From the IMG/VR virus record IMGVR_UViG_3300023500_000003, positions 1 through 58,768 of that record: a stretch of 58,768 nt of DNA. The stretch is one strand, 5' to 3'. The stretch is from a virus (taxonomy: Duplodnaviria > Caudoviricetes). Under the pieces are notes generated by a model. It saw only the letters and a program-made list of their open reading frames with translations, was not told the DNA's origin and did not search any database. Below are positions 1 to 58,768 of this stretch, piece by piece. Within the stretch, counting starts at the first letter, position 1. Each line of letters begins with the position of its first letter. Both the position numbers and the translations under genes were made by a program.

Positions 1-79
1 CTACATAATTAAAAGTTTGCTTGTTAATGCTAAATTTCCAGTAGTACTGCCGTATGTAAACAACAAGGAGAATCCAATC

Positions 80-283
80 ATGTCATCAATGTTCACTGGT
101 ATCGAAGAAGCAGAGATAGAAAAATGCTGCAATTGCGGGAGGGTTCTAACAGCATTCGACACGAATGTAGAAGGTGAGGAATTGTGGTGCGACGATTGCC
201 ACAGTGAAACTAGCGAGCCGTACTTGATCGACCCTATGGAAATCGATCGCGACGAACCGCGTCAAATCAAGTTTGACTTCTAA
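80..283 (+). CDS. small Zn-finger protein
   Basis: AAGGAG RBS then ATG at 80; CxxC...CxxC (CCNC, CDDC); ends QIKFDF. Confidence 0.6.
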   Translation: MSSMFTGIEEAEIEKCCNCGRVLTAFDTNVEGEELWCDDCHSETSEPYLIDPMEIDRDEPRQIKFDF

Positions 284-286
284 TCA

Positions 287-318
287 ATACCTTGGCACCA
301 AATTAGAATAAAAACGCG
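287..318 (+). promoter_or_regulatory. degenerate copy of putative late-promoter motif
   Basis: ATACnnnGGCAYCA-N10-AAAACGCG; 23/32 ungapped identity to the reverse complement of part of 43375-43415; lies upstream of the terminase region. Confidence 0.35.
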
Positions 319-468
319 GTACAGTCGACGCTACACCCGTACAAGTAGCATGCATGCCTAATCAGTACCATGCTCATTGTGTGCTGCAACCTTGAAAGTG
401 GCATGCAATGTTAACTAATTGCCAAAGTTATGCTAGAAGAACATCAGCCAAAAAAAAAGATTTCAGAA

Positions 469-491
469 GAATGGGTGTTATGTCCGTATGT
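469..491 (+). promoter_or_regulatory. phage promoter-like motif GAATC-N11-MGTATGT
   Basis: GAATG-GGTGTTATGTC-CGTATGT, intergenic; one of 8 copies. Confidence 0.5.
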
Positions 492-520
492 TGTAGCATA
501 CGAGCAATAAGGGGATTCTT

Positions 521-763
521 TTGACACTTGAAATCGGAATGCAACATAAGGGCAGTTTTAGAGGCAAGCGTGTATTGCGCTGCATCGACTTGATTGCACA
601 TGGTAAAGTGTACTTTCGTGACCTTCGCGCATGCTCGCACCAACAAGTAGTTGTGATTACAACTGTTAGTACGTATAGTGCCTGGCTCAAGAAGAATCCA
701 CAACCAGACACTGATCAAGGCTCTCGATCAACAGCCCTTGGTCAGCTAGGACCCCAGTTGTAA
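521..763 (+). CDS. hypothetical protein
   Basis: AAGGGG RBS, TTG start, downstream of motif. Confidence 0.4.
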   Translation: MTLEIGMQHKGSFRGKRVLRCIDLIAHGKVYFRDLRACSHQQVVVITTVSTYSAWLKKNPQPDTDQGSRSTALGQLGPQL

Positions 764-830
764 TGCCTCAGCAGGTCTCCCCCACCCTCTTAATCCTGCT
801 GCTGTGCGTTCCTGGGGTCCGCTTTTAGTT

Positions 831-1280
831 ATGAGCCGGCCCACTATCAATAAACGAACGCTAATCAGCAAGAAAACTGCACCTGCTGTAGATACCATAC
901 AGGTAGCTACTCAATATATCCACGATGCGACAGACGCAGAAGGAAAGCTTCTTGGTCTTCGCGCGGGATCAATCGGTATCGCTGAAATCAATTTTCGTAG
1001 AACCAAAAAGATCTTGCAATTGGCAGAAGCTGTAGAAAACCAGCTAATCGAGAAAATGCTTACGGACGGTCTAGACCTACAAACTGACCAGTTGATGTCG
1101 TTGTATCGCACATTGCTGATATCCAACAAGGACGCAGCAATGCAGATCGATTCAGTAATCAAACAGGATGACGCTGCTGCATTGTTACGACTGATCAATA
1201 AGGACGGCCCTGAAGCAGAAGCTGCTCCTGATATTACAGCTGAAGTTGTAGCAGCGTTGCGGCAACTGAATGAGTCTTGA
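831..1280 (+). CDS. putative terminase small subunit
   Basis: ~150 aa helical protein overlapping the start of terL; positional inference only. Confidence 0.45.
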   Translation: MSRPTINKRTLISKKTAPAVDTIQVATQYIHDATDAEGKLLGLRAGSIGIAEINFRRTKKILQLAEAVENQLIEKMLTDGLDLQTDQLMSLYRTLLISNKDAAMQIDSVIKQDDAAALLRLINKDGPEAEAAPDITAEVVAALRQLNES

Positions 1281-3189
1281 CCTTGCTGGACTAGTAGAGA
1301 AGTATGGTGTTGATGAAGTACGGCACATCCTGGCACTGCAATCTGGTTACGCCAGAAGAGTTCCCACTATAGATGAGTTCCTAGACTCCCCAGAGTTCTT
1401 AGGAAGTGTCGAAACAGGATCTTGTGTAATCGACATCTTCCCTGTATGGCGAACTGCATTGCAAGAGCTATTCCCCAATCCTTACAAGTGTAGTAAGAAA
1501 GAAGTCCTGCTAGCAGCCGCTATCGGTAGTGGTAAGACAACGACTGCCTTAATCGCAGCAGCGTACGACACATGCCGCGTTCTGTGCCTCAACGACCCTC
1601 ACAAGTACTTAGGTACAGGTAAAATCAAAGCCCTGACGGTTGCTTGTGTTAACAGGTCACGTGATCTCGCTAAGGCTGTCCTATATGACCAACTGGTACT
1701 GCTTTTCAAGGAATCACCGTTCTTTATTGAAAAGATGAAGGACGCGAAGAAGGCGAAGGCTACTACACTGTTTCCAAACAATGTTGATGTCATTTATGGT
1801 TCACGTGGTAACCAGATTTTAGGTACTGATATTTTCTGTGCTGTACTGTCAGAGCTAGCATTCAGCAATACGACTAAGAAACAAGCGTATGACGTGTATA
1901 CAAACGCCCTACGTAGGTTCCGTTCACGCTTTATGTTTGCTAAGTCCAAGTATGGTCTGTATCCAGGAAGAATGTACATAGACAGCTCTATGGCAGACGA
2001 AGATAGCTTCGTGAATTCTGACTTCTTGAAAGGTAAGCAGCTAGATGAGGAGTGCACTGTGTTGCTGTATCCCTACTGGGAGATACACGGATTCAAAGAA
2101 GGCCTGTATTGCGGTCGCACATTCCCTGTTTTCATTGGTGACTTTGAAAATGACCCAGTTATCATAGACGACAACATTGCTGATTACGACCAGTCGAAAG
2201 TACTCGAAGTTCCTGTGGAGCATAAGAAGGAGTTTGAGGATGACTTGATATCGTCTTTACAAGACATCGCTAATGTGCTCACCAAGTCAACATCAAGCTG
2301 GTTGCCTGGCTCTATAGGAATCGACTTGGCTACGTCCATACCTTGTGGGAAGGACATCTTACAGCTACAGAAGGGAGTAGATCTTGCTATCCCTTACACA
2401 CCAGAGCCTACTGACGCTCCCCGCTTTATAGGATTGGATCTATCGAAGACAGGAGATAAGACAGGCGTAGCAATCAGCTACATCAAAGGATTCAAGGAGT
2501 CAAAATCTGTTGACGGTGCTGTGGTAAGGACACCCCTCGTCCGCACTGAATTTGCAATCGCGATTAAGAATGCTAAGTCCTCAGAGATACCGATAGGAGA
2601 ACTTCGGGACTGGCTCATTGGACTGCATACGTCTGGTACCATTAGCATAGAACTCGTGACCGCGGATCAATTCCAATCTGCAGTTGTAATACAAGACCTC
2701 AATGCCGCAGGCATTACTGCAGAGCTGCTATCAGTGGACCGCACAACTATCCCGTATGACACATTGAGGAGTAACATCACACAAGGCACGTGGGAGTTGC
2801 CGGACAGCCCGCTTCTTAGACAAGAATTGAAAAACCTTGAGATGGTCAAACAAGGCAGAACTAACAAATTGAAGGTAGACCACCCACTAGGCACATACAC
2901 GTGCCCTGAGACGCAAAGGATACTCCCACATTCAAAGGACGTCGCAGATGCCGTTACACAGTCTGGTTACTCTGCTATCACACATTCAGCAGAAGGCACC
3001 ATCACAGGGGGAGCAATATCTGCATACTTCGAATACGTGACTGAAGAAGCACCGACCAAGGCACATAACACGCCTGCTAAGGTAGACACTTCTTCTATTG
3101 AGGAACAAGTAGAAGCGATGGACCTGAGCGAAGAGGAATACGCAGATCTGATGGACGCCCTAGATGACCAAGACATTGCTGACGGTTGA
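1270..3189 (+). CDS. terL: terminase large subunit
   Basis: Walker A AAIGSGKTT; C-terminal RNase H-like nuclease motifs IGLDLSKTGD, TADQFQS, DHP..HSKDVADA. Confidence 0.88.
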   Translation: MSLDLAGLVEKYGVDEVRHILALQSGYARRVPTIDEFLDSPEFLGSVETGSCVIDIFPVWRTALQELFPNPYKCSKKEVLLAAAIGSGKTTTALIAAAYDTCRVLCLNDPHKYLGTGKIKALTVACVNRSRDLAKAVLYDQLVLLFKESPFFIEKMKDAKKAKATTLFPNNVDVIYGSRGNQILGTDIFCAVLSELAFSNTTKKQAYDVYTNALRRFRSRFMFAKSKYGLYPGRMYIDSSMADEDSFVNSDFLKGKQLDEECTVLLYPYWEIHGFKEGLYCGRTFPVFIGDFENDPVIIDDNIADYDQSKVLEVPVEHKKEFEDDLISSLQDIANVLTKSTSSWLPGSIGIDLATSIPCGKDILQLQKGVDLAIPYTPEPTDAPRFIGLDLSKTGDKTGVAISYIKGFKESKSVDGAVVRTPLVRTEFAIAIKNAKSSEIPIGELRDWLIGLHTSGTISIELVTADQFQSAVVIQDLNAAGITAELLSVDRTTIPYDTLRSNITQGTWELPDSPLLRQELKNLEMVKQGRTNKLKVDHPLGTYTCPETQRILPHSKDVADAVTQSGYSAITHSAEGTITGGAISAYFEYVTEEAPTKAHNTPAKVDTSSIEEQVEAMDLSEEEYADLMDALDDQDIADG

Positions 3190-3212
3190 AGATCATGAGT
3201 TTTCCAGTATGT
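3190..3212 (+). promoter_or_regulatory. phage promoter-like motif
   Basis: AGATC-ATGAGTTTTCC-AGTATGT directly after terL stop. Confidence 0.5.
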
Positions 3213-3217
3213 TATAG

Positions 3218-3751
3218 ATGAGAGGTTTACACATGGAAGTCATTAGATCTAACAAGCATGGATACATACTGCAAGCCAAAGTGATGCAAGAGCTTTGCGA
3301 CAATAGCAACACGCATGTAATCTGCCCGAAGTCACAAGTAACTATTTATGAGGGCAAGACTTACGTCAGTACAAAGCTAGCCATTTCTGTATGCGCTACC
3401 ATGAAGGACAAGCACCCAAGTTTTGGGTTCATGGAAATGGCTATCAAAGCAGCAGTGGAAGAGCTTGAGAATACAAGAAGTGGCGCCGAACAAAGTCTAG
3501 GAAGTCCCAGAACAGTCACATCCTTCTGCCGGGATATCAGCATCGCACCCAAACAAGTGTTCAACTTGTTATCAAGGAAGTTATATATCTACAAGAAGGA
3601 TGACTATGCAAAGTGGCGTCCGTCAGCATCAGGACTACGAACTGGACTTGTTGCTGCTGTAACGCGACCAAACCGCGCCAACAATGAGGTCTACTTCCAA
3701 CTAGTCCTAACAAGCAAAGGCGAAACATGGATCAAGGAATTGTTCACATGA
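3218..3751 (+). CDS. antirepressor-like protein (KilAC/ANT domain)
   Basis: C-terminal TVTSFCRDI..KQVFNLL..YIYK..W.P..GL..QLVLTSKGETWI matches KilAC pattern. Confidence 0.65.
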   Translation: MRGLHMEVIRSNKHGYILQAKVMQELCDNSNTHVICPKSQVTIYEGKTYVSTKLAISVCATMKDKHPSFGFMEMAIKAAVEELENTRSGAEQSLGSPRTVTSFCRDISIAPKQVFNLLSRKLYIYKKDDYAKWRPSASGLRTGLVAAVTRPNRANNEVYFQLVLTSKGETWIKELFT

Positions 3752-5199
3752 CCGAACACAGCTATCTGCCCGAAGACATACCAGTACAAGAAGTACAAGA
3801 TCAGTTTGCTATCGATGAAGCCTTTGCCATATTCGCAGAAAAACAATTTGAATTGTCGGGTTGCCAGGAAGCCGCCGCCAAACAATTGCTAGAATGGTTG
3901 TCTCTTGACCAGAATGTGATGATATCACTTACAGGACAAGCAGGGTCAGGGAAGACATTCTTGGCTATCTGTATGTATTTTGCACTTCATACAAAGAAGC
4001 GTGTAGTATTCACAGCATTAACACACAAAGCATGCAACATCTTACGCGGCAACTTTGAAGACTTGGGCATGGCTGAGAAGTTAATCCCAGAAATAACGAC
4101 GCTTCACAGTTACCTCGGTGTAGTATGCAAGGTCGACTACCGCACAGGAACAGAAGAGTTCACCAAAAGTGACGACACTTTCGATATGACCGCCGACATT
4201 GTCTTCGTTGACGAAAGCAGCATGATGGGCGAGGATCTTTACGGCTATGCTACTGCTGCAGCACGAGCGAAAAAAGGAAGGAAGTTTATCCTCGTAGGCG
4301 ACCCCTTCCAGTTGCCACCAGTCAATGAGGACTTATCTCCTGCACTGTTCATGGAACAAACAGTACAGCTACAAGAAGTTAAACGACACAACAATACGAT
4401 TCTTGAGCTGAGCAATGCGCTGGTGCACGCAGTTCGAGATTCTTCCAGCGTTGATATCAAGTCCTTTCATACAGGGTCAGACATTATTGTCTACGAGGAC
4501 CCAGAAGCCTTTGATGCTGCACTCGAAGATCATATGCATGAAGGGTTCAAGGCACGTGATGTGGACTACGCCAAGGCCTTGTCTTACACTAACGCTACCG
4601 TGCAGGAAACTGCTACATTTATACGTGAAAGTTTAGGACTGCCGAAAGACTACCCTGCAGACGGCGAGTGCTTAGTAGCAGCGAACCCGCATGAATCCTT
4701 AACCGAAGACCCCGAGACGGGCGAGTGGAAAAGGGAGTCAGATTTACAGAATGGTCAAGAGGTGTTTGCAAAGAATGCCGTACCTTACAACTACGAAAGT
4801 GAGTGGGGTGTAAGTGTACGGGGCTACAAGGTTGATGTCTTCGAGGACCTGGAAACGTTAGAAGAGTCATACACTGACAAGACAGCACTGCCTAAGTTCT
4901 CAGCGTTCGTCGCTACTGATATTAAAGCCAAAGCCAAGCTGATGCGCACCATTGCCAACGCGGCGAAAGGGAACAAGCGTCTCTGGAAGGAGTATTTCAA
5001 GATTAAGAATTCTATCTTCTGCGACTTGCGGTACGCGCAGAGTAGCACAATACACAAGTCACAAGGAAGCTCGTACAAACATGCGTTCATTGACTTAGTG
5101 AACCTGAGACGTTGTCGCGACCACGACACCTTAAGAAGACTCATGTACGTGGCATGCAGCCGCGCATCGAAGTCACTCCATATTCTTGTATCTTACTAG
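3748..5199 (+). CDS. dda: Dda/RecD-like SF1B DNA helicase
   Basis: GQAGSGKT, ALTHKA, TLHSYL, VDESSM, GDPFQLPPV, TIHKSQGSSY, YVACSRA; ATGA overlap with upstream gene. Confidence 0.9.
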   Translation: MTEHSYLPEDIPVQEVQDQFAIDEAFAIFAEKQFELSGCQEAAAKQLLEWLSLDQNVMISLTGQAGSGKTFLAICMYFALHTKKRVVFTALTHKACNILRGNFEDLGMAEKLIPEITTLHSYLGVVCKVDYRTGTEEFTKSDDTFDMTADIVFVDESSMMGEDLYGYATAAARAKKGRKFILVGDPFQLPPVNEDLSPALFMEQTVQLQEVKRHNNTILELSNALVHAVRDSSSVDIKSFHTGSDIIVYEDPEAFDAALEDHMHEGFKARDVDYAKALSYTNATVQETATFIRESLGLPKDYPADGECLVAANPHESLTEDPETGEWKRESDLQNGQEVFAKNAVPYNYESEWGVSVRGYKVDVFEDLETLEESYTDKTALPKFSAFVATDIKAKAKLMRTIANAAKGNKRLWKEYFKIKNSIFCDLRYAQSSTIHKSQGSSYKHAFIDLVNLRRCRDHDTLRRLMYVACSRASKSLHILVSY

Positions 5200-5246
5200 T
5201 TTCCAAGGATCACTACTTGCACAGTATGTAACACTACAAGCAGAAA
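5194..5246 (+). repeat. 53-bp intergenic repeat containing promoter-like motif (copy at 8708-8760)
   Basis: TACTAGTTTCCAAGGATC(A/G)CTACTTGC...GTATGTAACA(C/A)TACAAGCAGAAA; motif at 5207-5229. Confidence 0.8.
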
Positions 5247-5366
5247 GATATGAAACCACTTAGTGGTGATGACTTGAGAAGTGTCGGTAGTCCTCACAAC
5301 CAGAGGGGTTAAAGAGCTACCATTTCGCAGCCGCCAGCCGTAAGGGATAAACAAGGAGATGAAACG

Positions 5367-6404
5367 ATGCTAGTTGAGTTAATACACGGCGAATGCTTAG
5401 CAGAAATGGACAAGCTTATAGATCGCGGTGTTGTTGTTGATGCAATTATTACAGATCCGCCTTATGGCTCAATGAAGGGATTGAATTACAAGGAGCTGGA
5501 AGCTTGCCGTGGAGATGAATGCTTTGGATGGGACGAAACAATAAACCAAGAAGCAATGCTTGATAAATGCAATAAATTATTACGCACAAACGGCGCACTT
5601 ATTCTATTCAGCCAGCAACCCTACACAACTAAGCTTATAAATGACGCACACGGCAATCTTCCATTCAGCTACTGTATGACATGGTTGAAAGATGACTACG
5701 GACATGCTCTGTTGGCAAGAAAAGCACCTTTGAACTATACAGAGGACATTTGCGTATTTTTCAAGAAATACGATACACTGTCACAGCACCCATTGCGCGA
5801 TTATGCTAAAAAGGTGATGTATTTTATTGGGTTAAGTAAAAAGGAAATACACACAGAATTTGGACACCAGGGAGCCGACCACTTTTTTAGAGTTAACAGC
5901 ACGCAGTTCGGGCTATGCACTGAAAAAACATATAACGAACTGACATTAAAATACGGGCTTGATACTCTTGATTGGTTTATGACATTTGAAGAGCTGTCAG
6001 TAATAAACAGGGATTTCAGCAAGGTTTTCAACCTGCCAGAGGGCAAGAAGTACAAAAGCAACGTGCTTGAATACAAAAAAGATTACACAGGATTACACCC
6101 AACGCAGAAGCCTGTTGCGCTGATTGAGGACTTAATCAAGACATACACAAACGAAGGCGGAGTAGTTTTAGATTTCACAGCAGGTTCATTTACAACAGGC
6201 GTAGCTTGTCAAAACACGGGCAGAAACTTCATCGGGATTGAAAAGGACGACAAGTATTTTGAGATAGCACGCGAACGGCTAGAGAATCACCGGAAAGGCC
6301 AAGGTGTCAAAGTACAGAGGGGAAACAACAGTGGCAGCACGGCAGGTGAGCGTGGGTCGGGAGGGGTACTTCGTCTGGGACTAAAAAATAGAACGCTATG
6401 GTAG
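5367..6404 (+). CDS. DNA methyltransferase, N6-A/N4-C, beta class
   Basis: TDPPY catalytic motif, HPTQKP, DFTAGSFTTG SAM motif, GIEKD; last ~35 aa are derived from another gene (see findings). Confidence 0.92.
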   Translation: MLVELIHGECLAEMDKLIDRGVVVDAIITDPPYGSMKGLNYKELEACRGDECFGWDETINQEAMLDKCNKLLRTNGALILFSQQPYTTKLINDAHGNLPFSYCMTWLKDDYGHALLARKAPLNYTEDICVFFKKYDTLSQHPLRDYAKKVMYFIGLSKKEIHTEFGHQGADHFFRVNSTQFGLCTEKTYNELTLKYGLDTLDWFMTFEELSVINRDFSKVFNLPEGKKYKSNVLEYKKDYTGLHPTQKPVALIEDLIKTYTNEGGVVLDFTAGSFTTGVACQNTGRNFIGIEKDDKYFEIARERLENHRKGQGVKVQRGNNSGSTAGERGSGGVLRLGLKNRTLW

Positions 6405-6514
6405 TTGCTGCAACGTATAACAGTATGTTTATTGCGGTTAGTAACGGTGATAGCAATATCAAATGTGGCAGGACTGTGACTTGGGATTTTGAATGGGAGA
6501 TAGAATATGAATAA
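6398..6514 (+). pseudogene. relic C-terminus of a paralogue of ORF 38959-39408
   Basis: VVAATYNSMFIAVSNGDSNIKCGRTVTWDFEWEIEYE* vs VVASTSDGQFIAISDMVDNINCEGVTVWEYAWEIEDE*. Confidence 0.65.
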
Positions 6515-6821
6515 AGAGCAGGCATTAAAGGCAAATACAGCAGCGGCTGAGTTGTTGGGACTTATAAGCCCAAGTTATGGTATATGGATCACCCCTGACG
6601 GGTTTGAAGATGAAGCATGGGAGTTCGACATATTCACCAATCCTGCCGACTGCTTGGATGTAGTGAAGAAGTTAGGGGAAGAGCACGGCATAGCAATAAC
6701 ATTCTACAATGGCCATGAGCAGTGGATAGCTGAAGCGGTATCGGTAGTTAGCAATTTCTCATCTTTGCATGACACCTACGAACAAGCCGTAGGATCCGCT
6801 GTGCTGGAGGTAACAAAATGA
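6507..6821 (+). CDS. hypothetical protein, NinX/ABA-sandwich-like
   Basis: N..AAELLG ... FTNPADCLDVVKKL ... W.A ... AV..AVLE pattern; GGGAG RBS. Confidence 0.55.
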   Translation: MNKEQALKANTAAAELLGLISPSYGIWITPDGFEDEAWEFDIFTNPADCLDVVKKLGEEHGIAITFYNGHEQWIAEAVSVVSNFSSLHDTYEQAVGSAVLEVTK

Positions 6822-7333
6822 GTGAGGCAGTAGAATGGAACTGCAAAGAATGCGAGGCTGATAACTGCTTGTGTACTTGTCATTTAACCAGCGGTGAAAC
6901 CGTGCGATTCAGCAATGAGGATTTGGCTGAAGCCTCGATCAAGATAACTGAGTTCATCGCATCAGGTGAACTGATTGCTTTGATCCCTGAAGGAGTTGAC
7001 GCAGAAGATTTTAATAAGGGGGTGCGTATGCTCCCTGAACTCATCCTCGACCTGCAGGATTCGAGAAAGGGTAACTCAGAGCTGATAGAGCACACTGCTG
7101 CTCTATGGGTTATAGCACACACCTTGAGAGAGCATCTAAATGAGGCGCAGCTTGATGTACTATCGGCTACACCTACGCAATCCCTGATCGAACACGATAA
7201 AACAATCCGCAACAAAGCAATCAGAGAGTGTGCTGCGGCTTGTGAGTCAGTTACAATTACTGGTGCTACCTATGACACGCAACTCGCCATTGTTAAATGT
7301 GCAGAAGCAATAGAGGGGCTTCTTGGTGACTGA
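6818..7333 (+). CDS. hypothetical protein
   Basis: GGAGG RBS, ATGA overlap, Cys-rich N-terminus. Confidence 0.65.
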   Translation: MSEAVEWNCKECEADNCLCTCHLTSGETVRFSNEDLAEASIKITEFIASGELIALIPEGVDAEDFNKGVRMLPELILDLQDSRKGNSELIEHTAALWVIAHTLREHLNEAQLDVLSATPTQSLIEHDKTIRNKAIRECAAACESVTITGATYDTQLAIVKCAEAIEGLLGD

Positions 7334-7526
7334 AAAAGGTTTGCAAATTTGCATAGATAAATCAGAGCTAATTAATAATGGTTTACCTTCCCTTGAATTA
7401 ATGCTTGTTAGATTGAGAAGCCTTTGTGACAACGATTCGCACGTTAGATACATGATGCGTCATCAAGAACCATTCCAAGTAGATGAATTAGGCAACCATG
7501 TTTATGAATTTAGATGGAGTGAGTAA
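7323..7526 (+). CDS. hypothetical protein
   Basis: ORF track; GAGGGG upstream; operon context. Confidence 0.45.
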   Translation: MVTEKGLQICIDKSELINNGLPSLELMLVRLRSLCDNDSHVRYMMRHQEPFQVDELGNHVYEFRWSE

Positions 7527-7540
7527 TAATGACTAACAGC

Positions 7541-7590
7541 GAATACAAACTACAACACAGAAAAGATAAACTGGTCATCGAAGGGCTTAG
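7541..7590 (+). repeat. 50-bp direct repeat (copy at 8632-8681), duplicated gene start
   Basis: GAATACAAACTACAACACAGAAAAGATAAACTGGYCATCGAAGGRCTTAG, 2 mismatches; both copies encode M.N.EYKLQHRKDKL.IEGLR. Confidence 0.85.
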
Positions 7591-7833
7591 GGAGTCACTT
7601 AGGAAGCAAGATAGATACATTGCAAAAACGACACTGGAACAGATTAAAAGGACTGACACATGACATTTATAAAGCTTGTGCGGCGAATAGCTGAACGCAA
7701 CGGAATGACCGTAAGTGCTAAAGAAGCTGACTATATATTATGGGAATTCACAGAATTCCCTGTTGCACATATAAAAACAATAGTACGGCAAGTAAGAGAT
7801 TACTTTGCAGCGCAAGCAAAGAGGAGTTGAAAT

Positions 7834-8163
7834 ATGAGCATAAGACAAGACATACTGAACACAGCAGGATCACTAATATCTGGAGACAGAGCAGAACAAT
7901 ACGGTGACCCCACTGTGATGTTCGGACAGATCGCAGACAACTGGGCGGCGTATGAGGGAGTGCCTGTGTCGGAAGTAGACGCAGCGATGAAAATGGCTTT
8001 GATGAAGATTGCTCGCATCCAGATGGGCAAGGTGGACATTGATTCGTTCATTGATGCGTGCGGGTACATAGCATTGGCGGGTGAGATGGCGATAGAGGGA
8101 GCGGCAGTATCGGGGATGGTTGCACACCAACACAACGCAACAACAGGGAGTTCAAATGGCTGA
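7834..8163 (+). CDS. DUF6378-like phage protein
   Basis: IL..A..LI.GDR..QYGDP...F..IA..W ... M..MKIAR ... DS.ID.CGY.AL. Confidence 0.75.
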   Translation: MSIRQDILNTAGSLISGDRAEQYGDPTVMFGQIADNWAAYEGVPVSEVDAAMKMALMKIARIQMGKVDIDSFIDACGYIALAGEMAIEGAAVSGMVAHQHNATTGSSNG

Positions 8164-8335
8164 AAAGACTGTATATGAAAAGATAATGGAAGTGCTTGAG
8201 GCAGAAGCTTCGAAACCTGTCGCTGAGTACACAAATCCAAACTTCTTATCCGAATTAGTGGTGTTGCTAGACGATTATGGTGGCTTAGAGATTGATGCTG
8301 TAACTGATTATGCAAATGATATGTGGGGTAGATAA
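8156..8335 (+). CDS. hypothetical acidic protein
   Basis: GGGAG RBS; MAEKTVYEK start. Confidence 0.5.
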   Translation: MAEKTVYEKIMEVLEAEASKPVAEYTNPNFLSELVVLLDDYGGLEIDAVTDYANDMWGR

Positions 8336-8348
8336 TGACAGGCTATAT

Positions 8349-8410
8349 GACAAGGTTAGTGCTGTGCGAGAGGGCGTAATAAAAGCGTGCATCCTGCGCT
8401 AAAGTTGTGG
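8349..8410 (+). repeat. relic copy of 3' end of gene 38605-38922 (matches 38848-38910)
   Basis: GACAAGGTTARTGCTGTGCGAGAGGGCG.AATAAAA(G)GCGTGCATCCTGCGCTAA.GTTGTGG. Confidence 0.85.
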
Positions 8411-8419
8411 GGGTGATTA

Positions 8420-8620
8420 ATGAATGATATAAGTATAGAAGATGCAAAAAAGATGTTATGCCCACTGATAAGCTGCTGTTCCATAGATAGCAACCTAAGC
8501 ACGTTATGTAGTGCTGACAGGTGTATGAAATGGCGGAGGGCAACAAAAGATCAGTACACTACAAACCAAAGCTGGACGCGTGATGAGAAATGGCTAACGC
8601 ATGGTAGCTGTGGCGCTTGA
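8420..8620 (+). CDS. small Cys-rich protein
   Basis: EDAKKMLCP...C.ADRCMKWR...G.CG. Confidence 0.55.
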   Translation: MNDISIEDAKKMLCPLISCCSIDSNLSTLCSADRCMKWRRATKDQYTTNQSWTRDEKWLTHGSCGA

Positions 8621-8707
8621 TGCCTAACGCAGAATACAAACTACAACACAGAAAAGATAAACTGGCCATCGAAGGACTTAGAGGGGGCAATCCCTATTCT
8701 TCTGTCC

Positions 8708-8760
8708 TACTAGTTTCCAAGGATCGCTACTTGCGCCGTATGTAACAATACAAGCAGAAA
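8708..8760 (+). promoter_or_regulatory. promoter-like repeat (copy of 5194-5246)
   Basis: GGATC-GCTACTTGCGC-CGTATGT at 8721-8743, then AAGGAGG RBS. Confidence 0.65.
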
Positions 8761-8773
8761 AAGGAGGCCAAAC

Positions 8774-8950
8774 ATGATCATCGTCACATCAAACCAACAG
8801 GTAGCATTGCTACCAAACGTACCAGGACAAAAGAACCCCGCAGCTGCAGGTTACACAGATGTTGTACTGGTAGGAAAGCCGAACAACGTCCTGCGCGTCA
8901 GAGACAGCAACCTGCACCAAGAAAAACCCGCAGCAGCGTTGCAGGAGTAA
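8774..8950 (+). CDS. hypothetical 58-aa protein (not in ORF track)
   Basis: AAGGAGG RBS; MIIVTSNQQVALLPNVPGQKNP...ALQE*. Confidence 0.65.
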   Translation: MIIVTSNQQVALLPNVPGQKNPAAAGYTDVVLVGKPNNVLRVRDSNLHQEKPAAALQE

Positions 8951-8953
8951 GCC

Positions 8954-9913
8954 ATGGCACATGAAATTGATATGTCGAACGGGCGTGAAAATGTAGCATT
9001 CATCGGAGTAACACCCTGGCACGGATTGGGTGTGGCGTTGGAAAAAGATGCAGCCATCGATGTTTGGCAGAAGGAAGCAGGACTCGAGTGGGAAGCGAAG
9101 AAATCACCCGTCACCTTCGAGCATGAAAACACAACGCTCACCATGGAAAATAAGAACGTACTTTACCGTAGTGACACACATGCACCCTTAGGGATAGTTT
9201 CAGGTAGGTACCACATCGTACAACCGGCACAAGTGATGGATACGTATAAACAGCTGACAGAAGACTTCAATTGCCAGATGGAAGTAGCAGGCTCGCTCAA
9301 AGGTGGTCAGGTTATCTGGGCACTTGCTTCTACTGGACACGACTTGGAGTTAGGTGATGATAAAGTTAAGGGCTACTTGCTGTTGACAACCACGTTTGAT
9401 GGAAGCTCCTCGACAACAGCGAAATTCACATCAGTTCGTGTAGTGTGCAACAATACCCTAGAACTGAGCCTGAACAGTTCGTCAGCGTCAGATGTTCGCA
9501 TACCACACTCACGTAAGTACCAGAAAGACGAAGTGATGGGAGAGTTAGGACTTCTGGGAGACTCTTGGAAGTCGTACCACAAGCAGGTAGAGGACTTGGC
9601 CTCGACGAAAGTAGGCTTAGCTGAAGCGCAGCAGTGGTTGGTCAACACCTTTGGTGACCCTAAACTGCCACTAGAGGAACAACCAAGTGCCAGGGTCATG
9701 CGAAAAGTGATGGCGTTATATATGGGCGCCGGGTATGGCGCAACAATGGATTCTGCACGCGGTACCGCTTGGGGACTAGTGAATGCTGCTACACAGGTTG
9801 TAGACCACTCGACAACAGCTAGGACGGCAGATTCAAGGCTCTACTCTGCTTGGATGTCAGACGGGGCACGACTGAAGACTAAGGCCTTCAAGAACGCCTT
9901 GGCTATGGTGTGA
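8954..9913 (+). CDS. DUF932 / TIGR03299 phage-plasmid protein
   Basis: MAHEID..TPWHGLG..AGLEW..YRSDT..LG.VS.RY..VQP; AGSLKGG..IW; TSVRVVCNNTL; GTAWGLVNA. Confidence 0.92.
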   Translation: MAHEIDMSNGRENVAFIGVTPWHGLGVALEKDAAIDVWQKEAGLEWEAKKSPVTFEHENTTLTMENKNVLYRSDTHAPLGIVSGRYHIVQPAQVMDTYKQLTEDFNCQMEVAGSLKGGQVIWALASTGHDLELGDDKVKGYLLLTTTFDGSSSTTAKFTSVRVVCNNTLELSLNSSSASDVRIPHSRKYQKDEVMGELGLLGDSWKSYHKQVEDLASTKVGLAEAQQWLVNTFGDPKLPLEEQPSARVMRKVMALYMGAGYGATMDSARGTAWGLVNAATQVVDHSTTARTADSRLYSAWMSDGARLKTKAFKNALAMV

Positions 9914-10156
9914 CCAAGCGTCCTGCCCTATTCAAGGAACCTAGGCCTAAATTGAAGCTCTGGTGTCTAAGAAATGGAAAGAATCACGGACAATGGCAGC
10001 ATTTGGCTGTATGTACAGATTGTAGGAAACGGCTCAGGTGTAAAGAGCTACAAGGAGAGAAGCGAAAATGGCTAAAATAACGTTCAGTGTGAAGTTCATG
10101 TCTATACAAGGAGAAGGGCTGCACATCCAAATGTACGGAAACTCCTGGGGAACCTG

Positions 10157-10552
10157 ATGTCAACAGACTTTATGCCACTTGCCGCGTCAGCTACGCGCTT
10201 AGACCAGCCGTTAACACAGAAGAGTATGAAGGTAGGGCGGTTCCAATTCAACAGCGTTGTCGCGCCGTCTATCGATGACTACAGGGTGCTTCTTTGCCTT
10301 CTGCAGAACCGGGAAGGACCACGAGTGTACTTACCTTCAGCGTTCAAGGAGGGGTGCCGTGCAGCTGCCATCACCCACAGCCTTTCCGTGTATTACCACG
10401 CGACGTTGCAACTTGGTGAGTCAGACCAGAAACTGCTGCACTACCAAGTAGTCGGTGATACTGTCTTCATCTTCCTCGGCACGTGGGCAGAAGAAATATT
10501 CAAGGCAGAGTCATTATCCTTCAGGAAGGGAAAGCATGTCGGTGCTCCTTGA
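10157..10552 (+). CDS. hypothetical protein
   Basis: ORF track; operon context. Confidence 0.55.
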   Translation: MSTDFMPLAASATRLDQPLTQKSMKVGRFQFNSVVAPSIDDYRVLLCLLQNREGPRVYLPSAFKEGCRAAAITHSLSVYYHATLQLGESDQKLLHYQVVGDTVFIFLGTWAEEIFKAESLSFRKGKHVGAP

Positions 10553-11024
10553 CACACTTTCAGGGCTACAAAATCTCCGACCTTCAGAACTCGACCAAGT
10601 ATCTAGGGCTGTAGATACACTCCTCAAGACGAAGGCAAGACAAGAGCCTGCTACAGAACTGTATGCGCTCCTTGTTCTTGTATCAAAAGCGTTGGGAGTA
10701 GAGTTTCCTCCATACCACAGGCTGAAGCCAGAAGCAAAAACCGAGGCGCGGAAAGCTGCAAAAGCACTGGACCTGTTCCTAGCGCCGTACAGACTCACAA
10801 AAATAGAAAAAGTCAACGCGCTCCAACTTATATGCAGGACAGCTATCAACAACATCCTAAGTTATCGTGGACAAGTGTATGCTTCTTCAGTGATTAGAAC
10901 ACTCAAGTCCCCTGCTGCTATTTTGTCAACACAGTTTCCTGGCTACACAGAGTTAGGACTATTGCACTTGGTCTTCAAAAGGAAGGCAAGGGTCGCGCGG
11001 ATACGACCAAGAATCGTGATATAG
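10536..11024 (+). CDS. hypothetical basic protein
   Basis: GGAAGGG RBS, ATG at 10536; overlaps previous ORF. Confidence 0.65.
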   Translation: MSVLLDTLSGLQNLRPSELDQVSRAVDTLLKTKARQEPATELYALLVLVSKALGVEFPPYHRLKPEAKTEARKAAKALDLFLAPYRLTKIEKVNALQLICRTAINNILSYRGQVYASSVIRTLKSPAAILSTQFPGYTELGLLHLVFKRKARVARIRPRIVI

Positions 11025-11034
11025 GAGGTTATAG

Positions 11035-11853
11035 GTGCTAGTAAAACAATTCATTGCCGTGGACTACAGTAACGTGTTCATGCGGGGATTCTACGGGTCC
11101 CGAAGAACAACCGAGGAAGGTGTGCCTATAGGTGGTGTTGAAGCTGTGTTGAAGTCAGTCTCCTCACACATGATCAAGTACAGGACCTCGAAAATAGTGG
11201 TTTGCATGGATACGCCGCCCTACGACAGAAAGAAGAAATACAGCAACTATAAAAGTGACAGGAAGCCCATGGAGCCCGAGCTGTTAGCAAACCTGCAAGA
11301 CTCGAAGAAGATAGGGGACGTCATGCTAAAGATGCTAGGCATTCCAGTGTGGTCGGTAGCAGGGATGGAAGGGGACGACTTACTTGCTGCTTATGCTAAG
11401 AAACACAGAAAGAAGCCACACAAGCGTGTGATCCTCGTAGCAACAGATGACGACCTATATCAGTGTTTGCATCCCAGAGTCCTGCTTTCAACAAAAAATG
11501 GCACATTTACCTTGAGCAGCTTCAAAGCCTTACACCCAGAGCTTGATCCCCATGACTGGCCATTAAGGACAGCATTTGTGGGGAGCCATAACGGCGTCCC
11601 GGGTGTCAAAGGAATCGGACCTGTTGGCGCTAAGAAGTTATTCCTTGATGAAGTATTGCTACAGAAGGCGTATGCTATACATAAGAAGGACGTCGACATG
11701 TACCAGGACCTGGCGGTGCTACCTTTTACTAAAATCAAGGTTCCTGCTTTTGTATGGGGAACAGGATACAATGAAAGAAAATTCACAACCTGGTGTGATA
11801 GTTTAGGTGTTTATGTAGACAATCAAATCTTGTCTGCATTCAGAGGAGTTTAA
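11035..11853 (+). CDS. 5'-3' exonuclease / flap endonuclease (T4 RNase H, T5 D15 family)
   Basis: VDYSN, R.K.Y.NYK.DR, EGDDLLA, DDDLYQ, H3TH motif VPGVKGIGPVGAKK. Confidence 0.9.
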   Translation: MLVKQFIAVDYSNVFMRGFYGSRRTTEEGVPIGGVEAVLKSVSSHMIKYRTSKIVVCMDTPPYDRKKKYSNYKSDRKPMEPELLANLQDSKKIGDVMLKMLGIPVWSVAGMEGDDLLAAYAKKHRKKPHKRVILVATDDDLYQCLHPRVLLSTKNGTFTLSSFKALHPELDPHDWPLRTAFVGSHNGVPGVKGIGPVGAKKLFLDEVLLQKAYAIHKKDVDMYQDLAVLPFTKIKVPAFVWGTGYNERKFTTWCDSLGVYVDNQILSAFRGV

Positions 11854-13263
11854 GTGTCAAGGGGAAAACTTTCGAGAGCGGTACAGGAGAACATTCTAGC
11901 CTTAGTATGTTTTCACACAAAAGAAGCAATGATCCTGCGTGGGCTTGTTGATCCAGGGCTGTTCGACATGCGTCCCTACCGACAGATCTGCACGGTAGCG
12001 TACGCGTACTTGGACAGGTACAAGCAGGCCGCGGGTCCTCACATTTATGACGAGCTTGAGGATCTTATTGACGGGAAGGACAGGGAGAAGGCGCAAGCGT
12101 ACACCGAAATCCTTGAGTCTCTCGACGACTTCAAGGACAGTGTGAATGCTGAGTATGTCCTGACACAAGTGCGTGAGTTCGTCCGAAAGCAGCGCATGAA
12201 ACAAGGAATACTCGCTGCTGCTGATCTTTTACAAGAAGATGACTTAGACGGAGCAGAAGCTGTAATTCATGAACATCTCAAGCAGTCGGTTGACCTATTC
12301 GACCCGGGCATTGATCTAAGCTCTGAAAAGGATGTCAGCACGTTACTAGCACACGACGACCAAGACGAGATCTTTCCTACAGGTATAGAGGCTCTTGACC
12401 AGCTGAAAGTAGGACCAGAACGTGGTACACTCTATATACACTTAGGCATCGCCAACTCAGGGAAAAGTTTCGCACTAGGAGCGATAGGCAAGGCCTGCGC
12501 CCTAGCTCGATATAATGTCATTCATATTACACTTGAAATGTCTGAGAAGAAGGTAGCTCGTAGGTACATGCAGGCCTTCCATTCTCTCACGAAGGCGCAA
12601 GCTGAGAAAGTGCAAGTATCTATGCTCAACACATCCGATGGTGTACTGTTGGATATCACCACCGAGGAAATAGAGAGGCCAGGACTCTTTGAAAAGAAGA
12701 GAACAAAGAAACTAGTAGAAAAACACCTGAAGCTTCGAAACACACGGATCACGATAAAACAATTCCCTACAGGAGCAATGACTGTTCCCATGCTCAAGTC
12801 ATACCTCGACGCATACGAAGCGAATACAGGGAAACTGACAGAAGTGGTGATCCTAGATTACGCCGATCTGATGCAATTGAGTCCGCAGAACCTCAGAGTA
12901 GAAACAGGTGCACTATACAAGGAGCTTCGTGGTATCGCTGTTGAGCGTGACATTGCAATGGTTACAGCATCACAGAGTAACAGGTCTTCAAGTTCTGCTC
13001 GAGTTGTTACGATGGAACACCTGTCGGAGGACTTTTCGAAAGCGATGACAGCAGACACTATTGTCTCCTACACGGCTACAACAGAGGAGAAGAGGCTAGG
13101 ACTCGCGAGGCTATTCTTGGCGAAGGTCAGGGATTCTGCAGGCGCTGGTGTCACATCTATCTTGATGACCCAGGCTTATGGTATAGGGCAGTTCTGCTTG
13201 GACTCGATGCGACTGCCGTCAAACTATGCAGAAGTACTTGAAGCTGAAGATGAAGATGAATGA
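11854..13263 (+). CDS. dnaB: DnaB-like replicative helicase
   Basis: PTGIEALD, GIANSGKS, ITLEMSE, LDYADLM, TASQSNR. Confidence 0.9.
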   Translation: MSRGKLSRAVQENILALVCFHTKEAMILRGLVDPGLFDMRPYRQICTVAYAYLDRYKQAAGPHIYDELEDLIDGKDREKAQAYTEILESLDDFKDSVNAEYVLTQVREFVRKQRMKQGILAAADLLQEDDLDGAEAVIHEHLKQSVDLFDPGIDLSSEKDVSTLLAHDDQDEIFPTGIEALDQLKVGPERGTLYIHLGIANSGKSFALGAIGKACALARYNVIHITLEMSEKKVARRYMQAFHSLTKAQAEKVQVSMLNTSDGVLLDITTEEIERPGLFEKKRTKKLVEKHLKLRNTRITIKQFPTGAMTVPMLKSYLDAYEANTGKLTEVVILDYADLMQLSPQNLRVETGALYKELRGIAVERDIAMVTASQSNRSSSSARVVTMEHLSEDFSKAMTADTIVSYTATTEEKRLGLARLFLAKVRDSAGAGVTSILMTQAYGIGQFCLDSMRLPSNYAEVLEAEDEDE

Positions 13264-14728
13264 CTACTCGGAGCTGAAGCTTGTTCCTAGGTGGGAGCTT
13301 CTTGAAGAACTGAAGTCCATCTGCCCTAGCATCAAGTTCGCGGTACGTCCACGCACACTCCAGTTAGTGTCGCTGATAGCAACGCTCCTAGAGGATGAGT
13401 ACACACTGCTCCTAGATATGGGGCTAGGCAAGAGCATGTGCGCCCTGGTTACTGCCCAAGCACGTAGGGACATGAATGATGTGCGCAGAATCCTTGTCAT
13501 GGTTCCTAACGAAACAAACATTCACGGCTGGGGAGATGAGGTTACAAAGTTCACAGACTTTTCATCATGTCTTATGAACGGTTCAACCAAAGCAAGGGAG
13601 AAGATGCTCGCAGCGAAAGACAAGGATATCTACATTTTGAACTATCAAGCACTGCCTTGGCTTCTTGGGAAGAAACAGAAAGTCAGAGGAAAGATGACAA
13701 CTGTTGTTGATGAAGCACGCTGTAAAGCATTCGGAGCCATCTTTGACATGGTCGTATTCGACGAGTCGCAAAAACTAAAGAACCCCGAAGCAGTGACAAC
13801 AAGGATTGCTGCAGAGTTTTCACAGTACATTACATACAGATACAGCATGACAGGCACACCTTTCAATCACCCCATTGATCTGTGGTCCCAGTTTTACATC
13901 ATCGACAGGGGTGCTGCTTTTGGTGCGTCCTTTACACAGTTTAAGCGGGAGTACTTTAACGCCTCGCAGGACTACTGGGGAACCTGGACGTACACGTTAA
14001 AGCCGGGAGCAGAGCAGAGACTGCAGGATGTACTACAGCGACACGCACTGCGATACGAGGCGTCTGAATGCACGGACCTCCCCGAGAGCACAACAGTCCA
14101 CGTGCCTTTGGGGTTCGCGGCAGCACAAGGATCAGCATACAAGAAAGCCATGAAAGGTATTATCGAAGCGGGAGGAAAGCAACTGAACGTGGAATCTGCA
14201 TACACACGTCTGCGTCAAATTTCCTCAGGGTTCATCGACATCAAGTCCAAGACTGATCCCGCACTCGAGGTATACCCCAAGAATCCTAAGATTGAGTGGC
14301 TAGTCGAGATGCTGCAAGACGTTCCTGACGGTCGCAAAGTTGTTGTATTTCACACTTTCATAAGGGCGGGAGAACTGATTTGCGCTGCCCTCAAGAAGGC
14401 TAAGATAGAACACGTGAGCTTGAATGCTGATGCTGCGGCTGTTGGGAAATTCACGCAGTCGAAAACGTGTAGGGTTCTTGTCACCAATGTAGACCGTGGA
14501 GGCACAGGACTTAACCTGCAGGCAGCTAACTATACTGTATTTTTCGAACAGCCAACAAGCGCAATGACCAAGAAGCAAGCGGAAAAGAGGACACACAGAG
14601 GTGGGCAAACACGGAGTTGTTTCCAGTATGAATTGTACATGAGGGAATCTATTGAAGTAAAAGTGATAAAAGGGCTGGAAGATGGCAGGGACTTGATAGA
14701 CATGATCGTGGACGGGTCACTCGAGTGA
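13256..14728 (+). CDS. SNF2-family helicase
   Basis: DMGLGKS, FDESQKLKN, MTGTP, DLWSQ, GGTGLNLQ, QAEKRTHRGGQ. Confidence 0.9.
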   Translation: MNDYSELKLVPRWELLEELKSICPSIKFAVRPRTLQLVSLIATLLEDEYTLLLDMGLGKSMCALVTAQARRDMNDVRRILVMVPNETNIHGWGDEVTKFTDFSSCLMNGSTKAREKMLAAKDKDIYILNYQALPWLLGKKQKVRGKMTTVVDEARCKAFGAIFDMVVFDESQKLKNPEAVTTRIAAEFSQYITYRYSMTGTPFNHPIDLWSQFYIIDRGAAFGASFTQFKREYFNASQDYWGTWTYTLKPGAEQRLQDVLQRHALRYEASECTDLPESTTVHVPLGFAAAQGSAYKKAMKGIIEAGGKQLNVESAYTRLRQISSGFIDIKSKTDPALEVYPKNPKIEWLVEMLQDVPDGRKVVVFHTFIRAGELICAALKKAKIEHVSLNADAAAVGKFTQSKTCRVLVTNVDRGGTGLNLQAANYTVFFEQPTSAMTKKQAEKRTHRGGQTRSCFQYELYMRESIEVKVIKGLEDGRDLIDMIVDGSLE

Positions 14729-15729
14729 CGCCCCGTACATTCCCGTGGGTACGCTTCCTGACCCAGCATGGTGTTCCTTTCACCGAGTCAGGCCCTCATG
14801 TTGTGAAAGGGAATATTGCTGTAAACTGTCCCTTCTGCGCGGATGACGATAAGTACCACCTGGGGATAGCACTTGATAAAGATGCATGGGGATGTTGGCG
14901 GTCAGGTACACACAGAGGCAGATCCCCATTACTGCTAGTCAAAGCGTTGCTGCGCGCAACCACCCAAGACGCTAAGAGCATTGTCGCAGAAGCAACAGGT
15001 GTAACTCTTGAGAGCTTCAGCAGTTTGAGAATGCTGTTGAACGACACAATGGAAGCTGACGCAGAATCCGAGGACATCGTAACTACAATGCCTGTTGAGT
15101 TCGAGGTAATCAAACCATTCAACAGGCACAAGCCCTGCACCGACTACCTAAGGAAGAGAGGATTCTCCGACGCTGTAGAAGCAGCTGACTATTACAACTT
15201 GCGGTACGCTACAAAGGGGTATTGGCGCGGGCGCATAGTGTTCCCTATTGTGTCTGTAGAGCAGGAAGTAGTAACGTGGACTGCAAGACACTTAGGGAAC
15301 TCGGAGTACCGCTACTTATCTCTATCCCAAGATGAAAACAAAAGTGGGTCGCAGGCATCAAAGAATATCAAGGACGTATTGTGGAATGAGGACCTCCTGG
15401 CACAAGGTGGCGATGTTCTTGTTGTCACAGAAGGGCCTTTTGATGCGATGAAAGTTGACTGGTATGCAAAGGACCTCGGCGTTATATGTACTTGCATGTT
15501 TGGAAAGACGCCCACAGAGAACCAACTGCACCTGCTGAAAAAAATATCCGTAGGGTTCGACAAGATTGTATTCGTGCTTGATGAAGGAACGGGAATGGAG
15601 TCGCTGGGACTTTCGTTCTCACTTCCAAATGCTGTATTCCTTCCTGTTCCTTACAACTGTGACGACCTAGGAGATCTTACTGCAGGGCAAGTTGTTTCCT
15701 GGGTGCAAAGAAAGGTGCTAAAGGATTAG
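14725..15729 (+). CDS. dnaG: DNA primase (Zn-binding + TOPRIM)
   Basis: CPFC...H..WGCW; YLRKRG; RIVFP; VTEGPFDA; LDE. Confidence 0.85.
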   Translation: MTPRTFPWVRFLTQHGVPFTESGPHVVKGNIAVNCPFCADDDKYHLGIALDKDAWGCWRSGTHRGRSPLLLVKALLRATTQDAKSIVAEATGVTLESFSSLRMLLNDTMEADAESEDIVTTMPVEFEVIKPFNRHKPCTDYLRKRGFSDAVEAADYYNLRYATKGYWRGRIVFPIVSVEQEVVTWTARHLGNSEYRYLSLSQDENKSGSQASKNIKDVLWNEDLLAQGGDVLVVTEGPFDAMKVDWYAKDLGVICTCMFGKTPTENQLHLLKKISVGFDKIVFVLDEGTGMESLGLSFSLPNAVFLPVPYNCDDLGDLTAGQVVSWVQRKVLKD

Positions 15730-15839
15730 AGGATGCACAAAATAGAATTGGTAGCATCCTCAGATACGTAGTAAGCGTTCCTCACACAACACCGAGAATC
15801 GTCAACATGGCACAAAGTGTACGGCCTGTTCAAATGAAG

Positions 15840-15922
15840 TACTTGATATCTTCAAGTATATATGCATAATACGGCCTTGTAGAAGGTGAGAGTTCTACAA
15901 ACCAAAACTAGAGGAGGCACAA
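15840..15922 (+). promoter_or_regulatory. 83-bp promoter/hairpin/RBS cassette, copy 1
   Basis: TTGATA-N16-CATAAT; TACTTGA/TCAAGTA inverted repeat; TTGTAGAA-N8-TTCTACAA hairpin; GAGGAGG; identical to 16220-16302. Confidence 0.85.
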
Positions 15923-15923
15923 A

Positions 15924-16130
15924 ATGAACAGAACAATAATAATAAAGAACGCTAAAGAACGGGCAAACTCGCTGTGCATGACCTTGCACTACACGGGCAG
16001 CACTGTGGGATGGATGCTGCAAGACAATAAGATATCAAGGGGCGTAGTGATTGGTCGCACGTTTAAAGACATCGACTACGCTGTTGAAGAATTGATGTTT
16101 AACAGGAAATTAAGAGGAGTGACAACATGA
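15924..16130 (+). CDS. hypothetical protein
   Basis: directly follows cassette RBS. Confidence 0.7.
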   Translation: MNRTIIIKNAKERANSLCMTLHYTGSTVGWMLQDNKISRGVVIGRTFKDIDYAVEELMFNRKLRGVTT

Positions 16131-16219
16131 ATATAGTAAGAGAGTCACTACCTGGTGCTTAACAGAGGAAGGCATCTCTGCCTTCACAGCAAACAACTAA
16201 CCATTACATCTTTGACTAA

Positions 16220-16318
16220 TACTTGATATCTTCAAGTATATATGCATAATACGGCCTTGTAGAAGGTGAGAGTTCTACAAACCAAAACTAGAGGAGGCAC
16301 AAGATGCCACAATTCACG
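16220..16318 (+). promoter_or_regulatory. promoter cassette, copy 2
   Basis: identical to copy 1 over 83 bp; 16222-16318 identical to 35059-35155. Confidence 0.85.
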
Positions 16319-16867
16319 CCACAATTCGACGAAGGACTTCAAGGGTATGCTTGGAAGCAAGCGTATAAGAATCATTGGAAGGTCCGCAACACGCATGAAG
16401 TAGAAGACTTATTTCAAGAATACAGCCTGGTATTTGTTGACGCTGTTCACAGGTACAAAGAAAAAGCAACTAACCAACAGCATTTCATGGCTTTGTATAA
16501 AGCCTGCATCTTTACGCACACAGTGGACTTGGCAAGAGTCGCAACAAAAGAAGGTACGGCTATAACAGAATCTGATTTGCATGACGCCGAAGGAGAAGCT
16601 GTAAACTTGTATGACTCTGCAGTAGGTGAAGCCGACAATGTCGGAGAATTCTTGCATTACTTAACACAGGCTCCTGAAAATGTAAAGCGTGTGCTGGACT
16701 ACGTGTTTGGTACACCTGCTGCAGCGCTACTTGACGCTGAGGTGGCGTGGAAGGCTAAAGGTCGGAAAAAGGTCATGGGCAACACGTACCTCTGTCATCA
16801 ACTTGGAATCAAGGACCCCTATACAATAAATGTAGAACAAGAAACTAGGAAGTTCCTAACAGCCTAA
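16304..16867 (+). CDS. putative sigma-70-like (ECF-type region 2) factor
   Basis: EVEDLFQE..LVFVDAVHRY......F..LYK.CI....VDLAR resembles sigma region 2; region 4 HTH is weak (TYLCHQLGI). Confidence 0.5.
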   Translation: MPQFTPQFDEGLQGYAWKQAYKNHWKVRNTHEVEDLFQEYSLVFVDAVHRYKEKATNQQHFMALYKACIFTHTVDLARVATKEGTAITESDLHDAEGEAVNLYDSAVGEADNVGEFLHYLTQAPENVKRVLDYVFGTPAAALLDAEVAWKAKGRKKVMGNTYLCHQLGIKDPYTINVEQETRKFLTA

Positions 16868-16890
16868 GAATCACTAGTTACACAGTATGT
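16868..16890 (+). promoter_or_regulatory. phage promoter-like motif
   Basis: GAATC-ACTAGTTACAC-AGTATGT, upstream of clamp/polymerase operon. Confidence 0.6.
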
Positions 16891-17128
16891 AGTGTTAACT
16901 GCAACCACAACGTAGTTTCTATTTGTCTACACGTGGACAAGTACAACAAACTAAACTTAAAGAACCAATCGGCAACTTGTGTCGATAACAGACATGGAGA
17001 GAAGGTAAGTCTGGGTATTACAATCAATGATTTTATCACTCAGCACATCTCGATGAAGTGTCAAAATGTTGCGCTGATCGCGTGATATGAGAAGTGTATG
17101 AATTTCAAGTAGAAGCAAAAGGAGAAGA

Positions 17129-17656
17129 ATGATGGACATCAAAAAATTAAAAGAGCTAGCAGCAGAACTTTCACCCCGCGACTTAGCATTTCGGATTGAG
17201 GCCGCATCGGATGAAGACTACTACAACCTCCCAAAGTATGCAGTCGCCTGGTATGAAGACGCAGTGCTCAGCTTGAACGCAGGCACTGCCGTAACGCCGT
17301 TCAAGATGCCGGAAGAATCGAAGAAAGCACCAGAAGCGAAGAAGAAGGCCGTTAAAAAGTCTGCACCAGAAGCGAAGAAGAAGGTCGCTAAAAAGTCTGC
17401 GCCAGAAAAGAAGAAGGCACCGGAAAAAGCAACAAAGACTGCAGAAGTGGCAAGTCCCAAATTGTCTGCAAACGATCAACTTCGACTGCATGTATTGCAA
17501 GAAGGACTGTCTTGTACAAAGCAAGATGCGCTAGACTTCGCGGAATCAGAAGATATGGGATTCAAAGGAAAAGGTGCTGTTTACGCTTGGGAGGAAGCAA
17601 TGCGCTTTAACAAGATGCTAGGCAGAGCGAATGTCACGGTGACCTTCAATGAGTAA
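17129..17656 (+). CDS. hypothetical protein with Lys/Ala/Pro-rich (H1-like) linker
   Basis: repeats KKAPEAKKKAVKKSAPEAKKKVAKKSAPEKKK; AAGGAG RBS. Confidence 0.7.
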   Translation: MMDIKKLKELAAELSPRDLAFRIEAASDEDYYNLPKYAVAWYEDAVLSLNAGTAVTPFKMPEESKKAPEAKKKAVKKSAPEAKKKVAKKSAPEKKKAPEKATKTAEVASPKLSANDQLRLHVLQEGLSCTKQDALDFAESEDMGFKGKGAVYAWEEAMRFNKMLGRANVTVTFNE

Positions 17657-18725
17657 GACATCAATCACAGCTAAACGTGTGACCACATCAGAAATAACTA
17701 CAGCACTGCAAATTGTAGCACATGGCGTAGCCAAAACCGACTTTATACCTGCCTTCCAGAATATCCTTTTCGAAAAAGGAAGAGCTACAGGGTATTGTGG
17801 TTCATTAGGCGTTACCGTCAACATCCACCTCGCGGACGATTGCTTAGCTTCTGGTGAGCTCACTACTAAGATATTCAACTCATTTAAGGGAGCTACAGTT
17901 GCTATTGAAAAGAAGAAAGACGGACTACAACTAACATCTGCAAAGTCCTCTATCAAGCTTCCCATTCAGCCTGTAGAAGACTTCGCGATCAATCGTCCTG
18001 ACATCACAGCAGGAAGTAAATTGCAAGTTAGTAAAAAATTGATTGCAGGGATCAAGGGAGGACTTGTTGTAGCTAGTACTGACGCTACATACCCTAAATT
18101 GATGGGTGTGGCGCTGATAGCCACTGATGGAAAACTAGGTGTGTATGCGTCGGATAATTATGCCTTGTCTGTCGCAGAAGGAGGTATCTCTTATGATGGT
18201 CCGCAGATTGTACTTAGTACCGCCTTCTGTACAGCCTTAATTCAAGCTGTAGATGCGTACGACTCGGAACTTGAAGGTACGTATATTTACGTCAGTGAAG
18301 AAGCTGTGACAGCTACAGTGACCGACAAGGTAGAGCTATTCGCACAGCCTGTACCTACTGATACGCTGCCTGACTACGTGGGCGTGGCTTCAAGCCTCGT
18401 GCCGAATGAAAATGAGTTCACTACCCCTGACCCTGTTTTTGCTGACGCAATTAAACGCGCCTGTTTATTCCATGAGCTTGGTGTCACGCTCGCAATGTCG
18501 CTGTCTGTTGAAAAGAACGAACTTTTCTGTAGCACGGAAACAACCCGAGGGCAAGCGCATGAAACTTTGCCGTTCAAATCGGAAGATGTTGCCATTGCAG
18601 TTGACCCGAATCGTCTGCTTACTGTGTTCAACGACGGCGACGGTATTTACCTCTGTAGCAATAATGCAGTCGTAGTACGCAGCCCATCAGGACACGTGTA
18701 TGCATTAGCAGCCATAAGTATTTAA
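17649..18725 (+). CDS. dnaN: DNA polymerase sliding clamp (beta/DnaN-like)
   Basis: 358 aa; IPAFQNIL, STDATYPKLMGV, ASDNYALS, PDY, F.DAIKRA follow the DnaN three-domain pattern. Confidence 0.75.
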   Translation: MSKTSITAKRVTTSEITTALQIVAHGVAKTDFIPAFQNILFEKGRATGYCGSLGVTVNIHLADDCLASGELTTKIFNSFKGATVAIEKKKDGLQLTSAKSSIKLPIQPVEDFAINRPDITAGSKLQVSKKLIAGIKGGLVVASTDATYPKLMGVALIATDGKLGVYASDNYALSVAEGGISYDGPQIVLSTAFCTALIQAVDAYDSELEGTYIYVSEEAVTATVTDKVELFAQPVPTDTLPDYVGVASSLVPNENEFTTPDPVFADAIKRACLFHELGVTLAMSLSVEKNELFCSTETTRGQAHETLPFKSEDVAIAVDPNRLLTVFNDGDGIYLCSNNAVVVRSPSGHVYALAAISI

Positions 18726-18727
18726 AG

Positions 18728-21184
18728 GTGGGGCTCTTCTTCGAGGCACGTAAAAAGAAAGCGCGAAGTAAGCAAACTGTACCAGCTTCAGTTCTTACTG
18801 CGGGAGGGTGTAAAGTCTGCCCTCTTCGCAGGAAGGACAAGGTTGAGCCACAGGGTCATAAGAACCCTGATGTTTACATCTTGGGACACACGCCGTCTTC
18901 CTCTGATATCGCGTACGGGAAACATTTCGCAGGTGACTCTGCTTCTCTTGTACACCCACTGGTAAGACCAACAAGTGTACGCTTTGGTTTCATCCAAAAG
19001 AGTGCAGGTGAAGCACTTGCTGCCGTTATTTGTTGCAAGAAGCAAGTCATGGAAGACATAGAAAAGTCGAAACCCAAAGTCATCATCGGGTACGGCTGGA
19101 AGGTACTGAGTTGGATGTTACCTACAGCGTCGAACCTTGATGGTTACTGTGGTCGTAGGATCCCTGTAACTATAGGCAGCCACGAGTGCTGGTTTATACC
19201 AACATATGAGCCCTCCTACTTGTTGAAAACGCGTAAAAAGTCAAAAGCAGGAAGGATGTATCCATCTAAGAACGAGGACACGTACAAATGGAACATGCAA
19301 GAAGCACTGAATTTCGCCAAAACCTGTAAGCCACCAAAACTTGTTAACGCCAACGTAAGCGGGATTGTGTCTATCACAGGTAAGAAGGGTCGCGACTTTG
19401 ATAAACTCCACGCACAACTAAAACTACTAGGCGCTGCCCCGGTAGTAGGAGTGGATATAGAAACCACTGGGCTGGCTCCTTACAATTCTGACCAGAAAGT
19501 ACTAACAATCGCAATATCAGACGGCAAGACAACAGTCTCCTTTCCTGTTGACCATCCGAAAGGCTGGGCTACTGAGAAGCTGCAGAAGAAAGTAAGAAAG
19601 TTGCTGTTACAGTATTTACTTCTCCCCCAGGTGAAAGTTTGCCATAACACAGCATTTGAGCTGACGTGGCTGATGTTCAAACTTGGTATGAATAAGCCAG
19701 CAGTTCCTGACCACTGGGACGATACGATGGTTTACGGTTACCTACTTGACGAAAGGAAAGGAATGCTGAATCTCAATACGATGTGTATGGAGCACCTGGG
19801 GTTCTTCTTGAAACAGATGACTACTGTCAACGCGGCTGCGATACTGGACCAGAACTACAATGACGTGCTCGTGTACAATGGTCTCGATGCAAAATACACA
19901 GCCTTACTGCATGCTGTTGTCAAGCGCAAGCTTCCAAAAACCATGAAGGCAGCGCATGCTCGTTTGCTTCGTGCAACAGTCATGATCGCGCAAGTACAAA
20001 ACAATGGCGTCCCTTGCTGCCTTGAAGGACTTGACAGTGTGAGGAAGGAGTTCACAGCGAAAGCAGATAAGCACGAAGCCGCGTTTTTCGACTGCGTTGA
20101 AACTGAAAAGTACAAAAAGAAATACGGAAAGGACTGTAGCATCACAGCGCCTAAGGATGTTCTTAGGATGTTCACAGACGTGATGGGCTTCCCGTTATCC
20201 AGCTCTGACGAAGCTTCCCTCGAGTCTACCAATACAGAAGTAGGGGCTGCTGTAATCGGCCACAGGAAGGCGCAGAAAATCTTGTCTACTTACGTGACGG
20301 GCGTTGCAGACGTTATATACGATGATGGGCTGCTGCATCCAAACTACAGCCTAACACGCACAGCCACCGGTCGCACCTCTTGTGAGCGTTGCAACATGCA
20401 GAACTGGCCCAAGAGGAAAGGAAAACAAGTACGACGATCGATCAAGGTGAATGACGACGAGTGGCTACTTTCTGCTGACTACGGACAGATCGAAGCTCGT
20501 GTGATTGGTATGGCAGCGAAGGACAGAGTCTTCTGCAAAGCGTTGTGGGAGAACTTCGATATACATCTTGAATGGGCGGAGAAGATAGCATACGCGTTCC
20601 CTAGGGTTGTAGGAGGCAAGAAGTTCTTAAAGGACAAAAAAGCCATGGGTGGTTTCAGGTCAAAGATCAAGAATACGTGGGTGTTCCCCCTATTCTTCGG
20701 ATGCCAGCTATACACCGCAGCCAATGGAACAGGCCTTACTGAAGAAGAAGCGGAGCCTTTGTTCAACGAGTTCTGGGCAACCTTCTCCGACACTAAGGAG
20801 TGGCAAGAATCACTGTACAAAGAATACAAGAAGAACATGTATGTAGAAACATTGACAGGCAGACGGCGTAACGGTGTGCTGTCATTGAATGAAGTGGTAA
20901 ACACACCAATACAAGGAACTGCGTCAGATATTGTTGTTAATGCGATGTGCCGTATCTCAGAAGAAACCGACTACAACATCATCATGAACATTCATGACGA
21001 CATCACATCTAGGATACACGAGGACCACATAGATGCGGCAATAGAGGACATCGCAACGATTATGACAAACGCGCCCTTTGACTTCATCAACGTGCCATTA
21101 GCTATTGAAATGGAAGTAGGGAAGGACTGGGCTAACATGGAATCAATAGGAACCTTCACAACAAACCAAGGCTGGATCGACTAG
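18728..21184 (+). CDS. polA: family A DNA polymerase with N-terminal UDG-like domain
   Basis: UDG family-4-like N-terminus (CKVCPL, KPKVIIGYG, PTYEPSYLL); exo motifs DIETTG, HNTAFE, YNGLDA; pol motifs TATGRTS, DYGQIEAR, TLTGRRR, NTPIQGTASD, IHDDI. Confidence 0.93.
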   Translation: MGLFFEARKKKARSKQTVPASVLTAGGCKVCPLRRKDKVEPQGHKNPDVYILGHTPSSSDIAYGKHFAGDSASLVHPLVRPTSVRFGFIQKSAGEALAAVICCKKQVMEDIEKSKPKVIIGYGWKVLSWMLPTASNLDGYCGRRIPVTIGSHECWFIPTYEPSYLLKTRKKSKAGRMYPSKNEDTYKWNMQEALNFAKTCKPPKLVNANVSGIVSITGKKGRDFDKLHAQLKLLGAAPVVGVDIETTGLAPYNSDQKVLTIAISDGKTTVSFPVDHPKGWATEKLQKKVRKLLLQYLLLPQVKVCHNTAFELTWLMFKLGMNKPAVPDHWDDTMVYGYLLDERKGMLNLNTMCMEHLGFFLKQMTTVNAAAILDQNYNDVLVYNGLDAKYTALLHAVVKRKLPKTMKAAHARLLRATVMIAQVQNNGVPCCLEGLDSVRKEFTAKADKHEAAFFDCVETEKYKKKYGKDCSITAPKDVLRMFTDVMGFPLSSSDEASLESTNTEVGAAVIGHRKAQKILSTYVTGVADVIYDDGLLHPNYSLTRTATGRTSCERCNMQNWPKRKGKQVRRSIKVNDDEWLLSADYGQIEARVIGMAAKDRVFCKALWENFDIHLEWAEKIAYAFPRVVGGKKFLKDKKAMGGFRSKIKNTWVFPLFFGCQLYTAANGTGLTEEEAEPLFNEFWATFSDTKEWQESLYKEYKKNMYVETLTGRRRNGVLSLNEVVNTPIQGTASDIVVNAMCRISEETDYNIIMNIHDDITSRIHEDHIDAAIEDIATIMTNAPFDFINVPLAIEMEVGKDWANMESIGTFTTNQGWID

Positions 21185-21206
21185 TCAAAACAAGGGAGAA
21201 CATAAG

Positions 21207-22157
21207 ATGGACAACGCGCCATATCACATAAAGTACAGACCTAAAAAATTCAAACAGTTGCTAGGGCAAGACGCCACAGTAAACTCACTCAGGGGGCTGC
21301 TTAAAGGTGTAACGCCTCACGTGTTCCTGTTCACAGGAGGTGCGGGGTGTGGCAAGACTACGACAGCACGCATCCTGGCATCGGAACTTGGGTGCCTACC
21401 TGCTAACATTATTGAAGTCGATGCTGCTACCCATACAGGCATCGACGCTATGCGCAGCTTAACAGATGGTGTCCGCTACAAAGGGTTCGGGGAGTCGTCA
21501 AAGAAGTTTGTCATTATCGATGAAATCCACGCACTTTCTCGACAGGGATTTTCCTCACTGTTGAAAGATTTGGAAGACACACCAGAACACGTGTACTACG
21601 CGATGTGCACCACTAACCCTGAAAAGATTCCCGCAGCTATTAAGACACGTGCCTTGCATTACATTTTGAATGATGTCAAGCGCGACGACCTGTTTGACTT
21701 GCTAGTGTCAGTTTGTGAGAAAGAAGAACTTGCGCTAGAAGACAAAGAACTCCTGCTTATCGCTAAAGAGTCGAACGGTAGCCCACGGCAGGCCTTGGTG
21801 AACTTGGCCATGTGCAGCTCCTGCGAATCAGTTGACGATATCAAGGCAACGCTACGCTCTGTAGAAGGTGGCGGTGACTTCCTAGCTTTGGCAAAGATCA
21901 TGTCGTCAGGTAAGCCACAAGGCAACGCCGGATACAAGAAGTGCATGAAAATCCTCAGGGGGTTGAGTGACGTGCCTGCCGAGACAATTAGATTGTCGCT
22001 CACTTCTTACCTCACAAAATGTGCCATGGATGAAAACGTAAGGAATGAAGATTGGGTACTGCATGTACTCAGCAATCTTGTGGGAGAGCACTTCAACACG
22101 TCAGAAAAGCTAGCACCGATGATTGTAGCCTTGGCCGATATATACTTGGCTGAATAA
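21207..22157 (+). CDS. dnaX: clamp loader AAA+ (DnaX gamma/tau-like)
   Basis: KYRPKKF..LLGQ, GGAGCGKTTTARI, IEVDAA, IIDEIH, GSPRQAL. Confidence 0.9.
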   Translation: MDNAPYHIKYRPKKFKQLLGQDATVNSLRGLLKGVTPHVFLFTGGAGCGKTTTARILASELGCLPANIIEVDAATHTGIDAMRSLTDGVRYKGFGESSKKFVIIDEIHALSRQGFSSLLKDLEDTPEHVYYAMCTTNPEKIPAAIKTRALHYILNDVKRDDLFDLLVSVCEKEELALEDKELLLIAKESNGSPRQALVNLAMCSSCESVDDIKATLRSVEGGGDFLALAKIMSSGKPQGNAGYKKCMKILRGLSDVPAETIRLSLTSYLTKCAMDENVRNEDWVLHVLSNLVGEHFNTSEKLAPMIVALADIYLAE

Positions 22158-22161
22158 GCAA

Positions 22162-22184
22162 GAATGCACCATCTACCCGTATGT
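22162..22184 (+). promoter_or_regulatory. phage promoter-like motif
   Basis: GAATG-CACCATCTACC-CGTATGT, upstream of HU gene. Confidence 0.5.
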
Positions 22185-22228
22185 ATAAAAAGAAGTAAAC
22201 TAAGGTTTACATAAAAAGGAGTAACACG

Positions 22229-22495
22229 ATGGCAAATCAAGTACGAGAACAAGTAATCAAGGCAGTTGCAGTAGACGCTGGAATTACCCAAGAAGAAGCA
22301 AAGGTGGCGGTAAGAGCTACATTGTCTGCTATCAAAGACAATCTGGTCACTGCTGGCGACGCATTCCGAGGCACACCACTTGGGACTTTCAAGGTTGTGC
22401 ATCGCCCTTCACGTCAAGCCCGAAACCCCGCAACAGGTGAAACCATAATGACTGCACCTAAAGACGCCATTAAATTCACACAGAGCGTATCATGA
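22229..22495 (+). CDS. HU/IHF-family DNA-binding protein
   Basis: LGTFKVVHRPSRQARNPATGETI..IKF. Confidence 0.92.
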   Translation: MANQVREQVIKAVAVDAGITQEEAKVAVRATLSAIKDNLVTAGDAFRGTPLGTFKVVHRPSRQARNPATGETIMTAPKDAIKFTQSVS

Positions 22496-22998
22496 CAGCC
22501 TCTCCCGAGCAGTTCGCTGCTGACTTTTTACTCATTAACCAAAGTGACTTGAGTATGGAGGTGGTACGGCATTCATCTTTGTACTTCGAAGCTGCAAAAA
22601 ATCAAGCGCTCGCGAATAGCAGCGTTGACTATATGAAAGCTAAATTTGAAAAGACAGGCGCCACAGTGACAGAACGTACGCGTGTATCATTTGCTGCTCG
22701 TGGAGAGAAAATTACAGAAACGCGGCTTAGCAGCTTGGTACTGCTAGATGCTGAGTACATCCGCGCACACACGGAGCTGCTGGCTGCCAAAAAAGAAGCA
22801 GCAGTATGGCAAGCAACCAAAGACAGTTTCATGTCACGCGGTTTCATGCTCCGAGACTTGTGTAACCTTACGCTGTCTGAATACTCAGCGCAGACGTCAG
22901 TACGTGATGTCAAAACAGAAGAAGGCGACCCTAACCGCAAGGCCCTGGCGCGCACACGAAGAGCAATCAAACGACGAGAGGTGAACAACGATGAGTAA
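22492..22998 (+). CDS. uvsY: UvsY-like recombination mediator
   Basis: L.IN..DLS.E...H..LY; KITE..L...V..D.EY; R..ML; adjacent to SSB and RecA. Confidence 0.6.
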   Translation: MTASPEQFAADFLLINQSDLSMEVVRHSSLYFEAAKNQALANSSVDYMKAKFEKTGATVTERTRVSFAARGEKITETRLSSLVLLDAEYIRAHTELLAAKKEAAVWQATKDSFMSRGFMLRDLCNLTLSEYSAQTSVRDVKTEEGDPNRKALARTRRAIKRREVNNDE

Positions 22999-24013
22999 GA
23001 AAAAATTCAAGTACAAGAAACGTGACGATTCAACGATCAAGAAGCGCGCTGCCCAAACAGGATTCGCTGCTTCTGATGGGTACATCAGCGATGAAGTAAC
23101 CCTGTTTACACCACATGACGGCGACAATCTGCTACGTGTCATACCACCAACATGGGAAAACGCTGACCACTATGGTATGGACCTATTCGTACATTACGGA
23201 ATTGGCCCTGACCGTGCTTCCTACTTATGCTTGGATGCGCACAAAAACGAAGCTTGTCCTGTATGTGACGCCCGTAACGCAGCGGAAGCTGAAGGTGACG
23301 AAGAACTAGTGAAAGAGCTCAGGGCTACCAAACGCGTAGCTTTCTACTTACTTGATCGCGATGCTGAGAAGGACGGTATTTTGCTCTGGGCAGCTCCTTG
23401 GACTATCGATCGTGATCTGTGTCAACTATGCACTGACAAGCGCACTGGCGAGTCCTATCCATTGGACGACCCCGAAGATGGATATGACTTTGAATTTACG
23501 CGCACAGGGAAAGGCATCGGTACTAAGTACTCGGGCATTCAGATCGGTAGGAATCCTTGTGAGCTCGACAATGAGGAAGCGATGGACTTCGCAGTTGCTA
23601 ACCCTATCCCCGAAATGCTGAAGTTCTACGATTACGATCACATTAAAGAAGTGGTGGCTCGTACTCCAACACCTGCAGCATCAGAAGAAGAAGAGGAAGC
23701 GCCCCGCAGCAGGAAGTTGTCTCGCAAGAAACGTGATGACGAGCCACGCAGTCGTAAACGCAAGAAGGCGGAACAAGAGGAAGAGGAGCAAGAGGACGAC
23801 TCTGCGCAGGACAGCAAGGACTTGACGTATGCTGAAGTATTCGAGCTATCTGAAGATGAACTGGTTGAGCTTATAGAAGAGCGCGACCTTGACATTGATG
23901 ACGACTTGGCTGATGACGAGTTGGCTGAGGCCGTATGCGATGAACTGGGCATTGAAAAGCCTGCGCGCAAATCACGTATGGATCGCCTGCGCGACAAGAA
24001 GAAGAAGAAGTAG
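22991..24013 (+). CDS. gp32-like single-stranded DNA-binding protein
   Basis: G.N..RVIPP, HY, C..CPVC, DPEDGYD..TR.GKG..TKY; long acidic C-terminal region. Confidence 0.75.
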   Translation: MSKKKFKYKKRDDSTIKKRAAQTGFAASDGYISDEVTLFTPHDGDNLLRVIPPTWENADHYGMDLFVHYGIGPDRASYLCLDAHKNEACPVCDARNAAEAEGDEELVKELRATKRVAFYLLDRDAEKDGILLWAAPWTIDRDLCQLCTDKRTGESYPLDDPEDGYDFEFTRTGKGIGTKYSGIQIGRNPCELDNEEAMDFAVANPIPEMLKFYDYDHIKEVVARTPTPAASEEEEEAPRSRKLSRKKRDDEPRSRKRKKAEQEEEEQEDDSAQDSKDLTYAEVFELSEDELVELIEERDLDIDDDLADDELAEAVCDELGIEKPARKSRMDRLRDKKKKK

Positions 24014-24024
24014 TACAGCAGTGA

Positions 24025-24052
24025 TGTAGGGCCTGCTTGCGCGGGTCCTACA
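24025..24052 (+). other. GC-rich hairpin between ssb and recA
   Basis: TGTAGGGCCTGC-TTGC-GCGGGTCCTACA; no U-tract. Confidence 0.55.
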
Positions 24053-24091
24053 ATCAGCTGTCCAACACTAATTGAGCAAGGGGGTAATATT

Positions 24092-25135
24092 TTGCGAACA
24101 AAGATCGAACATGAAGACGGCGCACAGGGGTCATACTTCACAGGAAAGAAAGACGTAGCGTTATTTTCGTCGGGGTGTACAGTACTTGATGAGGCGCTAG
24201 GGGGTGGCTTCCCCGAAGGCAGGATGTCCAACATTATTGGATTCCAAGCCAGCGGTAAGAGCTTACTTGCTGTTGAAGCACTAGCGAACTTCAAGGCTAA
24301 ACATGCAAAGGGACAGATATTCTACGTTGAATCTGAATCAGCATTTGATAAAGGCTACGCTGAAGCATTAGGCATTCCTATAGAATCCGTTGTTTTCGCA
24401 AGCGACAATGATCTGGGTGTAGATGACGCTACTGAAACAGTAGAAGGTCTTTTCGAGTACATCAATATCATCACCGAAGATAACATGAAGGCAAAAGTAC
24501 CTACACTCATCATTGTAGACTCCTTGGACGCTTTCTCAGATCGAGAAGAGAAAGCTCGCGACATCGACAAAGGATCATTCGGGGCCAATAAAGCCAAGAA
24601 GATGTCTGAGCTCTTTCGTAGAAACGTCACTGCATTTGAGCGTGCCTGCATTACACTGATTATCGTTAGTCAGGTGCGCGATAACATTGGTGTGACCTTT
24701 GGTAAGAAGACTACAAGGTCTGGAGGCAGAGCATTAGACTTCTATGCTTCAATCATTATGGAACTTGTTGAAGTAGGAAAGATTAAGAAAGTCAGTAGGG
24801 AAGTTGAACGCGTTATCGGCGTCAAGGTAAAGTGCAAGATCACTAAGAATAAAGTTGGGTTGCCATTCCGAGAAGCTGCCTACCCTATATACTTTGGCTA
24901 CGGGATTGACGACGTTGCTGCGTGTGCCACATGGCTCAAGACAGTCAAGTGCTTCCCTTTCAAAGAACTAGGGGTAAAAGACACAGCTATCGGGATGAAC
25001 AGCTTTATCAACAAGACTCGCGATCTGCAAGACAACACGGAACACAAGAGGGTCACTGACTTGTTGATAGCAACAGTCCGAACTGAATGGCGCAAGATAG
25101 AAGAAGGGTTCCTACCGAAGCGGAGAAAATACTAA
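24092..25135 (+). CDS. recA: RecA/UvsX recombinase
   Basis: SSGC..LD.ALGGGFPEGR, GFQASGKS, IVDSL, SQVRDNIGVTFG...SGGRALDFYAS, KNKVG.PFR. Confidence 0.95.
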   Translation: MRTKIEHEDGAQGSYFTGKKDVALFSSGCTVLDEALGGGFPEGRMSNIIGFQASGKSLLAVEALANFKAKHAKGQIFYVESESAFDKGYAEALGIPIESVVFASDNDLGVDDATETVEGLFEYINIITEDNMKAKVPTLIIVDSLDAFSDREEKARDIDKGSFGANKAKKMSELFRRNVTAFERACITLIIVSQVRDNIGVTFGKKTTRSGGRALDFYASIIMELVEVGKIKKVSREVERVIGVKVKCKITKNKVGLPFREAAYPIYFGYGIDDVAACATWLKTVKCFPFKELGVKDTAIGMNSFINKTRDLQDNTEHKRVTDLLIATVRTEWRKIEEGFLPKRRKY

Positions 25136-25729
25136 GTGAAATCTGGTGGGTCGAAAGCCAAAGGTGCTGAATTTGAACGGTTGATCTGCAAAAAACTGTC
25201 CAAGTGGATAACTGGTGGAGAAAGAGACGACGTGCTGTGGCGGTCAGCTATGAGTGGTGGCCGTGCTACAGTGCAGATCAAGAAAGGCATGAAAGCTGAA
25301 GCGCACGCAGGAGACATCAGCTCTACACACTGGCTAGGCTCTTTCTTGACAGAAACATTCAGCTTGGAATTGAAAGCGTACGCGGACCTTGGCTACACTT
25401 CTAGTATGACCAAAAGGAAAGGGGCACTCATCACATTCTGGGGTCAAACAGTGCGTGATGCCAGTTTGAACAACAAGCTCCCGATGCTTATCGCCAAACA
25501 AAATCGACAGCCAACAGTGATTGCATTATCACGAGAAGGGGTGAAAGTAATGCAGCTTGCGGAGTACCCGCTGCTAGCGCCTTTAGGAAGTTTGAATCCT
25601 GAAGTACTCCCACGTATGTATCTGTACAACTTGGAAGAATTTATAGAGGCAACAGACCCTACAGTTCTTGAATTAGCGTGTGGTCACAAAATTACAAAGT
25701 CAAGGAGCCCGATATGCCTACCATCATAG
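25136..25729 (+). CDS. Holliday junction resolvase (PD-(D/E)xK, Hjc-like)
   Basis: SKAKGAEFER..CK.LS.W, R..MSGG, GDI, LELK. Confidence 0.8.
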   Translation: MKSGGSKAKGAEFERLICKKLSKWITGGERDDVLWRSAMSGGRATVQIKKGMKAEAHAGDISSTHWLGSFLTETFSLELKAYADLGYTSSMTKRKGALITFWGQTVRDASLNNKLPMLIAKQNRQPTVIALSREGVKVMQLAEYPLLAPLGSLNPEVLPRMYLYNLEEFIEATDPTVLELACGHKITKSRSPICLPS

Positions 25730-26721
25730 CAAGTGACCTGCACCTGGTCTGCACCAAAAATGAAGAGTACAGGTGGGGAGTGTTCAGTGCTATCAAAGAC
25801 GCTGTAGTAAAACACGGCGCCACGAGATTGCTCCTGCTGGGAGATTACACAGATTACAAGGATAGACACCCTGCTGAGCTTTTAAATAAGTTTGTCGCGG
25901 AACTGCGTGGTCTCACGGCTATTGTTGATATTGATGTGCTCTGTGGTAATCATGATTTCACAGTTGACCCGAAAAACGCTTTTCTTAAGTGTGTTGACGA
26001 GATGCAAGCAGTAAGGTGGATCGACACTATCACGGAAGACACTATTGAGGGCATGGACACGCTGTGGTTACCGTTTTCACGTCAGCCCAATTTGGATTGG
26101 AAGGACATCGACTTCTCGAAGTACCAGCTTGTACTTATGCATCAGACAGTAGTGGGGTCAAAAGCGTCTGACTCGTATGAATGCACTAGCGGGCTAGATC
26201 CTGCAGTGTTTTCCGCCCTCAATGGCAAAGTGTTGGCAGGGGACATACACGTCCCGCAGAAGGTAGGGAAAGTGGAGTATATAGGAGCACCTACTCGGTT
26301 ACGCTACGGTGACAGCTACACCCCACGGATCGTACTGCTCGATGGCCAGGAAATTATCACCATTGCAACGGACTGTGCGCTGAAGCATAAGCTAGAAATC
26401 AACTGCGGTGAGGTCCTACCAACCTTCACTAAAGGCGACATGGTTAAGGTAGTAGTTAACCTAACGTCAGTTGACTATGGCGAGTGGGCAGAAGAGAAGA
26501 CACGGATAACTTCTGAATTTGCGAAGCAATGTGTGTATGTAGAATCCATAGCAGCGCGAAGGAAAGTTCGTAGTCGTATAAAGAAAACGACGCAGGGCAT
26601 TACTGTTACATCCTTTACTGACGTACTGAAACGGTACGCAGAGAAGGAACAACTTAGTGAAGAGCTAGTTGACGTAGGAAGAGAAATAGCACTAAACAAG
26701 CAGGAGTCAGCAGATGTATAA
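25714..26721 (+). CDS. sbcD: SbcD/Mre11-like nuclease (gp47-like)
   Basis: SDLH, LGDYTD, GNHD, HQ, GDIH metallophosphoesterase motifs; AAGGAG RBS. Confidence 0.9.
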   Translation: MPTIIASDLHLVCTKNEEYRWGVFSAIKDAVVKHGATRLLLLGDYTDYKDRHPAELLNKFVAELRGLTAIVDIDVLCGNHDFTVDPKNAFLKCVDEMQAVRWIDTITEDTIEGMDTLWLPFSRQPNLDWKDIDFSKYQLVLMHQTVVGSKASDSYECTSGLDPAVFSALNGKVLAGDIHVPQKVGKVEYIGAPTRLRYGDSYTPRIVLLDGQEIITIATDCALKHKLEINCGEVLPTFTKGDMVKVVVNLTSVDYGEWAEEKTRITSEFAKQCVYVESIAARRKVRSRIKKTTQGITVTSFTDVLKRYAEKEQLSEELVDVGREIALNKQESADV

Positions 26722-26812
26722 GATAAGTGAATCGTTCCAGTTTTGTTACGGACACAGAGTTTCTAGTGTCACGTGGTCAGAAACACCTAAGACCTCAGCG
26801 GTGTACAGCTAA
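26714..26812 (+). pseudogene. queD: internally deleted QueD/PTPS relic (32 aa)
   Basis: MYKISESFQFCYGHRV (QueD-like N-terminus) joined directly to SSVTWSETPKTSAVYS (QueD-like C-terminus); AGGAG RBS. Confidence 0.65.
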
Positions 26813-26813
26813 T

Positions 26814-28562
26814 ATGAAACTTGTGTCAGTAACATTACAGGGATTTCGGTCATTCCAACAGGAGCAAGTATTCGACTTCACTTCACCTCATGGTGTCAAC
26901 GCGATAACAGGAGTAAATTCTGTAGACAAAGAGTTAGAAGCTAATGGTGCAGGAAAATCTACAATACTTGAAGCTGTGTGCTGGTGTCTGTATGGGAAGA
27001 CAAGTACAGGTGTACGGTCGCCTGCATTACACAACTGGGAAGGTAAGGAGAAGCTGCGGGTAACGGTCCTTGTGATAGTGGGAGGAGAGCAACATGCTAT
27101 ATACAGGTCTTGGTCACCTAACAAGCTAACACTTGATGGGTCTCCTGTAGAACAGGATAAGGTAGACCAAGTGCTACGTCTACACTTAGAAGCTTTCCAA
27201 TTGGTTGTGTACAATAGTCAATTAGGAAACACATTCTTCGATTTGACACCAACAGAGAAGCTTCGAGTTTTCACTGCTGCCCTCAGTCTAGAGAAATGGT
27301 CAACCTACAGCGCAAAGGCTTCTTCGCTGTCTTCATCATACAGAGAAAAGTATTCAATTCTGCAAAATACAGTAACCGCTAGCATCGCAAGGCTTTCCGA
27401 GCTAGAAGACCAATCGTTCCTAAGCGACATGAAGGACTGGGACACGCAGGAGGCCCTTGCCGTGTCAAGGCTCACACTTGACCTCGCTGACATCAAGGAT
27501 CACGCTGCTAGTATAGTTGTAGGAGATCTGCAAACTGCGGTAACGAAAGACGCGTCGAAAGCTGATAGGAAGCTTGCAGACTCCGCAAGCGCAGTAAGCG
27601 ACGTGAAAGCAGACATTCGACATGTGGCACGTGATGCTGCCGCTTTAACAAAAGGCCCTGCAAACTGCAGAACGTGTGGTGCGAAGCTGAAACAGAAGGA
27701 CGTTTCACAGCAGAAAGAGGAGCTCGCTGAAGAACAGCAAGTACTTCAACAGGAGTTGGTCGTAGCTTTGAAGAGCAAGGAAAAGTATGCTGGAAAAGTA
27801 GCAGTAATCAGAGAAGCGAACACTGTGGCACGTGAAGGCGTAGCTGCCCACAATGCTAATGTCTCGGCAAGGGCACGTGAGCTGAAGGAGCTCGAGGCCT
27901 CTGCATACAGAACAGAAACAAGGCTAAACACACGAAGCTCTAATCCATTCACACCAAAGCAGAAAGCACTAGAAGCCCGTCGGGAGGCTGTTGCTAGTAG
28001 CATACAGGAAGCGCAGGAAGACGTAGCAGATATGCAAGTAAACCTGGAAAGCACAGAATACTGGGTGAAAGGGTTCAAGAATATTCAGCTGTTCCTCGTG
28101 GATGAAGCATTGTTACAGCTAGAAGTAGAAGTCAATGCTGCAGTCGAGGCCTTAGGGCTGAAAGGCTGGCGAATCTCCTTTGCAGTAGAACGGGAGACAC
28201 TTTCAAAAACCATCACCAAAGGGTTTTCAGTGCTTATACACAGCCCTCACAATGAGAAACCCGTACCGTGGGAGTCCTGGTCAGGTGGAGAAATGCAACG
28301 ACTCAGACTTGCAGGAAGTTTCGGCGTGTCAAGTCTGCTGGCTTCAAGATTCGGGGCTACAGTAGAAACAGAGTTGTATGACGAACCTACAGCGCACTTA
28401 ACAGAGGGAGGCGTTCTAAGTTTGCTAACGCATTTGAAAGAGCGCGCTATCGACCAGAAGAAATCAATATGGGTGGTGAGTCATATGCAGACTGACTTCG
28501 GCGGATTCACGTCAACTGCGGAGATATCAAAGACTCCCGATGGCTCTAGGGTGCTACAGTGA
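26814..28562 (+). CDS. sbcC: SbcC/Rad50-like ATPase (gp46-like)
   Basis: GFRSF, NGAGKST, CRTC zinc hook within coiled coil, SGGE signature, YDEP, SH. Confidence 0.92.
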   Translation: MKLVSVTLQGFRSFQQEQVFDFTSPHGVNAITGVNSVDKELEANGAGKSTILEAVCWCLYGKTSTGVRSPALHNWEGKEKLRVTVLVIVGGEQHAIYRSWSPNKLTLDGSPVEQDKVDQVLRLHLEAFQLVVYNSQLGNTFFDLTPTEKLRVFTAALSLEKWSTYSAKASSLSSSYREKYSILQNTVTASIARLSELEDQSFLSDMKDWDTQEALAVSRLTLDLADIKDHAASIVVGDLQTAVTKDASKADRKLADSASAVSDVKADIRHVARDAAALTKGPANCRTCGAKLKQKDVSQQKEELAEEQQVLQQELVVALKSKEKYAGKVAVIREANTVAREGVAAHNANVSARARELKELEASAYRTETRLNTRSSNPFTPKQKALEARREAVASSIQEAQEDVADMQVNLESTEYWVKGFKNIQLFLVDEALLQLEVEVNAAVEALGLKGWRISFAVERETLSKTITKGFSVLIHSPHNEKPVPWESWSGGEMQRLRLAGSFGVSSLLASRFGATVETELYDEPTAHLTEGGVLSLLTHLKERAIDQKKSIWVVSHMQTDFGGFTSTAEISKTPDGSRVLQ

Positions 28563-28786
28563 TCGTGGCCCGTCCAGGAGACCTCGAGGCGCTCGTGGTG
28601 GAGCTTCTGTCCATGCCACTTGGGAGTATGATTGACACAAGGGCAGGAGCAATAACACGAACACACCAGCTGAAGTTCGCGATCACTCCTAACAATAAGA
28701 ATGCTGCACTCTTAGGAACTTTCTTCGAGCAGCAAAAATTCGACATCGAAGATATTTTTCTAGATACAGGAGATTTTGAAGGGTGA
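28559..28786 (+). CDS. hypothetical protein
   Basis: GTGA overlaps at both ends. Confidence 0.55.
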   Translation: MIVARPGDLEALVVELLSMPLGSMIDTRAGAITRTHQLKFAITPNNKNAALLGTFFEQQKFDIEDIFLDTGDFEG

Positions 28787-29700
28787 GGCGGCGTCCGGCA
28801 TTTCATAGCAATATCGCGTCTCCCGACAACAACAGAAGATTTGAAATACTCAGCATCCAGGCTGCAGCCACAGGCGACGTGGAGCAGCTTCTCCGCTGTA
28901 TCCGTGGCTTTGGTTACACCTCTGAAAAACTAGATATCGCGACGATGAAGTACATGGAGAGACTCCTGTCAAAACAGGAGATGGGCAACCACCTTACATG
29001 TTTGCGAGATCTGGGATATGCAGGCATGCGCAAGGTCACACCTAAACAGAGAAGTGACATCGCGTATCACTCGTCAGAAGTCGATGATGCTTTGGATTAC
29101 TGGGACTGTATGAAAACTAAGAACGCAGAACTTTCAACTGCGCTAGAAATACTTAGCATGACCTTAGTGATGGCTCCAAAGCTGCTGAAGAAATACTTAG
29201 CATCAGAGGCTTGCTCAGTTTCAAAGCTGGTGGTGTACGTATACGTTAAGAATACTATGAGGAGGAACAGGGAAATGACCGTAGGTCCCACAGAGACCAG
29301 GAAAGCACAAATGCTGCAAGCACTATGCACGAAGGAACCACTGCTTGCGGCCTTACTACTAGAAACAAAGAACGTGGCTACTTTCATGTTGTTTTGTTCC
29401 ATGTTTTCTAAAAAGACTATCGAGTTCCCAGACGTAGCAGACGTTGAAAAGCTCATCACAGCGGGTGCCACAAAGAGCCCAACAAAGCCAGCAATGCGCT
29501 ACCTTGCAGCAGCTAACAAGATCGAGGAGGGTGCAGAGGGACGGCCCATGATTTTGGAGACGTTCATACGGACGTCAGTTGAAGCGTTGGTAACAATGCA
29601 GGCGGCAACAGGGGACGCCATTGCGAGCAAGGTCGCTGACGCAACACTTGCCGAGCTACTTACAATTTACAGGGCTACAACAAAAGCGGGTACTATGTAA
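28783..29700 (+). CDS. hypothetical helical protein coupled to rpoC
   Basis: 305 aa; its TAA overlaps the ATG of the beta' gene. Confidence 0.75.
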   Translation: MRRRPAFHSNIASPDNNRRFEILSIQAAATGDVEQLLRCIRGFGYTSEKLDIATMKYMERLLSKQEMGNHLTCLRDLGYAGMRKVTPKQRSDIAYHSSEVDDALDYWDCMKTKNAELSTALEILSMTLVMAPKLLKKYLASEACSVSKLVVYVYVKNTMRRNREMTVGPTETRKAQMLQALCTKEPLLAALLLETKNVATFMLFCSMFSKKTIEFPDVADVEKLITAGATKSPTKPAMRYLAAANKIEEGAEGRPMILETFIRTSVEALVTMQAATGDAIASKVADATLAELLTIYRATTKAGTM

Positions 29701-32483
29701 TGCGGATGCTGCTGAAGATAATGACAGCTGAGAGTGTTAGGAGAAAGTCGTGCGGAGAAGTGACTGAGGTCAACGCGTACAAAGGATCTGTTCCTAGGGT
29801 AGGCGGTCTTTCATGCTTGCGGATCTTTGGGGCGACTGTGTCGTACAAGTGTGGGTGTGGTGCACTGGAGGGTGTGCACTACTTAGGGAACATCTGCGAT
29901 CACTGCGGTGTTGAAATAGCGCACAACTCGGTAAGAAGAAAAAGGTGGGGACATATCAACCTACCGATACACGTACTGCAGCCGATCTTGCTTGAACCTT
30001 TAGCTAGGGCACTGAAATTGTCACCAGCAGCTTTGAAAAAGATAGCTGTAGGGAAGGCGCGATTTTCGTTAGTAGATGGCCCTATACCAACAAGTATCGG
30101 AGGCATTCGAATTGTGCTTGATCGTGAAGGTGAAGGAACAGGCCCTGTAGATTTGCGAAGTCTGCTTGAGAAGGTAGAGTGGGAAAACCTTGAGTCGCAA
30201 ATCACGCCGGATATTGCGAAGTGTCTCTTCACGAACTGCGTGGGTGTGCTCCCTGCTGACCTCAGACCCGATTCGACTCCTAACAACGACGCCATAGAGC
30301 TTGACGCTATAACACACAAATACGTGTCAGTATTGAATGTGACTAGGGCCTACACCTCTTTGCACAGAGTGGCACCCTTTGTTCCTAAAATCTTAAAGGA
30401 GCTAGCCTTCGGGAGGATACAGGAAGCTGTTCTAAATCTAGTGTTAGGCAGAGGTACCAGTGTTGCACAGGAGGACCCAGGACTGCTTGACTTGCTAACA
30501 GGAAAATCAGGAATGCTCCGAAAAACTGCTCTTGGCAAACGTGTGGATTTCAGTGGCAGGACTGTACTAGGTGGTGCTCCCACGTCAGCTGTAGACCTGA
30601 TGCAACTGCCACGGCACATGGGTAGAGAGCTGTTCAAGCCTTTCATACTTCGTGAACTTGTAGGACAGCAGGGTTTCTCCTATAGAGAATCCTTGCAACT
30701 GTGGAAAGCAGACGCACAAGAAGCGCGTGTTGCGCTGGAGTCAGTAGCAACCTACAGGCGCGTGTTTGTCAACAGAAACCCTTCCCTTCATAAAGCAAGC
30801 GTTGTAGGACTTCGTGTTGAGATAACCGAGGATCTCTGTATGCACTTGCCACATTACGTGTACGCGGGTTTAGCTGCTGATGCTGACGGCGACACCCTCG
30901 CGATACACGTACCAATGTCTGAGGAAGCAATGCAGGAAACACAAACCTTGTTAGCGCCTGAGTACAACCTTCGAACACAAGCAGCAAAGGACCCTGCATA
31001 CGTACCTAGCCATGAATCACTTGGAGGACTGTACCACGCAACAAGCATCCAAGGGAAACCTGGTCCCAGTGTTTACAGAAGTATTGGAGAGCTTGAGATT
31101 CTATTGGACGCAGGAAAGATCAAGTCAAACACAGCTATAACGTGGAAAGAGATCGGGAAGTCTGCTGTTACTACAACCTTGGGGCGGCTAACAATCGCAG
31201 AAATGTGTGGACCGAAGGTGACTTGTGTTCTGGACAAGCAGAGCGTGAAAGAGTACGTGGATTTGATGGTAGAGTCTCTTGATCCGAAACAAGTACTTAT
31301 CGGGCTGCAGAAGCTGCAGGATTACGGCTACGCGGTAGTAACGAAGGCGGGAGTATCAATCGCCCTGCAAGACCTGAAACCACCTGCGAGCAGGGAGGAA
31401 GTATTCAGCAAAGCTAGGATCGCTGCTGAGGGGGCAAGCGTTGATGAGTTACACAGTATCTGGGAGGAAGCAATCGCCAAGGTCTACGCATCGTGGCAAG
31501 CTGAAGGCGGTGATGACCCATCGCATCCTGCGCACTTCTTTAATATCGCAGCAGGAAGATTGTCCGACATCCAAGTACGTCAGCTGATGGTGGCTAAAGG
31601 GCTACAAGCGAACTACAAAGAGGAGCTGCTCAACTTCGTGATAGAAGGATGCCTGAGTGAAGGGCTGTCAATACCTGATTATCTAAGATCCATGTCAGGG
31701 TCGAGGGCCTCACATATTGCTAAAATTGACGCTACACCGAAATCAGGATACATAGCCAGGAAACTTGTCCACATCGGCAGAGACCTGTACATCACAGGAT
31801 TCGACTGTGGGACTACAAACACATTGGATGTTAAAGAGGGGTATGGGAGGTACGACAGCTGTGGTATACAGATAACCACACACGGTAAAGCAAGTGTGAG
31901 GTCGCCTATCTTCTGTGAGGAAGGACAGGGTGTTTGCATCAAGTGTTACGGTGCTATTGGGAAGCTCCACCTTCTCCCTGTGCTGCATGAGCCTGTAGGC
32001 ATCTGCGCGGGGCAGTCCTTCTCTGAGCGTGCTACACAGAAGTCTTTGCAGAAAAAGCACTCAGGCGGCGCAGCTGGGGCAGAATCAGGGATCAATGCGA
32101 TGGATCACGCAGTTGAGCTGCAGGTCAAGTACAAGCACCTAAAGCTAGGAGAATGGTGTGACAATGCAAAAGAACTGTATTCTGTATTTTCAGCAATCGT
32201 AGGAACGTCAGTGGCTTCACAGCATAGTGAGACCCTTGTGCTTGGCATGAGCGCGTTGAGCCTCCAGGGTGACGAGTACGTGTACTGGGAGAAGTTCCCA
32301 GAAGGTAGGCAACTCCTGGGGGCTACATCTTTGATGCGCAGACACCCTTCATGGCTCCGTTCTATAGGATTTGGGTACGTTAAGGAGAAGTTGATATCAA
32401 CAGTGCTACAAGGGAAGACAACGCAGGAAGTGCCAGGGGAGTATATCTTCACAGGACTTCTCGACGTGGTGAGGGTGGAGTGA
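29700..32483 (+). CDS. rpoC: RNA polymerase beta' subunit, compact and divergent
   Basis: collinear with RpoC: RIFG..YKCGCG..CDHCGVE..RRKRWGHI, GKRVDFSGRTV, NRNPSLH, ADADGD, SGYIARKLV, DCGT..RSP..C..CIKCYG, trigger loop GQSFSERATQKSLQKKHSGG. Confidence 0.93.
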   Translation: MRMLLKIMTAESVRRKSCGEVTEVNAYKGSVPRVGGLSCLRIFGATVSYKCGCGALEGVHYLGNICDHCGVEIAHNSVRRKRWGHINLPIHVLQPILLEPLARALKLSPAALKKIAVGKARFSLVDGPIPTSIGGIRIVLDREGEGTGPVDLRSLLEKVEWENLESQITPDIAKCLFTNCVGVLPADLRPDSTPNNDAIELDAITHKYVSVLNVTRAYTSLHRVAPFVPKILKELAFGRIQEAVLNLVLGRGTSVAQEDPGLLDLLTGKSGMLRKTALGKRVDFSGRTVLGGAPTSAVDLMQLPRHMGRELFKPFILRELVGQQGFSYRESLQLWKADAQEARVALESVATYRRVFVNRNPSLHKASVVGLRVEITEDLCMHLPHYVYAGLAADADGDTLAIHVPMSEEAMQETQTLLAPEYNLRTQAAKDPAYVPSHESLGGLYHATSIQGKPGPSVYRSIGELEILLDAGKIKSNTAITWKEIGKSAVTTTLGRLTIAEMCGPKVTCVLDKQSVKEYVDLMVESLDPKQVLIGLQKLQDYGYAVVTKAGVSIALQDLKPPASREEVFSKARIAAEGASVDELHSIWEEAIAKVYASWQAEGGDDPSHPAHFFNIAAGRLSDIQVRQLMVAKGLQANYKEELLNFVIEGCLSEGLSIPDYLRSMSGSRASHIAKIDATPKSGYIARKLVHIGRDLYITGFDCGTTNTLDVKEGYGRYDSCGIQITTHGKASVRSPIFCEEGQGVCIKCYGAIGKLHLLPVLHEPVGICAGQSFSERATQKSLQKKHSGGAAGAESGINAMDHAVELQVKYKHLKLGEWCDNAKELYSVFSAIVGTSVASQHSETLVLGMSALSLQGDEYVYWEKFPEGRQLLGATSLMRRHPSWLRSIGFGYVKEKLISTVLQGKTTQEVPGEYIFTGLLDVVRVE

Positions 32484-32665
32484 TGGATCAATGGTCCCCG
32501 TATATACTAACAAAACTATGCCAGCAGCTAGACCTAAGCAGAGCAAAAACGCACTCGCTACTTGAGATGAAGACCACAGCAACAAAGGATCCACGTGGCG
32601 ATAGCGCAGTTAGCGCACCCTCCGTGGGCACAGGGAGGGTATTTTGGCTGCAAAAGAAAAAATGA
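32480..32665 (+). CDS. hypothetical protein
   Basis: overlaps rpoC stop and next ORF start. Confidence 0.4.
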   Translation: MMDQWSPYILTKLCQQLDLSRAKTHSLLEMKTTATKDPRGDSAVSAPSVGTGRVFWLQKKK

Positions 32666-33318
32666 TAATAAGGAAAGGGACTATGGTGCTTGACATGCGT
32701 TCTCCTTTTTCCGGTAAATTGATAGGAAACGCCGAACGTTCAGCGGCCTTACGGCGGCGCGTAGCACCTGCTGCTGTTGACCCTTTGATCAAAGTGGCTG
32801 ATGGTGTGTACTACGGGCTGAAGCCACTCAGGCACGTGTACACTATTTACAGCACGTCACTGCCTTGGCAGCAAGGAAACGTAGAGTGGCATGACCTGCT
32901 AGAACACGTGTACAGGGAGGAGTCTTCCTTTCTTAGACGCAGGACACTCACACCCTTACAATTGCTAAGTGCTCCCTACGATGTGTTGATATCAGACATG
33001 GAATGGGCGAGTGAAGTGGAAGGTGTAGAGTTCCACCCAATGCCTGAATTGCATGTTACAGAATTCAAGGGACTCCCTCACAAGTATGCGCCTCTAGACC
33101 CAGTACTAGCCTTTCATAAGTCTTTACCACTGCACATACTTCCAGCAGCTGTGTGGCCTTTCATTTCAAAAGTATCAGGCGATCTGCCGTATGTTAAGAA
33201 AGGGGCATCAGTTCTCATAGCCACACTCAGCGCACAATGTGTTGCTGCTTGGATAGCAACACAGTACCCAATTTCGTTGCCTGTAGTGATGCATGCAACA
33301 GCCTTACAAAGGAGTTGA
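32644..33318 (+). CDS. hypothetical protein
   Basis: GGGAGG RBS upstream; last gene of this operon. Confidence 0.65.
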   Translation: MAAKEKMIIRKGTMVLDMRSPFSGKLIGNAERSAALRRRVAPAAVDPLIKVADGVYYGLKPLRHVYTIYSTSLPWQQGNVEWHDLLEHVYREESSFLRRRTLTPLQLLSAPYDVLISDMEWASEVEGVEFHPMPELHVTEFKGLPHKYAPLDPVLAFHKSLPLHILPAAVWPFISKVSGDLPYVKKGASVLIATLSAQCVAAWIATQYPISLPVVMHATALQRS

Positions 33319-33356
33319 ATTTTTGAAAAAATAGTCGTATTGCATCAATCTATGAA

Positions 33357-33379
33357 GAATCGCTCCTTGGCCAGTATGT
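33357..33379 (+). promoter_or_regulatory. phage promoter-like motif
   Basis: GAATC-GCTCCTTGGCC-AGTATGT then AAGGAGG. Confidence 0.6.
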
Positions 33380-33436
33380 TAGCTGTGCAGTCAGAAAAGG
33401 AGGAACAATTATGGAAGACATTGTCGAGAGCAACAT

Positions 33437-33688
33437 ATGAAGGTCGTGGAAGAATACTCCACGGCCTTATATTTGTATGTATGCTACGAAGAAGTCATGG
33501 AGGACAACATTAAGCTCTTCCATGAAGTAGTGCTTGGCAACGGTAGGGTAGTAAACATGGACTGGTCGCCTTACCGCATACCAACACAGGAAGAAGTGGC
33601 ACAATGGTTCAAGTTGGGCATGCCTAAACGTGTAGGTATTGCTCCATTGAACAGCGTTGAGTTAGCAAACATGGGAAGCAAGACATGA
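33437..33688 (+). CDS. hypothetical protein
   Basis: ORF track. Confidence 0.55.
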   Translation: MKVVEEYSTALYLYVCYEEVMEDNIKLFHEVVLGNGRVVNMDWSPYRIPTQEEVAQWFKLGMPKRVGIAPLNSVELANMGSKT

Positions 33689-33814
33689 ACGTTTGCATAG
33701 GCGTGCACGGGGAAGTGTGCGGTGAGCCCACAACCAGCCAGACACTACTTTGTGACAAGTGCTACAAGGAGCACAAGAACACGAGTGCGCGTACAAAGAA
33801 AAAAGGAGGTAGTC

Positions 33815-33979
33815 ATGCAAGAAATCAAATTGCTAGGAGCTAGGACATTTACGCTAGACAGCATACTATTTACACGGCTCCGCATCGAGTGCAACAACAA
33901 GAGATCGTTCGTCACATTTACAACAGGAGCGTGCCCTGCGCTGTACGCAAAATTAACACTATACAGGAGCACAATATGA
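33815..33979 (+). CDS. hypothetical protein
   Basis: AAGGAGG RBS; MQEIKLLG start. Confidence 0.55.
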   Translation: MQEIKLLGARTFTLDSILFTRLRIECNNKRSFVTFTTGACPALYAKLTLYRSTI

Positions 33980-35016
33980 AAAATTATATCTTAGCGGCTG
34001 CGTTGTCGATGACAATGCCAATCACGGCATCAGCTTTCTGGGGAAACCCTGCACTGGAGGTGAGCGATAAGGACAAGGCGGTTGGCTTGATGGTCCATAT
34101 TGAAGAATCACTACGGGTAGCACCACCCAATTCCTGTGAGGGGTATCGGCAGACTGTTCTTGATTCGTTCGAACTCGACGACCTGGACTACGAGAAAACA
34201 GTTGAATCTGGTATTGCGGCGGCGCCCTTCATCCAAATAGTGTCAGCAGGAGGACGCTGCACTATTACAAGCCTTGAGCGACAAGTATTGGTGGCAGCGC
34301 AAAGGAAACTTGCTGCTGATATGGAAGCTGCAAACACTAAAGCAGCAGCATTGCTTCCCGAATTCGAGATGGCATTTGGTGATGTGACGATGGCGGAGTT
34401 GGGTGACTACTTTCTTGACTACGTCAAAGGTACATACAAAAGTAGGAACCAAGCACTGGGTTTTGCACTGCGGAACGCAGCTGGCGGACCGAACTCCTAC
34501 GATGTAGGCAAGAATGTAAACATAATCCACGCTAATTTCAACGAAGCCATGGACGGTGTCATAGAAGTGCAAAGGGCTCGCAAAGCACACAAGGCCGAGC
34601 TAGCGCGTAAGAATGAAGCTGCTGAAGTAGCTGCCCGAGCCAAGGAAGCCAAGGAGGCTCTGCATGCTGCAGCACGTGCTGCCGAGAGTAAGCGTGTAGA
34701 CGACGAATATCAGGCAGTCAAACAAGTGGCAGCTGATAAACGGGCAGCAATCAAAGCTGATAAGGTAAGAGTGCTAGCCCTCAATATGGCTGCCTACAAC
34801 AAGATGAAAGCATCGTACGACCACATGTGGGAAGTGTGCCACGTGAAGGTGATGCCAGGGAATGTTAGAGATACCTACACGAAAGCACGGCAATGGTTCG
34901 AGGGTGTAACAGCCAACGTTGCAGTAGGAATCTTCGCACGCCCCAAGTCCGCCGCGGTAGTCATGGACTTCATCAACAAAGGCACAGCCGCTTGTGACGA
35001 GGCGGCCACCATATAA
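33976..35016 (+). CDS. exported coiled-coil protein
   Basis: signal peptide MKNYILAAALSMTMPITASA; Ala/Lys/Glu-rich helix; AGGAG RBS. Confidence 0.75.
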   Translation: MKNYILAAALSMTMPITASAFWGNPALEVSDKDKAVGLMVHIEESLRVAPPNSCEGYRQTVLDSFELDDLDYEKTVESGIAAAPFIQIVSAGGRCTITSLERQVLVAAQRKLAADMEAANTKAAALLPEFEMAFGDVTMAELGDYFLDYVKGTYKSRNQALGFALRNAAGGPNSYDVGKNVNIIHANFNEAMDGVIEVQRARKAHKAELARKNEAAEVAARAKEAKEALHAAARAAESKRVDDEYQAVKQVAADKRAAIKADKVRVLALNMAAYNKMKASYDHMWEVCHVKVMPGNVRDTYTKARQWFEGVTANVAVGIFARPKSAAVVMDFINKGTAACDEAATI

Positions 35017-35058
35017 ATGGCCGCAGATCATGCAGAGATTGGATGAACTATACTGGTG

Positions 35059-35155
35059 CTTGATATCTTCAAGTATATATGCATAATACGGCCTTGTAGA
35101 AGGTGAGAGTTCTACAAACCAAAACTAGAGGAGGCACAAGATGCCACAATTCACG
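35059..35155 (+). promoter_or_regulatory. promoter cassette, copy 3
   Basis: 97 bp identical to 16222-16318, including the first five codons (MPQFT) of the sigma-like gene. Confidence 0.85.
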
Positions 35156-35208
35156 GAAAAAAGAATCAAACACATTGTCACTTACTTTAGCAACGCTGAG
35201 GTGGTGAA

Positions 35209-35520
35209 ATGAACGAAGCAGAGAATAAATACGAGAATGCACTGCGCGACATGGCTGACCCAAGCGATCTGACCAACATGTTTGGATATGAAGCGGGATT
35301 GAAGCTAATGACAATGACAAGAGAGCAGAGATGTCGGATGTTCGCCCACGCAGTAAAAGCCGCAGAGGACTCTGATTTAGATGAGATCATACAATGTATG
35401 TTCCACCCACGCAATTACGATGCGGAAGTAGGATCTCGGACGGGTAGAGTGCTGGCCCGCTATATGCGACCCTTCATTGTAGCTGACTATCAGCTGTATG
35501 CGGCCAGCCATTGTAGCTGA
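35209..35520 (+). CDS. hypothetical protein
   Basis: GAGGTG RBS; coupled to a 23-aa leader ORF at 35141-35212. Confidence 0.6.
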   Translation: MNEAENKYENALRDMADPSDLTNMFGYEAGLKLMTMTREQRCRMFAHAVKAAEDSDLDEIIQCMFHPRNYDAEVGSRTGRVLARYMRPFIVADYQLYAASHCS

Positions 35521-35842
35521 CTACGAAAAGATCATGCAGCGTGACTATGATGACGACATTGACCATAAGGCAAATCAGGCCGACCAAGACATGCCGAGGT
35601 ACAAAGAAGAACGATTGATGGGGGATGAATTGGTTATTAAATATAGCTGTATAGCAGGAAGCTTAGTGGTAGTAGCAGGAATCTTACTGCTACTAAGCAA
35701 CCTGTACCCGTATCAACCCAAGCAGGAGACAGAATACCTAGAGCCATACACACCTGAGGCTGTCTGTCTAACATGGATTCAGGCTCAGCAGAAGTATGGT
35801 GCGCTTGGTATGGAGTTCATGATTAACCAACGATGCGAATAG
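35498..35842 (+). CDS. hypothetical membrane protein
   Basis: one hydrophobic segment; begins inside a 34-nt-period duplication. Confidence 0.5.
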   Translation: MRPAIVADYEKIMQRDYDDDIDHKANQADQDMPRYKEERLMGDELVIKYSCIAGSLVVVAGILLLLSNLYPYQPKQETEYLEPYTPEAVCLTWIQAQQKYGALGMEFMINQRCE

Positions 35843-35853
35843 GAGATAATATT

Positions 35854-35994
35854 ATGATGCTAGTTGCGTTAACTCATGGTGAATGTCTTGAAGAAATGGA
35901 CAAGCTGATTGAAGCCGCCGCTGATGCGCTGGTGAGTAAGAACGACAGCCAACAGGGGTTGAAAGATGCGCTACAACGTCACCGTGATAAGTAG
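35854..35994 (+). pseudogene. relic 5' end of an MTase paralogue fused to unrelated sequence
   Basis: MLVALTHGECLEEMDKLIE vs MLVELIHGECLAEMDKLID at 5367; AGGAG RBS. Confidence 0.7.
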
Positions 35995-36090
35995 GAACAC
36001 AACAATACTCGGCCTCGGCATATTGATTGCTATGGCCGGGTTGGTTTCTGTGATTTGGTGGCCGATTATGAAGATTAAGGAGTTGATGAA

Positions 36091-36408
36091 ATGATGAACT
36101 GGCGAACAGATAAGCCACCCCAGGATGAAGGAACATTCATTGCAATGGTTGGGTACCCATGGCCAACAATCCTTATCTGGAATGAGTTTGATGAGGATTA
36201 TGCTTACGTTGAGATTGGCGCACAAGAATTGCAAGAATCACCGAATGCGCCTGTAAAAATGGACACATGGTTTGAAAGTGAACATTGCCGTGAAGATGAA
36301 ATTACACATTGGATGCCGATGCCCTCCCTGCCCCTATCATCTAAGATCAAGCGCAATGCGGAGAAGCTGAAAGCGAGGGATGACATGAAAAACGGCGCGA
36401 GGGCATGA
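36091..36408 (+). CDS. DUF551-family protein
   Basis: W...PP....I ... ITHWMPMPSLP. Confidence 0.75.
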   Translation: MMNWRTDKPPQDEGTFIAMVGYPWPTILIWNEFDEDYAYVEIGAQELQESPNAPVKMDTWFESEHCREDEITHWMPMPSLPLSSKIKRNAEKLKARDDMKNGARA

Positions 36409-38003
36409 ACCATGGAAAAGACTTTACCACTATGGAGCTCTTTTCGGGAGCTGGCGGCGGAATCCTCGCATCCAGAATCCTCGGACATAAGCCGCTTGTC
36501 GCAATCGAATGGGATGCCTACTGCTGCCAAGTCCTTAGAGAACGAGTTGCCGAGGGATGTTTCACTGGAATGCAAGTGCGCGAAGGGGACATCAGACTGC
36601 AAGATACATCCGAGTGGCATGGAAGAATATCTTGCATCAATGCGGGTTTCCCATGCACAGATATTAGCGTCGCCGGAAATCAGGCAGGCATTGGAGAAGG
36701 TACGCGGTCTGGACTTTACAAGGAAGTCCTTAGGATTGCCGATGAGGTACGACCTGAATACATCTTCCTGGAAAATGTCGCAGCAATCGTTACTGGAGCC
36801 AGCGGAGAATGGCTCAGAACCATCATTGGCGACCTTGCCGAGCGCGGGTATAGTGCGTGTTGGTGTACGCTCTCGGCGGCAGAAATAGGGGCGGCTCATA
36901 AACGTAATCGCTGGTGGTTGCTGGCATGGAGAGATAATGGTGAAAAGAAAATTAGCAAGTCAACGAAGATGCAAGAATTGCAGCAGGACATTTCAACCAA
37001 GAGCAGACTTGGTGAGTCAAGGGATGGGTATTTTTTGCGGCATGGAATGCTGTGCAGAATCAAAACGAGGCAGCAAATTAAGCGATTCGGAAATAGTTGC
37101 GATGTATCAAACAGGGTTGACTATGAAGCAGGTTGCGCAGAAAACTGGGATGGGTTGGAAGTCGGTACAGAGAAGGGTTCACGCTGCTGGTGTTGCAATC
37201 AACCCACACAAACGAGCAAAAGCAGAAAGGCCAAGTACGAGAGGAAGAAAGGTCTATCAGTGGGTGGCAGAAAAGAAGTATGGGAGAAGAACAAAAAAAG
37301 GGGAGTGCATTCACCATTTAAACCTGGATTGCACAGACAACGATCAGAGCAATCTGCTTATGATGGGGCTACGAGATCATGCGAAAGTACACCATCAGCT
37401 ACAGGGAGTAGTCTCAAATCTGATAAAAAGTGGGGTGATAGTGTTCAACGAGAAGAAAATGAGGTACGAGAATGCGACAGATTCGTAAATGTTTATCCGC
37501 TGCCCAAGTTGGTGCTGCCCACAAGCGAAACAGGTGGTGGCTCTTGGGCTACCCCAAACACGATGGATGTTCTGCCGCCGAAATCGGAGAAATCCCTACA
37601 CAGGGAAATGACGGTAACAAGGCCGGGCAGGAGCAGGCCAGCAAACCTCCGGGATCAGGTCAGCAATATGGACATGTGGGCTACCCCTCAAGCGAGGGAT
37701 TATCGGACAGGAGACAATCCAGAAGGCAAGCGTGCGAAAAGAAAGATAGAACAGGGTTGGACTCAGAATCTAAACGATCAGGTGAGGATGTGGCCAACGC
37801 CAAGCGCCTCGGACAATCGGGACAGAGGGAACGCAGCAACACCTGCGATACACAGAAGAATAGCGAAAGGAAAGCAAGTTATGTTATCCATGATGGTGAG
37901 CGAGACGAGCGACAGATTGAACCCCAAATTTGTGGAATGGTTGATGATGTGGCCGATAGGGTACACAATATGCAGGAAGTTCAAGAAGAAACGGAGGAAA
38001 TAA
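36405..38003 (+). CDS. C5-cytosine DNA methyltransferase, motifs I-VIII fused to W[AP]TP repeats and motif IX-like segment
   Basis: ELFSGAGG, GFPC, ENV, HKRNRWW; WATP/WATP/WPTP repeats; LNPKFVEWLMMWPIGY; no motif X in this frame. Confidence 0.88.
   Translation: MNHGKDFTTMELFSGAGGGILASRILGHKPLVAIEWDAYCCQVLRERVAEGCFTGMQVREGDIRLQDTSEWHGRISCINAGFPCTDISVAGNQAGIGEGTRSGLYKEVLRIADEVRPEYIFLENVAAIVTGASGEWLRTIIGDLAERGYSACWCTLSAAEIGAAHKRNRWWLLAWRDNGEKKISKSTKMQELQQDISTKSRLGESRDGYFLRHGMLCRIKTRQQIKRFGNSCDVSNRVDYEAGCAENWDGLEVGTEKGSRCWCCNQPTQTSKSRKAKYERKKGLSVGGRKEVWEKNKKRGVHSPFKPGLHRQRSEQSAYDGATRSCESTPSATGSSLKSDKKWGDSVQREENEVRECDRFVNVYPLPKLVLPTSETGGGSWATPNTMDVLPPKSEKSLHREMTVTRPGRSRPANLRDQVSNMDMWATPQARDYRTGDNPEGKRAKRKIEQGWTQNLNDQVRMWPTPSASDNRDRGNAATPAIHRRIAKGKQVMLSMMVSETSDRLNPKFVEWLMMWPIGYTICRKFKKKRRK
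36412..36888 (+). CDS. alternative-frame N-terminal part of MTase 'beta' polypeptide, truncated by HNH insertion
   Basis: open +1 frame inside MTase; SSWKMSQQSLL..SLATLPSAG; ends at the insertion point. Confidence 0.45.
   Translation: MEKTLPLWSSFRELAAESSHPESSDISRLSQSNGMPTAAKSLENELPRDVSLECKCAKGTSDCKIHPSGMEEYLASMRVSHAQILASPEIRQALEKVRGLDFTRKSLGLPMRYDLNTSSWKMSQQSLLEPAENGSEPSLATLPSAGIVRVGVRSRRQK
36937..37488 (+). mobile_element. HNH homing endonuclease nested in MTase
   Basis: CKNC..FC..CC, HTH, IHHLNLDCTDNDQSNL; GGAGAG RBS; flanked by recoded duplicate of motif VIII. Confidence 0.85.
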
Positions 38004-38608
38004 ATGCCTGCCAAGAAGCCGACACCAGAAAAGCATTGTGCGACGTGCAAAGAGAAAATGGAAAGGAAGTGGATAAATACCAGATGGGAGAGCATGAACA
38101 TATTTCTGAAACGCAAGTATTGCGACAGGGTATGCATGGCAAAAGGACAAATGGTAGTGAGTCCAAGCAAAGGTGCCCTACACAAGAGGGCGAGGAAGTT
38201 TATAGGCCAACAGTGCGAAGCGTGTGCAACACTGGAGAGGTTGCAGGTTCACCACAAGGACAGGAATGCGAAGAACAATTCAAAAGCAAACCTGATGACT
38301 CTGTGTGTAGCCTGTCACACGAAATGGCATTGGGAGAACGACAAGATGGAGGGGTACAAGGAGAAGAAGTGCTCCCTTTGCGACACGATAACAAACCATC
38401 TTCGGAGGGGCATGTGTCAGAAGCACTACCAGAGGTGGAAGAGAAGCCAGCCTTCTTATGGAACGATATTGAAGCGCAAGTCGGGCGCACGACAACAGAA
38501 ACAGAAAACAGAGCCAGTAGATTAAGGGCGCTTGGGAACGGACAGGTGCCATTGCAGGCGGCAGTCGCGTTCAGTTTCTTATTGGAAGCGAGTGAGACAA
38601 TCAAATGA
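37472..38608 (+). CDS. C5-MTase C-terminal polypeptide (second motif VIII copy + motif X)
   Basis: CLSAAQVGAAHKRNRWW ... RLRALGNGQVP; GAGGT RBS upstream of ATG 37472. Confidence 0.75.
   Translation: MRQIRKCLSAAQVGAAHKRNRWWLLGYPKHDGCSAAEIGEIPTQGNDGNKAGQEQASKPPGSGQQYGHVGYPSSEGLSDRRQSRRQACEKKDRTGLDSESKRSGEDVANAKRLGQSGQRERSNTCDTQKNSERKASYVIHDGERDERQIEPQICGMVDDVADRVHNMQEVQEETEEINACQEADTRKALCDVQRENGKEVDKYQMGEHEHISETQVLRQGMHGKRTNGSESKQRCPTQEGEEVYRPTVRSVCNTGEVAGSPQGQECEEQFKSKPDDSVCSLSHEMALGERQDGGVQGEEVLPLRHDNKPSSEGHVSEALPEVEEKPAFLWNDIEAQVGRTTTETENRASRLRALGNGQVPLQAAVAFSFLLEASETIK
38004..38525 (+). mobile_element. second HNH endonuclease nested in MTase C-part
   Basis: CEAC..LQVHHKDRNAKNNSKANLMTLCVACH; extra CxxC modules; GGAGG RBS. 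Confidence 0.85.
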
Positions 38609-38922
38609 AACACACAGAAGATGAAAGGCGCGAGATTGCCGAGTTTAGCAATGACACCACCAGCGATGCGGCGATGCGGAAGTATGGCATTGGGACAGTG
38701 AAGATGGCCGCGTACAGAAAAGAGTTTGGCATCGGCAGAAAGGCCAAGGTGTCGAAGTACAGAGGGGCAATAAATGAGGTGATGAACGGACGGCTATCAG
38801 TAACAGCGTCAGCACGGCAGTTCGGCGTGAGCGTGGGCAAACTGCACGACAAGGTTAATGCTGTGCGAGAGGGCGAAATAAAAGGCGTGCATCCTGCGCT
38901 AACGTTGTGGAAGGGTGGTTGA
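38605..38922 (+). CDS. helix-turn-helix protein
   Basis: AMRKYGIG; LSVTASARQFGVSVGKLHDKV (psq-like HTH). Confidence 0.65.
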   Translation: MKHTEDERREIAEFSNDTTSDAAMRKYGIGTVKMAAYRKEFGIGRKAKVSKYRGAINEVMNGRLSVTASARQFGVSVGKLHDKVNAVREGEIKGVHPALTLWKGG

Positions 38923-38958
38923 AGATGAATGAACAGGTCAAGTTAAAGGAGAATACTG

Positions 38959-39408
38959 ATGGGTGAAAGTGTGATTGATTTTGTAAGAGATGGAGAAGTA
39001 GGGGACAAGGTTCACAGCCTACGTTTTGGTGATGGATACATCACTCTTATCAGCAGGGGTAATTGCATCATAGAGGCAGAGTTTGAGGCGGGCATAAAGG
39101 GTTTTCGTACTTGTGGTCGTGTAGCCCCCGTAGACAAACACCCATCACTAAGCTGGGGACACAAGGAAGATTACTCCATTGACCAAGGTACGCCTCCTAG
39201 CCGTGAGTCTGGTACGCTAGTCTTTGATGGTACACCTGTTTGGGCATGGGTTTGTGAGAAGCCAGATGACGTACTGAAAAGATTTAGTAGATTTGTGGTT
39301 GCCTCCACGAGTGACGGGCAATTCATTGCGATTTCCGACATGGTAGACAACATTAACTGTGAAGGCGTTACGGTTTGGGAATATGCTTGGGAGATAGAAG
39401 ATGAATAA
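38959..39408 (+). CDS. hypothetical protein
   Basis: AAGGAG RBS; VGDKV.SLRFG.G.I pattern. Confidence 0.7.
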   Translation: MGESVIDFVRDGEVGDKVHSLRFGDGYITLISRGNCIIEAEFEAGIKGFRTCGRVAPVDKHPSLSWGHKEDYSIDQGTPPSRESGTLVFDGTPVWAWVCEKPDDVLKRFSRFVVASTSDGQFIAISDMVDNINCEGVTVWEYAWEIEDE

Positions 39409-39534
39409 AGAACAGAATTAAAGCTATGGGCTTAAATTATACGACAGTTTATAGAATGCTATCAGATGGATATAAGCCGTTTGAGCCGCAAGCATGATAT
39501 ATTGGCGATATGGATAAAGATAGGGGATGGTTTG

Positions 39535-40227
39535 ATGAAATATGAAACAACCGGTGAAGTTTTTAAGTCCGGTCGTATAACACTAATAAACGACGACTGC
39601 ATGAATATATTAAAGCAAACACCTGACAATTACTATCACCTTTCTTGCGTCGATCCGCCGTTTGGGCTAGGCGAAAAACTAACGAGTGGGGGAACTTGGG
39701 CAGGAAAATACACATCTTCTGATAGTGCGTGGGATATTGCTCCGGGGAAGCCATATTTTGATGAGCTTAGGAGAGCGGCTGAAAATTGGATAGTATGGGG
39801 GGGAAATAATTTCACGCAGTTTTTGCCGCCAGCAAGATGTTTTTTAATATGGGACAAAGTTGCGAAAATGCAAACAATGGCAGACAGTGAACTGGCACTA
39901 ACATCTTTTGATAAAAACGCAAAAACTTTTTCTCATGTGCGTAATACAAGTGAAAGAAGAATACATTTATGCCAAAAACCTGTCAAACTCTATGAATGGC
40001 TCCTAACAAACTACGCTAACAAGGGTGATAGGATACTGGACACGCACTTGGGCTCAGGCTCAAGCGCAATCGCTGCGCATAATCTTGGGTTTGATTTCAC
40101 AGGAGTTGAGCTTGATCAAGACTATTTCAAGGCAGCAATCGCGCGGCTAGAGAATCATCAGAAACAGCCGACACTTTTTAGCCCACCTCTAACCAAGCCA
40201 GAACCCGAACAGGGGGCGCTATTATGA
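39535..40227 (+). CDS. DNA methyltransferase, N6-A/N4-C, beta class
   Basis: VDPPF, WGGN.F, IWDK, IH.CQKPV.LYEWLL, DTHLGSGSS, GVELD. Confidence 0.92.
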   Translation: MKYETTGEVFKSGRITLINDDCMNILKQTPDNYYHLSCVDPPFGLGEKLTSGGTWAGKYTSSDSAWDIAPGKPYFDELRRAAENWIVWGGNNFTQFLPPARCFLIWDKVAKMQTMADSELALTSFDKNAKTFSHVRNTSERRIHLCQKPVKLYEWLLTNYANKGDRILDTHLGSGSSAIAAHNLGFDFTGVELDQDYFKAAIARLENHQKQPTLFSPPLTKPEPEQGALL

Positions 40228-40363
40228 GCATCTGCATCAACAGCAGTATTGAATGCGAACGCGAAGCATCAACCATTGGCGGCTTGTGCCATGAATGCGA
40301 TAAGATACAGATGATGAACCCGGAAGACAGGGCTATTGCACGAGGAGGATGTCAACGAGATAT

Positions 40364-40387
40364 AAAAAAGGCGGCCCGAAGGCCGCC
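40364..40387 (-). terminator. intrinsic terminator
   Basis: minus strand GGCGGCC-TTCG-GGCCGCC-TTTTTT. Confidence 0.85.
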
Positions 40388-40427
40388 CATTGATTAAACT
40401 GACAAAATTTGCACGCTCAAGCGAATG

Positions 40428-40679
40428 CTAATTCAATGACTCGAGTATCAACGCCGCCGCTTCTTCGACTGTCATTGTCCTGCATTCCACCGCAAGCCAT
40501 GCAGCAGCGATCGGTGAGCACACCCGCGTTTGTTCTTTATTCATAGCGTGGCGGCCAGTTTCATATCCAGAAATTTGACATTGCATGATTGGGTCACGGC
40601 CTGTTTTCTCTGCCAGGAATATGCCAAACTCCGATTGTGTGATGCCCAATGCGCGGCGAGTTGTTTTTGCTAGGCTCAT
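40428..40679 (-). CDS. XRE-family HTH regulator
   Basis: RRALGITQSEFG..L....I.Q..ISGYETG. Confidence 0.8.
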   Translation of the reverse strand: MSLAKTTRRALGITQSEFGIFLAEKTGRDPIMQCQISGYETGRHAMNKEQTRVCSPIAAAWLAVECRTMTVEEAAALILESLN

Positions 40680-40680
40680 A

Positions 40681-40779
40681 TTAAAAACCGCCCTGTCCGA
40701 TTATGTAAGCTGTACCAAGCGTCAGCCAGAAGATAAGGCCACACGTGAACACTATTAAATCCTGCTTAAATTGTTGCAT
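40681..40779 (-). CDS. 32-aa membrane peptide (not in ORF track)
   Basis: MQQFKQDLIVFTCGLIFWLTLGTAYIIGQGGF*; AAGGGG RBS. Confidence 0.5.
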   Translation of the reverse strand: MQQFKQDLIVFTCGLIFWLTLGTAYIIGQGGF

Positions 40780-40852
40780 AATTTACCCCTTTTATGTATT
40801 TTAGCTCATAGACTGGCAGAGACGAACTCGTCTCAAGTGCGCTACTGTCAAG

Positions 40853-41047
40853 CTATGCTAGAATTGCCCTACAAAGCGCGTGCGCTTCCTGTTTGTCAAC
40901 TGCCGTTACGATTGCCTCAGTCCATTCTGACGCTAGATCGCCTTCCAGTACACGGCCAAACTGCCGCCTGTTTGACGATATGATTAGTTTATTTTTAAAC
41001 GTTGCCGCGTTGTAGCTGGCGTTGTTGAATATTGTTTTAGTCATCAT
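40853..41047 (-). CDS. hypothetical protein
   Basis: AAGGGG RBS. Confidence 0.55.
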   Translation of the reverse strand: MMTKTIFNNASYNAATFKNKLIISSNRRQFGRVLEGDLASEWTEAIVTAVDKQEAHALCRAILA

Positions 41048-41280
41048 TGTGTTGCCCCTTTTTGCAATCGCTTTGTTCCGATGTGCGAAGTATTACAGAA
41101 AGTGCAATATGTGTAAAGGGGGAAAGATTACACTATTAGTAATGATGGCAGTGTGAAAAGGCTTTTCATACGTGGGAGAAGCAACGGAAGCGGCGTGACC
41201 GAAAATTGCCTTTATAGAATAGAAATAAAATTGGGCTGGTCACAGGTGGCGTGGTAGCCCCCAGATAGAATGGGATGGTG

Positions 41281-41362
41281 CTTGCTATCTTCATGTATAT
41301 ATACATAATAAGGCGCTGTAGATGGTGAGAGTTCTACAAACTAAAGTTAGAGGAGGCACAAA
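41281..41362 (+). promoter_or_regulatory. promoter cassette, diverged copy 4
   Basis: CTTGCTATCTTCATGTATATATACATAAT..GTAGATGGTGAGAGTTCTACAAA..AGAGGAGGCACAAA. Confidence 0.8.
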
Positions 41363-41653
41363 ATGAGCCCATCTCAAAACATAGCTATCGGTCTACTCGT
41401 AGGCATCTCGATCACAGCTACTGCTGGAGGGACCTACATAGACAAGCTACACGCTGACAATCTGGCAATGCAGGACAAATGGCTAGACCAACGCTGGGAC
41501 AACAGGATGGACAGTTTACAGCTTGCTAAGTCTAGAGAATTCACGTACGACGACGTGTATGGCAAGCTCAACGCTGCTGGGTGGAGCGATGCCAGCGTTC
41601 GGAAGGCAGCGCTGATTTGTAGCATGGCAGTCTTCGGGGAGATTGACCAGTGA
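41363..41653 (+). CDS. hypothetical protein with N-terminal hydrophobic segment
   Basis: IAIGLLVGISITATAGG; follows cassette. Confidence 0.7.
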   Translation: MSPSQNIAIGLLVGISITATAGGTYIDKLHADNLAMQDKWLDQRWDNRMDSLQLAKSREFTYDDVYGKLNAAGWSDASVRKAALICSMAVFGEIDQ

Positions 41654-42183
41654 GGATTACCCAAGCAGAATTGAATGAACGCTTACATTATAATCCTGAT
41701 ACAGGAATCTTCACTTGGCTTCCTAGACCTATAAAATTATTTGCTAGCACACGTGCTGGTAAAACGTGGAATACTAGATTTGCTGATAAACCTGCCGGGA
41801 GTATTCAAAAAATAACAGGATACTTACGAATAACCATTGATAGGAAGTTATACAAGTCTCATAGACTAGCATTTCTCTATATGTTAGGGGGGTTTCCAAA
41901 AGATCAAGTAGACCACATAAACCATATCCCTGATGATAATAGATGGGAGAACTTACGTGAAGTAAGCCACCAAGAAAACCAGAGGAATCTGTCTCTACGT
42001 AGAAATAATAAATCAGGACACGTTGGCGTGAGCTGGCATAAGCAGGGAAAGAAATGGCAGTCACGTATAAGAGTATCTGGTAAATTTATTCACCTAGGAT
42101 TATTTACTGATAAAGCCGATGCAGTTAAAGCAAGACAGGAAGCCAGTATAAAATATGGATATCATGAAAACCACGGGACGTAG
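41650..42183 (+). mobile_element. HNH-AP2 homing endonuclease
   Basis: YNPDTG.FTW; HRLAFLY; VDHINH..DDNRWENLRE..ENQRN; AP2 domain SGHVGVSW..KW..RI..HLG.F. Confidence 0.92.
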
Positions 42184-42330
42184 GTAGAATCTGTCTAATT
42201 AACCGGCTCATACACTCAAACTGGACTCATACAGCTACGGTGACCGCATTTGAATTACTTTTCCATGGTAACATATGCATTTTGACCTAAGTGAACGAAG
42301 GCGCAAATCTAAAGGACAGCAGTGGATGAA

Positions 42331-42353
42331 GAATCACTAGTTGTAGAGTATGT
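42331..42353 (+). promoter_or_regulatory. phage promoter-like motif
   Basis: GAATC-ACTAGTTGTAG-AGTATGT then AAGGAG. Confidence 0.6.
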
Positions 42354-42380
42354 ACGTTTGAACCAAGAGGAAGGAGAAAG

Positions 42381-42581
42381 ATGATGGCAATTATTGCAAG
42401 TTTGTTGGGAGTGGCAGCAGCAGTTCTAGTGTGTTGGTTGCGTCCGGGTCAAGGCAAAATCAAGAAGAGTACGTCGCCTGCAGCTACCGCGGCCAACGTA
42501 CGGGGAAACTGCTCCGTCTGCGGTAGGATAACTTGGGGGACGTCAGAAGCAGCACGCCTTCAATGTAAGAATCACAAATGA
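42381..42581 (+). CDS. small membrane-anchored Zn-finger protein
   Basis: N-terminal TM; CSVC...C..H. Confidence 0.55.
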   Translation: MMAIIASLLGVAAAVLVCWLRPGQGKIKKSTSPAATAANVRGNCSVCGRITWGTSEAARLQCKNHK

Positions 42582-42758
42582 AAGTTGAATTTGAAGAAGC
42601 AGGGAATGATTTTGTCAGGTGTTTGACGTGTTTGAAAATCATCAGAAAGGGTCAAGAGTACCGGCATTCTTATTGCAGTGGCGGGAGCAAGAAGCCGTCA
42701 TTGCATTATGCTTTCCTTCCTAGTAAAAAGTGAAAGGGATGTCAGACGTTAATTCAAC

Positions 42759-42788
42759 AAAAAAAAGGGAGCCGCGTTAACGGCTCCC
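42759..42788 (-). terminator. intrinsic terminator ending the late operon
   Basis: GGGAGCCG-N6-CGGCTCCC followed by T8 on minus strand; at the strand convergence point. Confidence 0.85.
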
Positions 42789-42794
42789 CTCAGT

Positions 42795-43316
42795 TCAACT
42801 AGCCACGGCAGCTTTAGCAGCTTCAACAGCTTCAGATTTTGCTTTTTGTCTAGCGGTATAAGCTACACGTGCATTCTCTTTCTGCTTCTCGTCGAAAGCT
42901 TCTGCAGCGGCCAATACTTTATCAGCACGCTCGGCAGCATTCTTCTTTTCTTCAATAGCAAGTTCTGCTTCAATACCTTTGATAGACTTCTGGAGTAGCG
43001 ATACTTGATTGTTGCTGTCTTGAATAGTCTGACGTAATGCTTCGAAGTCTTTCTTCATCTGGGCTTGGTGTGTCCGAGCAAGATCCAGATTACAAGTAGT
43101 TTCCGCCAGCCTTGCTTTCAGTGGGCTAGTATCGGACGTGGACATCGTCTGTACACCCGGAAATGACTGTACGATAGTTTTCACTCTATTAGCATCACGC
43201 GCATCAATACTACAGTGTTCACCGACGCCTAGGATGATTGATCCCGTGTGGTAGAAGTTTAAGCGAAGCATCGCTGTGCCGTTATTGATAATCTCGATTT
43301 GATCTTGTGCAGCCAT
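42795..43316 (-). CDS. hypothetical coiled-coil protein
   Basis: AAGGAGG RBS; heptad-rich C-terminal half. Confidence 0.75.
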   Translation of the reverse strand: MAAQDQIEIINNGTAMLRLNFYHTGSIILGVGEHCSIDARDANRVKTIVQSFPGVQTMSTSDTSPLKARLAETTCNLDLARTHQAQMKKDFEALRQTIQDSNNQVSLLQKSIKGIEAELAIEEKKNAAERADKVLAAAEAFDEKQKENARVAYTARQKAKSEAVEAAKAAVAS

Positions 43317-43374
43317 TTAGGCCTCCTTTGTGTTGGGTATGTTTGTCACTTCTAGCTATCTACAAGCAATTGTA

Positions 43375-43415
43375 ACGCGTTTTTAATTGAAACTGATGCC
43401 TTAGTATGCTTTAGG
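43375..43415 (-). promoter_or_regulatory. 41-bp repeat, putative late promoter (copy at 48314-48354)
   Basis: CCTAAAGCATACTAAGGYRTCAGTTTCAATTAAAAACGCGT, 2 mismatches between copies; both upstream of minus-strand genes. Confidence 0.65.
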
Positions 43416-43842
43416 CTTCCTCTTTTGGCTCTGTGGGTTCAACATCATACACAAACCCCACATCACCATGCCAGTCTGCAAACGCTTCATCTTCACCCTC
43501 AGAATAGGCTTCAGCGTACTCTTCGTCGCCTTGGATGTCCGCGCCTGCGTCTACTTCTAGGACAGCGTCCTTCCATTCTTGAAATACTGTAAATTCCAAG
43601 GTTTCACTATTTTCTTTGATTCCACGAGCTTTCCTAATCCTTAGCGAGATCTTCCTAGCTCTGGATATCTTGGCGCTCTGACCACGTTTCTTTTTAGCTC
43701 CTTTGATAGCAGCTTTCTTCAGCTTTATCTTTTCAGCCCCTAGGATCTTCAAGTACTTGTTCCCTACAATCTTGAAACCCTTCTTGGGAGGGAGGCGCTT
43801 TACAACTTTCCCTGCGCGGATCATCCGTTTTTTAGCTGGCAT
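43411..43842 (-). CDS. basic/acidic protein resembling T4 gp68-type prohead core protein
   Basis: IRAGKVVKR...KGFKIVG.K...EK.K.KKAA.KG.KKKR....RARK.SLR.RKARG plus acidic tail. Confidence 0.5.
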   Translation of the reverse strand: MPAKKRMIRAGKVVKRLPPKKGFKIVGNKYLKILGAEKIKLKKAAIKGAKKKRGQSAKISRARKISLRIRKARGIKENSETLEFTVFQEWKDAVLEVDAGADIQGDEEYAEAYSEGEDEAFADWHGDVGFVYDVEPTEPKEEA

Positions 43843-44233
43843 GTGCTTCTCCTGTTAACTGTAACTTCATTTCTGGCCAGGACAATTTCTGTCCGCCTTC
43901 ATACTTAACCGCGTACCCTTGGTTTACCATGATGTCGTTCAGACGTTCACCTTCCCCTACAAAGATATCAGCAAGAAGGGTTGCGCTCTTACCGGCTATC
44001 ACGTGTATCGCTATGGTGAACGTATTGTTGGCATCGGTTAGTACCGATGCTACATACTCTGCTACAAGGAGACCTGCTGCTGCTTCTTCCTCGTCCTGTG
44101 AGTTCATCCTAGGAGTATCGATGTCCCTTAATCTGACCGTCCTTGTTATCTTGATGTCGAAGCCAAGATCCATCTCGACGCTTAGTGAATTGCCGGACTC
44201 CACTTTCAATGCTGTAGCTGTAAATGTTTTCAT
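43832..44233 (-). CDS. thermonuclease (SNase) paralogue, probably inactive
   Basis: DLGF..VRL.DIDTP fold retained; DGDT->SGNS, E->R, KYGR->KSAT. Confidence 0.75.
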   Translation of the reverse strand: MKTFTATALKVESGNSLSVEMDLGFDIKITRTVRLRDIDTPRMNSQDEEEAAAGLLVAEYVASVLTDANNTFTIAIHVIAGKSATLLADIFVGEGERLNDIMVNQGYAVKYEGGQKLSWPEMKLQLTGEAHAS

Positions 44234-44243
44234 GTTTGGTTTC

Positions 44244-44708
44244 CTAGACGGCGTCCCGCGCCTTATTTAGTGTTAGTTTTCTTTCTTTCCACGGTAATTT
44301 TTTATTACCGCCGTAGGGAATGGCCTGCCCGTTTAACAACATTTCGTTGTTGATATCTACACCGTTGTGGTCAAGCAACGTGCCCATGACTCTGCCGTAC
44401 TTGCCTTTCTTGTCGAGGCGAGACTTAATGACGATTCTGCCACCTTCAGCTTTGAGTCTAGCTTTTAGCCACGCTTTAGCTTCTAGTCCATACTTCTTCT
44501 CGTCCAAGTTGCGTGTACGAGATTCGGCAGTATCAATACCTGACAAGCGGACACGAGTTTTGTATTTTACTCCGTATCCCAGGTCTAGTAGAACGTCAAT
44601 CGTATCACCGTCAACGACGCGTAGTAGATCGGCCATGTACAGATGGATATTTGCAGTAATTTTAGACTTCTTCCACAATCTATCTTTCAAAGTTTTAGGC
44701 TTAGCCAT
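44244..44708 (-). CDS. thermonuclease (SNase)
   Basis: RVVDGDTID..DLG..RVRLSGIDTAESR..GKYGRV..IN..ML..G.A..Y. Confidence 0.92.
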   Translation of the reverse strand: MAKPKTLKDRLWKKSKITANIHLYMADLLRVVDGDTIDVLLDLGYGVKYKTRVRLSGIDTAESRTRNLDEKKYGLEAKAWLKARLKAEGGRIVIKSRLDKKGKYGRVMGTLLDHNGVDINNEMLLNGQAIPYGGNKKLPWKERKLTLNKARDAV

Positions 44709-44830
44709 GTGGTCCTCCTTTTTAAGTTGTAGGAGAATGAGTAGGTGGGGTTCAGCTTAATAGTACTTCGGCCACACCCATTATGATCAAAAGCAGGATA
44801 ATTGTTGCCCTCGGCAAGAGGAACCCCCAT

Positions 44831-44959
44831 TCAGCATTCATTGAGTTCCCCAAGTTTCTTTTCTTCATTTTTCGGTTCCAAGGGCTCCGGTTCATTTAGG
44901 CTCTCCAACTTCTTTTCCTTTTCCTGCAACTTCTTTTCCGGCTCGTTCAGTGACTCCAT
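44831..44959 (-). CDS. 42-aa charged repeat peptide (not in ORF track)
   Basis: AAGGAG RBS; MESLNEPEKKLQEKEKKLESLNEPEPLEPKNEEKKLGELNEC*. Confidence 0.45.
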   Translation of the reverse strand: MESLNEPEKKLQEKEKKLESLNEPEPLEPKNEEKKLGELNEC

Positions 44960-45416
44960 GGTCATCTCCTTTTTTGTTTATCTGTTCCAGTAGCTTTAGC
45001 CACCTGTCTTCACGATCAATCATTGTGCGCCAGTTAGCCACTAGGTTCTTGTAGTTCTGCTCGCTCAACCCAATGTACAGGTTACTGTTGCGGTCAATAG
45101 CAGGAATGATACAAGAGCTACTCATCTTCTCCAAAGCTATAACGTCATACGTCTTCTTAGGATCAAGTTTCAACGCCTTGGCTTTATCAAGACAGGACTT
45201 TGAATTAGCTACTACAGCCTTGGTAGTGATTCGAGGGTAATCCCATACTACAGACATCAGCCCTTGCTTGGCAGGCATCCTGTACATGTAGTTCACCTGG
45301 GCTTGTGGTTTCGTAACTGTAGTAACTTCTAACGGTGCTTTGACAGAACCGCACCCTACTAAGCTGGGGAGTAAGAACACCCCAAGGAGTATCAAAATCG
45401 GCATGTCTCGCATCAC
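44892..45416 (-). CDS. lipoprotein, putative o-spanin
   Basis: lipobox LVGC; directly follows i-spanin-like gene. Confidence 0.65.
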   Translation of the reverse strand: MMRDMPILILLGVFLLPSLVGCGSVKAPLEVTTVTKPQAQVNYMYRMPAKQGLMSVVWDYPRITTKAVVANSKSCLDKAKALKLDPKKTYDVIALEKMSSSCIIPAIDRNSNLYIGLSEQNYKNLVANWRTMIDREDRWLKLLEQINKKGDDHGVTERAGKEVAGKGKEVGEPK

Positions 45417-45796
45417 TGAACCCCTTTCTTCAACCAGGAAGTATTCCCCTTGCTGATTGAGCGGTTGATAACTTTCAGCACTAACTCCGAATGGCGGCTG
45501 TTTCTTAGTTTGACCATATCCCTAGCCATCAGTTTGTTATTAGCTGCTGCTAGCTTCTGGTTCAGCTCTTGCTCGTACTTACCCATAGCTTCAATGCTGG
45601 CCTGGTAGTTGTTGGCTTCTGTGACCAGGCTAGCTATATTCTCAGATAACGCTCTATTGGCCGCTGCTGCTTTCTCGGTTTCGCTTACCTGTAAAGTAAG
45701 CTCTGCTTGGGCGGTAGCCAATTCCGCTTTGAAGTAGAACATTCCTGCCATACTTGACGCTGTCATAATTCCCATAACCATCACTACATAAATCAT
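45413..45796 (-). CDS. putative i-spanin
   Basis: N-terminal TM followed by coiled coil; AAGGAG RBS; in lysis cluster. Confidence 0.65.
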   Translation of the reverse strand: MIYVVMVMGIMTASSMAGMFYFKAELATAQAELTLQVSETEKAAAANRALSENIASLVTEANNYQASIEAMGKYEQELNQKLAAANNKLMARDMVKLRNSRHSELVLKVINRSISKGNTSWLKKGVQ

Positions 45797-46221
45797 CGGT
45801 ATGCTGCTCCTTCTGCTAATAGTGCGCGTTTTAATCTCTCTATACATACAGAAGAAGCTATCGAAGCTGACGCAGGTTTCCATGTACGTGCGAGGAGAGT
45901 AGCGGTAACATCATTGCCAACTTGTTGTAAATCAATTACCACGAGTTGTTTCTGGCCATTCCTGAGCTTCTGCTCGTCCAGTGCGATGCGTGCTTCCAGT
46001 TCATGGATAGTAGTCTGCTTTGTCTTCACATCATACGTCAGTTTCATGATTTCTTGCTTCAGGTAACCTTCGTCGTGCTTGCCTATCTGGAGGTAAATCA
46101 TCCCAGCTGCCCCAACTGCCAAACAGAGGTAACTCATGAATTGCAGTGAGGAGCTAGGAGAGATGTCGAACTTTTCTAAGAACCGCTGGTACACTTTAGC
46201 AAACTTTTCAAAAGTAATCAT
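45793..46221 (-). CDS. single-TM coiled-coil protein in lysis cluster
   Basis: FMSYLCLAVGAAGMIYL then coiled coil. Confidence 0.65.
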   Translation of the reverse strand: MITFEKFAKVYQRFLEKFDISPSSSLQFMSYLCLAVGAAGMIYLQIGKHDEGYLKQEIMKLTYDVKTKQTTIHELEARIALDEQKLRNGQKQLVVIDLQQVGNDVTATLLARTWKPASASIASSVCIERLKRALLAEGAAYR

Positions 46222-46244
46222 CTGTCGGCCTCCGTGGTCTCAGT

Positions 46245-46916
46245 TTAGAAATCAGTGGTCAAGGTAGATTCAATCCACTTCCTATCAAAACACCTGACAT
46301 CAGCATGGATCCAAGTTGGGCTGATTCGTACGGGTTCAAAAGAAGGTACATTTCTTTTTGACCACCCTACCTGCATCTTATCAAACTGCTTATGCACTTC
46401 TTTGACGATTCGATTGCGGTCGGAAGACTCAGGGTAATGTGGACGCAAGTCGCAGGCTTTACCCATGTGATTAGTTGACATCCTTCCGTGGGCGTTATTG
46501 TCATTCCAGCAACGGTAGCCAGAGCTGTAGCGGAACTGGTACTGTGGGAACACTGCTTGCACCATAACAGCAATCCATACGGTCACTGCACTGATGCCTG
46601 GGTATTCATAGTTGTAGTATGCTTCGCACTCCGGTTTCCCTTCACGGTAGTTGTTCTTAAACTTGCCGTTCCCGAAACCACTACAGCTTCCACAGTCACA
46701 GTCCATATCAGCAAGAGATGGTTTGTATTTGTCCCACGCCTGTTGTAATGCTAACTCTGTAGCAGGGCCTACGATTCCATCAGGGTTGCTATCCCCCATG
46801 ACATGCTGCTGGAAACCTTTAATTGCCATCGTGGTATTCTTACCTGGATAGTTATCCGGCACGCCAGCACCGAAGGCGGCTAGTCTGATTTGGAGTTCTC
46901 TAATAGTTAAAGGCAT
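46245..46916 (-). CDS. endolysin (PG-binding domain + M15A peptidase)
   Basis: LQ.RL..G..D..G..T..AIK.FQ..DGIVGP.T; SSGYRC..N..STNHMGKACD; WIHAD. Confidence 0.88.
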   Translation of the reverse strand: MPLTIRELQIRLAAFGAGVPDNYPGKNTTMAIKGFQQHVMGDSNPDGIVGPATELALQQAWDKYKPSLADMDCDCGSCSGFGNGKFKNNYREGKPECEAYYNYEYPGISAVTVWIAVMVQAVFPQYQFRYSSGYRCWNDNNAHGRMSTNHMGKACDLRPHYPESSDRNRIVKEVHKQFDKMQVGWSKRNVPSFEPVRISPTWIHADVRCFDRKWIESTLTTDF

Positions 46917-46918
46917 TC

Positions 46919-47623
46919 TTATTCTCCGAGCTTGGCTTTCAGTTTCAGCATTTCAACTTCCTGGGCATGTTCACGTCTGTCAGCAGAATCTGATTGTCTG
47001 TCAGTAACAAACATCTTCACCGTAGCAAGAACACCTGCAATAAACGCCATGACGATACCCATAACTTCTACTGAAACATTCTCGGGTTTCATGGACAAAA
47101 TATCAGTAAGTAGCGTGTTAGTCATGTAAAGCATCATAGCAATTACTGCGATGATTGCTACTCGGAACTCACCATAAATCTTGATGACGTAATCAAGGAT
47201 TCCTTGGGACGCTGTATCAATTCCGCAGGCCATGCGAGTGGCCATGGGAGTCTTCTGTATTGCGTTTGCTACTGCTTCAGGCATGGGAGGAACAGGAACA
47301 TGACCGTCTAGCATGTCTTGTACACCCTGTTCACGTTCTGCTACTTCCAGCTCTCGCGCGTCAATGGTCAGATTCTGGCTGATGGCTCTAGCCTGTACTG
47401 CCTCTGTGATAGCTTCCTTCTCAGCTAGAGCAAGAATACGCTCAGACAGGTCATCCTGCTTAGCCGTCATGTCCGCCACGTCCTGGAGTGCCTGTACTGC
47501 AATATCTTCTACTTCAGAGATAGGCATATCTGCTAAATCAGGGTGACTAGCTGTTGCTACGTCAGCACCATGCAGGTCGACTCCTTTTACTGTAGGTTCT
47601 TCGGGTTTTATAACTGTAGTCAT
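46919..47623 (-). CDS. two-TM membrane protein, putative holin
   Basis: two C-terminal TM helices after a long acidic domain; directly upstream of endolysin. Confidence 0.5.
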   Translation of the reverse strand: MTTVIKPEEPTVKGVDLHGADVATASHPDLADMPISEVEDIAVQALQDVADMTAKQDDLSERILALAEKEAITEAVQARAISQNLTIDARELEVAEREQGVQDMLDGHVPVPPMPEAVANAIQKTPMATRMACGIDTASQGILDYVIKIYGEFRVAIIAVIAMMLYMTNTLLTDILSMKPENVSVEVMGIVMAFIAGVLATVKMFVTDRQSDSADRREHAQEVEMLKLKAKLGE

Positions 47624-47901
47624 TTCGGTTCTCCGTGGGCCTTGAAGGCTCTATTTTTGATCTGTTGTTCTAACTTTTTCTTTTTCTTCTCCAATCTTTT
47701 GATCAGGTACAGGTTGAACTTCTTGTACCGGCGTTGGTTAGGAGTAAGGTCGTTCCTTGTCAATGCGACCACACGAGAATGCCTGCGTTCAATTGATTGC
47801 TCTACCCTAGTCAGTTCCGACACCAAGTAACGATCCTCGTAGGTAGCCGCGTGTGTTTGGTAGGACAGCGAAAATACAAGTATCAAGGCCGCGAACTTCA
47901 T
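47620..47901 (-). CDS. exported basic protein
   Basis: signal peptide MKFAALILVFSLSYQTHA; shares motifs with 47898-48278. Confidence 0.65.
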   Translation of the reverse strand: MKFAALILVFSLSYQTHAATYEDRYLVSELTRVEQSIERRHSRVVALTRNDLTPNQRRYKKFNLYLIKRLEKKKKKLEQQIKNRAFKAHGEPK

Positions 47902-48278
47902 AGTAGCTCTAGCTCTTGTAGTTGCGTATCTATCGATTCTTGCAATTTCAGCAGCCTACCGATTTTCTGCTCTAGTGTCCGAGCATAGACACGTTGGTTG
48001 GCTGTGAGGGTAGCCGAGTTGGATTTCAGAACTTCTAGCTCGCCATTAGCCTCTGACAGATCCATATCCACCCACCTGAGATCACTTGCAAGTCGGTACC
48101 GGTAGAAGTTTGTCAGTCGGGTGTACTCAACCAAAGCTTTTGAGGTTGCAATTCCAGAGGCTTTCTGTTCTGACAAAGATGCTGCAACTCGAGAAGCATT
48201 GGCGTATCTGTCTTCTGCGGCTACGATACCTCCAGCTATTGTAGTCGCGACACCTAGTGTCATCATAAAGTTAGCCAT
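47898..48278 (-). CDS. membrane-anchored/exported protein
   Basis: GAGGTG RBS; hydrophobic N-terminus; EDRY and LT.NQR.Y motifs shared with neighbour. Confidence 0.65.
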   Translation of the reverse strand: MANFMMTLGVATTIAGGIVAAEDRYANASRVAASLSEQKASGIATSKALVEYTRLTNFYRYRLASDLRWVDMDLSEANGELEVLKSNSATLTANQRVYARTLEQKIGRLLKLQESIDTQLQELELL

Positions 48279-48313
48279 TCTCACCTCACTACACGCGTTT
48301 CTAGTGGTCGTAC

Positions 48314-48354
48314 ACGCGTTTTTAATTGAAACTGACACCTTAGTATGCTTTAGG
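48314..48354 (-). promoter_or_regulatory. 41-bp repeat, putative late promoter
   Basis: copy of 43375-43415. Confidence 0.65.
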
Positions 48355-48366
48355 GAGCACAAGGCG

Positions 48367-48612
48367 TTAGAATTGGTTCTTCCTGTCTTGAATCAACGTA
48401 TTAAAATCATTCGCCAATATGCCGAAGTTTTTTTTATCAACGCACATATAGGGAGTACCGGTACCAGGGTTGAGCCATTGAAACGGCTTTAGTCCTAAGG
48501 GCACGTACTTCCTCTCTTGCTGCTTGACAGGCACGGGCACGTTCTCTGTTAGTGTTGCTACAGGAGAAGCGCACCCTGCAAGTATCAGTATAAGGATAAT
48601 TAAGTATGTCAC
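48367..48612 (-). CDS. small lipoprotein (possible pilotin)
   Basis: MTYLIILILILAGC lipobox; starts 5 nt after secretin stop. Confidence 0.7.
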   Translation of the reverse strand: MTYLIILILILAGCASPVATLTENVPVPVKQQERKYVPLGLKPFQWLNPGTGTPYMCVDKKNFGILANDFNTLIQDRKNQF

Positions 48613-48617
48613 TCGAG

Positions 48618-50363
48618 CTACTCCGGTAGATATAGTAATCCTTTCATGTTAGGAAATAATCTTTCAGTGGTCATCAACCTCTCACCCGTGAGCTCCTGCG
48701 GATGTGTTATAATAGTCGGGTGGATGAATATCATGAGATTGACTTTATTAGTCTTGTTCTCAGTTTGTGCAAACAGTCTCCCTGCAAAAGGGATGTCACC
48801 AAGGAGGGGAATCCCCGCTGTAGTGTCGGTATCAGAATTTTGTACCAACCCACCCAATACTAGTATCCCGCCATCCTCAGCTACTGCTATTGTTTTTAAT
48901 GACCTCTTGTTGGTTATGATATCAGAGGCTATTGTGGAAGGGGAGATGGAGCTGATTTCTTGCTCGATAATTAGTTCAATATCTCCATTTCCTAATGCAC
49001 GAGGGGTGACTACAAGAGACAGTCCCACATCTTTTCTTTCTATTGTTTGGAAAGGATTAGCACCCTGAGTGCCCCCCTGACTTCCAGTAACGAATGGAAC
49101 ATTCTGGCCTACGGAGAGTCTTGCTTCTTCATTACTCAAGACAAGCACGGACGGTACCGATAAGATGTTGGCCTCGGTATTAACTTTCAAAGCCTTCAAA
49201 ATACCGCCAAAAGATAGCGGGTTACCAGTGAACAATCCCACTACTAGACTTTTTCCAGTATCTAGGAGCTGATCTCCAATGGCAACATTCCCTGCACCGA
49301 CCCCTCCGCCAGCTGTAGGGGAGTTGTTTAGAACCCAGTCAATTCCAAACGCCAGTGAAGTATCTCCCGCTACTTCAACTATAATCATCTCTACTAGTAT
49401 CTGCTGCCTGGGTGTATCTAATTTGGATATTAGCAATCTAATCTTTTTCTTGCTGCCTTCTGGTCCGGACAGGACTATGGCGTTCCGGATCTTGTCTACC
49501 GCTATCTCCACTTCTTTGGTAAGGGAGGGCAATGTTGATAGGACGGACAGTACATTATCAGCTTTAGTATGCTCGACCAGAATAAGCTCTACTCGAGATA
49601 AGGATACCGGAGTAGGAGGAAGGTCTACCGCTTTCATCATAGTTACTGCATTTGTAACTGCTGATCTAGCACCTACCAATATTAAAGTATTGTTTACAGT
49701 ATTAGCAATCACCCTCACTTCGTTTTCTTGGTAGAGGGTTTTCACAGATAAAGCTGCTACATCTGCATTCACATTCTTCAATTGAATGACCCTAATAGTA
49801 TTAGCGGAAGACGAGTCAAGTACTTGCAGCAGTGAATACATCTTCTTAATGTTTACGCCGCTATCAGTAATGATGATCATTCCTAACCCCAATGGAGTTA
49901 TAAGTTTCCCATCACGGGATAGGAGAGGTGTGATTATAGCCGCCGCCTTTGTTGGCGAGATGTATAGTAGATTATAAATGGAGGTTACTATATTCTCGCC
50001 TGAGATACCGCCAATACCACCATTTGCTGCAATTCTCGGAACTATCTTCAGGTATCCATTATTCTCAACCGACGTCAGACGGTTCATCTCAAGCACTGAA
50101 TCTAGGAGCAAGCGAAGTTGAGGTTTGGACATACCATTAGTCACATGTACGGTTACTTCCCCTGAAACCTGCTTATCCAGTAGTACGTTCAGATTCAGTA
50201 TTTTTGACACTAGAAGGATAAAACCTTTCAACTCCACCTTGTCAACATTTAGAGTTATCAGATCTGATTTTACCACGCCGGCACCCTCTGCAGAATGCCC
50301 AAAGGTTATCAGTCCTAATAGTACTAGAAAGACTGCTAGTACTTTGGTCGCTCTGTCCATCAT
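48618..50363 (-). CDS. gspD: GspD-type outer-membrane secretin
   Basis: signal peptide; N0 domain (FI..VS..L..N.LLD..VSG.VTV); three N repeats; LDTPRQQILVE.IIVEV; NILSVPS..L.NEEA...VGQNVPF; IERKDVG..L.VTP; GIPLLGDIP..GRLF; NLMIFIHPTII. Confidence 0.93.
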   Translation of the reverse strand: MMDRATKVLAVFLVLLGLITFGHSAEGAGVVKSDLITLNVDKVELKGFILLVSKILNLNVLLDKQVSGEVTVHVTNGMSKPQLRLLLDSVLEMNRLTSVENNGYLKIVPRIAANGGIGGISGENIVTSIYNLLYISPTKAAAIITPLLSRDGKLITPLGLGMIIITDSGVNIKKMYSLLQVLDSSSANTIRVIQLKNVNADVAALSVKTLYQENEVRVIANTVNNTLILVGARSAVTNAVTMMKAVDLPPTPVSLSRVELILVEHTKADNVLSVLSTLPSLTKEVEIAVDKIRNAIVLSGPEGSKKKIRLLISKLDTPRQQILVEMIIVEVAGDTSLAFGIDWVLNNSPTAGGGVGAGNVAIGDQLLDTGKSLVVGLFTGNPLSFGGILKALKVNTEANILSVPSVLVLSNEEARLSVGQNVPFVTGSQGGTQGANPFQTIERKDVGLSLVVTPRALGNGDIELIIEQEISSISPSTIASDIITNKRSLKTIAVAEDGGILVLGGLVQNSDTDTTAGIPLLGDIPFAGRLFAQTENKTNKVNLMIFIHPTIITHPQELTGERLMTTERLFPNMKGLLYLPE

Positions 50364-50399
50364 GTGGATCTCCTTTAATATTCAATTCAGGTAGTTAGT

Positions 50400-52763
50400 T
50401 TAGAATTTCTTCATCTCGAATACGCTATTTACGAAGAAGTCACCCAGTATGCCAGTGAACCTGTACCTGGAAGTGCCATCCGACCAATACAGCGTTTGGT
50501 AATCACCGCCAATGGTGATAGCTATTTGATTGTTCCAAACAGGGGTAAACGTAGAGCCAATAGTCCCTACACGGGGCTGTACTCCCGTTCCTAGTGACCT
50601 ATGATGATAAGTAACACCCTCAGATATGGTAATAGTGCCGCCTGCTCCATCGTTGTAGCGCCACTCGAAGTTTTTGAGGCCTGCCTGAGTAAAACGGAAC
50701 TCATAGTTATCAATCAGTGTTACCACTACTTCCGCATCAGCAACAGCATATACGGAACTTCCCGAAGTACTTACAGGAACAGCCCTATTCCACACGCCGC
50801 CACTGAATATCATCAGTAGCGCATTAGTGGTATCGTACCAAGCATCGCCATTAGCAGGATTGATTGGAGCAGTAGCTTGAGTCACCGCCCCTACTCCTTG
50901 TGCGCCTGCTGCTCCTGATAAACCTTGAATACCTGCAGAGCCAGTTAATCCTTGGGGACCTGTTAAACCTATACTTCCATCTGCGCCTGGTGTACCTGAC
51001 ACTCCTTGTGTGCCTGGCACCCCTTGCGCTCCTGCGGCTCCTACTGAAACTATCGAGAGTGTGCTACCAGTAACAGTTATGTTATCCCCGGCTGAGGAAG
51101 TGAGTACAGATGTGATGACATCACCTGCTGCCACGGTCAGTACTCCTTTCGCTAGTACAAAGGTAGGAGAATTTACTGTTGCTCCGCCCCTTCCTGTGAT
51201 AGTGGATGCTACCCCATTCACGAATATGGTCACCAGTTTATTGTTCGAAGATGCTCTGATAACAACCGAAGACGAGAGAAAGTAAGTACCCGCGCTCACA
51301 ATAGTCAATGAGTTAGTTGTAGTGCTTGCTGTAATACCAGAGGATAATCCTGTGATAGTACCAAACACGAGAGTGTGAGGATATACAGAAACCACAGTGT
51401 CGCCTGAATTTGACATTGACCCATATGCTGCAGCTGCGGAGATGTTTGATCCAGTTGCTCCTACTGCACCTTGAATACCAGCGACACCTTGAACACCCTG
51501 TGATCCCGTTAACCCTGTTGGTCCAGTAGAGCCAGTAGCACCTTGAATACCCTGTGACCCCGTTGGTCCAGTAATACCTTGAATACCCTGTGATCCGGTA
51601 ATGCCCACCAAAGACGAATTACTTACCCACCCTGCTATTGCTTTAGGACCAAACATGGTAGATGTTGTAGTATTTAGATAGAAGTCTCCTAATACTCCGT
51701 CTGCTATGAGGGGATCTGCGCTCCCATTGAGCACAGTGTTTCCGGGAGTTCCAGTAGTACCTGCTAAGCCTTGAATACCGGCAGCTCCCGTTAAACCTTG
51801 AATACCGGCAGCTCCCGTTAAACCTTGAATACCGTCAGCTCCCGTTAAACCCTGAATACCGGTAGCTCCTGCTAAGCCTTGAATACCGGCAGCTCCCGTT
51901 AAACCCTGAATACCGTCAGCTCCTGTAGCACCTGTTAAACCTGTTGGTCCTGCTAAGCCTTGAACACCATCAGCACCTGTTAAACCTTGAGTGCCAGCTT
52001 GTGCTAGTGGTAACCATATAGCAGCGTCCGACGAGGGGATAGTTCCTGTGTTAGCCTGTATTGCGGAGAAGCTTCCACCCGCATGCGAAACAACGTCGAG
52101 GGTTGAGTAAGCAAGGGAAGTATTCCACACGCCTCTCAGCACTAACGTAGCTCCGTCGGTACCATCAACGCCGTCAACTCCTGCTACTCCAGCAACACCT
52201 TGAAGACCGAATGCTCCAGCCTGTCCGACAATCCCATCCTTCCCATCTTTTCCGTCTATGCCATTAGCACCAGGTTCTCCATCTTTCCCATCTTTCCCGT
52301 CGACCCCGTCAGTACCAGTTGTGCCGTCTACGCCGTCAGTACCAGTTGTTCCATCCATGCCGTCAGTACCAGCAGTACCAGTTGTACCGGATCCTGACAT
52401 AGTGACTGTAGGGAGTAAGCGGTCTGACTCCTTCTGTGCTTCGGATAGCAGAGCATCGGGAATTACAGCCTCTCTAACGACCTGGAAAGTATCTGCAGAT
52501 AAGCCCAAGGTGGTGGGGGATACCACAGCCGTGGCTCCTCCTCCTGTTGCAACTGCACCTACGGCCATCAGAATTTTAGCGTTCTCCATAACGAAGTCGT
52601 AGGCTTTACTTGCGCCAGACTTCACGCCATCGAATACAGATGTTACGAGGTTTTGCTGCACCTCAGTATGTAAATCTTTTGCACCGTCAGAAAGTTGAGA
52701 GGCTATTTCTGCCGCTTCATCTTTCAGCAAGCTGGCAGCTTTTTCTGTTATCTCATCCGTCAT
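50400..52763 (-). CDS. collagen-like fibre protein
   Basis: several (GXY)n tracts; beta-rich BclA/C1q-like domain; C-terminal domain shared with 52857-54200; hydrophobic N-terminal segment. Confidence 0.85.
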   Translation of the reverse strand: MTDEITEKAASLLKDEAAEIASQLSDGAKDLHTEVQQNLVTSVFDGVKSGASKAYDFVMENAKILMAVGAVATGGGATAVVSPTTLGLSADTFQVVREAVIPDALLSEAQKESDRLLPTVTMSGSGTTGTAGTDGMDGTTGTDGVDGTTGTDGVDGKDGKDGEPGANGIDGKDGKDGIVGQAGAFGLQGVAGVAGVDGVDGTDGATLVLRGVWNTSLAYSTLDVVSHAGGSFSAIQANTGTIPSSDAAIWLPLAQAGTQGLTGADGVQGLAGPTGLTGATGADGIQGLTGAAGIQGLAGATGIQGLTGADGIQGLTGAAGIQGLTGAAGIQGLAGTTGTPGNTVLNGSADPLIADGVLGDFYLNTTTSTMFGPKAIAGWVSNSSLVGITGSQGIQGITGPTGSQGIQGATGSTGPTGLTGSQGVQGVAGIQGAVGATGSNISAAAAYGSMSNSGDTVVSVYPHTLVFGTITGLSSGITASTTTNSLTIVSAGTYFLSSSVVIRASSNNKLVTIFVNGVASTITGRGGATVNSPTFVLAKGVLTVAAGDVITSVLTSSAGDNITVTGSTLSIVSVGAAGAQGVPGTQGVSGTPGADGSIGLTGPQGLTGSAGIQGLSGAAGAQGVGAVTQATAPINPANGDAWYDTTNALLMIFSGGVWNRAVPVSTSGSSVYAVADAEVVVTLIDNYEFRFTQAGLKNFEWRYNDGAGGTITISEGVTYHHRSLGTGVQPRVGTIGSTFTPVWNNQIAITIGGDYQTLYWSDGTSRYRFTGILGDFFVNSVFEMKKF
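51762..51990 (-). repeat. 27-nt tandem repeats encoding GIQGL[TA]GA[ADT]
   Basis: GCTCCCGTTAAACCTTGAATACCGGCA-like units repeated. Confidence 0.8.
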
Positions 52764-52856
52764 TGGGTACTCCTGTTCTGGTATAAGCGCACTCTGGTCT
52801 GGACACCCTTTCGGATGCCCAGCTTCAGAAGGCGTTTTGATGTTAGAGTACTAAGC

Positions 52857-54200
52857 TTAATATTTAGTCATCTCGAATACATTACTTACGAAGGCGTTAT
52901 TCAGTATGCCAGTAAACTTGTACCTGGAAATACCATCAGACCAATACAGAGTTTGGTAATCACCACTGATGGTGAGACTGAGGCTTATATCGAGCCAAAC
53001 AGGTACAAAAGTAGAACCAAGACTCCCCGCCCTAGCCTGTGACTGAGTTCCTGATGATATATGAGATAGTGTAACACTATCTGACAGATTGATACTGCCA
53101 CCAACCCCATCGTTGTAGCGCCACTCAAAGTACCTGTTACCAGCAGGGGTAAAGCGGAACTCGTAATTATCAATCATTACTACGTTTACGCCAGAATCAG
53201 CAATCACGTATACGGAACTTCCTGCTGATGTACTGCCTGTTACTGACCACACTGCTGCTCCCGGTGTCGCATTGGTACAGGTGTATGATATTCCTGCGGA
53301 GGTGTCAATCCAGACGGAGCCAGCAGTATAACCTAGGCTGCTGTCATCTGTTATGGCAGGAGGTACTACGGATACCAAGTTATTAGCTATTGACGCGCTC
53401 GTTACGTTCTGGCTAGGGATTTCAGTTAATGACATGTAGGCGCCGTAGACGTCCACGTCGACCTCACTAAAAGCAGAAGATATTATCAGAGTGATAACAT
53501 CGCCAGCTGACAAACTTAGATGCGCTGTGGCAGAGCAAGCGTTAGGGTTATTTGCAATCGCTGAAGTCACTGCGATTACCGTGGATGCGATACCATTAAC
53601 ATGAAGGGTGGCTGTTTTGATATTGGACAGTGCACGGAAGGATGCTCCCAGAGATACCGTATAGTTGCCTGAACGAGCGACGGTCATGCTATTTGTTGCG
53701 GTTGCTACTATGATACCAACGGCGGTTCCTGGAGCGGTATCGAATTCAGCAGTATAAGGGAAAACTACGTTTGTGATTCCAGTAGAGTCCGACACTGATC
53801 CGAAGTGTAGTGCTTGTGCTACTGCTACCGGGCCTCCCGCTGAGATACTCCATACAGCAGCACCAACAGAATTATCCAAGCAGACGTAGCTAGTATCTGT
53901 GGCTGTATCTACCCACGTGGAGCCTACTTCATATAGAGAGGCGGCGTCGTCTGTGATTGCTGGGGCTACGGTAGCCACCATGTTTGATTTCACTGCGTCT
54001 GAGATGCGAACCCAGTGAGCGTCTGTACCCACTGCTGGAATAATTGAGATTCCATTATTGAGATATCCAGCACTTACTTCAAAACGGAACAGTGCGTCCA
54101 GCTCAGCGATGTGGGCTAATTCGTTTGGGCGGCCTACTAGGGCTGCGGCAACAATAGTTGTGATGTTTAGATTGCTTATTTGGTTCTGGTTGAGGCTCAT
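52857..54200 (-). CDS. virion fibre/decoration protein
   Basis: NQNQI..LVGRPNE N-terminal domain; two P.ITDD...Y..GS.W.DT...Y.C....GAAVW repeats; AGGAGG RBS. Confidence 0.75.
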   Translation of the reverse strand: MSLNQNQISNLNITTIVAAALVGRPNELAHIAELDALFRFEVSAGYLNNGISIIPAVGTDAHWVRISDAVKSNMVATVAPAITDDAASLYEVGSTWVDTATDTSYVCLDNSVGAAVWSISAGGPVAVAQALHFGSVSDSTGITNVVFPYTAEFDTAPGTAVGIIVATATNSMTVARSGNYTVSLGASFRALSNIKTATLHVNGIASTVIAVTSAIANNPNACSATAHLSLSAGDVITLIISSAFSEVDVDVYGAYMSLTEIPSQNVTSASIANNLVSVVPPAITDDSSLGYTAGSVWIDTSAGISYTCTNATPGAAVWSVTGSTSAGSSVYVIADSGVNVVMIDNYEFRFTPAGNRYFEWRYNDGVGGSINLSDSVTLSHISSGTQSQARAGSLGSTFVPVWLDISLSLTISGDYQTLYWSDGISRYKFTGILNNAFVSNVFEMTKY

Positions 54201-54257
54201 TTCATACCCTCCTGAAGGGATAGAAGAGGGGCTTTTCAACCCCTCTTCCTAGATAGT
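54201..54257 (-). promoter_or_regulatory. conserved intergenic hairpin + RBS (paralogue at 57131-57187)
   Basis: ACTATCTAGG-hairpin-TATCCCTT.AGGAGGGTATGAA in both; stem sequences differ but pairing is kept. Confidence 0.6.
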
Positions 54258-54258
54258 A

Positions 54259-57129
54259 TTACTTGGTATAGTACAGTACAGCATTAAAGCCGAATTGGAG
54301 GGCTTTACCTGACACAATAATGCTACAGCCATTAAAGACATTAGCAGAGCTGGTTAATATCTTGACATCAACGGAGTTTGCATTGGTACCCCCAGTGTAC
54401 AGGTACTCCCCCGTAGATGCAGTTTTACTTAACCTACCCAAGAAGGACGACTGAGGTAGTAGCTCCGAAATCATAGCTGTAAAGGTCGTGGTGGAAGTTA
54501 TTGCGAGGTTATTTTGGCTTTGGATAACCATCTCATAGATAGATTTTCCATCTATCCAAGTACGGTTGGTAACTCGCTCCGTAGTAGCCATAGCATACGA
54601 CTCAGTTATGATAGTGGTGGAAGACGGGATTTGTTGTACCATGAAAGAGACCCGAGTAGGGGTGTCAAGCTGAGTAGACGATACTAAGTTAACTACCGTT
54701 CCGGCGGTTAAAGACCCTACCCACTCTACAGCAGCAACGTCGCCCATAATATCTGCATATGTTACAGCTACCGTATTAGCCCCCTCAACGATAGAGTAGC
54801 TGACGCCTGGAAAGAGTGTCTGAACGCTGGCGGATAGTCTGTAAACACCGTCCTGTGCTATAGTGAACCCTTGTGCTGCTGCTAAGCCGAACGGGTCATT
54901 TACTGTAGTTGAAGCTGTGTTTAGCAGGCCTCCTGAGAATGTTGCCACAAACGTATTCGCGATAGCTTGTGCATGATGTAATGACACAGGGGTGCCGGCA
55001 GACTCTCCCAGACGTTTAAGTACCCAGAGGGTAGGAGCTACTTCGGTGATGTAAATGATTTGACCATCTATGCTTGCTACTTCAGTGCCATCAAGTACGC
55101 CATTAAGATATTCTCCTGTGGGAACCGCGAAAGTTATCACATTAGTGCTTACGTTGGTGCAGTTAAACTGATACCTACGTTGTGCATTAGAAGCAGTGGG
55201 CATAGTAATAATGAATGGCGAATTTAAGGAGGAGTCTAGGTTATAGATACCATCTTGCAACATGAAGGGAGATGTCTTAGTCCCCCGTTTCTGCATGCCT
55301 GACTCAATGGGCACCCATGTTGATTGGCCTAGATTATCCACACAAATGTATAAAATGCTAGAGCTTGCTACTAACCAGCGTGAACCTACAGAATAACCTT
55401 GCCCAATCCCGTCACTGGACGTTGGGGCTACAGTAGCAGTTAAGTTGTCTAATACACCTCCTCCTGAATCTATCCTGTTCCATACTGCAGCGTTGAGGGT
55501 GGACCTTACGCAGATGTATGAGATTTTTTGAACTACGTTAACCCAGAGTGACCCAGAGATATAGCCCGCTGAATTATCATCAGTATTTGTGGGGTCTACG
55601 ATAGCTGCTAAGTTGTTCTGTGCCCCTGGTGGGATGTCTATCTGGTTCCATGCTGCATCGTTGTTGGTGGATCTTGTGCAGATATAAGACGTCCTAGATG
55701 ACTTATTGACCCAAAGGGATCCTATTTCATAAAGGGAGCTACTGTCGTCAGTGGTAGAGGGGTATGCACTAGTATTGAAGTTATTCTTTGGTCCTGCGGA
55801 CGTACCGTCTATCTGATGCCACACTGATGCACCTGTGGCCGCGTTTACGCAGACATAAGAGACGCTCGCAGAGGTGTCAATCCAGACAGACCCTACAGCG
55901 TATCCAGCAGTATTGTCATCGGATACAGCAGGTGCTGCAGTAGCAATGTAGTTGTTCTGTGTTCCTGTGGCTGCTCCATCTACTTGTGACCACACTGCTG
56001 CGCCTGCTGTTGCATCCACACAGATGTATACTGAACCTGATGCGGTGTTAACCCACTCAGACCCTACAGCGTAACCAGACCCACTGTCATCTGTGACTGT
56101 TGGTGCTGTTGTGGCTGCTAGGTTATTTGTGATGGATGCGGTAGTAGTAGTCTGTGTGGCAATCTCGGTAACAGAGAATGTTGATCTAATACCAATCTCT
56201 CCTACAGTTCCGCTTATGGCGTCAACTCCGACTTCGCTGTTCGCTGTAGGTTTGAAGTAAGCAACCTGAGAAGGTAAGACTCCTACGGCGGTGTTGAGGT
56301 TGCCAGAGAACGGCTGCCAAGCAGAGCCAATCTGCGCGTTAGCGGTGAGGTCCACAAAGCGGAAGACGGTGTCGCCCGTAACAGGCGAGTTTCCCTGGAT
56401 GTTAGCCTCTAGTCTATACAACTTCCCTGCTTTTAGTCCTGTGATCTTTCCGCCAGTATTAGCGGCCCCAATGACAACCGATAGTTCTGTTCCTTGCTTA
56501 AAGGCCTCGGTATCGAAGTTATAATGTGTGTCGCCGAAGTTGTTAGTGGTTGTAGCTAGCGCGGCTTGAACTATAGAAATCTCACCAAAGGTGTTAGAAT
56601 CCTTAATAAGATTCCATACTGCAGCACCGACTGTAGAATCCACACAGATATATGCAGAGTCAGTTAATACATCAACCCACGTGGAACCTACTTCATATAG
56701 AGAGGCGGAATCGTCTGTGATTGCTGGGGCTACGGTAGCATTGTACTTAGACTGTGGTCCACCTGCTCCAGTGGTCGGAGACCATACAGAGGCACCAACA
56801 GAATTGTCCAAGCAGACGTAGCTAGTATCTGTGGCTGTATCTACCCAGACGGATCCTACTTCGTACAGAGAGGCAGAGTCATCTGTGATTGATGGGGCTA
56901 CGACCGCCTCCAGGTTTGATTTCACTGCGTCTGAGATACGAACCCAGTGAGCGTTGACGCCTAAGGCAGGAATAATTGAGATGCCATTGTCGATAGCTCC
57001 AGCATTTACCTCATACCGGTACAGCGCGTCCAGTTCGGCAATATGTGAGACCTCATTCGGTCGGCCTACTAAAGAGGCTGCTGTTACTGTTAGGATGTGG
57101 AAATTGTTTACTTGATTCTGGCTGATCAT
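54259..57129 (-). CDS. large virion fibre protein
   Basis: same N-terminal domain; seven TDD/GY.VGS.W-type repeats; beta-rich inserted domains. Confidence 0.78.
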   Translation of the reverse strand: MISQNQVNNFHILTVTAASLVGRPNEVSHIAELDALYRYEVNAGAIDNGISIIPALGVNAHWVRISDAVKSNLEAVVAPSITDDSASLYEVGSVWVDTATDTSYVCLDNSVGASVWSPTTGAGGPQSKYNATVAPAITDDSASLYEVGSTWVDVLTDSAYICVDSTVGAAVWNLIKDSNTFGEISIVQAALATTTNNFGDTHYNFDTEAFKQGTELSVVIGAANTGGKITGLKAGKLYRLEANIQGNSPVTGDTVFRFVDLTANAQIGSAWQPFSGNLNTAVGVLPSQVAYFKPTANSEVGVDAISGTVGEIGIRSTFSVTEIATQTTTTASITNNLAATTAPTVTDDSGSGYAVGSEWVNTASGSVYICVDATAGAAVWSQVDGAATGTQNNYIATAAPAVSDDNTAGYAVGSVWIDTSASVSYVCVNAATGASVWHQIDGTSAGPKNNFNTSAYPSTTDDSSSLYEIGSLWVNKSSRTSYICTRSTNNDAAWNQIDIPPGAQNNLAAIVDPTNTDDNSAGYISGSLWVNVVQKISYICVRSTLNAAVWNRIDSGGGVLDNLTATVAPTSSDGIGQGYSVGSRWLVASSSILYICVDNLGQSTWVPIESGMQKRGTKTSPFMLQDGIYNLDSSLNSPFIITMPTASNAQRRYQFNCTNVSTNVITFAVPTGEYLNGVLDGTEVASIDGQIIYITEVAPTLWVLKRLGESAGTPVSLHHAQAIANTFVATFSGGLLNTASTTVNDPFGLAAAQGFTIAQDGVYRLSASVQTLFPGVSYSIVEGANTVAVTYADIMGDVAAVEWVGSLTAGTVVNLVSSTQLDTPTRVSFMVQQIPSSTTIITESYAMATTERVTNRTWIDGKSIYEMVIQSQNNLAITSTTTFTAMISELLPQSSFLGRLSKTASTGEYLYTGGTNANSVDVKILTSSANVFNGCSIIVSGKALQFGFNAVLYYTK

Positions 57130-57130
57130 T

Positions 57131-57187
57131 TTCATACCCTCCTTAAGGGATAGGACAGGGCCGTAGTAGCCCTGCCCCTAGATAGTC
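57131..57187 (-). promoter_or_regulatory. conserved intergenic hairpin + RBS
   Basis: GGCAGGGC-TACTACG-GCCCTGTC stem within the same flanks as 54201-54257. Confidence 0.6.
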
Positions 57188-57192
57188 TTACT

Positions 57193-57804
57193 TTATCGTA
57201 CAGTGATGGTGTCGCCAAGATACGTGGCAACGGACAGAGAGAAAGTTACAGCGGAGATGTAGGTTACATCAGTGCCTTTCACTAACTCGATGCCATTCAG
57301 TAGTACCTGTACTTTTGACGCGTTGAATGCTGCTGCGTTTGCTCCCAATGCTGCTGTGGTGGTATGCGCGGCGGATGCAGCTACGGTAGCTGCTACTGCG
57401 ATGTTGTCATGTGAAGAAGCCAACGGGTTATCTGCACCTGAAATCAATACCCATACAGCGGATGCAGCAGTACTATCAGTGCATATATACACGTCACTGC
57501 TGGTAGTATCAACCCACTTCGATCCAACTGAGTAGCCTGCTGCTGCGTCGTCAGTTGCTACAGGAGGAACGGTTCCCGCATAGTTATCCTTCAACGAGAT
57601 GTTTCCTACTACCTTCCAGAAGGCGTTCGTGCCAAGTGCTGGAAAAGTAGTTACAGCGTCTGCTACTGCCAGTGCATCGATGGAGTAGTAGAAGTGGTTA
57701 TTCAAGGAAGCTACATATGCTACCTCGTTTGGGCGGCCTACTAGGGCTGCTGCAGCTACGTCTACTACACTGTGGTCTCTGATCTGATTCTGGTTAATTG
57801 CCAA
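57193..57804 (-). CDS. virion structural repeat protein
   Basis: TTG start with AAGGAG; NQNQI/GRPNE domain, one repeat, C-terminal LNG.E.VK..D domain shared with next gene. Confidence 0.75.
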   Translation of the reverse strand: MAINQNQIRDHSVVDVAAAALVGRPNEVAYVASLNNHFYYSIDALAVADAVTTFPALGTNAFWKVVGNISLKDNYAGTVPPVATDDAAAGYSVGSKWVDTTSSDVYICTDSTAASAVWVLISGADNPLASSHDNIAVAATVAASAAHTTTAALGANAAAFNASKVQVLLNGIELVKGTDVTYISAVTFSLSVATYLGDTITVR

Positions 57805-57820
57805 GATTCTTCTCCTTTAG

Positions 57821-58732
57821 TTACGGTTTGATCGTTACAGTGTCACCACTGTAAACTTCGGTGGACAGAGAGAAGGAAGTATTAGAAACCCAGAGGGCAT
57901 CTACACTTTTCACTTGCTCAAATCCGTTCAGCTGTACTACGACAGTACTCGTGTTGAACGTTGGTGCGTCTACTCCCAATGGTACCGATGGCGCTGTGAT
58001 AGCGGTTCCTACAGGCGTGGTAGCTAGGATGTTGATAATGTCAAAACTTGAGGACTGTACTGCTCCTCCTCCCTGCTTCCAGATAGCGGCGCCTGTTGTG
58101 GCGTCCACACAGGTAAACAGTTTATCAGTAGTTGTGTTGATCCATACATCTCCTACAGCATAGCCATTGGCTGCGTCTGTAGTGGCCGTAGGATCAGCTG
58201 TAGCTGACTTTGTACGAACTGATATCGGTAACCACACAGCAGCGCCTGCGGTGACAACACTTGCTAGGAATGTTCTTCCTGTTAAAGTATTATACCAGTT
58301 TGAGCCAACCGCGTATCCTGCTGTTACGTCGTCAGTTACTGTTGGGTTAGCAACGGCGTTCAAGGTATCTGTTCCTGCTGGCGCGCCAGTGGCTACCCAT
58401 ACAGCAGCCCCGGTTGAAGGAGACTGACAGACGAAGACGGTAGAAGTTGCTGTGTTGATCCACCTGGATCCTGCTGCATATCCTGAGGCAGCGTCGTCTG
58501 TTGCAGTAGGGTCGGTAGTAGCGACGAAGTTCTCAGTAATCGCTGTTACACCGGTGCCACCATCCTGGATTACAGTCAATCCTAGCTCAAGGATGATTGT
58601 GCGCATTGCAAAGTAACCATCGTCTGGAATAGTAGTCGAGCCACCGCCAGGCGATAGAGTTAGTGTTGTGCCTCCGTATGCAGCGGGCAGGTCAAACTGC
58701 ACATGTGCAGTTGTGTTATTCGTTAAGATCAT
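57821..58732 (-). CDS. virion structural repeat protein
   Basis: three PT.TDD..GYA.GS.W.NT repeats; C-terminal LNGFEQVK..FSLS..YSGDTVT. Confidence 0.75.
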   Translation of the reverse strand: MILTNNTTAHVQFDLPAAYGGTTLTLSPGGGSTTIPDDGYFAMRTIILELGLTVIQDGGTGVTAITENFVATTDPTATDDAASGYAAGSRWINTATSTVFVCQSPSTGAAVWVATGAPAGTDTLNAVANPTVTDDVTAGYAVGSNWYNTLTGRTFLASVVTAGAAVWLPISVRTKSATADPTATTDAANGYAVGDVWINTTTDKLFTCVDATTGAAIWKQGGGAVQSSSFDIINILATTPVGTAITAPSVPLGVDAPTFNTSTVVVQLNGFEQVKSVDALWVSNTSFSLSTEVYSGDTVTIKP

Positions 58733-58768
58733 CTTTGATCCTCCTTTTATAGAAAATAGGGTTAGTGG

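Follow-up and report, generated by a model that had tools for sequence, protein, structure and literature searches.

Downstream of a 305-aa reading frame in this phage sequence lies one unsplit gene for a β′-like catalytic subunit of bacterial-type RNA polymerase (P0001, 927 aa; 29700..32483, on the plus strand, as are all features given below). The window, a stretch of 58,768 nucleotides, is an entire linear IMG/VR contig with a CheckV completeness of 41%. β′ gives one of the two double-psi β-barrels which form the active site (PMC7824862), and the phage multisubunit RNA polymerases described in two reviews all have both barrels, either as β and β′ pieces or in one chain (PMC7598289, PMC7824862). 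A conserved, apparently catalytic β′ without β in the genome cannot work alone, and the locus raises the question of what P0001 is and with which partner it could form an enzyme.

The β′ gene and its product

The gene starts with ATG in the ORF listing, and its product matched bacterial β′ at E 1.9e-71 (phmmer against PDB chains) with three segments aligned collinearly (query residues 7-133, 175-712 and 730-795). On alignment scores, P0001 is the most bacteria-like phage β′ in the comparison set (E 1e-71, PDB chains). In Pfam, Rpb1 domain 2 (6e-19) and domain 5 (2.6e-11) exceeded their cut-offs and domain 1 (7e-8, 32.5 bits) was under its cut-off of 39.7, while domains 3 and 4 were not called at E<=0.01 in a region which is still collinear with bacterial β′ by phmmer. 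The AlphaFold2 model had a mean pLDDT of 86 and a pTM of 0.80, and it was matched by Foldseek to bacterial β′ chains at E 4e-58, with TMq 0.79-0.84 over the ten best matches. Its best viral fold matches were BFVD entries of 1127 and 1192 aa, the same lengths as the β′ of phages RHph_Y65 and Va2, and the best PHROG match was phrog_25354 ("unknown function", 3.2e-72). Identity, fold and catalytic residues confirm P0001 as a real β′ homolog. The collinearity with RpoC proposed in the sequence-only reading, made from the letters before these searches, was borne out by the PDB phmmer matches, both Zn sites, the bridge helix, the trigger loop and the fold.

The same reading had set the protein apart from the split enzymes of the phiKZ type and the single-chain enzymes of YonO and crAss-like phages, rightly, since it is unsplit, bacterial-type and has no second barrel. 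Jumbo phages phiKZ and AR9 also have homologs of bacterial β′ in a large lytic phage, but their β′ and β are each divided among 2-3 proteins, both are present, and usually in two sets (PMC7598289, PMC7824862); here a single ORF spans all β′ regions, and no β pieces were found in the window. YonO of SPβ and gp66 of crAss-like phages share with P0001 the double-psi β-barrel superfamily and the DxDGD metal site, but carry both barrels in one chain (PMC7824862), whereas P0001 is collinear with β′ only. The β profile gave no match to P0001 at E<=10, and the whole length of the protein was accounted for by β′ regions.

The N-terminal Zn site (Zn1; C51, C53, C66 and C69; 29850..29906) has Cys positions with a conservation of at least 90% across the clade sequences aligned. 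A helical hairpin (residues 203-249; 30306..30446) is predicted from model helices 203-224 and 230-249, and by the collinear β′ alignment it falls where β′ has its clamp helices, to which σ chiefly binds in bacterial enzymes. The motif LGKRVDFSGR was found at residues 278-287 from sequence and alignments. For the catalytic loop (residues 392-398; 30873..30893), the bacterial NADFDGD is replaced by AADADGD, with the Asp triad retained and the Asn and Phe gone. The bridge helix (residues 658-693; 31671..31778) was placed by alignments and a model helix, and the second Zn site (Zn2; C703, C739, C746 and C749; 31806..31946) by alignments, with a span of 46 aa where cellular β′ have a median of 84. 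Helix 1 of the trigger loop (31995..32060; model and alignments) ends in the degenerate QKSLQKKH (residues 780-787), in which the His is retained, Arg is changed to Gln and Phe to Lys. Both altered motifs and the three kept Asp had already been read correctly from the letters. D394, D396, G397 and D398 were invariant in 28/28 clade sequences, as were the Arg/Lys motifs contacting RNA and DNA (hybrid-binding), and the bridge helix and trigger-loop His were also retained in all 28. Both the NADFDGD Asn and the trigger-loop Arg contribute to catalysis and NTP selection in bacterial enzymes. Given their loss, an enzyme with P0001 may be slow, or may do something besides ordinary transcription.

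The segment from trigger-loop helix 1 to the C-terminal conserved region (32070..32231), which we take to be the place of the jaw and the trigger-loop insertions, has 54 aa, where the median is 191.5 among the other clade members and 304 for cellular β′; about 137 aa are absent after the trigger loop. With the jaw region gone and the NTP-contacting set altered, P0001 is the most reduced clade member in the comparison set, and for these reasons a natural case of a minimal β′.

A 305-aa ORF without Pfam, PHROG or profile match (28783..29700) precedes the β′ gene, and its stop has one base in common with the β′ ATG, so the two are probably co-translated. On the other side, a 61-aa ORF (32480..32665) overlaps the β′ stop by four bases.

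The phage-only clade and the search for β

A second phage protein, P0002, has the same length as P0001 and 44% identity to it, concentrated in functional motifs. When phmmer was run exhaustively with P0001, the top ranks went to P0002 and some 28 cluster representatives (E 1e-120 to 1e-76), ahead of all cellular β′ (~1e-70). In a tree of 79 rows, a branch with SH-aLRT 100 united 27 representatives, five rows of β-less isolates and P0001, with all 29 rows of β-encoding phages and all 17 cellular rows on the opposite side; the same split was recovered in a 41-row tree under a mixture model (SH-aLRT 97). By this phylogeny, which had been suggested as a check against RpoC, P0001 falls in a β′ clade made up of phage proteins alone, separate both from cellular β′ and from those of β-encoding phages.

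Among the clade members are the β′ proteins of Rhizobium phage RHph_Y65 (EVB97_326; Kleczkowskaviridae), of the Vibrio phages Va2 and 1.031.O and of Escherichia phage EP_H11. These proteins and that of a second Escherichia phage, IME392, are known from annotation only and match phrog_25354; their phages have a related terminase, and no β was found in them. Compared with the isolate β′, P0001 is about 30% identical and 200-340 aa shorter, most of the difference lying in the segment that it lacks behind the trigger loop, and the Asn of NADFDGD, gone from P0001, is kept in four isolates. The large terminase of the window (1270..3189) gave phmmer matches at E 4.8e-96 to RHph_Y65, 1.5e-81 to EP_H11, 5.6e-59 to 1.031.O and 2.8e-49 to Va2, and these matches point to a related virion and packaging module. 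With tblastn it scored 262-318 bits with β-less isolates and 227-230 bits with phages Carin-5 and YerA41. The terminase, like β′, places the phage nearest the β-less isolates and not Carin-5 or YerA41. Besides it, few window genes were common to the four isolates at E<=1e-3.

Within the clade, P0001 and P0002 branched as sister to the remaining 19 clade rows in the mixture-model tree (support 81), and their placement outside the other 31 rows was not rejected by the AU test (p 0.462); the branch that carries the pair is long (1.09-1.45). Instead of nesting among the β-less isolates, they may be a sister group to them, and with that placement possible, the β-less state of the isolates could not be projected onto this phage with confidence.

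Eight isolate genome records carry a clade-type β′ without detectable β, namely RHph_Y65 (206.8 kb, circular), Va2, 1.031.O, EP_H11, RP13, 150E35-1, Ab1-TPeters (circular) and IME392. PF00562 gave no match in any of them at E<=10, and PF04560 gave nothing meaningful in seven of the eight. A purpose-built phage-β HMM, run with --max on every ORF of at least 80 aa from four isolates and the window, reached a best E of 0.2. Its two best matches were chance-like, being mutually unrelated and without β-like alignment, and the third was the β′ of RHph_Y65 itself. With the Carin-5 β as tblastn query, 38 records were matched, none of them a β-less isolate, and the β search was positive in the controls Carin-5 and D69. 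The check for β in the clade covered these eight isolate records, a minority of its members next to P0002 and the 27 representatives.

In other phage lineages, β was detected in 39/39 IMG/VR contigs searched, and in every β-encoding lineage checked it was as easily detected as β′. It was no more than 10 kb from β′ in 76 of 80 loci, the four others being three giant-virus contigs and L086. The sequence-only reading had expected rpoB directly upstream of rpoC; this stands for bacteria and fails for the phage lineages compared, where β is downstream of β′ or fused in front of it.

In the window, PF00562 had no candidate at E<=10, PF04560 no match, and the phage-β HMM (--max, all ORFs of at least 80 aa) a best match of only E 9.6, so that β is missing from the 29 kb before and the 26 kb after the β′ gene. 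The earlier statement that no rpoB-like ORF is present in 58 kb was therefore upheld, for a contig which, at 41% completeness, covers under half of the genome. What is new here is the place of P0001 in a phage-only β′ clade whose fully sequenced members show no β.

Possible partners of the lone β′

Since β′ carries one of the two active-site barrels, host β would be the likeliest partner. It is tentatively proposed, at somewhat less than an even chance, that P0001 is a working catalytic β′ of a multisubunit RNA polymerase which pairs with host β; the phage itself would then be without β. The phage β′ would assemble with host β, and presumably with host α2 as well, and the hybrid core would transcribe phage DNA, possibly under the direction of a σ-like protein of the phage (ORF 16304-16867). 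Loss of the jaw region and the changes at NTP-contacting residues could fit such an enzyme to phage DNA, possibly modified. The candidate σ gene of the window and the σ genes of two β-less Vibrio phages, both given below, fit this reading, as σ factors work on a core enzyme that includes β. Against it, the bacterial core enzyme is stable, and an exchange of subunits would depend on host β and α freshly synthesised in the infected cell. In phiEco32, the σ factor gp36 and gp79 bind the intact host core (PMC12276001), whereas here the catalytic subunit would be exchanged; if the hybrid reading is right, the end result would be the same, with host core parts redirected to phage promoters.

A wider form of the proposal is possible but more doubtful, that a large lytic phage lineage (types RHph_Y65, Va2, 1.031.O, EP_H11, IME392, RP13, Ab1-TPeters and this contig) retains only the β′ half and swaps it into the host enzyme. 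In the resulting complex of phage β′ with host β and α, the DNA-binding clamp, downstream-DNA channel and σ-docking site of the phage would let the hybrid read phage DNA, often heavily modified, and answer phage σ. If true, replacement of a catalytic subunit would be a way of taking over the host for which the literature searched has no example in any virus; a literature search found no paper on a lone phage β′ or on a subunit swap, in agreement with the earlier remark that such a mechanism was not known. Of the two options first offered, β elsewhere or a swap with host α2β, the comparative evidence leans to the swap, held back by the 41% completeness and the possible sister placement, with binding to host β being inferred.

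The serious rival, though an unlikely one, is an ordinary two-subunit phage enzyme whose own β lies in the ~59% of the genome beyond the contig. Structural genes are largely absent from the window, 41% complete as it is, a β gene could sit in the unseen part, and P0001 and P0002 may have diverged before the β-less isolates. Compact β′ of about 880-930 aa also occur in IMG/VR lineages with β. YerA41 and Carin-5, related phages with T-hypermodified DNA, likewise have a full-length bacterial-type β′, the same terminase family and the same type of family A polymerase with UDG domain (PMC13697223, PMC12686479), and both encode β, the two subunits being packaged in the virion in YerA41, as that report describes (PMC7354516). 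They differ in that a 927-aa β is directly downstream of β′ and their β′ falls outside the P0001 clade. β was adjacent or fused where present, whereas none is within 26-29 kb on either side here, and both β′ and terminase are nearest to the β-less isolates, which argues against this alternative.

The partner could also be a phage second-barrel protein diverged past sequence recognition, like the barrels of YonO and crAss gp66, in which case even the "β-less" isolates would encode the entire enzyme themselves. Single-chain phage enzymes whose barrels can hardly be recognised are described (PMC7824862; PMC10201439), profile searches can miss a very diverged second barrel, and each β-less genome has many proteins without assigned function. 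In RHph_Y65 and three Vibrio phages, a conserved ORF of ~215 aa lies immediately before β′, but it had no PDB match, is probably too small for a β core and was not found in the window. The β′ is very bacteria-like, β elsewhere is as detectable as β′, and the β HMM with --max gave nothing better than E 0.2, as noted. No ORF with at least two of four β motifs was seen in four genomes and the window, a weak test which only 33 of 82 true β ORFs pass. Taken with these points, such a partner is improbable.

A shade more improbable is that P0001 acts as a decoy or regulator, sequestering σ, β or other partners of the host and thereby turning host transcription off. The lost Asn, Phe and trigger-loop Arg would suit this role, as would the predicted hairpin retained in the clamp-helix position, where σ binds in bacteria. 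It is disfavoured because a decoy would not need catalytic residues, while the Asp triad, bridge helix, trigger-loop His and hybrid-binding Arg/Lys are kept throughout the clade and between P0001 and P0002 despite their distance. A decaying relic without function, to which the unusual active-site substitutions might point, is hardly credible for a frame open over 927 codons, translationally coupled to its neighbours, with a confidently predicted fold and with its motifs conserved in P0002 at the same length.

If the phage β′ pairs with host β, phages would reprogram transcription by exchange of a catalytic subunit and not by an added σ factor or inhibitor; otherwise, a protein with the second barrel has so far escaped recognition and is still to be discovered. 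Both outcomes would be new, and the matter is directly testable, since several β-less relatives are cultured phages of tractable hosts.

Accompanying genes

The 187-aa ORF at 16304..16867 is probably a phage σ70/ECF-like factor, a lead rather than a proven assignment. Sigma70_r2 was matched weakly and below the cut-off (E 7.2e-4 in a six-frame search, 0.034 by hmmscan), the best PDB chain was the ECF-like σ of phiEco32 at a non-significant E of 0.24, and the Atlas feature score to a σ70-family cluster was 0.96. σ region 4 was not found, neither of two candidates scored reaching E<=1. Among the relatives, two β-less Vibrio phages have σ70-family factors in which a single ORF contains both region 2 and region 4, and a phage σ is reported for YerA41 (PMC7354516) and annotated in Carin-5. 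In several isolates, β′ was split into two genes.

A family A DNA polymerase with an N-terminal domain of the UDG superfamily was revealed by domain search at 18728..21184, which is the type described in phages with T-modified DNA (PMC13697223); genes for T-hypermodification were not seen in the window. A family A polymerase was near β′ in the β-less isolates as well.

The β′-like protein of the window

The contig was linear, with a CheckV completeness of 41%. The large terminase was found at its left end, and a replication and recombination block was carried on the + strand, including SF1 and DnaB-like helicases, an SNF2 helicase, primase, FEN, clamp loader, a gp32-like protein, RecA/UvsX, a PDDEXK nuclease, SbcCD and a family A DNA polymerase with an N-terminal UDG domain. 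The β′ gene was placed after SbcCD, within a run of overlapping ORFs, while fibre-like proteins and a secretin were located at the right end on the − strand. No portal, capsid or tail-core gene was identified in the gene content of the window, which is consistent with a genome fragment.

The 927-aa ORF at 29700-32483 (+), first noticed in the sequence-only reading, was confirmed with an ATG start and 927 codons, and its first base was shared with the stop of an upstream 305-aa ORF. The collinearity with RpoC proposed for its product, P0001, was also recovered, since phmmer against all PDB chains matched bacterial β′ with an E-value of 1.9e-71 in three collinear stretches. In Pfam, Rpb1 domains 2 and 5 exceeded their cut-offs and domain 1 was slightly under its own. 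An AlphaFold2 model built from a 51-row alignment (mean pLDDT 86, pTM 0.80) could be superposed on bacterial β′ chains with TMq of 0.79-0.84. P0001 is a β′ homolog. All of the motifs named in the sequence-only reading were located, including Zn1 (C51, C53, C66 and C69), AADADGD (residues 392-398), the bridge helix (658-693), Zn2 (C703, C739, C746 and C749) and the trigger-loop helix, which ended in QKSLQKKH at 780-787; LGKRVDFSGR was found at 278-287. A promoter and terminator scan around the β′ gene gave no sites in excess of shuffled sequence.

Relatives and phylogeny of P0001

By word-indexed search the sole close relative was P0002, a 922-aa protein on a 14.4-kb contig with 43-44% identity, and every remaining match was a cellular β′. 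Exhaustive phmmer revealed about 28 cluster representatives (683-1584 aa, E 1e-120 to 1e-76), all of which outranked the cellular β′ (about 1e-70). Among isolated phages, tblastn matched RHph_Y65-type Rhizobium phages (29.5% identity over 94% of the query), EP_H11, Vibrio phages 1.031.O, Va2 and 150E35-1, RP13, IME392 and two Acinetobacter phages, with Carin-5 and YerA41 as weaker matches. No close relative was returned by related-locus searches of viral, metagenome and genome collections with P0001 alone or with a P0001 and P0002 alignment; their lone sizeable match, L121, was rejected, being a β′ beside a β on a 95-kb contig. A scan of IMG/VR with a back-translated clade motif hit four loci, and none was a β′.

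The window terminase had no match in IMG/VR. Against RHph_Y65, EP_H11, 1.031.O and Va2 it gave E-values of 4.8e-96 to 2.8e-49, and tblastn scored 262-318 bits with RHph, Ab1-TPeters, RP13, phiLo, IME392 and EP_H11, with lower scores of 227-230 bits for Carin-5 and YerA41. Hardly any other genes of the window matched RHph_Y65, EP_H11, 1.031.O or Va2 at E<=1e-3, so the kinship between the window phage and these isolates is deep. The phiLo record contained neither β nor β′.

A phylogeny against RpoC, suggested as a check by the sequence-only reading, was built from 79 rows aligned to the clade profile, namely P0001, 27 representatives, 5 rows from isolates lacking β, 29 rows from β-encoding phages and 17 cellular rows; P0138 (a fragment) and P0145 were left out. 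The β-encoding rows came from 30 chosen among 77 β-bearing loci (Carin-5 and 76 from IMG/VR), one fragment being dropped. A branch with SH-aLRT 100 separated P0001, together with every representative and every β-less isolate, from everything else, cellular β′ included, and the identical split was obtained in a 41-row set under LG+C20+F+G4 with a quick search (SH-aLRT 97). Judged from these trees, membership of P0001 in the clade of the β-less isolates is well supported, while its nesting among them, together with P0002, is not: in the 41-row tree the pair was sister to the remaining 19 clade rows with support of 81, and placing it outside the other 31 was not rejected by the AU test (p 0.462).

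Segment lengths of P0001 agreed with the clade apart from one stretch, which runs from the trigger-loop helix to the C-terminal conserved block. It measures 54 aa in P0001 and 56 aa in P0002, compared with medians of 191.5 in the clade and 304 in cellular β′; from its position we take the shortened segment to be the jaw and trigger-loop insertion region. Compared with cellular β′, the clade lacks the last ~40 aa, and its Zn2 insert is reduced to roughly half. In the active site, 5 of 28 clade sequences (P0001, P0002, P0123, P0139 and P0146) carry Ala or Gly in place of the NADFDGD Asn, the trigger-loop Arg was gone in 8 of 28, and the trigger-loop Phe had given way to Lys in 8 of the 28 representatives as well as 3 of 4 isolates, with Lys at that position in none of 30 β-encoding-phage rows and none of 10 cellular rows aligned there. 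The trigger-loop His was kept throughout. In E. coli these residues touch the incoming NTP and the NADFDGD Asn helps reject dNTPs; given these roles, substrate choice or rate of the P0001 enzyme may differ.

Other variants were observed in the clade. P0122 and P0130 have trigger loops interrupted between the TQ and MRTFH motifs by insertions of several hundred residues, which look like inteins. In EP_H11, RP13, 150E35-1, Ab1-TPeters and IME392, β′ is divided between two genes, with the break near residue 450 and small ORFs in between; EP_H11 has the halves in inverted order, the C-terminal one upstream.

Search for β and possible partners

The sequence-only reading had reported no rpoB-like ORF in 58 kb, and profile searches bore this out for the 41%-complete contig: neither PF00562 (E<=10) nor PF04560 gave a candidate in the window, and the best hit of a custom profile of 251 phage and bacterial β segments had an E-value of 9.6. 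PF00562 at E<=10 also had no match in the eight isolate records RHph_Y65 (206.8 kb, circular), Va2, 1.031.O, EP_H11, RP13, 150E35-1, Ab1-TPeters (likewise circular) and IME392, which are the clade members covered by the β tally. When the custom profile was run with --max on 1366 ORFs of at least 80 aa from four of these genomes, no hit was better than E 0.2; the top two were chance-looking and mutually unrelated, and the third was the β′ of RHph_Y65 itself. The β of Carin-5 matched 38 records by tblastn, none of them a β-less isolate. A β motif regex found no ORF with at least two motifs in the β-less genomes, a weak result, since the regex recognises just 33 of 82 true β ORFs.

As positive controls, β was detected in D69 and in Carin-5 (4e-40), in the latter immediately downstream of β′. 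It was found in all 39 IMG/VR contigs searched (50 loci submitted, 11 of them outside the search), and within 10-kb flanks in 76 of 80 IMG/VR loci, either downstream of β′ or fused in front; the four others were three giant-virus contigs and locus L086. Fused β-β′ single ORFs of 1944-2894 aa were present in many uncultivated phage contigs, such as L028, L036, L069 and L073. The 55.6-kb circular record of vB_AbaM_3098 had only the C-terminal half of β′, with neither the catalytic half nor β. This may be an incomplete record, or else a remnant of the gene.

The β′ subunit provides one of the two active-site barrels of RNA polymerase. Since host β is the only β available in the eight isolate records, the simplest mechanism for these phages would be that phage β′ assembles with host β and α into a hybrid core RNA polymerase. 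For the window phage the same reading is put forward tentatively, as a fair possibility, because part of the genome is missing from the contig and P0001 may have diverged ahead of the β-less isolates. For the same two reasons β might be encoded in the unseen part of its genome, a serious rival that is considered less likely. A partner that is a phage protein unrecognisable as β by sequence would pass through all of these searches, and is considered improbable for the window phage. Conservation of the Asp triad, the bridge helix and the residues that bind the hybrid across the deep clade argues for a catalytic β′; despite the substitutions around its active site, P0001 is considered improbable as a non-catalytic decoy, and a relic gene is hardly credible.

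A phage β′ without β, or a hybrid enzyme, was undescribed in the full-text literature searched, supplementary tables and subscription journals being outside its scope. In the available portions of a jumbo-phage polymerase review and a comparative overview, only split, paired or single-chain enzymes were treated (PMC7598289, PMC7824862), and the gene was undiscussed in the available text of two papers on related phages (PMC11242549, PMC12656882). For YerA41, β, β′ and σ were reported and found in virions (PMC7354516).

The 305-aa ORF and a 224-aa ORF were considered as β′ partners and rejected, with no Pfam, PHROG or profile match; they were also unrelated to a conserved ORF of ~215 aa, of unassigned family, just upstream of β′ in RHph_Y65 (L001, 11096-11752) and three Vibrio phages (L002, 10182-10823; L003, 7235-7870; and 150E35-1, L124, 4205-4840). 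In Va2 another small ORF lies between it and β′. Its copies in RHph_Y65 and 1.031.O had no Pfam match, and a four-copy profile had no PDB match.

A 187-aa ORF at 16304-16867 (+) is a possible σ70-like factor, with weak concordant σ70/ECF-like signals. Its E-value for σ70 region 2 was 7.2e-4 in a six-frame search and 0.034 in hmmscan, and region 4 was not detected. The best PDB chain was the ECF-like σ of phage phiEco32 (E 0.24, non-significant; entry identified via PMC12276001). In the Atlas, its feature score against a σ70-family cluster was 0.96, and σ clusters dominated its structure matches (TM 0.3-0.5). Its only homolog was one 99%-identical copy. Clear σ factors, with region 2 and region 4 together in a single ORF of 263-267 aa, are encoded by two of the β-less Vibrio phages.

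Other features of the window

The UDG-polymerase fusion is of a type recently described for T-modified-DNA phages, a group including YerA41, Carin-5, RP13, RHph_TM30, EP_H11 and IME392 (PMC13697223, PMC12686479); RNA polymerase was unmentioned in the available main text of both papers. T-modification genes were not seen in the window. Of three DNA methyltransferases encoded on the + strand (5367-6404, 36405-38003 and 39466-40227), two are of N6/N4 type and the third is a C5 enzyme; their presence suggests that this phage methylates its DNA rather than hypermodifying thymidine. Of the 532 residues of the C5 enzyme, Pfam accounted for 7-226 alone, and the long C-terminal extension beyond them is unassigned.

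Known sources of secretins are filamentous phages and secretion systems. The 581-aa secretin at 48618-50363 (-), with PF00263 (1.1e-44), Secretin_N and a GspD N0 domain, adjoins the fibre-like genes and is an odd passenger in an otherwise tailed-phage-looking contig. Among the ORFs at 50400-52763, 52857-54239 and 54259-57135 (-), a 787-aa protein had six collagen triple-helix repeat stretches and two more large ORFs (460 and 958 aa) had repeated-stretch matches to phrog_33012; all three are probably fibres. Gene orientation changed from + to − at about 40000-43000, where the GC skew flipped sign at ~42 kb, and an HNH endonuclease ORF was present at 41650-42183.

What the first reader, a model, noticed from the sequence alone, without database searches (positions are those of the whole stretch)
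36405..38608. 2.2 kb of near-continuous dual coding: frame-rewired C5 methyltransferase hosting two HNH genes
Five overlapping + strand ORFs each carry recognisable motifs. The ancestral layout appears to be M.EcoHK31I-like: an alpha chain with motifs I-VIII and X, and a motif IX beta chain in the +1 frame. A 623-nt insertion (2 mod 3) shifted the frames. Alpha-N now reads stop-free through HNH1 into the beta C-part (W[AP]TP repeats and motif IX), while motif X is on a separate ORF with its own RBS (37472) that reads stop-free through HNH2. Both HNH genes lie in the local beta frame. Staying open across 552 and 522 nt of foreign ORF suggests selection for a functional two-chain enzyme without splicing.
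Basis: partly seen in the sequence, partly recalled or inferred. Interest (0 to 1): 0.8.

Follow-up and report, generated by a model that had tools for sequence, protein, structure and literature searches.

The report
Methylase gene hosting two hidden endonucleases

Summary
Window 36405-38608 holds five overlapping + strand ORFs, and about 94% of the bases lie in two ORFs.

- **Host gene.** It is a phage C5 cytosine methyltransferase. [quoted passage not shown] Beta sits in the +1 frame in 54 of 56 related loci that gave a beta hit.
- **Insertions.** Two HNH genes have been inserted: a 623-nt element at motif VIII (2 mod 3) and a 483-nt element between motifs IX and X (0 mod 3). Alleles without each element occur in the same metagenomes.
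- **Open host frames.** The host frames stay stop-free through both HNH ORFs, with 0 of 20000 synonymous resamplings reaching zero stops for either. HNH2 relatives are nested the same way in 11 other methylase genes, including a cultured Staphylococcus phage. Free-standing relatives have 7-20 stops in that frame.
- **Splicing.** No intron or intein signature was found.
- **Likely products.** An alphaN-beta fusion plus a separate chain carrying motif X. Activity is untested.
- **Novelty.** Not categorically new. Hidden out-of-frame HNH genes in phage methylases were published in 2025 (the ShiLan domain), and overlapped two-chain methylases in 1995 (M.EcoHK31I). New here are the double nesting, the dual-coded host and the frame swap.

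The parts
36405..36929 (+). alphaN: the catalytic part of the C5 methyltransferase (motifs I, IV, VI, VIII). It is the first 175 codons of ORF A (36405-38003).
   Evidence: PF00145 at E 5e-37, residues 7-226. It is 40-77% identical to the alphaN part of 29 viral loci.
36412..36888 (+). betaN: the +1-frame ORF across alphaN, the cut-off front of the family's full-length +1 ORF ('beta-long'). It ends at a TAG at 36886, inside the upstream motif VIII copy.
   Evidence: ORF list. It aligns with the N-parts of database proteins P0143, P0144, P0155 and P0164. In the alphaN region of 77 loci there are 62 +1-frame stops against 495 +2-frame stops, in 10769 codons.
36870..37492 (+). HNH1 element, 623 nt (2 mod 3). 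It holds a diverged copy (U, 36870-36929) of the motif VIII segment, a short spacer with an SD-like GGAGAG, and the HNH1 ORF.
   Evidence: U against D: 36 of 60 nt and 16 of 20 aa identical. Contigs of runs X1 and X2 join 36847 to 37499 with 28 or 31 other letters in between, a net loss of 623 nt.
36937..37488 (+). HNH1: an HNH endonuclease gene (zinc ribbon, HTH, HNH_3-like core) in the +1 frame relative to alphaN.
   Evidence: Pfam HNH_3 at 6.4e-5, below the cut-off. phrog_15471 'HNH endonuclease' at 7.5e-13. Its -1 frame has 0 stops against 11-12 expected, with 0 of 20000 resamplings at zero.
37472..38608 (+). alphaC ORF (378 aa). It runs: second motif VIII copy (D, 37493-37552), linker (the alternative frame of beta), read-through of HNH2, then motif X. 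Its ATG lies 7 nt after a GAGG, and its stop overlaps the next gene's ATG.
   Evidence: Aligns with the C-halves of alpha homologues. phrog_363 'DNA methyltransferase' for residues 267-376.
37533..38003 (+). betaC: three W[AP]TP repeats and motif IX, here the C-terminal part of ORF A.
   Evidence: 4767 library proteins match at E<=1e-3. phrog_1008 'DNA methyltransferase' at 2.7e-16. Alignment A3.
37991..38473 (+). HNH2 element, 483 nt (0 mod 3; the boundary is ambiguous by one GAA codon). It brings an SD (GGAGGA), a TAA that ends beta, the HNH2 ATG directly after it, and at its 3' end a diverged copy of the upstream flank.
   Evidence: Comparison with HNH-free alpha homologues. Contigs of X1-X4 that match from 38471 onward are preceded by the HNH-free flank (table 7).
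38004..38525 (+). HNH2: an HNH endonuclease gene in the beta frame. Its last ~17 codons and its stop are the host's own beta tail.
   Evidence: 21 database homologues, with the Cys/His/Asn columns invariant. phrog_1271 at 6.1e-11. The HNH-free locus L002 has the same tail in its beta frame.
38474..38608 (+). Alpha tail carrying motif X.
   Evidence: Alignment A4: 43-79% identity to 26 loci. In the complex model it docks on alphaN and on motif IX.

Best explanation
**What it is.** The region is one phage C5 cytosine methyltransferase locus. Its family uses two overlapping frames. Alpha carries motifs I-VIII, a dispensable linker and motif X. A +1-frame chain, beta, carries the WxTP repeats and motif IX. 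The locus has been invaded by two homing-type HNH endonuclease genes that lie out of frame inside it. These are 'hidden HNH' elements of the kind described for the ShiLan domain.

**Shown:**
- the anatomy;
- the two insertions and their exact sizes;
- element-free alleles in the same communities;
- the absence of intron or intein signs;
- the non-random openness of the host frames through both HNH ORFs;
- for HNH2, the same nesting in 11 other methylase genes.

**Inferred mechanism.** Selection keeps the host frames open because the methylase is translated through the elements without splicing.

The HNH2 element is 0 mod 3. It sits just after beta's functional end, inside alpha's linker. Alpha therefore only gains about 161 extra linker residues before motif X. 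HNH2 is translated by coupling to the beta stop (TAA directly followed by ATG, with an SD upstream).

The HNH1 element is 2 mod 3 and sits at motif VIII. It swaps the downstream partners. Ribosomes that start at the alpha ATG now make alphaN (I-VIII), a ~200-residue linker, then beta (repeats and IX). Motif X comes from a separate ORF starting at 37472. That ORF may be fed by ribosomes that read the truncated +1 leader and then HNH1.

The active enzyme would be ORF A plus the motif-X chain.
For: **Anatomy and frames:**

**Family layout:**
- Alpha homologues of 293-420 aa match the window's frame 2 between motifs VIII and X.
- Of 80 viral loci, 56 gave a beta hit, and 54 of those are in the +1 frame. 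59 gave a tail hit, and 54 of those are in the alphaN frame.

**Open frames:**
- HNH1, HNH2 and beta each have 0 stops in the -1 frame, against 7-12 expected.
- Each gave 0 of 20000 resamplings with zero stops.
- The longest such run in 43 other genes is 102 codons.

**HNH2 family:**
- 11 further nested copies were found: L009, L082-L088 and L163-L165.
- All have 0 host-frame stops. Own-codon shuffles give means of 3.2-10.8 and P(0) <= 0.014 each.
- Four free-standing relatives have 7-20 stops.
- In the cultured Staphylococcus phage CUB-EPI_14, the annotated 601-aa methyltransferase CDS runs through an unannotated HNH ORF.
- IME-SA4 has the HNH-free homologue.

**Population evidence:**
- Contigs identical to the window cover both elements in X1, which is the possible source.
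- Contigs of a second study hold HNH1 with both junctions (X2: 4 differences, 0 gaps).
- Contigs of that second study also hold HNH2 (X3: 23 differences, 0 gaps). The 10 listed changes make no frame-2 stop.
- HNH1-free joints in X1 and X2 show a net loss of 623 nt.

**No RNA family** in the region or in six nested loci.

**Complex model** of alphaN + betaC + motif-X tail:
- Score 0.84, against 0.01 for the best of 3 controls.
- That mark was reached by 58 of 80 solved complexes and 2 of 110 mismatched pairs.
- The runs share at least 72% of their contacts, and the partner's pLDDT is at least 79.
- Single-chain C5 methyltransferases have solved structures, so this pass may only show likeness to them.

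**Natural precedents for rewiring:** L070 has alphaN and beta in one frame with motif X apart. L067, L080, L009 and L083 have motifs IX and X in one frame.
Against: - There are no expression, proteomic or methylation data. No listed run that holds the stretch is on record as RNA.
- HNH1 has no detectable relatives, so conservation of its open -1 frame cannot be tested. The second-study copy is about 99% identical, which is too close to be informative.
- The HNH1 element breaks alpha (2 mod 3) and truncates the +1 ORF with a TAG. That is what an inactivating insertion would also look like.
- A 200-residue alternative-frame linker, and motif X delivered at the end of a 378-aa mostly low-complexity chain, are unproven as workable.
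- The Pfam HNH hits are below the curated cut-offs.
- The complex pass may come from memory of solved single-chain enzymes.
Confidence: 0.7

Rival explanations
1. The methyltransferase is dead. The HNH1 element, or a later 1-nt indel at its end, broke alpha and the +1 ORF. The open frames are then inherited: an element pre-adapted to nesting, originally 0 mod 3, and too recent to have decayed. Only the endonuclease genes would be under selection.
For: - The insertion is 2 mod 3, and there is a TAG in the +1 frame at 36886.
- HNH1 has no relatives against which to test conservation.
- The ShiLan paper's discussion (PMC11855218) notes that close relatives of phage ShiLan lack the methylase, so such methylases are not essential.
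- The window encodes two other DNA methylases of the N6_N4 type.
Against: - Every needed frame is open at 0 of 20000 resamplings.
- All catalytic motifs of alphaN are intact (invariant columns).
- The motif-X ORF opens with GAGG plus ATG within 12 nt of the last frame-2 stop.
- Its stop overlaps the next gene's ATG.
- The same arrangement, with no indel at the junction, stands in contigs of a second study.
- L070 shows the same topology without an HNH gene.
Confidence: 0.2
2. The elements are removed by splicing (group I or II intron, or intein), which restores a contiguous gene or protein.
For: HNH genes are common passengers of phage group I introns (established knowledge). Both elements sit at conserved motifs.
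Against: - No Rfam match was found even at E<=10 in 35500-39500, and none at the gathering thresholds in six nested loci.
- The HNH ORFs fill 552 of 623 nt and 470 of 483 nt of the elements, which leaves no room for a ribozyme core.
- Introns do not need an open host frame.
- In the host frame the HNH2 element neither begins with Cys/Ser nor ends with His-Asn followed by Cys/Ser/Thr (read).
- HNH1 shifts the frame, which excludes an intein.
- The same conclusion was reached for the ShiLan element (PMC11855218, results).
Confidence: 0.03
3. A programmed frameshift or hop at the end of the HNH1 element takes alpha ribosomes from frame 0 into frame 2. This would give one long alpha chain holding motifs I-VIII, both read-through linkers and motif X. 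Beta would then be started separately.
For: Both frames are open on either side of the junction. The family tolerates long linkers: alpha homologues range from 293 to 515 aa.
Against: - No slippery site or stimulatory structure was sought or seen.
- There is no Rfam frameshift element.
- The motif-X ORF has its own SD and ATG.
- Frame 0 stays open for a further 500 nt into beta, which a shift would make needless.
Confidence: 0.05

Closest known systems
ShiLan-domain 'hidden' out-of-frame HNH endonuclease insertions in actinobacteriophage DNA methylases (Arsenault, Gosselin and Gogarten 2025, PMC11855218; introduction, results, discussion and legends read)
   Same: - The insertion sits in a phage methylase gene and is absent from close homologues.
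- There is no stop in the host frame.
- An alternative frame encodes an HNH endonuclease with zinc fingers.
- There is no intron or intein signature.
- A short diverged copy of the flank lies at the edge of the element.
- The distribution is patchy, suggesting homing.
   Different: - The frame relation differs: ShiLan's HNH is in the host's third frame, whereas here both are in the second (+1) frame.
- Here there are two elements in one gene.
- Here the host is itself dual-coded.
- One element is 2 mod 3 and swaps the host frames instead of simply lengthening the protein.
- HNH2 starts directly after a host-frame stop and has an SD, which gives a simple route to translation. The paper leaves that question open and suggests leaderless initiation.
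- No mycobacteriophage appeared among the tblastn hits of HNH1 or HNH2 at E<=1e-5, so these are different HNH lineages. ShiLan's own sequence was not compared.
M.EcoHK31I, a two-chain C5 methyltransferase whose beta chain is encoded in another frame inside alpha (described in the introduction of PMC2836561; the original 1995 paper is recalled, not read)
   Same: Alpha holds motifs I-VIII and X. Beta lies inside alpha in another frame and holds motif IX.
   Different: - In EcoHK31I the TRD is on alpha and beta is small. Here the TRD-like WxTP repeats are on beta, and alpha's middle is a low-complexity linker.
- In this family the +1 frame is open over the whole gene, often from an ATG 4 nt after the alpha start.
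- Sequence relatedness to EcoHK31I was not tested.
Naturally or artificially split C5 methyltransferases. Examples: the 'C5 methyltransferase alpha subunit | beta subunit' annotation in Streptococcus phage MM1 (listing); M.AquI (recalled); and fragment complementation of M.SssI and M.HhaI (PMC3404938 and PMC3439449, abstracts in the listing only)
   Same: Motif-bearing fragments on separate chains can assemble into an enzyme. This is what the window's ORF A plus motif-X chain would need to do.
   Different: Those splits lie between adjacent genes or at engineered break points. Here the pieces overlap each other and two endonuclease genes.
Genes split or flanked by free-standing homing endonuclease genes. 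Examples: phage Aeh1 nrdA split by mobE, and fungal mitochondrial endonuclease ORFs that carry a duplicate of the host gene's end (both recalled, not read)
   Same: A mobile endonuclease gene sits inside a conserved gene that stays functional. A diverged duplicate of the flanking host segment comes with the element.
   Different: Those elements terminate the host ORF or replace its end. Here the host frame reads through the endonuclease gene.

Membership tests
C5 cytosine DNA methyltransferase (PF00145) | Motifs I (FxGxG), IV (PC), VI (ENV) and VIII in the catalytic domain | tested here: met
   PF00145 at E 5e-37, profile positions 1-213 of 324. The F13, G15, G17, P83, C84, E123, N124, R167 and R169 columns are invariant in 30 sequences.
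C5 cytosine DNA methyltransferase (PF00145) | Motifs IX and X present | tested here: met
   Both are present but on other ORFs and frames. The motif IX-like segment lies at the end of ORF A (alignment A3). Motif X lies at the end of ORF 37472-38608 (alignment A4; phrog_363).
C5 cytosine DNA methyltransferase (PF00145) | Transfers a methyl group to cytosine C5 | not testable with these tools
   No assay was possible.
M.EcoHK31I-type overlapped two-chain methyltransferase | Alpha holds I-VIII and X in one frame, and beta holds motif IX in another frame inside alpha | tested here: met
   Met for the family: 43 of 80 loci show alphaN and tail in one frame with beta in the +1 frame. In the window it is met only for the part after the HNH1 element.
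M.EcoHK31I-type overlapped two-chain methyltransferase | TRD carried by alpha (PMC2836561, introduction) | tested here: not met
   Alpha's middle part is poorly conserved and low in hydrophobic residues (0.22). The conserved WxTP repeats lie on beta.
M.EcoHK31I-type overlapped two-chain methyltransferase | Both chains are needed for activity | not testable with these tools
   There is only a model: the complex prediction passed.
Hidden out-of-frame HNH insertion in a phage methylase (ShiLan type) | Insertion absent from close homologues | tested here: met
   HNH-free homologues and HNH-free alleles in the same runs.
Hidden out-of-frame HNH insertion in a phage methylase (ShiLan type) | Host frame has no stop through the insertion and continues in frame | tested here: met
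   HNH2: 483 nt, 0 mod 3, with 0 stops. HNH1: 0 stops, but it is 2 mod 3, so the host frame continues into the other host chain. That part is a departure from the type.
Hidden out-of-frame HNH insertion in a phage methylase (ShiLan type) | An alternative frame encodes an HNH endonuclease with zinc-binding motifs | tested here: met
   The A2 profile hits the HNH part of IscB in the PDB at 5e-5.
Hidden out-of-frame HNH insertion in a phage methylase (ShiLan type) | No self-splicing intron or intein | tested here: met
   Rfam scans. Intein end residues are absent (read).
Hidden out-of-frame HNH insertion in a phage methylase (ShiLan type) | Sequence relatedness to the ShiLan or Pacc40 HNH | not tested
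   The ShiLan sequence was not fetched. No mycobacteriophage hits appeared at E<=1e-5.
Group I intron with an HNH ORF | Ribozyme core (P3-P9) flanking or overlapping the ORF | tested here: not met
   No Rfam match up to E 10. Only 71 and 13 non-ORF bases remain in the two elements.

The most novel reading that the evidence does not exclude
The whole methyltransferase family is a fully dual-coded gene pair. Two ORFs of about 300 codons start 4-7 nt apart from one ribosome-binding site (often ATGAATG) and run in parallel. Alpha makes the catalytic core, and the +1 chain makes the target-recognition part.

HNH homing genes have specialised to nest in the +1 frame. They take over its ribosomes at a stop-start junction and keep the other frame open, which makes stretches of triple-use DNA.

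Because both frames are translated, an insertion of 2 mod 3 does not kill the gene. It merely swaps which downstream module each ribosome stream makes, as in this window. That would make such genes unusually robust to invasion and free to re-wire their subunits (variants L067, L070, L080).
Probability: 0.4. Interest if true: 0.85.

Novelty: new variant of a known kind. Interest (0 to 1): 0.68.

Why it matters
**A third way for homing endonucleases to live inside genes.** Homing endonucleases were thought to survive inside conserved genes only as introns, as inteins, or by splitting the gene. Out-of-frame nesting with host read-through is a third solution, described only in 2025 and only for mycobacteriophages.

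**What this locus and its relatives add:**
- The strategy is widespread. Twelve methylase genes carry it, from a Staphylococcus phage to MAG contigs titled Actinomycetes, Pirellulales and Dehalococcoidales.
- It is under measurable selection.
- In the two-frame methylases it has a simple translation route: a stop-start junction in the second host frame.

**Annotation.** Standard annotation misses these genes. In GenBank record ON325435.2 the HNH ORF is unannotated.

**A test bed for overlapping genes.** The family-wide overlap of two long ORFs, with dual starts, was not found in print in searches. If those ORFs are really translated, this would be one of the longest same-strand overlaps in phages. 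It would be a natural system for studying how overlapping genes tolerate insertions.

Tried and rejected
- **DNA searches.** Searches of the phage collection with the region, near and distant modes, found no match.
- **Single-protein locus searches.** ORF A, HNH2 and HNH1 in viral contigs, and HNH1 in metagenome contigs, found no confirmed relative.
- **HNH1 protein searches.** The word-based protein search found only HNH1 itself. The PDB sequence search found nothing. tblastn against phages gave one 27% hit, annotated as a homing endonuclease, which I did not follow up.
- **Expression.** No listed holder of the stretch is on record as RNA, so nothing can be said on expression.
- **AlphaFold2 of a full-length +1 chain** (L057, alignment A6). 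Mean pLDDT was 52.9 and pTM 0.23, and the first 72 residues were below 50. There is no confident fold, so the model cannot say whether the leader is a domain or a spacer.
- **Mixed alignment for folding ORF A** (A7). The beta rows looked misaligned, with identities dropping from 57-59% to 30-32%, so I did not fold it.
- **Promoter and terminator scan.** 4 promoter-like sites against 3.5 expected, and 1 terminator-like site against 3.1 expected. This is chance level.
- **HNH1 against HNH2.** They are alike only in the HNH core (29% over 28 aa), so I treat them as separate lineages.
- **Explanations rejected.**
  - Compositional bias: the region is purine-rich, but the third frame has 26 stops over the same stretch.
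  - Assembly error at the HNH1 junction: independent contigs of a second study agree.


Full report
**1. Observation**

The window is a whole IMG/VR virus record of 58768 bases. CheckV rates it 41% complete. Between 36405 and 38608 the + strand holds five ORFs:
- ORF A, 36405-38003 (532 aa)
- a +1-frame ORF, 36412-36888 (158 aa)
- HNH1, 36937-37488 (183 aa)
- an ORF at 37472-38608 (378 aa)
- HNH2, 38004-38525 (173 aa)

Frames, named by position mod 3:
- Frame 0 has no stop from 36381 to 38001.
- Frame 2 has none from 37460 to 38606.
- Frame 1 has 26 stops after 37486.

Family assignments:
- Pfam assigns PF00145 to ORF A residues 7-226 (E 5e-37), covering motifs I-VIII only.
- Pfam gives both HNH ORFs HNH-family hits just under the curated cut-offs.
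- PHROGs gives HNH endonuclease families at 7.5e-13 and 6.1e-11.
- PHROGs also gives 'DNA methyltransferase' families for the WxTP part and for the tail of the 378-aa ORF.

The open frames are not a matter of base composition. The region is purine-rich. Even so, the 43 other long genes of the window have 0.067 stops per codon in the -1 frame, and their longest open run is 102 codons. Synonymous resampling of HNH1, HNH2 and the WxTP part expects 7-12 stops in each. It gave none in 0 of 20000 trials each.

**2. The host gene belongs to a two-frame family**

A protein search with the first 175 residues found 777 proteins at E<=1e-3 among 1617 candidates.
- The 14 that I read are single ORFs of 293-419 aa.
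- Each has motifs I-VIII, a poorly conserved low-complexity middle, and motif X.
- That middle matches the window's frame 2 translation, not frame 0.

I then examined 80 viral loci by tblastn with the window's pieces.
- 56 gave a hit to the WxTP/motif IX part. In 54 of them it lies in the +1 frame relative to the catalytic part.
- 59 gave a hit to the motif-X tail. In 54 of them it is in the catalytic frame.
- 43 loci show the full pattern.

It differs from M.EcoHK31I as described in the introduction of PMC2836561. There alpha carries the TRD. Here the conserved repeats are on beta.

There is more. In the catalytic region of 77 loci the +1 frame has 62 stops in 10769 codons, against 495 in the +2 frame. 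A conservative own-codon shuffle over 74 loci expects 278 stops against 116 seen. In 17 of 77 loci the first +1-frame ATG lies exactly 4 nt after the alpha start, typically as ATGAATG. In 33 of 77 it lies within -11 to +19 nt.

Gene callers have produced such full-length +1 proteins. Examples are P0143, P0144, P0155, P0164 and P0167, among 4767 library hits to the beta part. Their N-terminal likeness can be explained entirely by conservation of alpha in the other frame. A fold prediction gave no confident structure. I therefore treat the front of the +1 chain as a leader of unknown role.

Where motif X lies in the beta frame instead (L067, L080, L009), alpha stops soon after motif VIII. This fits frames being kept open only where they are needed.

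**3. The two insertions**

The motif VIII segment occurs twice.
- U is at 36870-36929 in frame 0. D is at 37493-37552 in frame 2. They are 623 nt apart.
- They share 16 of 20 residues but only 36 of 60 bases.
- 16 of the 24 differences are at third codon positions. So this is not a recent duplication.
- HNH1 fills the gap almost exactly.
- D also encodes the +1 chain in frame 0, as in P0144. U has a TAG in that frame.

Contigs of runs X1 and X2 join 36847 to 37499 with 28 or 31 other letters in between. That is an HNH1-free allele lacking exactly 623 nt.

Compared with HNH-free homologues, and with contigs of X1-X4 that match from 38471 onward after an HNH-free flank, the second element is 37991-38473. 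It is 483 nt, 0 mod 3, with the boundary ambiguous by one codon.
- It begins with GGAGGA, then a TAA that ends beta, then directly the HNH2 ATG.
- It ends with a diverged copy of the upstream flank.
- HNH2's last ~17 codons are the host's own beta tail. The HNH-free locus L002 has the same tail in its beta frame.

Both elements are supported by contigs.
- Contigs identical to the window span both elements in X1, the possible source.
- Contigs of a second study hold HNH1 with both junctions (4 differences, no gap).
- Contigs of that study also hold HNH2 (23 differences, no gap). The 10 listed changes make no stop in frame 2.

Leaving out the possible source, this is one independent study.

**4. 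HNH2 belongs to a lineage that lives nested in methylase genes**

It has 21 database homologues with invariant Cys/His/Asn columns.

I found 11 further full-length copies lying inside a C5 methyltransferase gene:
- L009 and L083-L088 (viral contigs);
- L163-L165 (MAG contigs titled Actinomycetes, Pirellulales and Dehalococcoidales);
- L082, the cultured Staphylococcus phage CUB-EPI_14.

In CUB-EPI_14 the annotated 601-aa methyltransferase CDS runs through an unannotated 160-aa HNH ORF. IME-SA4 has the HNH-free 426-aa homologue, 75% identical where aligned.

In all 12 copies, the window included, the host frame is the HNH frame minus one and has no stop. Own-codon shuffles give means of 3.2-10.8 stops and P(0) <= 0.014 each. 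Four free-standing relatives (L089, L143, L161 and the HNH gene after the L057 methylase) have 7-20 stops, as expected.

The site is between motifs IX and X in the 11 two-frame or IX-X-fused hosts. In the single-chain Staphylococcus enzyme it is just before motif IX.

The HNH ATG follows the beta-frame stop within 0-15 nt in the same frame in W, L085-L088, L163 and L164.

**5. HNH1**

HNH1 is an orphan. There are no relatives by word search, in viral or metagenome contigs, or in the PDB. There is one weak phage hit. It is alike to HNH2 only in the HNH core. Evidence for selection on its open -1 frame therefore rests on resampling alone.

**6. Not splicing**

- Rfam found nothing up to E 10 in 35500-39500, and nothing at gathering thresholds in six nested loci.
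- The elements have only 71 and 13 bases outside the HNH ORFs.
- The host-frame ends of the HNH2 element lack intein end residues.
- HNH1 shifts the frame.

**7. How it most likely works**

Shown: the anatomy, the selection on frames, and the polymorphism for both elements.

Inferred:
- HNH2 sits where it harms neither chain. It lies after beta's functional end and inside alpha's linker. It is translated by stop-start coupling to beta.
- The 2 mod 3 HNH1 element swaps partners. The alpha start now yields I-VIII, a ~200-residue polar linker (hydrophobic fraction 0.27), then the repeats and motif IX.
- Motif X is made from 37472. That ATG has a GAGG 7 nt upstream, and it lies 17 nt before the HNH1 stop.
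- The truncated +1 leader ends 49 nt before the HNH1 ATG. So one ribosome stream could run leader, HNH1, then the motif-X chain.

A complex model of alphaN, betaC and the 47-residue tail scored 0.84, against 0.01 for the best of 3 controls.
- That mark was reached by 58 of 80 solved complexes and 2 of 110 mismatched pairs.
- At least 72% of contacts were shared between runs, and the partner's pLDDT was at least 79.
- The tail sits on motifs I, VI and VIII and on motif IX.

Solved single-chain C5 methyltransferases may explain this pass, so it shows likeness, not binding. L070 has the same topology without any HNH gene.

**8. What is known, and novelty**

Hidden out-of-frame HNH genes in phage methylases were published in 2025 for the ShiLan domain and Pacc40 (PMC11855218; introduction, results, discussion and legends read).
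- The published cases show no host-frame stops, no intron or intein, and a flank copy at the element's edge.
- The authors leave open how the HNH is translated.
- The frame relation differs: ShiLan uses the third frame, while here it is the second.

Overlapped two-chain methyltransferases are known from M.EcoHK31I.

I found no paper on a family-wide full-length overlap or on nested HNH genes in such hosts. Supplements and repositories were not seen.

The finding is therefore a new variant of a known kind. It has two elements in one gene, a host that is already dual-coded, a frame swap, and a broad non-actinobacteriophage lineage with a plain translation route.

**9. Limits**

- There are no expression or activity data.
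- HNH1 conservation is untestable at present.
- Viral contigs may carry assembly errors, which could explain some single deviants (L033, L064, L070).
- The alpha start sites were set by a simple rule.

Noticed in passing
L090:651-3650 (host ORF) and L090:1462-2376 (HNH ORF): A 999-aa terminase-large-subunit-like ORF appears by eye to carry an intein. Inside it, in the +1 frame, lies a 304-aa HNH ORF that is a weak HNH2 relative. The host frame stays open through it: 0 stops against 3.8 expected, P(0) 0.004. Out-of-frame nesting may therefore also occur inside inteins.
   Followed up: partly
L002-L081 (e.g. L057:2992-3958); window 36405-36888: There is a family-wide full-length +1 ORF over the catalytic half of the methyltransferase, often starting 4 nt after the alpha start (ATGAATG). 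Database proteins beginning MSWL.. are this +1 frame.
   Followed up: partly
L067, L080, L070, L064, L033: These relatives show other wirings of the same modules. L067 and L080 have motifs IX and X in one frame, with alpha stopping after motif VIII. L070 has the catalytic part and beta in one frame, with motif X apart. L064 and L033 show single frame changes. These may be real variants or assembly errors.
   Followed up: partly
L085: just after the HNH ORF, about 2505-2600: A second, diverged copy of the motif IX segment follows the nested HNH gene in the HNH frame. This is another flank duplication like U/D in the window.
   Followed up: no
P0146, P0150 (database proteins): These are hybrid gene calls that follow the alpha frame up to motif IV and the +1 frame afterwards. 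P0146 has motifs IX and X in the same frame. They could be an indel, a sequencing error or a real variant.
   Followed up: no
window 5367-6404 (+) and 39466-40227 (+): There are two further DNA methylase genes of the N6_N4 type (PF01555, 8.8e-31 and 8.8e-14). The record therefore encodes three methylases.
   Followed up: no
window 48618-50363 (-), 50400-52763 (-), 29700-32483 (+): The virus record holds a GspD-type secretin gene (PF00263, 1.1e-44), a collagen-repeat protein, and a multisubunit RNA polymerase beta'-like gene (Rpb1 domains). The secretin is unusual for a tailed-phage contig.
   Followed up: no
window 36204-36899 (-): A 231-aa antisense ORF lies across the DUF551 gene end and the catalytic half of the methyltransferase. 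Two more antisense ORFs of 135-137 aa lie over HNH2. They are probably by-products of stop depletion on the sense strand.
   Followed up: no
L082:2501-2983 (GenBank ON325435.2, 37788-38270): The HNH ORF inside the CUB-EPI_14 methyltransferase CDS is not annotated in the public record.
   Followed up: yes

Follow-up and report, generated by a model that had tools for sequence, protein, structure and literature searches.

A full-length GspD-type secretin and an adjoining lipoprotein encoded beside the lysis genes of a tailed phage from a hydrothermal vent

Virus-encoded secretins are textbook components of filamentous phages, in which the channel serves as the exit for the virion. In these phages, the secretin pIV and the Zot-like ATPase pI act together to extrude virions. 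Filamentous phages had been the sole known source of viral secretins, and an icosahedral tailed virion should not be able to pass through such a pore. The co-option of secretins by filamentous phages has been described (PMC6668835). For the tailed phage Melnitz, orphan CsgG/CsgF are described, and the authors hypothesize that they form a gated pore timing lysis (PMC9004378). [quoted passage not shown] In agreement with the preliminary description of this DNA, according to which nothing comparable had been described, neither 50,697 phage records nor IMG/VR nor the literature that was searched yielded a secretin from a tailed phage. Two apparent precedents were discarded: the secretin matches filed under "Acinetobacter phage MD-2021a" are bacterial chromosome contigs with the host T2SS operon, and the "GspD" of PMC7826561 is the name of a phage.

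The phage originates from a hydrothermal-vent metagenome, and the window (the whole 58,768-nt stretch that was analyzed) is a phage fragment that CheckV estimates to be ~41% complete. It had been said to encode a terminase; indeed, the ORF at 1270-3189 matches large terminases annotated in Rhizobium phages of 150 to 207 kb, with 34% identity across 89% of its length (E = 3e-92). The secretin and lipoprotein genes lie, as proposed earlier, co-oriented between a collagen-like fiber gene and the lysis genes (Table 1). The lysis block includes genes for a 126-amino-acid (aa) transmembrane (TM)/coiled-coil protein, a 93-aa secreted protein, a 234-aa two-TM holin candidate, an endolysin with a PG_binding_1 domain (46245-46916), a 142-aa TM protein, an Rz-like i-spanin, and a 174-aa lipoprotein, the holin and o-spanin roles being suggested by protein architecture. 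A 41-nt element in the spacer behind the lipoprotein gene recurs at 43375-43415 with 39 of 41 positions identical (2 matches versus 0.01 expected by chance), making it a candidate promoter or regulatory box between the fiber-secretin and lysis units. The window yielded no tRNA and no Rfam family, and scans of it for promoter and terminator consensus sequences gave counts not above those of shuffled sequences.

Table 1. Features of the secretin-lipoprotein locus and its surroundings (coordinates in the window; residues are those of the secretin)
Feature	Coordinates	Strand	Details	Basis
Collagen-repeat tail-fiber gene, upstream	50400..52763	-	787 aa	Pfam Collagen 2.7e-42; PHROG tail fiber 1e-61
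AAGGAG ribosome-binding site	50370..50375	-	6 nt before the secretin ATG, inside the 36-nt post-fiber spacer	Sequence reading
Secretin gene, GspD lineage	48618..50363	-	581 aa; stop TAG at 48618-48620	ORF, Pfam, NCBIfam, Foldseek
Signal peptide	50292..50363	-	Residues 1-24; basic n-region, hydrophobic core, GHS-A	Read by eye; AF2 helix 2-22, then disordered linker
N0 domain	50037..50258	-	Residues 36-109	Pfam PF21305, 47.4 bits; AF2 pLDDT 83-92
N1, N2, and N3 ring-building domains	49362..49991	-	Residues 125-182, 189-246, and 258-334	AF2, Pfam Secretin_N, XcpQ alignment
Gly-rich variable segment	49212..49361	-	Residues 335-384	AF2 pLDDT 27-38
Secretin barrel, gate loops, and PLLGDIPFAGRLF loop	48708..49211	-	Residues 385-552	Pfam Secretin; PF00263 at 48708-49193
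Short C-terminal tail (S-domain remnant)	48621..48707	-	Residues 553-581; helix and GLLYLPE motif	AF2 helices 555-558 and 561-569
Orphan lipoprotein gene	48367..48612	-	81 aa; GTG start; lipobox LAGC; Ala at +2	ORF; lipobox read by eye
41-nt element	48314..48354	-	In the 88-nt post-lipoprotein spacer, 36 nt before the following ATG (48278)	
Downstream lysis block	44892..48278	-		ORFs, Pfam, PHROGs

The secretin frame is intact over 581 codons and has no indels in its core blocks. The preliminary description had reported an intact secretin preceded by a good ribosome-binding site and followed 5 nt later by an LAGC lipoprotein, and we recovered all of these: the signal peptide, N0, N1 to N3, barrel, and short tail, the AAGGAG site, and the 81-aa lipoprotein ORF. 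No terminator-like site was seen in the spacer between the fiber gene and the secretin gene; the AAACGCGTGTA motif has just two occurrences, each of them within the spacer. Pfam Secretin (PF00263) matched residues 391 to 552 (1.1e-44; 152.4 bits against a cut-off of 27.5, and 155.6 bits in six frames), Secretin_N matched two stretches (3.4e-17; 62.9 bits), and the GspD N0 family matched residues 38 to 107 (1.7e-12). The NCBIfam GspD model (TIGR02517) scored 350.7 bits, far above PilQ (146.6), MshL (110.8), and SctC (103.1) but 0.65 bit short of its equivalog cut-off of 351.35, and we therefore assign the protein to the GspD lineage without classing it as a functional equivalog.

The order of signal peptide, N0, N1, N2, N3, barrel, and start of an S-domain is that of T2SS GspDs, and the alignment with XcpQ (PDB ID 5WLN) runs end to end, covering residues 33 to 554 (E = 1.3e-68). 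The short C-terminal tail aligned to the start of the S-domain of enterotoxigenic E. coli (ETEC) GspD. The AlphaFold2 (AF2) model (mean pLDDT, 74) has four alpha/beta periplasmic domains, namely, a GspD-type N0 and three domains of the N1-N3 type, followed by barrel strands between residues 398 and 552 and a helix at 528 to 531. Foldseek ranked T2SS secretins first to eighth among 61 PDB matches at E <= 0.001; the TM-scores of the monomer model are low (0.3) because its domain arrangement differs from the assembled state. Together with a barrel domain above the curated cut-off, a predicted fold with gate hairpins in the inner barrel and an amphipathic helical loop places the protein within the secretin superfamily.

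Phylogenetic analysis places the phage secretin in the cellular GspD lineage rather than in the pIV lineage of inoviruses. In our tree, it falls on the cellular side of a split from pIV-like secretins supported at 99% (91% in a second tree). Like this protein, pIV (f1/M13 gene IV; PHROG 1012; PDB ID 7OFH) is virus encoded and was co-opted from cellular systems, and the two are homologous in the barrel, with a PHROG match at 2e-79 and 37.9% identity over phage residues 294 to 552. However, pIV-type proteins form a separate clade (99% support), measure 394 to 507 aa, lie on 6- to 19-kb contigs, and match the phage secretin only from about residue 225 to 294 onward; one 638-aa sequence (L092) extracted among the pIV-like ORFs grouped with cellular GspDs. 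Furthermore, whereas pIV is about 400 to 500 aa long with N0 and N3 only and works with a Zot-like pI ATPase in small single-stranded DNA phages, the protein described here has N1 and N2 as well, and it is encoded by a terminase-encoding double-stranded DNA phage with no PF05707 match in the window.

The closest relatives of the secretin in all databases searched are 30 to 35% identical overall and about 51% identical in the barrel; hence, a near-identical host gspD, named in the preliminary description among the findings that would count against it, does not appear, the best relative anywhere lying in this range. The 11 top-ranking named relatives are all Zetaproteobacteria. A topology uniting the phage with the Zetaproteobacteria scored 11.2 lnL units above the free search (p-AU, 0.89), but the sister group is unstable, as the free tree places the protein in a basal position on a branch of 3.38. 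The phage may infect iron-oxidizing Zetaproteobacteria. A search of 133 Zetaproteobacterial genomes with the whole window, divided into three pieces, returned no CRISPR spacer and no prophage; the secretin core matched in 8 of them at 68 to 74% over ~95 to 120 nt, and there were 2 shorter matches. A match to the hairpin at 40362-40395 in these genomes was set aside as a generic GC-rich terminator, and the other short matches were at chance E values. Three proteins of the phage (endolysin, DNA polymerase, and the fiber protein of 958 aa) were used as IMG/VR queries and revealed no related phage, and the secretin is thus far known from a single metagenomic lineage.

The terminal branch of the phage secretin (2.62 versus a median of 0.17, ~15-fold longer; 3.38 in the second tree) and its restriction to a single lineage might suggest a functionless captured gene drifting to loss, or else a misassembly. 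In line with such a passenger, the protein retains 90 of the 130 columns that are at least 90% conserved among 49 aligned cellular homologues (0.69), fewer than any of these homologues (minimum, 0.82), and some relaxation of function is therefore possible. Nonetheless, 48 of the 55 columns invariant across the 49 homologues are retained, as are the invariant gate-flanking residues and the PLLGDIP motif, in an intact frame with a core free of indels. Codon usage is ameliorated, and composition falls in the range of the phage (codon adaptation index [CAI], 0.768 versus 0.794 ± 0.017; tetranucleotide z, 0.9 to 1.6). A chimeric assembly, raised in the preliminary description as the other main concern, is contradicted by an 11,133-nt Logan contig from a second assembler, which covers 45500-51789, and hence both junctions and the phage genes on both flanks, with zero differences and at a uniform depth of ~64, although the sample behind this contig may be the source sample itself. 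A second contig of 40,338 nt, which may come from the same or a sister sample, records the same secretin, lipoprotein, and 126-aa neighbor. In a microbial mat metagenome (depth, ~2), fragments 90 to 99% identical fall on the lysis and fiber genes and no contig falls on or bridges 48437-50839, the depth being too low to imply a relative lacking the secretin. Overall, we consider a passenger or an artifact very improbable.

Length comparisons with the same 49 homologues are consistent with selection. The secretin totals 581 aa against a median of 664, yet N0 has exactly 74 residues, as in all 49, and the core blocks are at exactly canonical length. Five variable segments are shorter than in any homologue, including segment 335-384 (50 residues; minimum 55, median 66); the C-terminal tail has 29 residues (minimum 49, median 65), and N2 is below the median. 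A canonical core combined with trimmed variable segments fits a selected, streamlined protein better than a decaying one.

Divergence is not spread evenly over the protein. Identity ratios by domain are 0.50 for N0, 0.46 for N1, 0.66 for N2, 0.61 for N3, and 0.83 for the barrel, whereas in cellular GspDs, N0 and the barrel are conserved to the same degree (0.62 versus 0.61). Thus, the N0 and N1 domains, which dock on the T2SS platform, have diverged about twice as much as expected, while the barrel and gate are conserved. This pattern bears on the idea that the phage hijacks a host pathway, its secretin docking on the inner-membrane platform of the host T2SS and sustaining or redirecting secretion of cargo such as phage-encoded periplasmic proteins or exopolymer. 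The full N0-N1-N2-N3 set, at canonical lengths apart from N2 and with a confident predicted fold, would suit such docking, whereas the match to inovirus pIV starts only near residue 287; moreover, the likely host lineage has complete gspD-gspE operons, and a 93-aa secreted protein is encoded two genes downstream. Yet, in comparison with cellular GspDs, conservation is lowest in the docking domains, the score is just under the GspD equivalog cut-off, and no candidate T2SS substrate was identified. Secretins are, in addition, stable rather than turnover-limited components. We hold a hijack of host secretion to be distinctly unlikely.

The same divergence is compatible with either a poison subunit or a stand-alone channel. 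As a poison subunit, the phage protein would co-assemble with, or displace, the secretin of the host T2SS or type IV pilus, and the resulting nonfunctional or receptor-masked channel would shield the infected cell, or its progeny, against phages for which this machine is the receptor. A conserved multimer-forming barrel with nonconserved docking domains is the expected look of such a subunit; the trimmed variable loops and the position of the gene directly behind the host-recognition (tail-fiber) genes, after a spacer of only 36 nt, also agree with it. The lipoprotein could then have the same action as the receptor-blocking lipoproteins whose genes accompany the fiber genes of some phages. T5 llp and the cor genes adjoin receptor-binding or fiber genes. 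The pIV proteins of f1 and IKe form mixed multimers, but mixed multimers are doubtful here because of the low identity to the nearest GspD. T2SS secretins or the T2SS itself are documented as phage receptors or requirements, as for VP2 and EpsD (PMC8101328) and for phiAP1 in Ralstonia (PMC9765573). Titration of the host platform is argued against because N0 and N1 are the most diverged parts; furthermore, exclusion genes are usually early, while the secretin appears to be part of a late structural unit. Superinfection exclusion or receptor remodeling thus seems to us an unlikely primary role, if one worth keeping in mind.

The gap between the secretin stop codon and the lipoprotein GTG (48612) is 5 nt, and a GGAG at 48621-48624, within the 3' end of the secretin gene and 8 nt upstream of the GTG, serves as its ribosome-binding site. 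The protein begins with MTYLIILILILAGC, and its signal peptide, read by eye, is short and has no basic n-region. The mature form is 68 aa long; its N-terminal half is rich in Pro, with 7 prolines among residues 1 to 42, and it also has a single Cys and a helical segment at the C terminus. Searches against Pfam, NCBIfam, and PHROGs gave no family match, PF09691 (PulS_OutS) was absent from all six frames, and the lipoprotein found only itself among 5.8 billion clusters and no convincing relative among 1.84 billion representatives. The prediction of a complex between secretin residues 25 to 581 and the mature lipoprotein scored 0.00 (mark, 0.32), the partner's own fold being uncertain, and thus speaks neither for nor against a pairing.

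The lipoprotein may be a pilotin, but its resemblance to o-spanins is about equal. Like the pilotins PulS/OutS, AspS, and MxiM, it is a small lipobox protein with a non-Asp residue at +2 and a gene beside a secretin; unlike them, it has no sequence match to any family, and the phage secretin lacks the long C-terminal extension of its homologues. Like the o-spanins Rz1 and LysC, it is Pro-rich, has one Cys, and is encoded beside lysis genes. The two genes could accordingly be functionally unlinked, the lipoprotein being an o-spanin-like or other lysis or exclusion protein, perhaps working with the 126-aa protein, and the secretin acting alone. The composition and C-terminal helical segment of the mature protein and the missing PulS/OutS match speak for this, as do the named Atlas leads, which are spanin families only (LysC, 17%; Phage_T4_Spanin, 15%; score, 0.90), albeit at a recognition value of 2108, under the 2300 mark. 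Moreover, the next gene encodes an N-terminal TM segment and a coiled coil, and among 149 cellular gspD loci we found no convincing small lipoprotein gene behind gspD (7 regex matches, all spurious-looking).

In known two-component spanins, however, the gene order is the reverse of the lipoprotein-TM/coiled-coil order seen here. The 126-aa protein, an orphan with generic helical Atlas matches only, shows no similarity to the Rz-like protein, and its gene stands behind the 88-nt spacer with the repeated element. An Rz-like i-spanin followed by a lipoprotein is already encoded farther downstream, and the 5-nt gap and the ribosome-binding site inside the secretin gene argue for coupled translation of the secretin and lipoprotein. 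On balance, we view functionally unlinked genes as a minority prospect, unlikely but not negligible, and prefer to regard the two as a pair.

Within the window, the secretin is accompanied by none of the usual T2SS partners. The preliminary description had seen no other gsp or pil gene and no Zot-like ATPase, and this holds for the 58.8 kb available, ~41% of the genome: tblastn with GspE, GspF, and GspG probes returned nothing, six-frame HMM scans gave no Zot (PF05707), T2SSC, or PulS_OutS match, and T2SSE produced just P-loop noise of 10 to 12 bits against a cut-off of 24.9. Neither gspC, gspE, and gspF nor pseudopilin genes are thus co-encoded with the secretin in this part of the genome. 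In cellular relatives, by contrast, gspE adjoins gspD (62 of the 80 nearest metagenomic relatives and all 11 Zetaproteobacterial relatives), whereas a novel lipoprotein gene takes that place in the phage. Compared with T2SS GspDs, the phage version is encoded by a tailed virus whose available 58.8 kb lacks gspC/E/F/G, is shorter in its loops and tail, and is more diverged in its docking domains.

We tentatively favor the view that these are genuine phage genes acting as a pair, the secretin having been domesticated as a stand-alone outer-membrane channel with an envelope-stage role late in infection. The secretin would have been taken long ago from a cellular T2SS, most likely of a Zetaproteobacterial lineage, and then streamlined and rapidly diverged by the phage. 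It would probably be transcribed late, together with the tail-fiber genes, exported by Sec, and assembled into a multimeric gated channel in the host outer membrane that operates independently of the other T2SS components. Constraint on the pore and gate would be normal, while N0 and N1, no longer held to the conservation that the T2SS platform imposes, would serve either no partner or one specific to the phage. The lipoprotein, translationally coupled to the secretin, would likely help the channel to assemble or anchor in the outer membrane. The most probable role would then be to condition or permeabilize the outer membrane just before or during lysis by holin, endolysin, and spanins.

Several observations temper this proposal of a stand-alone channel. 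A conserved gate predicts a closed channel unless it is opened, and no opener was identified; the remaining 59% of the genome could hold partner genes; and the lipoprotein, whose only named leads are spanin families, could be unrelated to the secretin. A strict requirement of the secretin for lysis is also weakened because a complete holin/endolysin/spanin set is already encoded. Any role of the secretin, be it as an aid to egress, in exclusion, or in secretion hijack, is so far an inference. The proposal is nonetheless reminiscent of the CsgG/CsgF proteins of T4-like marine phages (Melnitz and Pelagibacter myophages), in which a tailed lytic phage likewise carries the outer-membrane channel of a secretion pathway but none of its other components. 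CsgG/CsgF belong to the curli family, unrelated to secretins, and their host lacks a curli system; in the present case, the likely host lineage does possess a T2SS. Both functions are putative.

It is conceivable, though we would stop short of calling it probable, that a lineage of large tailed phages, probably with iron-oxidizing Zetaproteobacteria as hosts, has domesticated a T2SS secretin as a self-contained viral gate in the outer membrane, with a lipoprotein partner that arose de novo and re-tooled docking domains. Such a gate would be a novel type of envelope device of phages, for control of egress and lysis or for a block to secretin-dependent superinfection. If true, a nonfilamentous virus would here be seen to use a secretin for the first time. 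The exit rationale of filamentous phages does not apply to a full-length GspD-type secretin in a lytic tailed phage, and its presence would suggest that lytic infection can employ a giant gated pore in a way not yet described, be it for outer-membrane conditioning, lysis timing, or sabotage of a receptor machine. With 581 aa, trimmed loops, a short S-domain, and possibly a new helper lipoprotein, it would also be a naturally minimized secretin, and therefore a useful model of how secretins assemble and gate, either independently of a pilotin or with a pilotin of a new kind. Finally, it would provide a first molecular handle on the interplay between phages and hosts in the iron-mat communities of hydrothermal vents.

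The window encodes, within the late region of a tailed phage, a 581-aa secretin and an 81-aa lipoprotein whose GTG start lies 5 nt past the secretin stop, with a GGAG in the final codons of the secretin. An AAGGAG box sits 6 nt 5' of the secretin ATG, within a 36-nt spacer downstream of the fibre gene. Pfam recognizes a Secretin domain at residues 391-552 (1.1e-44), Secretin_N in two stretches (3.4e-17), and a GspD N0 domain at residues 38-107 (1.7e-12), and the protein matches the M13 protein IV family in PHROGs (2e-79). The preliminary description of this pair, an intact secretin with a good ribosome-binding site and a lipoprotein gene close behind it, was thus accurate in its open reading frames, domains, start signal, and spacing.

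The same description had called the protein a GspD with N0-N3 and a secretin core, which Pfam and several further comparisons bear out. Its score against the NCBIfam GspD equivalog model (350.7 bits) falls just under the cut-off (351.35), and the other models score far lower (PilQ, 146.6; MshL, 110.8; SctC, 103.1). P. aeruginosa XcpQ (5WLN) aligns across residues 33-554 (E 1.3e-68), whereas the alignment of f1 pIV (7OFH) is limited to residues 287-552. An AF2 model, based on a 50-row alignment with 49 homologues hand-picked from the 119 non-self matches listed, has a mean pLDDT of 74 and displays N0 (36-109), N1 (125-182), N2 (189-246), N3 (258-334), the barrel (385-552), and a short helix (555-569). 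Foldseek ranks PulD, GspD, EpsD, ExeD, and XcpQ at the top (1e-31 to 3e-23).

Phylogeny also places the secretin with cellular GspDs, albeit with an exact sister that is unstable between trees. In a first tree of 57 rows, including 30 of the 119 cellular matches and 26 of 59 small viral loci, a split with 99% support separates it and the cellular proteins from the pIV-like ones, and it is sister (96%) to 11 GspDs, one of them named Mariprofundus erugo, on a terminal branch of 2.62 (median, 0.17). In a second tree with broader sampling, it is an unresolved basal branch of cellular GspDs (length, 3.38). Constraining a clade of the phage protein and Zetaproteobacteria yielded a likelihood 11.2 lnL units above the free quick search (p-AU, 0.89), which makes an origin in this lineage the best-supported placement, short of proof. 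Among GTDB species genomes, the best 11 matches are all Zetaproteobacterial (Ghiorsea and Mariprofundus, 30-33% identity), with gspE adjoining gspD in all 11. Such an origin would fit the habitat labels of two metagenomic sequencing runs, X1 (hydrothermal vent) and X2 (microbial mat).

The window is a linear IMG/VR virus record, 41% complete by CheckV (features are collected in the table). Its plus-strand 43 kb carry a phage replication module, whose products include a Dda-like helicase, DnaB-like and other helicases, a primase, a sliding clamp, a family-A DNA polymerase, a clamp loader, SSB, a UvsX-like recombinase, and SbcCD. The terminase-like ORF shares 34% identity over 89% of its length with annotated large terminases of Rhizobium phages of 150-207 kb (E 3e-92). 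The module also encodes an RNA-polymerase-beta-like protein that matches families of the kind known in jumbo-phage multisubunit RNA polymerases, so this ~140-kb phage may encode its own polymerase. Its several DNA methyltransferases, with an HNH endonuclease, suggest heavy investment in restriction evasion. Where the plus- and minus-strand blocks converge, transcription is probably terminated in both directions by a GC-rich hairpin (GGCGGCC-CGAA-GGCCGCC) bordered by an A-run; this hairpin was rejected as a host signal, since the same generic hairpin occurs in dozens of Zetaproteobacterial genomes.

Features of the window, with the genes after the lipoprotein listed in their order on the minus strand
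Feature	Position	Strand	Remarks
Terminase-like ORF	1270-3189		
Three DNA methyltransferases and HNH endonuclease	5367-6404, 36405-38003, 39466-40227, 41650-42183	plus	C5 type, N6/N4 type, phrog_67 match
RNA-polymerase-beta-like protein	29700-32483	plus	927 aa; phrog_25354 (3.2e-72), phrog_2987 (2.4e-20)
Hairpin	40362-40395		
41-nt element, second copy	43375-43415	minus	
SNase-like gene	43832-44233	minus	by eye only, without family match
SNase-like gene	44244-44708	minus	weak thermonuclease/EcnA-like matches (2.2e-11, below cut-off)
Lysis region	45413-48278	minus	
41-nt element	48314-48354	minus	
Lipoprotein gene	48367-48612	minus	81 aa; N-terminus MTYLIILILILAGC
Secretin gene	48618-50363	minus	581 aa
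Fibre gene	50400-52763	minus	
Fibre gene	52857-54239	minus	
126-aa TM/coiled-coil protein		minus	first after lipoprotein
93-aa secreted protein		minus	
234-aa two-TM protein		minus	holin candidate
PG_binding_1 endolysin		minus	
142-aa TM protein		minus	
Rz-like i-spanin		minus	phrog_739 (3.8e-5)
174-aa lipoprotein		minus	

On the minus strand, the secretin, the lipoprotein, and lysis-type genes follow four fibre-like genes, one of which has collagen repeats. The collagen-like fibre (50400-52763) and its neighbour (52857-54239) have, by translation, clearly similar C-terminal domains of ~115 aa (SSVY...NYEFRFT...FEWRYNDG...YWSDG.SRY.FTGIL...FEM.K.), and phrog_33012 repeats are common to three; these genes look like a paralogue cassette. 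Among the products of the lysis region are three separate proteins with an N-terminal TM segment and a coiled coil (126, 142, and ~127 aa), along with two lipoproteins (81 and 174 aa); only one of the three has a convincing Rz-like PHROG match, and the 126- and 127-aa proteins are not similar to each other. Just past the lysis cassette lie the adjacent SNase-like genes (43832-44708), neither with an obvious signal peptide.

A 41-nt element in the 88-nt spacer past the lipoprotein gene recurs with 39/41 identity, and the copies flank the lysis/nuclease block, each preceding the start of a minus-strand ORF by 36-59 nt. Its 21-nt core has 2 matches versus 0.01 expected by chance. The element is a candidate phage promoter or regulatory box. 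Read in this way, the transcription unit of the fibre genes would end with the secretin and lipoprotein, and the lysis genes would form the next.

The junctions show no sign of chimerism. A Logan contig of 11,133 nt from X1 (depth ~64) spans 45500-51789 with zero differences, breaking only within the collagen repeats; since X1 may be the source sample, this represents a second assembler rather than a second sample. A 40,338-nt JGI contig likewise carries an identical secretin, together with the lipoprotein and the 126-aa neighbour. The composition of the secretin does not stand out from the phage's norm: GC3 is 0.41 versus 0.48+/-0.05 (34 genes), CAI is 0.768 versus 0.794+/-0.017 and similar to that of the fibre genes, and tetranucleotide z-scores are 0.9-1.6. 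A chimera or recent insertion is unlikely, and that the secretin is a passenger gene or an artefact is very improbable. We conclude that the two genes are a real, unusual pair, known from a single metagenomic lineage. In X2 (depth ~2), fragments matching the lysis and fibre genes at 90-99% identity (compared over 45500-53500) indicate a close relative of this phage in a second study.

As the preliminary description anticipated, no tailed-phage secretin emerged from the listed phage-record matches, the IMG/VR loci, or the literature searched. Of 50,697 phage records, 68 were matched by tblastn, and the matches listed (best 40 plus 35 spread) are 4-13 kb filamentous phages or mislabelled bacterial contigs. 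The "Acinetobacter phage MD-2021a" records (CAKLQH020000023.1 and CAKLQF020000004.1/26.1) were discarded as bacterial chromosome contigs carrying hemC/hemD, trpE, tRNAs, a T2SS operon, and hofQ; they give rise to spurious phage-secretin matches. In IMG/VR, scanned with a few peptide patterns, 9 loci were retrieved by protein and 50 by profile, all on contigs of at most 19.3 kb. The sole full-length GspD-like match there (L092, IMGVR_UViG_3300021370_000063, 12.4 kb; 638 aa, query residues 34-556, 31% identity) groups with cellular GspDs and may come from a bacterium despite its viral label. The literature covered secretins in tailed, jumbo, huge, giant, or Zetaproteobacteria phages, spanins, and GspD as an auxiliary metabolic gene; the retrieved portion of one source notes secretin co-option for T3SS and filamentous phages only (PMC6668835). 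The nearest conceptual precedent is a curli pore, CsgG/CsgF, that occurs as an orphan in phage Melnitz and Pelagibacter myophages; the authors hypothesise that it is a gated pore timing lysis (PMC9004378).

The secretin is highly divergent: none of 5.8 billion protein clusters exceeds ~35% identity to it at near-full coverage. Compared with the 49 homologues, its core blocks have exactly canonical lengths (N0, 74; N1, 58; barrel blocks, 42, 27, and 69 residues), whereas five variable segments fall below the minimum of the whole set: the N0-N1 linker (15 versus 18 residues), N3 (84 versus 87), the 335-384 segment (50 versus 55), the gate-1 loop (20 versus 21), and the C-terminal tail (29 versus 49; median, 65). 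N2 is also short (68 versus a median of 74), with some homologues as short or shorter. The shortened tail retains the first S-domain helix and the G-x-x-x-x-P motif. Retained columns amount to 48 of the 55 invariant among homologues and 90 of the 130 conserved at >=90% (0.69; homologue leave-one-out mean, 0.96; minimum, 0.82).

N0 docks on the HR domain of GspC (compare the title of structure 6HCG). Among cellular GspDs, the conservation of N0 is on a par with that of the barrel (0.62 versus 0.61). In the phage protein, phage-to-homologue identity relative to homologue-to-homologue identity is 0.83 for the barrel versus 0.50 and 0.46 for N0 and N1, so the channel is under near-normal constraint; the constraint normally set on N0/N1 by the T2SS platform is gone or changed. 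The absence of other gsp or Zot genes, remarked on previously, holds for the window: GspE, GspF, and GspG gave no tblastn match (the GspE and GspF probes being confirmed as T2SSE and T2SSF), and six-frame HMM scans gave none for Zot, T2SSC, or PulS/OutS and, for T2SSE, nothing beyond P-loop noise under the threshold. Among the 80 nearest metagenomic relatives, gspE lies directly downstream in 62 and gspF too in 39; most relatives without a match end just past the secretin. Docking onto the host T2SS platform, sustaining or redirecting secretion, seems to us distinctly unlikely.

The lipoprotein has no family match in Pfam, PHROGs, or NCBIfam and no relative in a word-indexed protein search. 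HMMER against 1.84 billion representatives returned its own cluster and two marginal matches (E ~1e-4), short stretches inside 190-aa and 1,703-aa proteins. Where the downstream sequence was long enough (149 cellular loci), a permissive lipobox pattern found an ORF near the gspD stop in 7; all 7 look spurious, being Arg/Cys-rich without a hydrophobic core, so the secretin-lipoprotein pairing is phage specific. The lipoprotein may be a pilotin. The named Atlas leads are spanin families only, at low shares and below the recognition mark, and after maturation the protein, like o-spanins, is rich in Pro and contains one Cys. We consider it rather unlikely that the lipoprotein has nothing to do with the secretin.

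We tentatively propose that the phage has domesticated the secretin as a stand-alone outer-membrane channel. It would be made late in infection, its outer-membrane assembly would be helped by the translationally coupled lipoprotein, and the channel would act on the envelope as infection ends. A role as a poison subunit or exclusion device is less probable, and we regard it as unlikely. Secretins that are mislocalised are known to make the inner membrane permeable and to switch on the Psp response (PMC5596341), a conceivable route to holin triggering that is speculation here. Virus-encoded secretins themselves are already known; what is new is one of the GspD lineage in a tailed lytic phage.
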